Positions 1 through 33,846 of a stretch of 33,846 bases of DNA are shown here, piece by piece. How positions within the stretch are numbered: position 1 is the stretch's first letter; each line of letters starts with the position of its first letter. The notes beneath the pieces were generated by a model. That model was not told the origin of the DNA, made no database searches, and saw only the letters and a program-made list of their open reading frames with translations. The translations under genes and the position numbers were made by a program. The DNA is taken from assembly GCA_030167865.1 (NCBI GenBank), contig JALAGF010001980.1, positions 1 through 33,846 of the forward strand. Direction: 5' to 3'. This DNA comes from Craspedostauros australis. Its lineage: Eukaryota.

Positions 1-580
1 ACCACTGAAACACAACAAAGGAAACAACACTGCGGTCACCAGTCTCTTTCCGCGTCGTGCCATCAGCTCAGCAAGGGGAGAGATACAGGTTCCGCAGGAT
101 TTTGTATTTACAAACTAAGCTTAACATAAAATAGTATTATACAATATTTTGCATACCACAGGATAAGCCACTGTGATCCATTACATTATATAATACTGTG
201 TTGTGTGGTATTCGCAAGTGTTGCTGTTGCTGTGAACATGGACGTGCAGGGACGCTGCCACCAACGCTGTGCTGTTTGACAAAACAAGGAAGCACACAAC
301 AGAACCAAATCACCAACAACGCAAGGGATCGAGGCAACACCGAATCTGCGACAACGTCACCATCCACACCATTGGATTCCATTGCCGTCTGATATCGACC
401 GTCAAAGACGTCATCAATTTCGTCCGCGGTGAAGACAAGTCAGCCAGGTAATTGTGTCGTATAAGCTAGCTAAATATATCTAACCCTAATTGACAACACT
501 CTGTATCGTTATCTAAAAATATCACGTTTTACGATGTCAAATCCGCAAAAACGTACGATTCTATCCTGAATGGGGCCTTA
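1..580. mobile_element. Possible terminal fragment of a PIF/Harbinger-like DNA transposon
   Basis: An AT-rich tract (450-560) ends ...GAATGGGGCC at 577 and is followed by TTA (578-580). The minus strand reads TAA-GGCCCCATTCAGG, resembling Harbinger/Tourist TIR starts (GGCC/GGGC) with a TWA target site. No partner TIR or transposase motif is visible in the window. Confidence 0.25.
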
Positions 581-3500
581 CCGCACGGGCACAATCACGA
601 GTACAAGTACATACTGAAGCGTCACGAAAGAGCGTCGGGTCAGACAGGAACTGGGATGCACACCAGTGCATTTGTTTCGTTGTCCCCTGCTGACAAAGGT
701 GCCTTCTCTTGATCCCTTGTCCTCTCACAAGAGAAGAGCTGCGAGCACGGCGGCAAAGTCCCGCTTCGCACGAAGGTGACAAGAAGCGGATGGGTGACAA
801 GGGATTGGATCCTGAACGTGCAAATGTGGGGTGTGGATGAGCTCTCGTGTCCCTTGCAATCTCCGCATGGCACACCTCTCTGGCGATGGGAGATGCCAAC
901 GGCATCCACTTGTTCTCATCACCCATCCATCGATGCGTGCTCATTCACTCAGCCATCCCTGTCGCTCATCCACCGATTCACTCATTCATTCATTCATTCA
1001 TCGCTCTTCTTTCCGGCGACGTCCAAGATCAACAGAAACATCGAACCTGCATGCTCGTGTTGCCACTGGTGTGTATCAACGACTCAACAACTTGAGGCGA
1101 CCCTCCCCTTGCCAAAACTGGCGAAGCGAAGGTACAAGTGTATGCACAAAGTATCACGGTACCAGCCACCTATGAGTTCCACAGAAGCAAATGAAAACTA
1201 CTCGTGGGGAATCATCCATCACAACTAAAGTATAGCGACGACAACTATTGGACTATTCTCGTGTGTGTACGGTGGAGAGAAGTTAAATTAACACAGTGCA
1301 GCGTGAGCAAGGAGCAGGAGCGAAGAGTAGAGTAGAGTAGAGTAAATTAGAGTAATGTAGACCACGTAGAGAGCATGGAAACTTGAGAAGGTTAATCGCA
1401 GCCAAAGTAACCGTACCACTTGACGGCAACGACAACGACAGAGAAGGGAACAGATCGATCAGTTTGGCGTTTGTTTGTGTCACATTGCGCACCATGTCAA
1501 CGTTTCTCTTTGTTGATGGTGGCTCCTGTCTCAGGCCGTATCCATGTACGTGCCGCGCACTGATTGGCCCCTCTTGTAGTCGTCTGTGATGCGCATGGCT
1601 CCTCTTCGCGTGATCCAAGAGGTGTCAGCGCTATTCCGAGAGCCGTGACCGGCAACAGATTCGCGGTCGCATTCGGCGCTCTTGGTGATGAGGGACAACT
1701 CAGCGTCACTTGTGTCCAGACATCTTGGATCAGAGATTTATGTTCCCTCTCGCTCATTGTGTTCTCGTGTTCGGGTCATGGTGGTTGGAGAACGAGTGCA
1801 AATCTCGCCAAGAAAGGCACTGAGACAGGCGATCACAACAGGGAGAGAAACAATCGTAAGAACAGAAGCACTGGGAGGATGCGAAGCGACAACAACGTTT
1901 GCAGAAAAAGTTTGCGGAAGGACAGCGACGCGGCAGCTGGAAGCGTCAAAGAGGCGCGATCCTGGCGCGCAATTCCCTTTTCGAGAGTGGCAGGACGAAG
2001 TCAATTCCGCCCACATGGGCGTCCACAACTTCTCCGTCACGCAACAGTCGCCACCACAGCAGCCACAAGACGCCAACGCAGAAAAGCAGAGAGAGAGAGA
2101 GAGAGGCAGACGGTCGTCCAAGCCATCTTCCTTGCCTCAACCCGAACCGCTTCGGGAGCGCCCCGAACACTGGCGACGAATTCACGAATCACGACAAAAA
2201 CCGCATCAAACACGACCTGATGCTTTTCCGCTTTGTAACCCTTCTCAATTCGAACGCTTCCATCACTCGCGGTACCGTCAAACAAGGCCGAGCGCGAACG
2301 CAAGTGCCGCACACTGGCCAGAAACTCAAAGAAACGGTTGAAGGCGACCCATCTTCAGCGCAACGCTTGCCAATCAAACAGGCGCATCGTCTTGGCCTGC
2401 CTTGTCCACGCAATGCTGCTCAGGTTGGATCCAGCTTCTCGCGTGTGCCAGTACCGTGCCGCAACAGTGCCAACGAGTGGGTGTATGGTACCATAGCCCG
2501 CACTAATAGCACAACACATACCTTCGGAGAAGTTTCGCGAGCAACCACGCAATGGGTGTGGTAGCGGGATGTTTGTATCTGCCACGCTGATGGGAATGGA
2601 CATGATGGCTGGGAATGTGCGACAGGGGGTCGCTCTGTATCCAGGCCGGTACTCATCTTCTTGTACTGTGAAGCACAGAGAAAAGATGGCACAGGAAGCG
2701 AGAGACTGGCAACTTGTCATCTGTGCATTCTCCTACACAGATACGAGTACGAGCACAGAAGGGGAGAAGAAGAGAGGGAGAGCAACGAGTACGGGTACGA
2801 GTGGTTGTCGAGTTCGGGTGTGTTGCGGGGAAGCAGGAACACTTCGTATCGGCAGCAGCAATGGGTTGCTCCGTGCCGGGCTGGGTCGGCAGAACTCCTC
2901 CCGCTCCCACCTCTCCGTCTCTTTTCTCCCATGACCACGAGCACGTCTGCTGCAAGCTGCAGGACCGTACACAGTCGGCGCCGAGACCAGACGCCGCTTC
3001 ACAGACACCGCTTCACAGGCACATCCACCCTCTGCGTTCATTTCGGCACCAACTCGCACAGACAGCCGACCGCAGTCCAAGCGACTCATCACCAACCATC
3101 CTTGTGACGAGCCATCAGTTCGCGTGCTGTTACCGCTCTCTCGCTGAGCACGAATGTGGCACTACTATGCCTGCCATCGCATCCGCTGATGGGTTCAAGC
3201 GCTCACCTGCGAAACGAAAAGACACGAAAAGGAAAGGAAAGCTGCATTCTGGTTAGGGCTTCGGATTGCAAGCCAAGGCAAGGCAAAGGCAGGGTGTGAC
3301 AGGGCCAACACGTGAGAGACAGACCGTCAGAGCAGGTATGGCTCTTCACACCCTCTTCTCTCACAACGAGCGATCCAATGGATGTCCCTATACTCGTACC
3401 CATCCAGGTGCGGGCTGTTCGTATTCTTACGATGAAGAATCTGGCGGCCACACGATCGGCATCCTGACCAGTGACCAACCTGCGCCCAACAGATGGCCAT

Positions 3501-4030
3501 GGACAGGACACCCAGGGGAGCGAATTTTGTGCGTGCGTGTGTGTGTGTGTGAGAGAGAGAAAGGGGTGGTTCGGTGGATTGTTGTTGGATCTGTGTCGTG
3601 GCTTCGTTCGTGATTGTTGTGATGGATGTTCGTCGAACAGTCACACAGCAGCTTCCCAAGTCGTGCATGATGAAGGGCGGTCACAAAGCCAGCCAACTCC
3701 TCCACCAAAACCACAACCACAACCAAAAAGAACAACATCTAACAGATGCTAACGGGTGTGGAAGGCAAGTTGATGGCATCATCGATGGTTGTCATGACAA
3801 CGACAGCCACATGCCAGCCGTAGCCGCGGCCACAGCAGCATGGAGCAAGGCACTGTTGGTGCTGCAATCATAAAACGCACGCACACGCAGCCACTGATCG
3901 GCCCCATCATATACTACGTACCATACTCTACTCCTTGCTCTGTTCTCTATTCTCTACCACAACGTACAATAGCTCGTGCGTATCATACCAGGCGAATACA
4001 CTACCAAATCATTCACAGACAAACACAACC

Positions 4031-4903
4031 ATGGCACCATTCTTCATGGAAACGTCGGCAGCAGCGCTCGCCCTCCTCCTCGCCGCTAGCCCGATCTTTG
4101 CGACCGGCTTCACGACGGGGGTAACGCACGAGCTCGAGCTCCGCATGATCGAAGATTGCCTCGACAACGCGGAACCGCACGGCTTCTACGGAGCATTCTT
4201 CCAACGATGCGAGTTCACCTTTCGCAAATCCAAGACCGACGCCACCCTTCAAGTTCCGACCAGCATCATGATGCCTGATGGCGTTGTGAGCGGAGTTCCC
4301 GCACTGATGGGACAGCACGGCGGCAGTTCCAATGCGTGCAGCGATGAGCGAAGCACAGTCGTGGGGCGTCCCGAACCGACGAACTGGGTTGTGGACCTGA
4401 AGGACAGCTCCGATTCCTGGGACTCGTTCAGCAGCGACGACCTGCCCGACGTTGAGGAGATTGCCGACAAGCTGATGCTGTTTCCCGACATGTGCCTGGC
4501 GGTGAGCCCGCGATGCCATCCCGTCGATCACCCGATGCTTCAGGACCGGCTGCCTCTGTACTTTGACGAGATCCCTGCCGGATCCACCCACGTGGAGGTG
4601 AACTGCCAGGGCGATGCGATGGAGCTGAGCCGCTTCGTCCACGACGCTGCGGATGACTTCGAAAAGAGCACGCCAACCATCATCGTGTGGATGGTGGCAG
4701 TCGTGTTGTTCTCTCTCGTGATGAGCCTCTGGGCCTGTCACGGATGCGTGCGCGTGGTTCGCAGCATGATGGTTCCCGCAGTCACCGGGCCGATCCGCGT
4801 CTCTCATCCAGCTCACGACAAGTACATGAGCCTTGCTGGCGACTACGCGTACGAAATGCCCGAGTTGGATCTCAGCGAGAAGGATGAGTTGGTGAAGAAG
4901 TAA
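4031..4903 (+). CDS. Uncharacterised type I membrane protein (290 aa): signal peptide, Cys-containing ectodomain, one TM helix, short cytosolic tail
   Basis: ATG at 4031 follows a CA-rich leader, and the ORF has GC3-rich coding-like codon usage. Hydrophobic N-terminus SAAALALLLAASPIFA, TM segment IIVWMVAVVLFSLVMSLWAC, TAA stop at 4901-4903. Confidence 0.8.
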   Translation: MAPFFMETSAAALALLLAASPIFATGFTTGVTHELELRMIEDCLDNAEPHGFYGAFFQRCEFTFRKSKTDATLQVPTSIMMPDGVVSGVPALMGQHGGSSNACSDERSTVVGRPEPTNWVVDLKDSSDSWDSFSSDDLPDVEEIADKLMLFPDMCLAVSPRCHPVDHPMLQDRLPLYFDEIPAGSTHVEVNCQGDAMELSRFVHDAADDFEKSTPTIIVWMVAVVLFSLVMSLWACHGCVRVVRSMMVPAVTGPIRVSHPAHDKYMSLAGDYAYEMPELDLSEKDELVKK

Positions 4904-5247
4904 AGAAGTGATGCAGCGAAGAGTCGAAGATAGCCGCGGCGAAGAACCATTCCCAGAGCATGAAATGGCGGCAATTGCATTTGAGTAACACGTTGGTAAC
5001 ATCGACACTCCACTCTGTTGAGTCCCGGTCGTGGCCCATGCTCCATCTTCTGGATTGATTTGGGTCGTTCCTCCCTTGAGTGCGTCGTCTTCTCCAACTT
5101 CTATCGTTGCATACTCGCGCAACAATAGATCGGTGTGCTCTGCCATAGTCGTATAGTACTCTGTCATAGAATACTTTGCTGCGATTGGCATGCACGAGTA
5201 TGCTCGACACTTAACAGTCTGCTCTACAACCTATTGATCGTCGCACT

Positions 5248-5270
5248 TCTCTCTCTCTCTCTCTCTCTCT
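5248..5270. repeat. (CT)n microsatellite
   Basis: About 11 consecutive TC units. Confidence 0.9.
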
Positions 5271-5775
5271 GTTGAGAGTAGACATTAGTCTTTCTCCTCA
5301 TTAGGTCAAGTTGGTCAGTTCATGTCAAAAAGTCAACAGAGTTCCTGATTCGCAGGAGTCGGAAAGACGTTTCGGCATTGTGGACAACGACACCAAACGA
5401 AACAACAGACGAAACGACAACCAAACCTCCAAACACAGAGACCAACACAGACTTGCATCCGACGAACACCAGCAACAACGGCAAATGCTCAACCACAACC
5501 GCATTGCCTGTACTATTACGTACACGTACACAGCAAAAAAAACGAAACCAAAAGAAAGCAACAAGCCGCACACACACACGCACAGAAAATCCGCGACAGC
5601 AAACGAGCAACACACAAGAGAGAGGACGCCAACAAAGAGAGGGCACAGGAACATGCCTCCGAGCCAACCCCTGTCACCACTTCGCAACAACCCCCCAACA
5701 ACAGTCGCACGAGTGTTCGTACAGAAGCGTCACAGCATCAAGATTCAGTGCCAACAGGTGCATCGACAATCACAC

Positions 5776-5838
5776 CAACAACAGCAACAACAGCAACAAC
5801 AGCAACAACAGCAACAACAGCGACAACAGCAACAACAG
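5776..5838 (+). repeat. 9-bp tandem repeat (CAACAACAG)x7 just upstream of the SMC6 ATG
   Basis: Seven units read directly; the sixth is the variant CGACAACAG. Confidence 0.9.
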
Positions 5839-5846
5839 CGTGACCA

Positions 5847-8800
5847 ATGTCAACGAGGAAGGCCCAAGCAAAGGAAGCACAGAGCGAGGGCACACCAGAA
5901 CTCGAGATGGAGACGGAGGGAGACGAGGCAGTCGCAGTGGCAGTTGCAGTCGCAGTCCCAGCGGCTGGAGCGGAGGATGCAACTGGGGAGTCCCCAACGA
6001 AGCGTCGCCGGATAGACGAAAGCCAGTCGCAGTCCTCATCGCATGCAACAACGCAGACCAAGTCTGTCACGCCTGCATCCACTTCAGCCAGCGGCAGCGG
6101 GGTGGAGGACGATGATGATGACAACGATGATGACAACGACAATGACAACGACAATGATGACAGACAACACAGTCAAGGACAAGGTGAAGCACAAGGTGAA
6201 AGACAAGCACAAGTTGAAAGACAAGCACAAGTTGAAAGACAAGGTGAAGACCACATCGAACGCCTCGTTCGCAAGATCCAGAGGCACGCGGAGGCAGGAA
6301 CGAGCAGCAGCGCAGCGGAGACAGACTTGGACAGATCCAACCCACCCGAGGTGGGCATCATCACCAAGATCTACGTGGAGAACTTCATGTGCCATCGCAA
6401 GTTCAGGATCGTCCTCAATCGCAACATCAACTTCATCTACGGCCAGAACGGATCCGGCAAGTCCGCCATCCTCGCGGCCATCCAGATCTGCTTGGGGGCG
6501 GGCGCCAGACGCACCAACCGAGCCCGCAACCTCAAGGAGCTCGTGCGCAAGGGGGCCAACTGCGCCTGCGCCAAGGTCTCCGTCACCATCCTCAACGGAG
6601 GCAAGGACGGATACAGGCCGGACCTATACAAGGACAAGATCACGGTCGAGCGCACCATCGCCGTGCGCGGCGGCTACAACGGGTTCAAGCTCTACGATGC
6701 GGACGGCCAAGAGCAGTCACGCAGCAAGAAGGACCTCTACAGCCTCCTCGACCATCTCAACATACAGGTGGAGAACCCCATCGCCATCCTCGACCAGGAG
6801 GAGGCCAAGAAGTTCCTCACCGGCAGCGACCGCGAGAAGTACAAGTTCTTCATGAAGGCGACGGAGCTAGAGCACATTGACAGGACCTTCGCCGCCACCA
6901 TGGACGACCTCCTGGACATGGCCAAGCAGACGGACCGCATGAAGCGCGATCTCCTTCCCTTGGCCGATCGCGTCAAGGACACCAAGGAGCAGTGGCAAAA
7001 GCACAAGGAGCTCGACAAGCTCAAGGCCAAGCTGCGTGACTATCACATCAAGTACGCCTGGGCGCATCACGCGGAGGCAGTCCGCAAGTTCACGGCTGAG
7101 CAGGATGTGAGTTTATATGTTCGATACTGCTGTTGTTACTGCTGCTGTTGCTGGCAGGTATTGCGTTGCGAATGCATTGTTTTAGTACGTTGTGTTGTGC
7201 TGCTGCTCTTGTACCATCCGACAGTTGTTCATGAAGTTCTCAACAAAACAACCTGTCAATAACACACATGCTCACAATCATGCACAAACAAACAAACAAA
7301 CAAACAAACAAACAAACACATCTCCCACGCCATACTATGCTATGCTGTGCGCTCACTAATTGTATCTGCTGTGACAGGCCATGGCAAAATTCAGAGAGAA
7401 AGCATCAAGGAAGCAGCTTGAGCTCAGCCAGGCGGAGGAGGCGTCGGCGGCTCCCAACACGGAGGAGCTCAAGGTGCGTGCGCAGATAGAGAGTCTCATC
7501 AAGGAGGCGCAGGATCAGGCGCAGCTCAAGTCGCAGCTCGAGACAGCCTACAAGGAGGCCCAGAGACCGAAGAAGGACATAGAGCATCAGCAGCAGCGCA
7601 CCGACAGGGAGATGCAGCGTGAGGCGCAAAGCCTCCTGCATGCCAAGCGGGCTCTCGATGCCAAGCGCAAGGAAATCCTCGACAAGCAGGGATCCAAGGA
7701 GTCAGAACGCAAGCGCATCACCATGGAGCTCCAGAACAAGGAGGCGGAGCTCGAGACTGTCAAGCAAGAGAGCGTGCGGTTGCGGCAGGAGGTCACGGAA
7801 GGATTGCGCAAGTACGACGAGCTCGATCCGCACGTGCAGCAGGCGCGTCACAACGAGAATTCGTGCAAGCAGCGGATGCAGGCCATCCGGGCCACTCTCA
7901 GCTCCTTGCAGCAGTCACCGGGGGCAGCGTCGGACCTGGCCCTCTTCGGACGCAACTGCACCAGGGTGCGCGAGATGGCCGATCGTCAGAGCCAACACTT
8001 CCGCGGACCCGTCATCGGTCCCATCGGCGCGCATCTCAAGGTCGCCGCCGGCAAGGAGCAATACGCATCGCTGGCAGAGCTCGCGCTGGGGTCAAGGTTC
8101 CTCGACAGGTTCCTCGTCACGAACGACCACGATCGAAAGATATTCCAGAAGATACGCAAGGATTGCGGCTGCCGCAACGACTGCGGTGTCATCCAGGTCA
8201 AGGTCGACGCCCGGTACCGCGTCCCGCCTCCGCCTGTCGAAGGCGTCGAAACAGTCGCCACCACTCTCAGCGTCGACAACGACCTCGTCTTCAATTGCCT
8301 CGTGGATCAGTTCATGATCGAGCAACGTGCCGTCTGCAGATCCAAGCAGGAGAGCGAGCAGCTTCTTCTGCAGCGCGACGAATCCACCAACCGATACCGC
8401 ATCAGGGGCAAGATCAAGCAGGTCTACTTCCTGCCGCAGGGTGACATGTGGAACGTCTCCAACGGCAACGTCTCCATGATATCCAACGAAAAGAAGCTCA
8501 AGAGGACCATCGGCGTGGACAGGACCTCCGCCATCCAGGAGGCCCAGCTCGAGCTGCAGACCGCCGACAACGAACTCCAGACAGCCGGCCGCGAGTACGC
8601 ACGGTTGGAAGCCGAGCACATGAACTACCAGAGGGAGTGGAACTTGAAGAAGCGAGCGACGCAGAAGCAGAACAAGCTCATCGATCAGATCGAGACCAGA
8701 ATTCAGGAGCTGCGCAACACGGCCACGGAAGCCGAAACCTTCGACACCGACACATCCGAGCTCGAGAGGGACGTCGCGGAGGCGGAAGGCAAGCTGGAGA

Positions 8801-9933
8801 AACTGCGGAACGACAGCGCCTCGCTGGCGCAGCAGGTCGGCGAATACCAAGGTCCCATAGATGCGGCCAAGCGCCAGCTCGACGAAGTGCGCGCTCGCAA
8901 CGAGAAGGTGATCGTCGATCTGAAGCAATCCGAAGAGCAGCTGTCCAAGCTGGTGCAGGACTCGTCGCAGAATCAGGAACGACTCAACAAGAAGCGCGAG
9001 AAGGTGCGGCAGTACGAAGAGATCATCCAGCAGCGGCAGCAGAACATCGACAAGGAAAGCGAGAGGGTGGACAAGGCGCTGCAGGATGCGCGTCTGCTCA
9101 CGTTCCGCTGCATCGAGGAGAACGCCTACGAGAGCAGCCAGGGCGACGGCAGCACGCAGCAGTCGGAGTACGTTGCGAGGGAGCCCACGGAGTCGGATCT
9201 CGAAGGGATCGAGCCCAACGACCCCGGCAAGGACAAGCCGTATTACGAGGCGCGCATAGATCGTTCCAAAGCCAAGATCGCCGAGGAGACGGAGCGGCGA
9301 CAGCTGGACGGCGAGGATGCCGATGTTATCTACACGCGTTATGCTCGTGCATCGAAGTTGCTGGCCGACAAGCAGACGGCAATCGACGAGATCTGCCGCA
9401 AGACGGCGCCGTTGCATAATGATCTCGCGATTCGCCGCAAGCGATGGCTGGGTTTCCGTGGGCACATCGCCGGTGCCACTTGCAGACGGTTCGACGAGAT
9501 TCTGAACATGAAGGGCTCGTCCGGGACGGTGAAGTTCCGGCACCCGGGACAGGAAGAGCGCACGGAGGGCTCGCTGGAGCTGGTGGTGCAAAAGGACTCC
9601 AACGATCAGAACAGCCAGCAGAAGGACGTGGGGGCTTTGAGCGGTGGGGAACGCTCCTTCACGACCATCGCGCTCCTCCTGGCGATGGGAGAGGGACTCG
9701 AATGTCCCTTCCGGGTGATGGACGAATTCGATGTGTTCCTGGACCCGGTGACGCGCAAGCTGGTGCTCGATCAGCTGGTGGAGCTGGGCAGGGAGTTCCG
9801 CAACCGCCAGTTCATCTTCATCACTCCGCAGGACGTTTCGAACGTGAAGACCGACGACATGGTGAGCATCCACCAGATGAGGCCTCCGGAGCGAATGAAC
9901 GTGGCAGGCGCGGTAGCGCAAACGACGTTGTGA
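5847..9933 (+). CDS. SMC6: Structural maintenance of chromosomes protein 6 (SMC5/6 complex), about 1271 aa; exons 5847-7106 and 7378-9933
   Basis: N-head: GIITKIYVENFMCH, Walker A GQNGSGKS, GAGARRTNRA, Q-loop NPIAILDQE. Then coiled coils and a hinge (GPVIGPIGAHL...FLVTNDHD). C-head: signature LSGGERS, Walker B/D-loop PFRVMDEFDVFLD, QFIFITPQ. These are SMC6-type motifs. A phase-0 intron joins the two ORFs in frame. The start codon is less certain. Confidence 0.93.
7107..7377 (+). other. Spliceosomal intron of SMC6 (271 nt) containing a (CAAA)n microsatellite
   Basis: Donor GAT|GTGAGT, branch-like CACTAAT near 7354-7360, acceptor GACAG|GCC. CAAA repeats at about 7284-7318. Confidence 0.85.
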
Positions 9934-10030
9934 GGAATGAAACGCAAAATGCGACGCTCTGCGGATACTCGTGTGGGACTGCACCATGCGAACGTAGAGT
10001 AAGCAATGCAAGTAATTCAACCCATCACAA

Positions 10031-10063
10031 CACAGCACAATACAGCACAATACAGCACAATAC
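10031..10063 (+). repeat. 10-bp tandem repeat (ACAGCACAAT)x3 downstream of SMC6
   Basis: Read directly from the sequence. Confidence 0.85.
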
Positions 10064-10449
10064 AACACCAGCGAAGTCGCATTTGCGTAAGTGCAAAGTG
10101 GGTTGCTCGTCCTCACCGTGGACGAACCACGATCGCAGAGTCGACGAAATTGAACCTGTGCGAGAAATTCGCGCCAAATTGCAGGGATTCAATCGTGGAT
10201 GACAAGGCAACATGAGTCACGAGACAGGGCGACAATGGCGAAGTCTCGCGATGGACGACGTTTGTGGCGCACGTCCGCATGAGCACTCTGCCGCCACTTA
10301 GCACACACACACCGCACAACTCAAGTCAAGTCAAGAGGACTCAACACACCATACTTGAGGGCAGTGAGGAGCAACGAAGTATAATAGACAGAACCAAAGC
10401 AAAGAACAGAAGCAAAGGAAAGCAAAGGACAGAATCAAGAAGCCGAATC

Positions 10450-12630
10450 ATGCCGCTGTCGTTGCACCGGCTGACGAACAGGTCGCAGCTGTTGCCGTTC
10501 GGAAGCAGGAGCAGCGGCATCAGCAGCAGCAATGGGACGGGCATCGCGGCAGGCGGATTCGGAGGAGGAGGCGTCGGCAGAAGGCAGCGCAAGCGGTCTC
10601 AGTCTCGATGGTTCCGAGCTGTGCGCACTTCCATGTTCGGCGCCTTCGTGATCCTCTTCGGTCTGCTGCTGCATCTCGGGATGGACGATTCCATCGCGGG
10701 AGCCTCGCTGACTATGGCGGCCGCCGGAGATGGCTCGCCTGGGGACGCGGGGCGGATGCAACAGAGCAATCTCGCTGCGAGTTCGAGCATCAGTAGTCGT
10801 AGCCCAGCTTCCCTCGCCAACAGCAACGGCCAATCGCACGAACCGCCCGTGGTGGCGTACGCCATCTCCCTCATCAAGTGCGGCGACAAGCAGTCAACGC
10901 CAACGGGCCTGACCGACGCCGCCACCGTCTTGCGCCATTCCGTCCATCTGCAATCGATGCGCAACCCATCGTCCGGCTCCAAATACGATTACAAGATGTA
11001 CGCCATCGTGCACACGCAAGCGGAGGCCTGCAGCCATGTCCTGCGCAACGTGGGCTTCGAACTCATCGTGGTCGACCCGCCCATCCAGCAGAACCAGATC
11101 CGCGGCGAGCATCTCAAGCAGAATATCCACAAGGAGTGGTGCTGCGGCAGCGATGAATTCGTCAAGCTCTACGCCTACACCATCCCGCAGGATGTCATTG
11201 TGCACGTCGATATCGACTTTGCGTTCTACCAACCGATGGATGTTCTGTACGATGCCATCCTGCACGACAAGGACTCGGACGAGGGCCGTGCTGCACGATC
11301 CCAGCTGCTGCTGGAGCGTCCCTCCGATCCGCTGCCCGACAGGATCGATGCCTTCGTCACGAGGGACTGGCCGCAGGTCATTCCGGGTCGCAAGGCGATG
11401 TTTCAAGCGGGCTTCCTCGTGGCACGCCGCGATCCCTCCGTCGTGGACGAGCTCAAGAACGTCATTCTGGAGGGCAACTACACCGGTGGATTCCAGCTCG
11501 CGAATGGCTGGGGTGGTGCGGGTTACGGCGGATACGTCGGATCCATGGCCATGCAAGGTCTCATGGCGTACTACTACGACATGATACGACCCAACACCGC
11601 CGTGGAACTCAACCAGTGTCGGTTCAACCACATGGGCATGGACATTCGGTACCGACACGCACCCAACTTCCACAAACGCAAGAAGGACAAGGTCGGCAAG
11701 TGCCGCAACGATAATCCACACGACATTTGCGAGGACTGCACGGTCACCGACGTCAACCTCATCTACAATGTCCATTACACGGAATGTAAGTTGAATTTTG
11801 CGCGTCGCGAGATTGCATGTCTCTGGGGATGATGCTGGCTTTTGCAATAGCATGGTGCTGATGACTTCCACCACCATGCTCTCAACTCACTGTTTCACCC
11901 ATGCCATACGATACCATACCATACCATACCACTCGTTTCTTTGTTCACATGTTCCGTTTGGTTCAATCACACTCTCTATTCATATGTGCGTGCCGAATAC
12001 TCGTACGCTGCTCTCCTCACGCTGTTCCATGTATGGCTCCGCGTCCGATTGCACAGGTCGGAAACCATGGAATTGCATCGGCGCGGGATCTCCTGGTGGT
12101 CGTTTGAAGAAGCCTGCTGATTCCATTGACACGGATGCTGGCAATTTTGGTAAGTCATCAAACCTTGCGCTCCCCTCTGTTCTGCGCTAGCATGAGCGAA
12201 GCCCACCGCATGGTACACGCTTCAACTCAATGCTGTGCATGGGGATACCGTGTCTGTGTTTGTGCGCACATCCCTCCTGCTCTTGGTTTTAATCATCAAC
12301 CATTCCATCAATCGGCGGACCGGACAACCTTCTCACTCTCCCCCCTGCACATTCATTCATTCATGTTGGCGGCCATGCACTCCACCTCATACCCTGCGCT
12401 CTCGGAAATCAGAGCACTGCATGGAACTGATCCAGAAATGGCACGAGACGAGGCTCGATTTTGAAGACAAGCTGTTTGCGATGACGGAGGATAAAATGAT
12501 TTTGAAAGGCCGAGATGGGGACTACAAGAAGGATATCTTCAAGGGACACTGCACGGGTGAAGGGGGCGAGAATTACCAGCCTATACAAGCATCCGACAAC
12601 ACGTGGCGGCAAGTGATGGAGATCTACTAG
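10450..12630 (+). CDS. Glycosyltransferase family 8-like (GT-A fold) type II membrane protein, about 548 aa; exons 10450-11785, 12057-12149, 12413-12630
   Basis: A basic stretch precedes the TM anchor MFGAFVILFGLLLHLGM. Motifs: WCCGSDEFVKLYAYT, DxD in VHVDID, FQAGFLVA, MQGLMAYYYD, ELNQCRFN. Splicing recreates the GT8-type motif HYTECRKPWNC. Both introns are phase 1, GTAAGT...CAG (11786-12056 and 12150-12412), and keep the frame to TAG at 12628-12630. Confidence 0.85.
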
Positions 12631-13689
12631 AGTAGAGCATTTGAACAAATCGTCGTCTGTGGACGTCCGTGTACGAGTATACTGGTATGTATGGTGCAAT
12701 ACTATGTAGAGTAGGCGATTACTTGACTACATTGTGTGCTGGATGAGTGTTGACGTGCCTCTGCTCTCTGCATCATCGATGCGCTGTTCGAGGTTCTTTG
12801 GTGAGACATCCAGTCTCTACCAATGTACTCATGGTAATGAAAGTAGTTTCTGATGCAGTACGAGCTACACACAGAGCTGGTGACATAACGCAGCATTTTG
12901 GGAGGGACTGGTATTGTGCTGCCTTTCTCATCCTTGCTTTCTTTGATCCGATCTTGCAATCCACCATGAAGCTCTGTACTCGCTTTGTCTTCGGACTCGT
13001 CTATCCCCTCCTCTCTGTCTCTCTCCGTTGGTAATCTTGGAAGCTGACTCTTCCTCTCGCGAACGATCCAGCATGATACAATTATGTTCATGTTCCTGTT
13101 CATGTCTGAGTATGTGGGTGCTTGTGAAGTATCGTACGCGGAGTTCCAACAATCGTATTGCAGATTTCGATATCTTCCAAAAATGAAGAAGAGTCATCAG
13201 AGCGGACACGCAAGATGGAGCCGTCAGGCGGAGACTTCTCTGTCCTCATCGCCTGCCTTGACCACGCCATGCCGCAGGTATTGAAGACACACCGCCTTCT
13301 TGATGTGCAATGAAAGGGCATTGCACCTTGCGAGCTCGCACCATCATGGATAAAAGTACGGCCGTGTCCCCTGTCCACCATTTAGAATCTCTTGTTGCCT
13401 GTCACCGCACATGACTGGTGAGGCGCAGGAGTACTTGGACGGACACGAAGGCAAGGTTCTGCAGCCGTTGCATCCGTTCCATAGCTCGTCCTTTCCTCAT
13501 GCCTTTTTCATTGTCCATTGTCCATTGATTGATTGTTCGTTTGTTCCTTCGCTCACCCGTCCGTTGCCTCCTTGCCGCTACTGCTCCGCCATTGTGTTGT
13601 GTGCCATGCGAGTTGACCGGAGTATGATTGTACCACGTACTCGCATGGTAGCTGTGCTGCGCTACGGTGTGCCGTGCTGCACGACTACC

Positions 13690-14755
13690 TTAGACGGCAA
13701 CAGCGTCGTGCACAGCGGATTTGCTTGAGTTTTCTTTGTTGAGCTGGTACGCAAAGTCGTTGCCCGCCGATCCATTGTCGCAGTAAGTGACGCCAGATCG
13801 ATAGATCCAAAGCAGGAAGATGGCGCTGTGTATCACACCCATCATGGAGGTGAGGAAGACCAGCACCGATGTTTGTCCGTACCATCCGGTCTCCTCGACC
13901 TCCCTGCCGCCAACCTCAACGACACCAAGGCCCGCGACCAAGACGGAGGACAGAAAGCCGGTGTTGAGGTATCCCAGCAGAACCCAGACGAGGTCCTTCT
14001 GCTGATTGCGTTCACCGTTCGTGATGACGTTGTTGCCGAAGAATGTGATGGCCCCGAGCAGCAACAGCGTCCACAGGTATACGAATAATAGCGTGCCCTG
14101 TCCCTCCTCCTCTGGCTCTCCTTCTTCGCTGCTCCATACCCCTGCAACGGTTCCGCGAACAAGATATGTGATTGTACATGAAGACAGCGTGGTGTGGCGT
14201 GTGTGTGGTTGCGTGTAGAGGAGAGCACAAATGTTGGGGTGGGGCAATATCGGATGTCAGCAGGTTCTTATGCTTTGCGAGTGTATCGATACGCAAGATC
14301 AGCGAATCCCATCAAGTCAATGAATGCAGATCAAGAGGACATATCATCCCGTACATGCAAACATGCATGCATGCATACATAACAATGTCGACGCATACCA
14401 TCCAACCGGCACCAGTAGCTCGCAACGCTCGATTATCGAACTTACACCACCATGGCGAGCCGCTGTCCTGCGAATTGCTGCGCTGGTCTTCATCCTCATC
14501 GTACGTCGTGCTGCTCTTCCAGAACTGCCACCAATGCGATTGCTGCTGCTGGTTTTGGTCGCCATTGTCGTCGCCATCGTAATCGTTGTTGCCATTCTGC
14601 TCCTCCTCGTCATCGTAGTTGTTGTTTCCATTGCCCCTCGCGATTGTGAAGGACAGCAACGGAACGACGAAAGTGAGGATCGACGCGAGATTCCAGACGA
14701 GCAGGAACCTGTTGCTCCTCAGCTGCTGCAGAGTCGGCAGCTTCCACACCATCAT
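13690..14755 (-). CDS. Uncharacterised multi-pass membrane protein (about 253 aa) with N/D/Q-rich, Trp-flanked loop; exons 14755-14446 and 14141-13690
   Basis: TM1 FLLVWNLASILTFVVPLLSFTIA, then an acidic N/Q-rich loop. A phase-1 intron 14445-14142 (GTAAG...TTGCAG) gives SPWW-W-VWSS in frame. Three further hydrophobic segments follow, with a REVEETGWYGQ motif. Confidence 0.8.
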
Positions 14756-15440
14756 GATTGTCCGAAGCGATGGTGGGGCTCAGTGACGATGGTAGTGTCC
14801 AGCGATGGTAGTGACAGCTTCGACCTCAACTGCGGTTGTGCGGAAGCAAAGTTTATATGCTACGATGATGGAGGTAACACCAGGAGCAGTAGCGGGAACA
14901 GTAGTAGGAGCAGTAGCAGCACCGGCGACTATCTGTATTTGTATGTACTCGTTGATGTGTTCTCGAAGTCAGGAGTATTGTTACGTCGATGCGTTGCTTT
15001 CTTGAGGGTTCCGTTGAGGATGGAGAAGAGGATGGAGGCGGGTATAGTACTATGTGCCCTTTCATCGATTGCCCACCCAATTCAATTCAACTCAAATCAA
15101 ATCAAATCAACTCGACTCAACTCAAGTCGCCCCCGCAAGCCATGATAATGGAGAAACACATCACGGAGACGACACTTGTTCTTTCTTCCGTCTTTCGTCT
15201 CATCATTTTGTGGTGGCTCCATCGATACACAGACCACTCGCTCATGTGGCATGGCGCACGTGTCCGTCCGTTGAAGTCGTGCATGTGCGATTTGTGTCTC
15301 GCGCGCCGACCAGTGTTATCAAGAAACAGAAACAGAAAACCGTGACGGTTAACACCAATTTCAAAACAAAGTCGCTTTGAAGGGTCTGTCTTCGTTGTGT
15401 CTCAGCCTACCAGTCACGAATAATGTCAGTCACCAAACAA

Positions 15441-16650
15441 CTAAAATGGCCTGTTTTGTTTGAAAGTCTCCACATACGTCTGGCCGTCGGTCAAAGAAAC
15501 ACTTTCAGCGCCGTCCTTGTGCTTCTTGTGTCGTTGTTGGTGAAGAAAAGATCGTGGAGCGCGGCGCAACAGCTCCCAAAGACTTCTGAGACATTCAATG
15601 TGTCCTTTCTTATCTTTGTTCAGAACATCTCGTTAGTTCGAAATCACTCATGACATTATTATTCACGATCAATTCAGGGGAGAACAGATTATTAGGGGGA
15701 TATCGCATTTCACATTGCGAGTCCCACGGTACAAAATAACCTGATAATGACATTTTTAGAGGGGCAACATGCGAACTTCCCCCTCGGAAAGTGAAACTCG
15801 ATTGCGTTTTAGGAGCCAAAAACACAATTGAGTTTCACATTGCAGTCCCGGCACTCCAACCTTCCACGTGTTGGAACGAAACGAATGGCCAATCATTTCT
15901 CTTCATTTGCAGCAATGTTGAGTCGTCCTTGTCGTGAAAATGATATTTTGTTGAGATGCTAGTGATGATGAAACTAGAATTCCGAATGAGAGGTGCATGG
16001 AGCGATAGAGAGCGACTAAGATGTCGAATATGCCTGTAAGCTTCACATATGATATCTGCGCGCAAATATAAAAGGACCCCTTCATGATCCAGCTGAGGAA
16101 TCTTTGCTCANATCCTATTTCACCCGATACAACATCCGCGGCGTGTTCCTGATGCTCTGAGGACTAGTGTAGTCAGATACGACCAGGGACTTCGACCAAC
16201 GCGCATGTTGCATCTTTTGGAGATCCTGACTGCCATATCGGAAGTCGTCGTTGGTCTCCAACCAACCCAACGCGCAATCGCAATAGTTCTGTGTAGACTG
16301 CGTGGAGACCTTCTATTGGACAACAAACTGCTGATCCATCTCCATGATACAGTGATCAAGAGGTCTCTGTCATCGATATTGGCAACAGAGCCTTGAACAG
16401 GCTATGAATCAGCAGGGACAAAGTGCTTGCGCATATGTTACCGGACCTCTGTTAGCGGCAAAGTTGAGACAGAAGAGATGGCAGCGAAACTCTCAGAACA
16501 CGAAGCTCCTAAGAGAAGAAAGAGGGATGTGCGTTGCGTGCAACTCAAAGCACACCCATTAATGATCCTATCAACCTTTGGTCTCAACAAGTGATGCGAT
16601 AACATGCAAGGAGCATTCATATCAGAGCAGTCTAAACTAGAGCTCTATTC
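15441..16650 (-). pseudogene. AT-rich tract with stop-interrupted protein-like frames (decayed gene or TE relic); ambiguous base N at 16111
   Basis: Composition is visibly more AT-rich than the flanks and lacks microsatellites. Minus-strand open stretches lie at 15632-15441 (RDVLNKDKKGHIECLRSLWELLRR...) and 16065-15835. No recognisable domain. Confidence 0.25.
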
Positions 16651-17130
16651 TACAGAAGAGAAGCCGATTCAGTCATGTTGGTCGTCTTTCTGTGTAGGTC
16701 ACGAACTAGTCACGAGTACCAATGTGAAATCCGAACGTGAGTGCCACATGTGACATGAATACAGGGGTGTGAATGTGAAATGCGATATCCCTCTATTCTG
16801 TCACTTTTTGAGCCACAACAGAATGCAACAAGCGATGCGATCATGGGCGGCTCAGAAACAAAATCACGAGCCGATCGCTGACAAACCATTCGCACTCCTG
16901 CCACGTGCGTCAAGAACAACACGGAGGTGGCGCCATGTGGAGGTGGCAATGTAAACAAGCGCAATGAGAGCCGACCGACAACCGACAACCGACGATGGTG
17001 TTCATGTTGGTGGGAGATGCAAAAGGAGATGGAGTCGAGCATAACATCAAGGAAGGCATCTCCATCCGACCACGTCTCTCTGTCTCTCTCCAGACAGCAC
17101 CACATCAAACTTCTTCTTCTTCTAAGGGAC

Positions 17131-17168
17131 TGAGTGAGTTAGTGAGTGAGTGAGTTAGTGAGTGAGTG
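17131..17168. repeat. (GAGT/TAGT)n tetranucleotide repeat
   Basis: GAGTGAGTTAGTGAGTGAGTGAGTTAGTGAGTGAGTGA read directly. Confidence 0.85.
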
Positions 17169-17372
17169 ATCATCTATCCGCAAGAACGGGCCACTCTACC
17201 TGCCACGTCCTCAACGGAGATCGGTTCGGTTCACAAGCATCTTGCTTGGGCGCACTCGCAGCCATCCCGACGCATCTTGTGAACATTAGAGACGATACTC
17301 CAATTGTGTGTATAGTCTTCGGCAACCACACCAACCGTGGACGAAAACGAGACAACAAAAACGAGAAGGAAG

Positions 17373-18956
17373 ATGGGAGGCATCGATAGAAATCCGAACT
17401 CGGTGCTGCACCAAACAAGAACAATGGCCAAAGCAGCGACAATAGCAGCAGCAGTGGCAGCGACAGTGACAAACAACGATAATGGCGATGCCATGGTTGG
17501 CTGCTCCATGATACAACGAGGTGCTCACAAGTGTGCACATGGGTGTGGTGTGGGCTCACAACATTGCCATGTTCACAACGGCACCACAGATGTGAAAGCC
17601 ATCAATCAGATCAGCACCAGCACGGAACAGCTAATGAACTGCATTTCACCCAACAGTGCGACTACACGAACCAACACCATGGAAGCAGAGCACCTCGATC
17701 TTCAAACCCAGTCCTACGATGGTGACTGTGCCGCCGCAGTCTTTTCATCACAACACCCAGGCGCAAGCATCGCACTTCAAAAGCGCCCGCGTCGCAGCGC
17801 AATGAAGCAGCGAGGTCGCCGAATGCAAAAGAACCTAGCCGCAAGCCTGACCGTGGATGGTACCTCGCTTACGAGTTGTTGTATGGGTGCCGACACTGCT
17901 CGTCCAACTACTAGCACTAGTAGTAGCATGAGTAAGAGTGAAAGCCACAACGATAAACGTTCCGTCCGCCACGATGGTTGGAATCGGTGCGAAAATGATG
18001 ACAATGACGACGACGGTGACACCTCGATGCCACAAGGATTAGCATTGTCCTCTTCGCACTCCACATGCAACGGATCGTGCCTATCTTCAGCATCATCCTT
18101 CGACAGCATCACAACCGCGTCAACCATTTCGCATGACAGGCCATCCATCCATTTTGCAATCCAGGATGACGTGAAGGAGATCATCCCGGTTTCATCGATG
18201 GTGAAGCACCCCTCCCAGCTCTGGTTTCAGCCGGACGAGTATCTTCGCATCAAGCAGAAGATACGCAAGATCGTGAAGTCTTGCGGCATCGAGAGCACGC
18301 AACGGCAACAACACCAACAATCGAGAACGCAAGCAGATCAGCGATGCGATGCGGACACAGCGGAGCGTCTCGACTCCAACGATATTGGTACGCGCACAGG
18401 CGTCTCTCCCTCCTTCCAAGTCCACGCCCTCTCTCGACCACACCGCCACTCCCGCCAAGGTCAGCGATCACAGCCAAAGGCATTGTGCACGAGGGGATTG
18501 GAACCGTTCTTCAACGACACCTTCCGGCATCGGCAGACTTCGGTGGAGTCGGTGGTGTCGCTGTGCAAACGGATCGCCGCAAACGGCCAGCCGCAACACC
18601 ATCTTCCAAGCAACAACAACAACGGCAGCATCGACCGGACATGTGTCAACAGCGAGACCAACACTTCTGCGTCGACACAAACGATGATACTGGTTCCAAT
18701 AGACGTGACGCTGAACAACGACAGCAGAGATGACGATACGAAGGACGCGTGCGAACACATTGCGAGGATGTACTCCAAGATAGCCGCCAGCGATCGATAC
18801 GAGGCCATCCATCGTGCGTGTCAGGATGCACAGGATGTGCACACCTACACCCGCGACGTGCGCTGCCAACTAGCACGCAGGAACAGCAACGCTCGCACCA
18901 GCCTCGGCAGCAGCAGCCATTCCACAAGACACGGCCATGTTTATTTCCGAGGTTGA
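17373..18956 (+). CDS. Uncharacterised protein of a diatom-expanded family (F..LWF..EY..IK / C.RGLE / IA.MY..A..RA..DA pattern); start uncertain
   Basis: Long ORF with a Ser/Thr-rich N-terminus, then SIHFAIQDDVKEI...LWFQPDEYLRIKQKI, LCTRGLEPF and EHIARMYSKIAASDRYEAIHRACQDAQDV. I recognise this pattern from many diatom hypothetical proteins. Alternative in-frame ATGs lie at 17424, 17634 and 17679. Confidence 0.75.
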   Translation: MGGIDRNPNSVLHQTRTMAKAATIAAAVAATVTNNDNGDAMVGCSMIQRGAHKCAHGCGVGSQHCHVHNGTTDVKAINQISTSTEQLMNCISPNSATTRTNTMEAEHLDLQTQSYDGDCAAAVFSSQHPGASIALQKRPRRSAMKQRGRRMQKNLAASLTVDGTSLTSCCMGADTARPTTSTSSSMSKSESHNDKRSVRHDGWNRCENDDNDDDGDTSMPQGLALSSSHSTCNGSCLSSASSFDSITTASTISHDRPSIHFAIQDDVKEIIPVSSMVKHPSQLWFQPDEYLRIKQKIRKIVKSCGIESTQRQQHQQSRTQADQRCDADTAERLDSNDIGTRTGVSPSFQVHALSRPHRHSRQGQRSQPKALCTRGLEPFFNDTFRHRQTSVESVVSLCKRIAANGQPQHHLPSNNNNGSIDRTCVNSETNTSASTQTMILVPIDVTLNNDSRDDDTKDACEHIARMYSKIAASDRYEAIHRACQDAQDVHTYTRDVRCQLARRNSNARTSLGSSSHSTRHGHVYFRG

Positions 18957-19987
18957 ACACAATCGCGGCGGCAGTACGAGCATGGTAGAGTCGTCGTGAA
19001 TATAATAACAGCATCAGTAACAAAATAAGTATCCACAACAGCATCAACAGCAGTAGAACCGATCGTATCACCAACACTGTCACCACTTTGGAGAAGCCAG
19101 GGAGTTTCTCTTGAGCACAAACCTATCCTCAAAATGTAGCCCAATAGACTCTAAATTCAAACCTAGATTCGATTATGCACGATTGAGACCCTCCAAACGA
19201 ACACAACCAACACGCACAGACAGACAGACACACGCCACGAAGAAGAGCATCGAACTCCGGCTTCTTCGGGAACGAAGGCGCACGAAGCGCACAGAATTTG
19301 CGCGGTTGCACCGAATTCGGACAGAGCGAATTTGTCCCAGGGAAAGACGCGTGTCACAACGACGCTGTACCATGGATAGCGCGAACAGGCTCTGTCACGA
19401 GTAGAACCCTTGCCTTCTGTCGCACATAAACCTTGTTGTCCCTTTGGGCACACCACGTCATGACGCTGACATAACACCGGCGAACGATCGGCGACGTCTC
19501 CCGCAGAGCAGCGCTTGTATCACACGAACTCCTTCTGCCCCACTCGAACTTATGGGGAGCGCTGAGGCAATAAAGCCTGGTAAAATGCAGTTCGCAGTTG
19601 ACCACGTCTGACACGTGACAAAGTTTCACCATTTTCTCCGTTTAACAGCTGCATATGTACTGTGCTATTCTGTGAAGAAGAGCTTTATAGTTTCAGACCT
19701 TCATTTAACCCCTCCTTCACTTAACGATCGGTATCCGGAGAAATCTCTGACTGACAATTTGTGGTTCGTATCCGCACAATCGCACAATCCAAAGACGCAC
19801 GAACGTACGTGTCGTGGTCGCCGCGAGAAGTTTGGATGGAGAAGAACGCGAACTGGACACCCCACGATGCTCGCGCTTCGGCACCAGTTGCACCACGCCT
19901 GAAAGCAAGGGCGACAGTCCGTGTTGTGGTGCGTTCCCTTGGAAGAATGGGACAAGCGCTGGAAGTACCTACAAAGTACAGTGGCTT

Positions 19988-20052
19988 CGTTGCGTTGCGT
20001 TGCGTTGCGTTGCGTTGCGTTGCGTTGCGTTGCGTTGCGTTGCGTTGCGTTG
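19988..20052. repeat. (CGTTG)13 pentanucleotide microsatellite
   Basis: 65-nt perfect repeat. Confidence 0.95.
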
Positions 20053-20726
20053 TGTCGTGATGCGTTGCGGAGTGTTACCGTGTATCTCCACGGCTGCTGT
20101 CTTCGTTGCTGTCGTGTTTTGATGTTGTTGCGGTTATGATTTTCGCTGTGTTTGTCCGTTGTGTTTGTCGCAGTTTTGGCGGGCTGATGTAGCACGATGA
20201 AGCAGCAAGATAGCCTGTTGTGGAAATGTAAGTTCTGTGGATGCGTTGAGCTATTCTGCTCCGCTCGTGTGTGCGGTACGTGATCGTTTGGCAATTGCCA
20301 TCTGAATTGCGTTCCCTAACCCCCTGACACAAAACGATTAATCTCAGCAATTGACAGGCTGTTGCGCTTGAGAAGACTTGTGCCGACAGTCTCACAAACT
20401 CAACTGAACCGACAACCACAGCATCATCGTCATCATCATCAGCAACAGTAGCAGAGGCAGCAGCAACAGCAGCAACACAGACGACAAGTCTATTGATCAC
20501 CACTGATTACCACTGATCAGCATCATCATCCGCAACAATCGCATCCATCGCGAACAACAACCAGAGAGAGAGAGAGAGAGAACGCTCGAACTGCGTCATC
20601 AAACGACTGGCGCCAAGAAAGCGGACCATCAAGCACAAGCAAGCAGCGACAAGGGCCAACATCGACAACGACCAGGCTGGCCGAGAGCGTCGGAAGCATC
20701 GAACGCAGCCAACTCGCACAACACAG

Positions 20727-21162
20727 GTGAGTGATGTTATGGGCGGTCTGACGGATAGCCTTCCAGCAATCGTGCCGCGGCAAGGGCGAAGGACGTTGGT
20801 CCGGACCCCTTCATTCGGCAACGTCAACATCTCCGACACCAGCGTCCGCGTTCAGGCTGGGCTGGAACAACATGCTGGGATCATTCCGTCAGCCTGCTCT
20901 CCGATGGTGGACGTTCACCATGGAGTTCAACATGGCATGGACCATGGCGGCGCTCGGTTGCGCCGGTCGCACAATCACACACCACACCCATGATCAATCC
21001 CATGGCCACTACCATGACCATGCAAACGTCGAGATCGTCGCTCGCACAAAATATGGGGTGCACCTTCGCATTGCGATCACTCACTCACTCAATCCATCAT
21101 TGCTTTACTCCGTTGCACTCCACTCCACCCCACTCCACAACAATTGACGACTTCACGCACAG
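20727..21162 (+). other. Candidate 5'-UTR intron of the HMG-box gene
   Basis: Consensus donor CAG|GTGAGT at 20727, branch-like TTGAC at 21144-21148, acceptor GCACAG ending at 21162, 14 nt before ATG 21177. Confidence 0.45.
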
Positions 21163-21176
21163 ACAACAAGAGAAAC

Positions 21177-23741
21177 ATGATGGCCCAGTCTACGTCACTG
21201 ATCGGCATGGGAACCAACACGAGCGCCAACGCAGCTCCGGGCGCAGCAAGCAACGGTGCTGCCATGCCGCGCAAGCCGATTGTCGGCACAAACGCTTCCC
21301 CCAACCTCACGAAGAACCACGAGAAGCTCGTCATCTCGCCCTCCACTTCTGTGCAGCAGCTCGGTGGCATGTCCGCAGCATTGATGGGTGAGCGCAGCAA
21401 CGGGGGCACTGCCAACAGCATTGCCAATAACAACAACATCGACAATGGCGTTGACAAGGGCAGCCTCGTCAACATGGCCATGCAAATGGGCATGGGAATG
21501 GGTGCTGGTATGAACATGAACACTATGAATGCCATGAACATGAACAACATGAGTGCAATGAACGCCATGAACACTATGAACATGAACATGAATAACATGG
21601 GCACAAACGCAACCACAAATCTGGGGATGAATGGTGCGAGCGGGTACCCAAACACCAAGCTGGGACTCCAGCTGGCCTCTTTGGCAGACAACAACGGCAA
21701 GTCATCCGGTATGGCCAAAGGCATGGGCATGCCAGTCAAGACCAAAGCCGATCCATCGGAGCCTTCCAAGTTGTTCAACCCCCAAGCGAAGAAGGGTGCT
21801 GGCGACGCTTACCCCGCGCCCATATCCGGCAGTGGAGGTGTCAACGGGAACGGGGCGCAGAAGCATCCGATTGACCTTGCCTCCAACGCGCTCTTCGCTC
21901 TCGGCAACCCGGGATCGACTACATCCGCAACAGTACCAGCAGTGGTGGGATCCGAACCTACAGCTGGCACGGGCAGCCTCAAGCTCAAGAAGGGTGCCAA
22001 CAAGCGCAACGGCAAGGCAGGTGGCAAGGCAAGTGGCAAGGCCCAATCGAAAACGAAGGCCTCGACTTTCGCCACGACCAAGCCGGTCAACCGATCGCGC
22101 AAGTCAAAATCGATTCCCTCCGACGTCCCACGCCGACCGCTTTCGGCCTACAACATATTCTTCTCGGAGCAGCGCGAGCTCATCCTTCGGGAGATCCTCG
22201 CGAAGGAACGCGGCGAGGAGTTCGATCTTTCCAAGCAGCCACCCACGGAGCAGCTCCTAAAGCCCCTCATGAAGACCACGCGCACCAAGCGCCCGCACAG
22301 GAAGGTGCACGGCAAGATCGGCCTCGTGCAGATGGCGAGGACGGTCGGCAAGCGCTGGGCGGCGTTGGGAGAGACGGAGCGCAAGAAGTACTACGGCCTG
22401 GCCGCCAAGGACAAGGAGCGTCAGGAGAAGGCCATGAGCGAGTACGAGGAGCGCAACAAGCGAGAGGCCGAGGCGCGCCATCGTCTGCAGCAGGAGGAGG
22501 CGCAACGCCAGAGACAGCAACACCACCAGCAGGACCAGTTCGCTCAACGCCTGCGGGAGCAGGCCATGACCATGGGGCTGGGGCCCTTCGCACAGTCGGC
22601 CGGGCCCTCCAATCTGCGCAACCTCACTGCATTCGAACAGCAGCAACAGCTTCAGCAGCAACAACTTCAACAGCAGCTGCAGAGGCTGCAGAACCAATCG
22701 GCAGCGGCGAACATGGGCCAAGGCATGGGCATCGGCATGCAGTCGTTTGGTGGTGCTGCTCCCTCCATGAATCTGCAACATTCCTTGAATTCCCAACTGC
22801 AACAACAGCAGCAGCAACAACAGCAGCATCACCAGCTGCAGCTGCAGCAGCAGCAACAACAGCACGATAACCAATCGCAGGAGCTCCTTGCCATGCTTCA
22901 GCAACAGCAACAGTATGCACAAAATCAGCCTCAACCCGACAATCATTTCGATCCCCACAACCCACAGCTGCAATCCAATACGCAGGCCAATCATCTCATG
23001 GGTGGGATCCAATCCATGCTGGGCCAGCAAGCGCTTGGCTTCCCCAACATGCCCAACGCACCCTCCGGCATCACGTCCGGTGACCTCCAAGGAATCCAGG
23101 CCGGTGCCATACGCGGGGACTTTGGCGGCAACATCAACATCAATATGAACATGAATATGGGCATGAATGTCAACATGAATGATGCCGCCGCCAACGGCAT
23201 GTCGAACAACGCCGCGCCCTCCCTTACGTCGCTCTTCAACGGTGGCTTCCCGGCAGCCAACCCCGCTCCTGGCTTGGCCAACGCCATGCCCAATCTTAAC
23301 CTGACGCAACTGAAAAACCAGAACGCGGCGTTGGCTGCCTTGGGCACGGGCGCGGCATCCACCGGAACATCCGACCTCCTCATGTCACAGTTTGGAGGCC
23401 AGTCCGCGGCATCTCCGTACAAGATGAACGACGCCAAGTCGACGGCCACTGGAGGAGGATCCACCTCCAACATCGCTTCCGTCAACATGACACCCAACCT
23501 CATGAACAGCATGAACGACGCCCTGGGCCTAGGATTGAACGGTGGCATGAATGACAACAACTTTGCCGCGGCGTTCCAACAGCAACAGCAGCAGAATCAG
23601 GGTCTGCTCGCCAACATTCAGGGACAAGGTATGGCCCAGAACGGTGCAGGCAACTCGCAGCAGAATGCCGGCAACTTTTCGTCGCTCATGGGCGGCGGCG
23701 CCGGCATGATCGGAGGCAATCCGTTCGGAGGCATCATCTAG
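21177..23741 (+). CDS. HMG-box DNA-binding protein / putative transcription factor (854 aa) with M/N- and Q-rich low-complexity arms
   Basis: HMG box at about 22128-22445: PRRPLSAYNIFFSEQRELIL...[insert]...KRPHRKVHGKIGLVQMARTVGKRWAALGETERKKYYGLAAKDKERQEKAMSEY. A basic NLS-like region lies upstream. TAG at 23739-23741. Confidence 0.9.
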   Translation: MMAQSTSLIGMGTNTSANAAPGAASNGAAMPRKPIVGTNASPNLTKNHEKLVISPSTSVQQLGGMSAALMGERSNGGTANSIANNNNIDNGVDKGSLVNMAMQMGMGMGAGMNMNTMNAMNMNNMSAMNAMNTMNMNMNNMGTNATTNLGMNGASGYPNTKLGLQLASLADNNGKSSGMAKGMGMPVKTKADPSEPSKLFNPQAKKGAGDAYPAPISGSGGVNGNGAQKHPIDLASNALFALGNPGSTTSATVPAVVGSEPTAGTGSLKLKKGANKRNGKAGGKASGKAQSKTKASTFATTKPVNRSRKSKSIPSDVPRRPLSAYNIFFSEQRELILREILAKERGEEFDLSKQPPTEQLLKPLMKTTRTKRPHRKVHGKIGLVQMARTVGKRWAALGETERKKYYGLAAKDKERQEKAMSEYEERNKREAEARHRLQQEEAQRQRQQHHQQDQFAQRLREQAMTMGLGPFAQSAGPSNLRNLTAFEQQQQLQQQQLQQQLQRLQNQSAAANMGQGMGIGMQSFGGAAPSMNLQHSLNSQLQQQQQQQQQHHQLQLQQQQQQHDNQSQELLAMLQQQQQYAQNQPQPDNHFDPHNPQLQSNTQANHLMGGIQSMLGQQALGFPNMPNAPSGITSGDLQGIQAGAIRGDFGGNININMNMNMGMNVNMNDAAANGMSNNAAPSLTSLFNGGFPAANPAPGLANAMPNLNLTQLKNQNAALAALGTGAASTGTSDLLMSQFGGQSAASPYKMNDAKSTATGGGSTSNIASVNMTPNLMNSMNDALGLGLNGGMNDNNFAAAFQQQQQQNQGLLANIQGQGMAQNGAGNSQQNAGNFSSLMGGGAGMIGGNPFGGII

Positions 23742-24614
23742 TAGGAGTATTGCGCGAGCAAGGTACGAGCATGTAAGGGTGGGACAAACTCGGGCGTGGG
23801 GCTCGGCAAGTATTATGGTGTACTCTACCCTATGTAGGTAGAATAGTACTCGTGAATATATGTTATATATGTTTTCATATCGTACAGATTCCAGTCTAGT
23901 AGAGTAGTGCCAGGGCAGCTTGCGCATGCAGTAGCGCAAAGATTGGGTTCATACTCGTCGAGTAGAGTACGTCCAGAGGTCTTGATCCAACGTCAGTAGA
24001 TGCTCGTACAAGCACCACCTCGATTGTGTAAATAGTGAGTCCGATATTTGTTTCGATACCACAACTGCATATGATGTACCTCACTATTAATACACCAAAC
24101 AAAAATTTACGATGGAGACACTCTGACGTGGCACTTTCCGTCCATCAATCAAACCGTCAGATCGACGTCACAGACATCAACAAGAGCGTTCTCGTGCGTG
24201 GGGCGGATCTTCTGCCACCACCGCCAACGAGATTCAGACACAGCAAAGAGATGAGACAGCTGAAGCAACAGCAACAGCAACAACAGCTGGTGGAAGCCAT
24301 CATGCCATGTCGCTGCGTCCACAACAAGATGCCTCACCCACCATCCAACACAGCGCTCGTTCTCTTACTATGGAAAGCCATCGATTCCTTCCTTCTCTGC
24401 TTGCTTCCTCCCGCCAACCATCAACCTTCCTGCTCCACCCGCATCAGACAATACTTGTCCAAGTGCAAATAGAGTAGAGGACCAATCACGAGGCAGAGTA
24501 CCATCGACACTGCCAACAGAGAGGATAGCCAGTAGACAGCATTCGCAACGTCAGAGAGCTCCAGAGAACGCCGACGGAGACTTCAGCACTCTTCTTTTCT
24601 GTTCCAGACAGACC

Positions 24615-24688
24615 ATCCGCAAAGCACTTATCCGCAAAGCACCGATCAAATTGCCGATCAAATTTCCAATCAAATTGCCGATCAAACC
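24615..24688 (+). repeat. Adjacent short tandem repeats: ATCCGCAAAGCAC x2 (15-bp period) then CCGATCAAATTG-like x4 (12-bp period)
   Basis: Read directly, about 85-155 nt upstream of ATG 24771. Confidence 0.8.
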
Positions 24689-24770
24689 ACGCATCCATAT
24701 ATCCACACCACCTGCAGTCATACATAATCGAATACGCATACAGATAGTAAGCCAAGCTCATCCGCATATC

Positions 24771-25640
24771 ATGAGATTCATGCGCCTTTCTCTCCTTTCT
24801 GCGCTTGCCTTTGCAACGATGCACTTGCAGTGCGTTGCGTGGGTACCGTCTCCCTTGCCACGGAGGGCGGGCCACCTTCATCATCAATCGCAGTGCCAGC
24901 AGCAGCTGCAGCAATCAAACGTGCACGGTCACCCGCAACCTGACTCATCCGTTGTCGCTGCAGATGCGCCGTCGACCAAGGTTGCGACTGCCATTGCATC
25001 CGTCGTGACCTCCGCAACAAGCATTCTGCTCAGCCCACAAATTGCAACGGCGGCGACTGACTACGCGAACTACTATCAGAAATCGTACACGACGAGCTTG
25101 GAGCGGTCTGCGGGCAGTCCGTTGGAGATCTTCCTCTTCGGCGGGTTGGTCTACTTCCTCCTCAAGCTCAGCAAGAAGATGGAGGAACGAGATCGAGTTT
25201 TGACGAAGCCCAGCGAACCACCCCAGCCCATGGCATTGCCACCTTTGGCACCGCCACCGCAACCATTCGTCGCCAACATTCCAGCCAACGAGTACGATTA
25301 CGATTACGCACAGCAGCTGCAATCCGTGCCCGCAACCAGCGCCGCCACAGAACCTGCCCCGCCCGCCCCAATCCCAGTCTCTGCCCCAGTTCCAGCCCCC
25401 GTGCAACTCTCGGCTCCGACTCCTGTCAACTCCAGCTACTCTTACGAAGATGCCATGGCTGCCGCCGTTCCAACCGAACCAGCGTTGGCAACGCAAACGA
25501 CGGATGCTGCGGATTTCCCACAGACACAGTCGCCTGAGCCAGCCCCAGCAACAGAAACAGCACCAAATGGCGACATCAATGGGTCACCGAATGATTACAT
25601 GGCAGATTTCATCGCTGCATGCAAGGCGGGTAGCGAATAA
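24771..25640 (+). CDS. Uncharacterised, probably plastid (thylakoid)-targeted single-TM protein with Pro/Ala-rich tail (289 aa precursor)
   Basis: Signal peptide MRLSLLSALAFATMHLQCVA|WVP (ASAFAP-like, aromatic +1), a transit-like region, a second hydrophobic stretch ending ATA, TM LEIFLFGGLVYFLL followed by KLSKK, and a P/A-rich C-terminus. TAA at 25638-25640. Confidence 0.75.
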   Translation: MRFMRLSLLSALAFATMHLQCVAWVPSPLPRRAGHLHHQSQCQQQLQQSNVHGHPQPDSSVVAADAPSTKVATAIASVVTSATSILLSPQIATAATDYANYYQKSYTTSLERSAGSPLEIFLFGGLVYFLLKLSKKMEERDRVLTKPSEPPQPMALPPLAPPPQPFVANIPANEYDYDYAQQLQSVPATSAATEPAPPAPIPVSAPVPAPVQLSAPTPVNSSYSYEDAMAAAVPTEPALATQTTDAADFPQTQSPEPAPATETAPNGDINGSPNDYMADFIAACKAGSE

Positions 25641-27148
25641 TGTGCGCACTGCGCGAGCAGAGCATAGGAGCAAATTCGGCAGAGCATAATGCTATCCTCA
25701 ATGCTCAATGTCTCCAAGTCAGGCGCAGATAACCAATGCTTCGCACAACAAATCGAAGAGACAACGAGCACGCCTTTCCGTGGGGTGTCGACTCTGCGTC
25801 CAAACACAAGCATGATGCCATGGGAAGGCTTTTTATGGAACGATTGCACACACACACACATGAAGAAAGGTGTAAGTATGTTGCAAGTCGCAAAGGACTG
25901 GACGGGTGTACAGGGAGGATCCATCTGGAGCGTCATGCAAGTTGCGTCACTCTATTCCACACATTGCACGTATTGCGATTCTACTTCCACAGAATATGAT
26001 ATTATTTAATACATCTTATATACGAGCAGAAAACGAGTAGCACTCTGCGCGAGTATGAGTACTCTGCTCGATTCAAGTCCATCACATCCCTACACAGGCT
26101 CGTGTTTGTACTGTTGCAAAAATGTAGTGGCAGGTATTGTTCATACCGTGCAGTACTCCATCCCATTATATCATACTGTCAGTTGTGCGCGGGTGCATGC
26201 ATTGGTAGAAGCGGCGGTTCCCTTCGTTGCACCACTGCATCGATGCGAGTGTGGAGCCAAGCGATGAGACGAGGTTGCGTTCGGACCATAGGTATTTCAT
26301 GTTGATTCTAGCTTTCGGGACATCTATCTTACATATGTAGACTGCCAGGTTTCAACAGTCATATTGTTGTTGTATGCTTGTCTGCAAGAATCAGACGAAC
26401 AGAATTGTGGTTCCCAATTGAAACGTTCATTTCTTTGTCTGCGCACATGGCAGCCACGACGAGCATGGCAGAGAAACGGTGGAGAAGATCGCCTTAGCGT
26501 GCACCAAGGTTTGCCCCAGCGTTTCCACGCACATCCGAAACAGCCAGGAGCGCAAACAACCAACAAGAAAAACAGAGTTGACACCATTCTCCCCATCGAG
26601 AGACGAGGGGTTTGCATGTGGAAACAGGAAGGAGAGGCAACGAGCGAGGAGACGTCCTCTTCATCACAAATCAATCGAGGGAGGCGAATGACAAGAACAA
26701 GAACAACAACAACGACAAGACGAACAGAGCAGGTACGTTGAGCGAAGCACGGGCATGGTGCACAGCTCGCATCAGTGTGAGTTCGACCACGAGGAGAGCG
26801 AAGCGCGCCGAAACACAGACATCTCGTTCCATCTCGCGAACCACAACATAAAACGCCCTGCACCATCAAGGGCTCGACGCTTGCCGCATCTTGGCTTGGA
26901 TGCAAGTTCGCTGTGAGGGCACCATACCAATACTCACCAAATCACGGCTCCTATTATACTCATTCGTACAGACAGTGTGAAACAAACATACTCGTAGAGC
27001 AAGGCACATAGTCGTACTCTCCGAGCAACTCCAGGATAAACAAGTAGGATCACCAATTGATGGTGGGAGCAGGCTCATCCCCTTCCTCGGACTTGTAATA
27101 CGGATACTCAGCTCGTGCGTGCGGTCGATCTCATCCAGCAACCGAGCG

Positions 27149-30100
27149 ATGAAGGAGGAAACAGCCAATGGTGGTGCCAATGGGGGCGCCAACGGGGGTG
27201 CAGCGACCGAACAGGATGCCAAACAAGATGCCGATCAGCTCGTTGAACCGGCTTCTGAGTCAGCATCTGCGGATGATTCACCAATGACGCAGCCAACCGA
27301 TCTCAATGGCGGCACTGATGGCGTCGCGAACGATGCGAAGAGTCTGATGGATGGTGGGCAGGTCGTTGCATCGGTCAGCACGAATGCTCCTGCTGTGGAT
27401 GCCAGTCCCTTTGTTGGCAACGAAGGCACGAGCATCGATCAAGGCATGGACGAGCGTGCCACGAAAGGCGATGGTGACAGAGACAATGCTGATGCTGCGG
27501 TGGATGCTGCGGAGGGTGGAAGTGTGGTTGCATTGAAAACAAAACAAGCTCCTTCGGCTGCAGCCACGGCACACACAGAAACGCAAGACGCTGTGGCATC
27601 AAACGAAACGATGGCATCTACAGAGACCCAACCTGGAATACACGTACGGATGACTTCGTCGCAGCCTTTGTCCTTGATACCTTCGCCAATCAAGCCGGGC
27701 GAAGCGCAGGGCGACGCTACTGAACCTCCTCGAGACTCCAGCGACACCCAGGCAGACGAAGTTCATGCATCCACTGATACTGCAAAGCATCCGAATGACC
27801 ATGCCAGCAAGGCTGGTCTACAACCCACCAGCGGTAGGCAAGGTCAACACCAACAAGTACAACCGCAAGCGCAACCGCAACAACAAGCGCAACCACAACA
27901 AGCGCAACAGCAGCAGCAACCTACGGCATCACGGACGGAACCATCCCCTGCATCCGAGCAAACCTCGGTACCACCGCCAGGAAAAGCAGGGGAAGGAGCA
28001 TCGTCTTCACTTGATCAACCGGATCCAAAGCAACCAGCCGCGCCTCACGACCAACGCCCAGCCTACGCCCCGGACACAGCTGGCTTGCAATTATTGCCCG
28101 AAGGACAAGCAAATAGCCGAGAAGGTGGGACTCCAGTCGCTGGGACAGTTTCTGTCCCGTTGCACTCGAATCACATGTATGCACCTGCACGGCCCAAAGC
28201 ATATCCTGCCGCCGACGCTCACCCCCCTCCCTCGGTGCTGCCGCCTGGAAGGATGGACATGCGGCCAAGGGTCGGGCAAGTTCCCATGGCCGCCCTACCT
28301 GGGCACGCGCAGATTCATCCTGCGATGGGACCCTCGTATGGACCGGGAGTCGGGATGCCACCCGCATATGGCGCAACTCCATCTGCTTACCCACCGATGT
28401 ACCAGCCGAAGCCGACAGCCGCAGCCACAACAGTAGCAGCACCAGCAACAACAACGACGACAGCAACAGCAACAGCCAGAGGAGAGGCAGCGATAGCGGC
28501 CGCGGTGGCTGCAGCCGCAGCGGCGCCACCTCCCAAACGAAAACGCAAGGGTGGGCCAGGAGGCAACCAAGGCCAAAGTTTCAACAACATGTTGTTCGAA
28601 TTGCTCGTCTTTCGAGCCAAGCATGGACATTGCAAGGTCCCCAAGTACACGCAAAAGACCCTCAAGACCTTATCCAAATGGGTTACCCAACTGCGAGCGC
28701 ACTACGCGGAGCTTGTCGAGCGATCCTCGAAACTCAAATGGCCAACCAAACCACAGTCGAAGAGGAAACGCGCAGCGGCGCAAGCCCAATACTACGGTCT
28801 TCGCCAGTCTTCTTCCACCACGTCCGTTCCGAGACCTGCCGTTGGCGACGCAAGCGCTTGTGCCATCGCTACTCCAAACGAGAACATCAGTACGAGAACA
28901 ACCCCCGGGGCTGACGGCCGACCGAATTCCACAACAAATAGTGGCAACGTGCAGCCACAGGAACAACAGCAGCAGCAGCAGATGCAACAGCAACTAGGTC
29001 ATCAATACAATCAAGATTATGTGCAGCAGCAGCAGCAGCAGCAGCCATGTGGGCATTTTGCGGACCCATCAATGACGGATTCAGGGCCTGCGCAGGTGGC
29101 GCATGCGCCGAACCCCGTTCAGTATCACCAAGGCCATGCACAGCAAGGCGCTGGACAAGAGGGCAGGATGCCCAACGATGGGTCACAACGAGAGGCGACG
29201 ATGAACCCGTCTCATCCACCGTTCAGTGCTCCTGGTGATCAGCAAGCGTTTCACGGAAACTCAGCAGGATATGTGGTCAATACCACAAAGCAAGACGCTG
29301 GCAGCAAGTCACAGATGGAATCCGAGGAAGCCAAAGAACCAGAACGCCCGCCCATCCATCCAGCGCTACTTACATCTAACGCGGTTGCCAATCAACGAGG
29401 TGCCACCAACTACTTGCTCACTCCAGACAGACTCGCGGTGCTCAACAGCATAGAGTTTTGCTGGGACCGAGTCCCTTTCGACAGCCAGTCGCGGTGGAAC
29501 CTCAACTTTCAGGCCCTGCTGTCGTTCAAGCTCCAGCACGGGCACACGAATGTGCCACAGTCATCGGGCAAGCTCGGTTTGTGGGTGAAATCGCAGCGGG
29601 AGCAGTATCGAGAGTATGAGCTCCGAAAGACGGGCAAAGTGATGAACCATCGCAAACACACGTACCGTACAGTGTTGAGTCCAGAACGCATGGCCCAATT
29701 GAATTCGGTTGGATTTGAGTGGCGGATGGCACCTCGTGCCGTCGGTTGGAATGCGCGGTTCCAGGAGCTCGTCGAGTACTGTCGAGAGACTGGCACCACT
29801 AACGTCCCCGTGAATTACGCACCTAACCGGGCACTCGGGCGATGGGTAGGAAAGCAGAGGGCGCAGTACTCGCTGAAGCAGCGGGGTAGACCATCACAAC
29901 TCACGCAAGAGAGGATCAAGAAGCTTGAAGATGTTGGGTTCAGCTGGGGGAGCGGAGCAGCGGCTGCCATCGCTGCGGCTGTCGCGGAAGCACATGCTGC
30001 CCCTGTGCCCGAAGCAGTTGGTACAGCGCCAACCAATCAAGGCATGCAAGGCGAGATACGAGCGGCTCATCAACAACCGAGGAATCCCAACAAGAAGCAA

Positions 30101-31600
30101 AAAACCTCGATGGAAGCAGGAGGGATGCATGCGGAGACACAGGGTCCGGAGACACCAGCGATGGCACCAATGAAGGCACAGAACCCAGTCCACATCACTC
30201 TTCAACATCCTACACAGTTCGGACGTCCCATGCTGGATCATCGTGGTCATCCAATCGATGCTCAGCTCCAACACTCGCAGCAGCAGCAGCAGCAGCATCA
30301 GCCACATCAATATCAACAACCGCTGCATCCACATCAGCAACACCAACAACACCAAAGTCACCAGCAACATCATCGCGACCATCCCGCGGATGCTCAACTC
30401 CAGCACTCGCATCTGCCACATCACAACTTGCCACAGCAACCCCGACAGGCGCAGCCGCAGCAGATACAAGTGCAACGACACCCCGTTCATCACGGTATGC
30501 AAGGCCAGCCGCAAATGCAACACGGCCGTGTGCCACACCAGCATCCGCACCAATCTCACGCGTCGTTCCAACAACCGCATCAGTCACAGTACGCACGTCA
30601 CCATTTGACTGTCTCCACAATGCAGCACCATCAACAACAACATCAGCCAGTGCACCACAGCAACCATCAATCGCACTTGGGTGGGTCTGTCGCCATTGAC
30701 GATTCGCAGGCATCACAGCAGCCCCAACAACAACACCAACCGCCGAGCTTGCAGCAGGTGCAACACCATGGTCAGCAGCAGATACAGGCACTGCAACCGC
30801 AGCAGCAGCTACATCACGCAGAACCGCAGGGGCAGAGTCCCCAGCACATGGTTGTGATGGTGGGTGGGGGCATTCCGATGCCATCGCAAACTATCCAACC
30901 CGTGTATCATGAACAGGCAAACCAACCACAGCGGCTCCAGCAACACCCGCCCACGGAGGGGCAGCCAGGCCAGTATTATGGCGACGGCAGGATAATCGGA
31001 ACCAGCGCCACCCTGCCACAGCCACCACAACCAGAGGGACCGCAAAACACAGACTTTCGCGGTTTCGCGTACGTGGAGGCTGCTGGTGTGGGCGTGGGTG
31101 GAGGGCGCGGCGGTCAGGAGCATCTCGGTAATTTGCCGCGGTGGTCTTCAACTGCGCCTCCGCAAGAAGAGAATGCCACCCAACAGCACTCAGCAGAGCA
31201 TCCGCATACGCCACAGCAGCTACAGCATCAAGCTCAAGGCACGGCACAAGACCAGGGCGACCAACACAGTCGGCATGGGCAGCACCATGCTGCCTCGGTG
31301 CCAGCTGGGATATTACATCAAACCCAGCAGCAGCAGCCGCCATCTCCTCAAAAAGCCCCAGGCAATCACCACCAACCCAAGCAGCAACATCAGCAGCAGC
31401 AAGAGTGCGTGTCGATGCACCAAAACAACGAACACGAGCATGAGAATGAACATGGGCAAGCTCTAGATGGGGAAGGTGGCGGGGACGGAAGAAGCCAGGA
31501 CGCAAATGCTGAGGGAGAGTACGATGCGTCTGATTTGGAAGCAGACGAAAAATCGCAAGACAGTGCCAATCCAACCTTTGATACGTACGACATGGCATAG
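27149..31600 (+). CDS. Helicase-associated (HA) domain repeat protein (1483 aa): three HA domains in Q/H/P-rich disordered sequence, no helicase core
   Basis: HA2 (29495-29722): WNLNFQALLSFKLQHGHTNVP..LGLWVKSQREQY..LSPERMAQLNSVGFEW. HA3 (29747-29947): WNARFQELVEYCRETGTTNVP..LGRWVGKQRAQY..LTQERIKKLEDVGFSW. HA1 is split across 28580-29464. NLS-like PPPKRKRK. No DExD or Walker motifs seen. Confidence 0.9.
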   Translation: MKEETANGGANGGANGGAATEQDAKQDADQLVEPASESASADDSPMTQPTDLNGGTDGVANDAKSLMDGGQVVASVSTNAPAVDASPFVGNEGTSIDQGMDERATKGDGDRDNADAAVDAAEGGSVVALKTKQAPSAAATAHTETQDAVASNETMASTETQPGIHVRMTSSQPLSLIPSPIKPGEAQGDATEPPRDSSDTQADEVHASTDTAKHPNDHASKAGLQPTSGRQGQHQQVQPQAQPQQQAQPQQAQQQQQPTASRTEPSPASEQTSVPPPGKAGEGASSSLDQPDPKQPAAPHDQRPAYAPDTAGLQLLPEGQANSREGGTPVAGTVSVPLHSNHMYAPARPKAYPAADAHPPPSVLPPGRMDMRPRVGQVPMAALPGHAQIHPAMGPSYGPGVGMPPAYGATPSAYPPMYQPKPTAAATTVAAPATTTTTATATARGEAAIAAAVAAAAAAPPPKRKRKGGPGGNQGQSFNNMLFELLVFRAKHGHCKVPKYTQKTLKTLSKWVTQLRAHYAELVERSSKLKWPTKPQSKRKRAAAQAQYYGLRQSSSTTSVPRPAVGDASACAIATPNENISTRTTPGADGRPNSTTNSGNVQPQEQQQQQQMQQQLGHQYNQDYVQQQQQQQPCGHFADPSMTDSGPAQVAHAPNPVQYHQGHAQQGAGQEGRMPNDGSQREATMNPSHPPFSAPGDQQAFHGNSAGYVVNTTKQDAGSKSQMESEEAKEPERPPIHPALLTSNAVANQRGATNYLLTPDRLAVLNSIEFCWDRVPFDSQSRWNLNFQALLSFKLQHGHTNVPQSSGKLGLWVKSQREQYREYELRKTGKVMNHRKHTYRTVLSPERMAQLNSVGFEWRMAPRAVGWNARFQELVEYCRETGTTNVPVNYAPNRALGRWVGKQRAQYSLKQRGRPSQLTQERIKKLEDVGFSWGSGAAAAIAAAVAEAHAAPVPEAVGTAPTNQGMQGEIRAAHQQPRNPNKKQKTSMEAGGMHAETQGPETPAMAPMKAQNPVHITLQHPTQFGRPMLDHRGHPIDAQLQHSQQQQQQHQPHQYQQPLHPHQQHQQHQSHQQHHRDHPADAQLQHSHLPHHNLPQQPRQAQPQQIQVQRHPVHHGMQGQPQMQHGRVPHQHPHQSHASFQQPHQSQYARHHLTVSTMQHHQQQHQPVHHSNHQSHLGGSVAIDDSQASQQPQQQHQPPSLQQVQHHGQQQIQALQPQQQLHHAEPQGQSPQHMVVMVGGGIPMPSQTIQPVYHEQANQPQRLQQHPPTEGQPGQYYGDGRIIGTSATLPQPPQPEGPQNTDFRGFAYVEAAGVGVGGGRGGQEHLGNLPRWSSTAPPQEENATQQHSAEHPHTPQQLQHQAQGTAQDQGDQHSRHGQHHAASVPAGILHQTQQQQPPSPQKAPGNHHQPKQQHQQQQECVSMHQNNEHEHENEHGQALDGEGGGDGRSQDANAEGEYDASDLEADEKSQDSANPTFDTYDMA

Positions 31601-32328
31601 ATCATCACTGAAGGTGGGTACAGGTCAATCCTGTCAATCACTAGGTTGGAGGATGCACCGTGCCAAGGTAGAACATGGCATGTCGCACGCTTTGATCAAA
31701 GCACGTACCGGTAGGACAGAGTTTTGTACACACGGATTCGAGTACTCGTACAATGCGTCTTTACCTTTCCGCGCAGAAGCCACGTTTGCCGTCGCCGCTC
31801 CTCGCTACTGGCAGCCAAGAGGCTCTATGATAAAATCGATGAAAAAGCGCCACTCGACAATACAAAAGGTTGGTCGACTCGCTGACTCGGGTCATCCCGA
31901 ACAAACACATCAACACACACATTTCAATAACACACGCAGAACGCACATCAATACGCAAAGAGAGTGAGAGAGAGAGACAGACAGAGACAGAGTCCACGCT
32001 CAGAGGCGCACACCGAATGTCCAAGGGTACAAGAAAACCCGAGGTCGTTTGTGGGTGATGATGTTCCCAACTGCCCTCCCACCAAAACCTGAGCGACCCT
32101 TCAATCCGTATTAGGACTACTGGACACTCACCAATTCAGCTTGCATTTGGACGAGTGTCTGCAAAGCACCGCTTCAAAACTCATTTACAAATAAATCTGA
32201 ACGTGGAGATGCAACTTCATTCTGCCCACAAAGTAGGCACACACCGAAACAAACATCCAACGAGACCACAAATCAAGCAACCAAACTTGCAACCAAACTG
32301 CCAGCCAGCCACCACCAATACTCGTGCC

Positions 32329-33846
32329 ATGCGTTGTGCTCTCCTCCTCGGTGGACCAACAAGGGGAAAGATGAGGATGTCATCAATGGCGTCACTATCA
32401 GCCCTCGCGATGCCCGCGATGGGATTCATCGCCCCACGCCGATGCTTGCCACTGTCCTCGGCCTCCAGATACATCTCTTCGATGCCTTTCGCACCAGCCT
32501 CATCCTTGCCATTGGTGTCCACTTCGCCACTTCAACACCAACCACAACGATGGTGGTCTGATTCTCGTCTGTTTTCAGATATTACAAACGACGAGGATGC
32601 AGCAGCAGCGGCGCCACCTGCGATCCCACTCGACATCGACAACTACAAGGACCTCTTCAGCGACGCCAGCTTCTGGGACCCCGAGTTGGAGGATGCAGCA
32701 GTCATGGAACTGCTCGATGAGAGAGTGTTGGGACAAGGACAGTCTGCAGGTGAACTGTGGAAACCGTTAATCGATGTACGAACAGATATCGTTGCGGCCG
32801 TCAAAGAAGATGACGAGTTCACTTTTTATGGTCTCGAAACCGACGCGAGAAGTTGGGACAAAGCAACGGATGCAGACAGGCCAATCCTCCAATGGATCGC
32901 CACCAGATATAAAGGCGGCAAAGACCAAGCGCAGGATGTCGTTGACAAGATCCACGATTGGTTGGACGATGCTGAACAAACACTCGACGACTTCATCCAG
33001 AGGAGACTCACCAGACTGTCGCATAGAGAAGTTGAGAGGCTCTCACATGGCGCAGGCAAGACATTCTATGTTGGTACCGTCAACTTCCGACACCAAGGAT
33101 GGTCTTTGAGACGTCCGCGAAAGGTCGTTCTGGACGCGTCGAATTCACAGAAGAAAGGTAACGCCCTATTGGTCTACTCCTCGGAAAGTGGCAGTGGTAA
33201 GACAGTTGAGCTCGCCGGAAGCGCGTTTTTGCGAGGTTGCGCCATCAGCATGGTTGGCTCCGTTTCAAAAGAGGACAACTTACCCAAGACACTGACAGAG
33301 GAAGAACGAAGAGCACAGTGCATTGAAACACTCAAGAAGCGTTTCGACGCACTCGCAGAATACAATAAAGAAGCCTTCGAGACCATTCTCCAGGCAATCA
33401 ACGACTGGGTGGAACCAAACGACAATCCTACGGCAGATGTCAGGATCGTCTTCTGCATCGATGAAACTTCTTCCTGCCTCAACTTGGTGCAGACGATCAT
33501 CAACGAAAAGGATCTGCTTTACAAAACCATGGGGGATTACATCGCCAGTGGATTTGGCGGCGTGCTGGACGAGAAGTTCAAAACGGACCGACCCATCCGT
33601 GTTGTGTTCTCTATCGCCAGCACAGGGGCGTATGGGGGCACAGTTGGAGCCCAAATTGGCAACTACAAGTGCCTCAAGCCCAGCGGCAACACGGTCACCA
33701 AGGAGCTGTACGATACACTCAAATCCGAGTACGACACGAGCGGTGATGGATACGAGAACATCGCGACATTCGAAGATCTGAAGACGCGGCCATTCCTGGG
33801 AATCATCGCCCAGGGCAATGCACGGATGGCTTCCATCTTGATCGAT
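32329..33846 (+). CDS. Partial (3'-truncated by window) divergent P-loop NTPase with N-terminal organelle-targeting-like presequence, at least 506 aa
   Basis: Manual translation from ATG 32329 is stop-free to the window end; it is missing from the ORF track, presumably because it has no stop. It reads MRCALLLGGPTRGKMRMSSMASLSALAMPAMGFIAPRR...SRLFSDITNDED..., then Walker A-like LLVYSSESGSGKT (SESGSGKT at 33181-33204), Walker B IVFCIDE (33445-33465), RVVFSIASTG and QGNARMA. Confidence 0.85.
   Translation, partial: MRCALLLGGPTRGKMRMSSMASLSALAMPAMGFIAPRRCLPLSSASRYISSMPFAPASSLPLVSTSPLQHQPQRWWSDSRLFSDITNDEDAAAAAPPAIPLDIDNYKDLFSDASFWDPELEDAAVMELLDERVLGQGQSAGELWKPLIDVRTDIVAAVKEDDEFTFYGLETDARSWDKATDADRPILQWIATRYKGGKDQAQDVVDKIHDWLDDAEQTLDDFIQRRLTRLSHREVERLSHGAGKTFYVGTVNFRHQGWSLRRPRKVVLDASNSQKKGNALLVYSSESGSGKTVELAGSAFLRGCAISMVGSVSKEDNLPKTLTEEERRAQCIETLKKRFDALAEYNKEAFETILQAINDWVEPNDNPTADVRIVFCIDETSSCLNLVQTIINEKDLLYKTMGDYIASGFGGVLDEKFKTDRPIRVVFSIASTGAYGGTVGAQIGNYKCLKPSGNTVTKELYDTLKSEYDTSGDGYENIATFEDLKTRPFLGIIAQGNARMASILID

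What the first reader, a model, noticed from the sequence alone, without database searches (positions are those of the whole stretch)
32329..33846. Hidden ORF: divergent P-loop NTPase resembling Crinkler/RHS-type (CR) NTPases, behind an organelle-targeting presequence
Seen: a stop-free 506-codon frame missed by the ORF track. It has a hydrophobic strand plus SESGSGKT (Ser replaces the first Gly/Ala of Walker A), hhhhDE Walker B (IVFCIDE), a sensor-like strand ending ASTG, and GNARMA in the place of the GxP/GxxR helix motif of STAND-like NTPases. The first ~83 aa are almost acid-free and S/A/R/P-rich, with AMG|FIAP (ASAFAP-like) and RLFS before an abrupt acidic mature region. Established: CR (Crinkler/RHS) proteins pair STAND-related NTPases with a C-terminal restriction-endonuclease-fold domain and are linked to conflict systems and mobile elements. 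Inference: this may be a plastid- or mitochondrion-imported NTPase(-nuclease), i.e. an organellar conflict or nucleic-acid-processing protein that I do not know to be characterised in diatoms. The C-terminus lies outside the window, so any nuclease domain is unseen.
Basis: partly seen in the sequence, partly recalled or inferred. Interest (0 to 1): 0.72.

Follow-up and report, generated by a model that had tools for sequence, protein, structure and literature searches.

The report
Diatom-type AAA+ ATPase–nuclease gene fragment
The open frame is the front half of a real gene from an unnamed family of marine-protist proteins that join an ORC/STAND-like ATPase to a probable DNA-cutting domain, and this copy carries an N-terminal leader that may send it into the plastid or mitochondrion.

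Summary

It is a real gene. A full-library search found 48 relatives, none with a Pfam family. The closest, P0002, is 40% identical up to the window's last codon and then continues for 547 residues.

An AlphaFold model of P0002 (pLDDT 78, pTM 0.81) matches ORC/Cdc6, CED-4/NLR, archaeal Walker ATPases and TnsC/MuB. So the ATPase is of the AAA+ ORC/STAND kind and matches no housekeeping family.

Full-length relatives end in a conserved domain with an alpha-beta-beta-beta-alpha-beta order and near-invariant D...QxKD. It aligns in register with Mrr-type nucleases, weakly but above 184 of 184 shuffled controls.

The architecture matches the 'NTPase + HTH + REase' module of Crinkler-type effectors. 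Neither a Crinkler header nor an LFLAK motif was found, and family membership could not be tested.

The leader is acid-free and holds AMG|FIAP. Three relatives have strong signal peptides followed by F, while 16 of 40 have NLS-like starts. Organelle targeting of this copy is plausible but unproven, because no transcript data were available.

The parts
32329..33846 (+). Stop-free coding frame (506 codons, 3'-open). It is the N-terminal ~55% of an AAA+ ATPase-nuclease family protein.
   Evidence: It is 40% identical to P0002 over residues 174-506. 48 relatives were found.
32155..32328 (+). Upstream continuation of the open frame (58 codons), holding an in-frame ATG at 32209-32211. It may be 5' UTR or an alternative start.
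   Evidence: The codon-usage score was uninformative.
32329..32577 (+). N-terminal leader, residues 1-83: S/A/R/P/L-rich, one acidic residue (D78), net positive. Candidate plastid or mitochondrial targeting peptide.
   Evidence: composition; 1.1% of composition-matched simulations were both open and acid-poor. Only P0014 shares a first acidic residue as late as position 78.
32425..32436 (+). FIAP (residues 33-36), preceded by A-M-G. Candidate signal-peptidase site with F at +1 (ASAFAP-like).
   Evidence: P0014 has the same FIAP after a strong hydrophobic core. The motif definition comes from PMC4329603.
32488..32505 (+). Second F-A-P motif (FAPASS, residues 54-59). The 20 residues from F54 give the highest ASAFind-matrix transit-peptide score of all F sites examined.
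   Evidence: tp 5.72, against a maximum of 5.47 among 1089 internal F sites.
32566..32577 (+). RLFS at the end of the leader, just before the acidic region. It also overlaps a pyrimidine-rich ...TTTTCAG| that could act as a 3' splice acceptor.
32578..33057 (+). Acidic, mostly helical N-terminal domain (residues 84-243), conserved only with the nearest relatives P0002 and P0003.
   Evidence: P0003 aligns from query residue 86. (helices, low confidence). (helices in P0002 residues 1-110, pLDDT ~50-60).
33058..33099 (+). Beta-hairpin with the family signature F-R-H-x-G (KTFYVGTVNFRHQG, residues 244-257), ahead of the ATPase core.
   Evidence: consensus FRHxG. (strands E120-124 and E128-134 in P0002).
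33181..33204 (+). Walker A / P-loop SESGSGKT (residues 285-292).
   Evidence: The Lys is kept in 44 of 47 aligned relatives. In the model the motif follows strand E164-169.
33445..33465 (+). Walker B strand IVFCIDE (residues 373-379).
   Evidence: D is kept in 46 of 46 and E in 42 of 46 relatives. It is strand E249-256 in the model.
33601..33627 (+). Sensor-1-like strand VVFSIASTG (residues 425-433).
   Evidence: T is kept in 42 of 44 relatives. It is strand E299-308 in the model.
33811..33834 (+). QGNARMAS (residues 495-502): conserved Arg at the start of the helical lid, a candidate sensor-2 arginine. The window ends 4 codons later.
   Evidence: R is kept in 36 of 38 relatives. It sits at the junction of helices 365-373 and 375-388 in the model. 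The sensor-2 reading is inference.

Best explanation
The frame is the 5' part of a real nuclear gene of a marine protist, probably a diatom or another alga with a red-type complex plastid. It encodes a member of an unnamed family with this architecture:
- a variable N-terminal address leader
- a helical N-domain
- an FRHxG beta-hairpin
- an AAA+ ATPase of the ORC/Cdc6-STAND kind, with Walker A SxSGSGKT, Walker B hhhhDE, a sensor-1 Thr and a lid Arg in NxRMAS
- a helical lid and a winged-helix-like region
- a C-terminal Mrr-like PD-(D/E)xK-type nuclease domain with D...QxKD

The window stops at the first lid helix, so the last ~550 residues, nuclease included, are seen only in relatives.

Proposed mechanism (inferred). 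ATP binding and hydrolysis by the AAA+ module switches or assembles the protein on nucleic acid, or on a trigger, and so licenses the C-terminal nuclease. This is what has been proposed for the NTPase+HTH+REase modules of Crinkler-type effectors, and it is how STAND-nuclease immune proteins work.

Most family members appear to be addressed to the nucleus. This copy carries an acid-free, positively charged 83-residue leader with AMG|FIAP. That leader most likely sends it to an organelle, the plastid somewhat more likely than the mitochondrion, where it would act on organellar DNA.

Shown: the ORF, the family, the ATPase fold class and the motif conservation. Inferred: nuclease activity, coupling of the ATPase to the nuclease, and the localisation of this copy.
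For: Real gene and family:
- P0002 (930 aa) matches query residues 143-506 at E 8.8e-60, and BLASTP gives 40% identity over 335 columns.
- 48 proteins match at E<=1e-3, 19 at <=1e-10 and 3 at <=1e-30.
- Full-length conservation among members is seen in all-against-all BLAST.

ATPase class:
- The AlphaFold2 model of P0002, built with the 49-row alignment, has pLDDT 78.3 and pTM 0.81.
- Foldseek against the PDB gives 20 matches at E<=1e-3. They are led by yeast Orc5 (5.9e-5), Drosophila Orc1, CED-4, archaeal Orc1/Orc2 and NLRC4, with TnsC a little further down.
- Motif conservation: Walker A Lys 44 of 47, Walker B Asp 46 of 46 and Glu 42 of 46, sensor-1 Thr 42 of 44, lid Arg 36 of 38.

C-terminal domain in relatives:
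- In an 18-sequence alignment, S, D-G, D, G, R and V are invariant and Q-x-K nearly so.
- Over all rows that reach the domain, D is kept in 25 of 27, Q in 22 of 26 and K in 25 of 27.
- The model's secondary-structure order is helix 749-756, strands 758-760, 775-778, 788-798 and 803-816, helices 826-845, then strand 848-855. The conserved D sits at the start of one strand and QxK at the end of the next.
- hhalign against a 24-sequence Mrr_cat alignment pairs ADG with DGGID and QAKD with QAKR. The score is 23.8 and P is 0.0035. 0 of 184 column-shuffled controls reached it (mean 11.1, SD 2.3, max 22.4).

Leader:
- One acidic residue in 83. Being both open and acid-poor occurred in 1.1% of composition-matched simulations.
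- F33 follows A-M-G, and the next 20 residues hold 5 S/T, 3 K/R and 0 D/E.
- P0014, P0009 and P0010 have strong hydrophobic cores (Kyte-Doolittle 9-residue maxima 2.92, 3.21 and 3.21) followed by LHA|FIAP, VDA|F and ANA|F. Their ASAFind-matrix cleavage scores are 7.08-7.39, a level reached by 20 of 1089 internal F sites.
- The criteria for such leaders come from PMC4329603 (passages; Table S2).
Against: - The nuclease domain of this gene is outside the window.
- In relatives the nuclease fold rests on motifs, predicted secondary structure and a weak profile-profile match (hhalign probability 9.3%). Pfam Mrr_cat was not hit by any of 18 domain sequences even at E<=10, nor was any PDB sequence. 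The fold searches tested only model residues 115-564.
- The leader's hydrophobic core is weak: Kyte-Doolittle maximum 1.83, against 2.9-3.2 in the clear cases. SignalP, ASAFind as a whole, HECTAR and MitoFates could not be run.
- The ASAFind matrix alone does not discriminate, since nearly every F scores above its cut-off of 2.
- An in-frame ATG at 32209 would add 40 hydrophilic residues in front.
- The nearest relative with a complete-looking start (P0003) begins at the acidic region, equivalent to about residue 75, with no leader.
- The codon-usage score of the leader is no better in frame than out of frame.
- No sensor domain such as TPR, LRR or WD40 was found, so what would trigger the switch is unknown.
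Confidence: 0.55

Rival explanations
1. The same ATPase-nuclease protein, but the 83-residue 'presequence' is not a targeting peptide. Either the true N-terminus is different (an upstream exon spliced onto the acceptor ...TTTTCAG| at 32577/32578) or translation starts at the ATG at 32209. The protein then stays nuclear or cytosolic, like most of its family.
For: - 16 of 40 family proteins with a complete N-terminal region carry a K[KR]x[KR] cluster in their first 45 residues.
- P0003 starts at the acidic region.
- A pyrimidine tract plus CAG ends exactly where the acidic region starts.
- One frame-compatible upstream mini-exon would read MIKSMKKRHSTIQKV, which is NLS-like as in relatives, with a GT at 31873.
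- The leader's codon-usage score is uninformative and its signal-peptide core is weak.
Against: - The leader is open and in phase with the gene for 83 codons, plus 58 more upstream.
- Only 1.1% of composition-matched simulations are both open and acid-poor.
- The region 31600-32570 has only one GT[AG][AC]G site, at 31964 inside a GA repeat, and it is not among the frame-compatible exon ends listed. The candidate donor GTCGAC is unlike the one intron seen in the window, which is GTGAGT...CAG.
- 46 GT dinucleotides make some frame-compatible combinations likely by chance.
- Relatives in other clades do carry clear signal-peptide-plus-F leaders.
Confidence: 0.3
2. The gene belongs to, or was recently domesticated from, a mobile element. 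In that case the AAA+ ATPase and the endonuclease serve transposition or selfish spread, as in Tn7 TnsC/TnsA, MuB, or the mobile 'CR-effector-like' NTPase-REase elements, rather than a host function.
For: - The family is large and diverse, with 48 clusters at the 50% identity level, and its N-termini look swapped between clades.
- The literature derives CR NTPase-REase modules from prokaryotic mobile elements (PMC5289972 passages; PMC11342252 passages).
Against: - The window has no second copy.
- No terminal or inverted repeats or other transposon-like features are present in 29000-33846.
- The neighbours are ordinary nuclear genes: an SMC-type ATPase, an HMG-box protein and an HA-domain protein.
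- No transposase or integrase family was found in any of the 30 proteins scanned with Pfam.
- The 3' flank is unseen, so this test is incomplete.
Confidence: 0.12
3. An ordinary housekeeping AAA+ protein, such as a replication initiator or clamp-loader-like factor (ORC/Cdc6, RFC) or a protease or chaperone ATPase, that is merely too divergent for family models.
For: The top Foldseek matches are ORC subunits and archaeal Orc1/Cdc6. RFC, FtsH and Vps4 also appear.
Against: - No Pfam, NCBIfam or PDB sequence match at or near any curated threshold for the window protein. None either for 29 relatives or for the family profile.
- The window ORF has no second copy in the window, but the family has dozens of divergent paralogue clusters with differing N-termini.
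- The C-terminal D...QxKD domain is foreign to those housekeeping families.
- The family-specific FRHxG hairpin has no counterpart named by any search.
Confidence: 0.05
4. The ATPase assignment is right, but the conserved C-terminal domain of the family is not a nuclease. It could be a binding or regulatory module, which would make the family an ATP-driven switch or scaffold of unknown output.
For: - No sequence match to any nuclease family or solved structure.
- The hhalign probability is only 9.3%, and the best shuffled control reached 22.4 against the observed 23.8.
- The domain was never folded or searched on its own.
Against: - The near-invariant polar residues (D, Q, K, D, R, S) are the kind kept in active sites.
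- Their placement on consecutive predicted strands matches the PD-(D/E)xK core order.
- The one profile tested aligned the two motifs in register without being told to.
Confidence: 0.25

Closest known systems
C-terminal 'NTPase + HTH + REase' toxin modules of Crinkler/RHS-type (CR) effectors. These come from Zhang et al. 2016, known here only through PMC5289972, PMC11064341 and PMC11342252.
   Same: The domain order is the same: a P-loop NTPase, then a helical/winged-helix region, then a restriction-endonuclease-like domain. It sits behind a variable N-terminal addressing part. Many members are nucleus-directed. The proposed logic is that the NTPase regulates the nuclease (for the literature; for this family).
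   Different: - No Crinkler Ubl header in the 30 proteins scanned with Pfam.
- No LFLAK-like motif in 0 of 52 proteins.
- The N-termini are NLS-like or plastid-type leaders, not host-translocation headers.
- The owners appear to be free-living algae, not pathogens.
- Sequence membership in any of the numbered CR-NTPase or CR-REase families could not be tested.
STAND / NLR-type NTPases (CED-4, Apaf-1, NLRC4, plant NRCs) and bacterial antiviral STANDs (Avs) that carry nuclease effectors.
   Different: - No NACHT, NB-ARC or nSTAND Pfam match and no PADLOC match in 10 of 10 proteins.
- No repeat sensor domain.
- The nuclease is C-terminal.
- A conserved lid Arg (NxRMAS) stands where STANDs have GxP. 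This points towards the ORC/Cdc6 side of the clade, which is an inference.
Archaeal Walker-type AAA+ ATPases with a C-terminal winged helix (PDB 2qen PABY2304, 2fna SSO1545) and Orc1/Cdc6 initiators.
   Different: There is no detectable sequence similarity. Those proteins lack the FRHxG hairpin, the long helical insert after Walker A and any nuclease domain.
Mrr-type (Mrr_cat, PF04471) PD-(D/E)xK restriction endonucleases.
   Same: The motif pair D-G...Q-A-K sits on consecutive strands and is followed by a helix and a hydrophobic strand. The profile-profile alignment is in register.
   Different: HMMER finds no match in 18 of 18 domain sequences. The similarity is only at the motif and profile level. 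The conserved FGxxR and GNS motifs of this family have no named counterpart.

Membership tests
AAA+ / ORC-Cdc6-STAND class of P-loop NTPases | Walker A GxxxxGK[ST] after a hydrophobic strand | tested here: met
   SESGSGKT follows LLVY. Lys is kept in 44 of 47 and Thr/Ser in 47 of 47 relatives. The first position is S/T/Q rather than G/A across the family.
AAA+ / ORC-Cdc6-STAND class of P-loop NTPases | Walker B hhhhDE | tested here: met
   IVFCIDE. D is kept in 46 of 46 and E in 42 of 46 relatives.
AAA+ / ORC-Cdc6-STAND class of P-loop NTPases | Fold: alpha/beta ATPase core plus helical lid (plus winged helix) | tested here: met
AAA+ / ORC-Cdc6-STAND class of P-loop NTPases | Sensor 1 polar residue at the end of the strand after Walker B; sensor 2 Arg in the lid | tested here: inconclusive
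   Conserved T (42 of 44) and R (36 of 38) sit at the expected places in the model's secondary structure. No coordinates were available to check their contact with nucleotide.
STAND proper (NACHT / NB-ARC / nSTAND) | Match to a STAND family model | tested here: not met
   No such Pfam hit for P0001, P0002 or 28 other relatives. Only a language-model resemblance to clusters partly carrying AAA_16, AAA_22 or NACHT, with score 0.89-0.93, which is a lead only.
STAND proper (NACHT / NB-ARC / nSTAND) | C-terminal repeat sensor (LRR, WD40, TPR) | tested here: not met
   No repeat family appeared in the 29 relatives scanned. The model shows a compact alpha/beta C-terminal domain instead.
Crinkler/RHS-type (CR) effectors | N-terminal Crinkler (Ubl) header or RHS part, with an LxLFLAK-type motif | tested here: not met
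   No Crinkler or RHS Pfam hit in 30 proteins. No L.LFLA[KR]-like string in the first 150 residues of 0 of 52 proteins. The sensitivity of these tests to divergent headers is unknown.
Crinkler/RHS-type (CR) effectors | C-terminal module NTPase + HTH + REase | tested here: inconclusive
   The NTPase is shown. The helical/winged-helix region is matched by structure over model residues up to ~560-580. The REase is inferred from motifs and a weak profile match. All of this was seen in relatives; the window holds only the NTPase part.
Crinkler/RHS-type (CR) effectors | Sequence/profile membership in one of the defined CR-NTPase and CR-REase families | not testable with these tools
   The defining paper is not held. 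There is no Pfam model and no reference sequence from a tool.
Mrr-like PD-(D/E)xK nucleases (PF04471) | Match to the family model | tested here: not met
   0 of 18 C-terminal domain sequences hit PF04471 at E<=10.
Mrr-like PD-(D/E)xK nucleases (PF04471) | Catalytic D ... (D/E/Q)xK on consecutive strands of an alpha-beta-beta-beta-alpha-beta core | tested here: inconclusive
   D is kept in 25 of 27, Q in 22 of 26 and K in 25 of 27. The strand order comes from the model. hhalign pairs the motifs in register, P 0.0035, and 0 of 184 shuffles reach the score. The domain was not folded alone and not tested by fold search (note). It is absent from the window itself.
Bipartite plastid leader of algae with red-type complex plastids (ASAFAP type) | ER-type signal peptide | tested here: inconclusive
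   The best 9-residue hydropathy is 1.83 (LAMPAMGFI), against 2.92-3.21 in P0014, P0009 and P0010. SignalP was not available.
Bipartite plastid leader of algae with red-type complex plastids (ASAFAP type) | F (or W/Y/L) at +1 of the cleavage site, with small residues at -1 and -3 | tested here: met
   A-M-G|F-I-A-P. The rule is from PMC4329603. Hand-summing the matrix gives roughly 5.6 (cleavage-site score) and 4.6 (transit-peptide score) for this site. A script did not compute these two values.
Bipartite plastid leader of algae with red-type complex plastids (ASAFAP type) | Transit-peptide-like region: hydroxylated, few acidic residues, net positive | tested here: met
   Residues 33-77 have no D/E. 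The 20 residues after F33 hold 5 S/T and 3 K/R. The stretch from F54 has the highest matrix score of all F sites.
Mitochondrial presequence | Acid-free, Arg-rich amphipathic N-terminus with an R-2/R-3 cleavage motif | tested here: inconclusive
   9 K/R and 1 acidic residue in 83. The maximum 11-residue hydrophobic moment is 0.56, at 42-52. RY|I and RLF|S fit R-2/R-3 patterns recalled from memory. No predictor was available.

The most novel reading that the evidence does not exclude
Algae with complex plastids own a previously undescribed family of ATP-switched nucleases, architecturally like Crinkler-type toxin modules and STAND-nuclease immune proteins. Its address label has been changed at least three separate times from the nucleus to the plastid route. 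The window's gene is one such re-addressed copy, placing a conflict-type ATPase-nuclease inside an organelle. There it would police or degrade organellar DNA, for example as defence against invading DNA, control of organelle genome copy number or inheritance, or programmed organelle-DNA destruction.
Probability: 0.2. Interest if true: 0.8.

Novelty: new variant of a known kind. Interest (0 to 1): 0.55.

Why it matters
ATPase-plus-nuclease modules are a recurring design of immune and selfish-element proteins, including bacterial Avs and McrBC-like systems, Crinkler effectors and Medea-like elements. A sizeable family of this design in marine algae has no match in Pfam, NCBIfam, PADLOC or PHROGs and no detectable solved relative. 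Members appear to be addressed either to the nucleus or to the plastid route.

That would give a concrete handle on two open questions. The first is what innate-immunity or genome-surveillance machinery diatoms and their kin possess. The second is whether organelle genomes in these algae are guarded or culled by dedicated nucleases. The predictions are directly testable by localisation, ATPase and nuclease assays, and knock-outs in model diatoms.

If the leader turns out not to be translated, the finding reduces to a new, unannotated member of a known architectural class.

Tried and rejected
- Whole-genome look-up: no genome is held for the window.
- Single-sequence fold of the window protein: unusable, pLDDT 39.5.
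- Word-indexed search at similar lengths: nothing. The profile search added only unnamed proteins from jgi, ena, mmetsp and lgn sources.
- Cluster names and sources: the query could not be made.
- DNA around relatives: the alignments were too diverse for the tool. Scans of metagenome contigs with P0001 and with P0002 confirmed no relative. The missing 3' end could therefore not be recovered, and no relative's genomic context was seen.
- Sequencing runs: none was listed and no RNA holder was listed.
- Earlier findings of this scan: nothing by sequence or by genome.
- Family profile against PDB sequences: 0 hits. The C-terminal domain profile gave only chance-level ribosomal proteins, E 0.75-1.1.
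- Pfam on 18 C-terminal domains: nothing relevant.
- PADLOC and PHROGs on 10 members: 0 hits each.
- tblastn of P0002 against plasmids and phages: no match.
- Family profile against 201 genomes of one bacterial phylum (that of handle G001): 0 matches. The tool itself calls this uninformative without a positive control.
- Foldseek against viral models: only generic AAA+ proteins.
- Codon-usage log-odds for the leader: frame 0 scored 2.9 and frame 2 scored 5.9, which is uninformative.
- ASAFind matrix used without SignalP: it does not discriminate, since nearly all F sites exceed the cut-off.
- Homodimer prediction of the ATPase-lid region (residues 115-600 of P0002, two copies): no verdict, score 0.00, own fold uncertain.
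- The careful maximum-likelihood tree did not finish, so only the quick tree is reported.
- A first shuffle control timed out and was rerun.
- Zhang et al. 2016 is not held, so CR family definitions are second-hand.
- Literature searches: 'Crinkler + diatom + NTPase' and 'STAND NTPase + diatom + nuclease' each returned 0 papers.
- Rejected readings: housekeeping ORC/Cdc6 or RFC (no sequence support, wrong architecture), and a chance open frame (homology from residue ~86 onward).


Full report
**Observation.**
- Translating window 32329-33846 on the + strand gives 506 residues without a stop.
- With open ends allowed, the frame is listed as 32155..33846 and runs off the 3' end. Open-ended frames are left out of a default ORF listing, which explains the 'hidden' status.
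- The first 83 residues hold one acidic residue (D78), 9 K/R and 18 S/T.
- In 20,000 first-order Markov simulations of this 249-nt stretch, 1.1% were both open and had at most one acidic residue. The leader is unusual, but its pyrimidine-rich composition explains part of that.

**A real gene of an unnamed family.**
- Pfam, NCBIfam and PDB sequences gave nothing at or near any threshold for the window protein.
- The exhaustive search of 1.84 billion representatives found 48 proteins at E<=1e-3, 19 at <=1e-10 and 3 at <=1e-30.
- The best, P0002 (930 aa, N-terminally incomplete), is 40% identical over 335 columns. Query residues 174-506 align to P0002 residues 69-383. The alignment ends exactly at the window's last codon, and P0002 continues for 547 more residues.
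- None of 29 relatives scanned has a significant Pfam family. Ten members have no PADLOC or PHROGs match. The family profile hits no PDB sequence.
- The sources named are metagenome and transcriptome collections (jgi, ena, lgn, mmetsp), without protein names.
- All-against-all BLAST shows that members are alike over their whole length, not only in the ATPase.

**The ATPase.**
- The alignment of 49 sequences (A1) has the consensus F-R-H-x-G ... YSxSGSGKTVELAGS ... LxLVxAIDEASxCPxLVRxII ... VxFSVAGTG ... NxRMAS.
- Conservation: Walker A Lys 44 of 47, Walker B Asp 46 of 46 and Glu 42 of 46, sensor-1-like Thr 42 of 44, and the Arg of NxRMAS 36 of 38.
- An AlphaFold2 model of P0002 built with A1 has mean pLDDT 78.3 and pTM 0.81. 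The motifs sit where an AAA+ fold needs them: the P-loop after strand 164-169, Walker B on strand 249-256, the Thr at the end of strand 299-308, and the Arg at the first lid helices 365-388.
- Foldseek against the PDB gave 20 matches at E<=1e-3. They are led by yeast Orc5 (5.9e-5), Drosophila Orc1, CED-4, archaeal Orc1/Orc2 and NLRC4, with Tn7 TnsC just behind.
- The matches that extend furthest cover the ATPase, the lid and a winged-helix-like part up to about residue 560-580.
- I conclude that the domain is an AAA+ ATPase of the ORC/Cdc6-STAND neighbourhood.
- The conserved Arg in NxRMAS recalls the sensor-2 arginine of Orc1/Cdc6-type proteins. That is my inference from position and recall, not a test.

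**What lies beyond the window.**
- In full-length relatives a helical region follows, and then a conserved C-terminal domain of about 160-190 residues.
- In an 18-sequence alignment of that domain (A2), S, D-G, D, G, R and V are invariant and Q-x-K is nearly so. The signature is GNSxxADGxVTF ... hhhxQ[AS]KDY ... FGxxRLLCVAS.
- Over all rows of A1 that reach the domain, D is kept in 25 of 27, Q in 22 of 26 and K in 25 of 27.
- The model places these on the order helix-strand-strand-strand-strand-helix-strand. The conserved D sits at the start of strand 788-798 and QxK at the end of strand 803-816. This is the arrangement of the PD-(D/E)xK core, and the Q-for-D/E variant is the one I recall from Mrr.
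- I tested the Mrr idea directly.
  - I collected Mrr_cat (PF04471) domains from unnamed bacterial genomes and named Mrr loci.
  - I aligned 24 of them: 19 of the 30 loci L083-L112, dropping 11 that were near-duplicates, short or interrupted, plus 5 of the 80 E. coli-type loci.
  - I ran hhalign against A2. The only alignment reported pairs ADG with DGGID and QAKD with QAKR, with score 23.8, P 0.0035 and probability 9.3%.
  - None of 184 column-shuffled Mrr profiles reached that score (mean 11.1, SD 2.3, max 22.4).
- Against this, HMMER finds no Mrr_cat hit in any of the 18 domain sequences even at E<=10. The domain profile finds no solved structure.
- A nuclease is therefore the best reading (about 0.65 by my estimate), but it is not shown, and for the window's own gene it is unseen.

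**The leader.**
- PMC4329603 states the rules for plastid proteins of diatoms and other algae with red-type complex plastids. They carry an ER signal peptide followed by a transit peptide. The transit peptide usually begins with F at +1 (the 'ASAFAP' motif), is rich in hydroxylated residues, is poor in acidic ones and is net positive (passages).
- The window protein meets part of this. F33 follows A-M-G, and the next 20 residues hold 5 S/T, 3 K/R and no D/E. There is no acidic residue before position 78.
- With the ASAFind matrix (Table S2), the stretch from a second motif (MP|FAPASS, F54) has the highest transit-peptide score of all F sites examined: 5.72, against a maximum of 5.47 among 1089 internal F sites.
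- The matrix alone does not discriminate, because nearly every F exceeds the tool's cut-off of 2. The decisive first step, SignalP, was not available.
- The hydrophobic core before F33 is weak, with a best 9-residue hydropathy of 1.83.
- The strongest support is comparative.
  - P0014 reads ...SKLLLYGLLLIISSSTLHA|FIAP..., with the same FIAP, and its first acidic residue is also at position 78.
  - P0009 and P0010 read ...VGLCAVLIIAACGQLRS[VD/AN]A|FN...
  - Their hydropathy maxima are 2.92 and 3.21, and their matrix cleavage scores are 7.08-7.39. Only 20 of 1089 internal F sites reach that level.
- By contrast, 16 of 40 members with a complete N-terminal region carry a K[KR]x[KR] cluster in their first 45 residues, for example PAKRAKKEE and NKKRKKAED. 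This suggests nuclear import.
- I built a quick maximum-likelihood tree of the ATPase region from 42 of 49 rows, dropping the 7 with fewer than 200 residues there. The careful search did not finish.
  - The four leader-bearing proteins fall in three places: P0001 with P0002/3/4 (support 97), P0009 with P0010 (support 100), and P0014 inside a clade of NLS-type proteins (support 99).
  - The label therefore needs three changes on the tree.
  - The family seems to swap its address label, and the plastid route has been taken more than once.
- For the window's copy, a mitochondrial presequence is a fair alternative. It is Arg-rich and acid-free, and it has RY|I and RLF|S patterns that I recall as R-2/R-3 sites. 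The maximum hydrophobic moment is 0.56.
- My estimates: plastid route about 0.3-0.4, mitochondrion about 0.2, not a targeting peptide about 0.3-0.4.

**Doubts about the gene start.**
- No run holding this DNA was listed, so no transcript evidence exists here.
- The nearest relative with an apparent start (P0003) begins at the acidic region.
- The leader ends in TCTCGTCTGTTTTCAG|, which looks like a splice acceptor.
- The one intron I could infer in the window splits the SMC-type gene and uses GTGAGT...CAG.
- Between 31600 and 32570 there is only one GT[AG][AC]G site, at 31964 inside a GA repeat, and it is not among the frame-compatible exon ends listed.
- Frame-compatible weak donors do exist. 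One would give an upstream mini-exon MIKSMKKRHSTIQKV, which is NLS-like. With 46 GT dinucleotides available, some such combination is expected by chance.
- Codon usage does not settle the matter.

**Context.**
- The window looks like ordinary nuclear DNA of a eukaryote. It holds an SMC-type ATPase gene split by an intron (5847-7106 and 7379-9933), an HMG-box protein (21144-23741) and a Q-rich protein with three HA domains (27119-31600).
- The window has no second copy of the family, and there are no transposon-like repeats in 29000-33846.

**Mechanism.**
- Shown: an intact AAA+ ATPase catalytic set in the window protein, and a conserved downstream architecture in relatives.
- Inferred: ATP-dependent switching or assembly that licenses a C-terminal Mrr-like nuclease acting on DNA. 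For most members this would be in the nucleus, and for this copy in an organelle.
- A homodimer prediction of the ATPase-lid region gave no verdict and counts for nothing.
- No sensor domain was found, so the trigger is unknown.

**Comparison with what is known.**
- The closest described architecture is the 'NTPase + HTH + REase' module. According to Zhang et al. 2016, as reported in PMC5289972 (passages) and PMC11064341 (passages), it forms the majority of Phytophthora Crinkler C-termini, with the NTPase thought to regulate the nuclease. PMC11342252 (passages) mentions numbered CR-NTPase and CR-REase families and mobile 'CR-effector-like' elements.
- This family works like that module on paper, but I do not file it as a CR effector.
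  - No Crinkler or RHS header was detected in 30 proteins.
  - No LFLAK-like motif was found in 52 proteins.
  - Profile membership could not be tested, because the defining paper and its alignments are not held.
- It also resembles STAND-nuclease immune proteins in logic, but it lacks their family signatures and sensor repeats.
- Language-model look-alikes of both the ATPase and the C-terminal domain were unnamed fungal clusters, mostly Mucoromycota and Basidiomycota, with scores of 0.93-0.94. These are leads only.

**Novelty and verdict.**
- Full-text searches for Crinkler + diatom + NTPase and for STAND NTPase + diatom + nuclease returned no paper. These searches cover only the held library.
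- I rate the finding a new variant of a known kind. It is a real, unannotated ATPase-(probable) nuclease family in marine algae, with interchangeable nuclear and plastid-type leaders.
- The organellar address of this particular copy, and the nuclease activity, remain to be shown.
- Interest: 0.55.

Noticed in passing
P0003 and P0004 (nearest clade to the window protein): Both have Walker A Lys replaced by Arg (GNGSGRT) and Walker B DE replaced by DD (CLDDA / CIDDA). This suggests a catalytically dead sub-branch right next to the window's intact copy.
   Followed up: partly
window 5847-7106 and 7379-9933 (+): An SMC-type ATPase gene (AAA_23/SMC_N at the N-terminal part, SMC_N at the C-terminal part) is split by one intron of ~270 nt. 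The intron has GTGAGT...CAG ends and contains a (CAAA)n microsatellite at about 7288-7318.
   Followed up: partly
window 27119-31600 (+): A 1493-codon open frame encodes a Q/H/P-rich low-complexity protein with three 'helicase associated' (HA, PF03457) domains (E 3.7e-46). CAG-type repeats run through it.
   Followed up: no
window 21144-23741 (+): An HMG-box protein is embedded in long N/M/Q/G-rich low-complexity tracts, with NMNMNM-type runs.
   Followed up: no
window 31955-31995: A GA/GACA-type microsatellite (gagagtgagagagagagacagacagagacagag) lies ~340 nt upstream of the ORF's ATG, in the intergenic region after the HA-domain gene's stop at 31600.
   Followed up: no
window 16111: This is the single N in the window.
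   Followed up: no
P0016 residues ~617-666: One family member has a SAM-domain-like insert (SAM_2 E 8.8e-4, just under the Pfam cut-off). It lies between the conserved D and QxK strands of the C-terminal domain.
   Followed up: no
P0009 and P0010: These two members have ~400 extra residues between the signal-peptide-plus-F leader and the FRHxG hairpin. The stretch is G/S/P/H-rich and no family was assigned to it.
   Followed up: no
window 10264-11832, 17337-18956, 24651-25640, 3935-4903 (+): These long open frames have no Pfam family at E<=1e-3. 24651-25640 and 3935-4903 begin with hydrophobic, signal-peptide-like stretches after internal Met residues.
   Followed up: no
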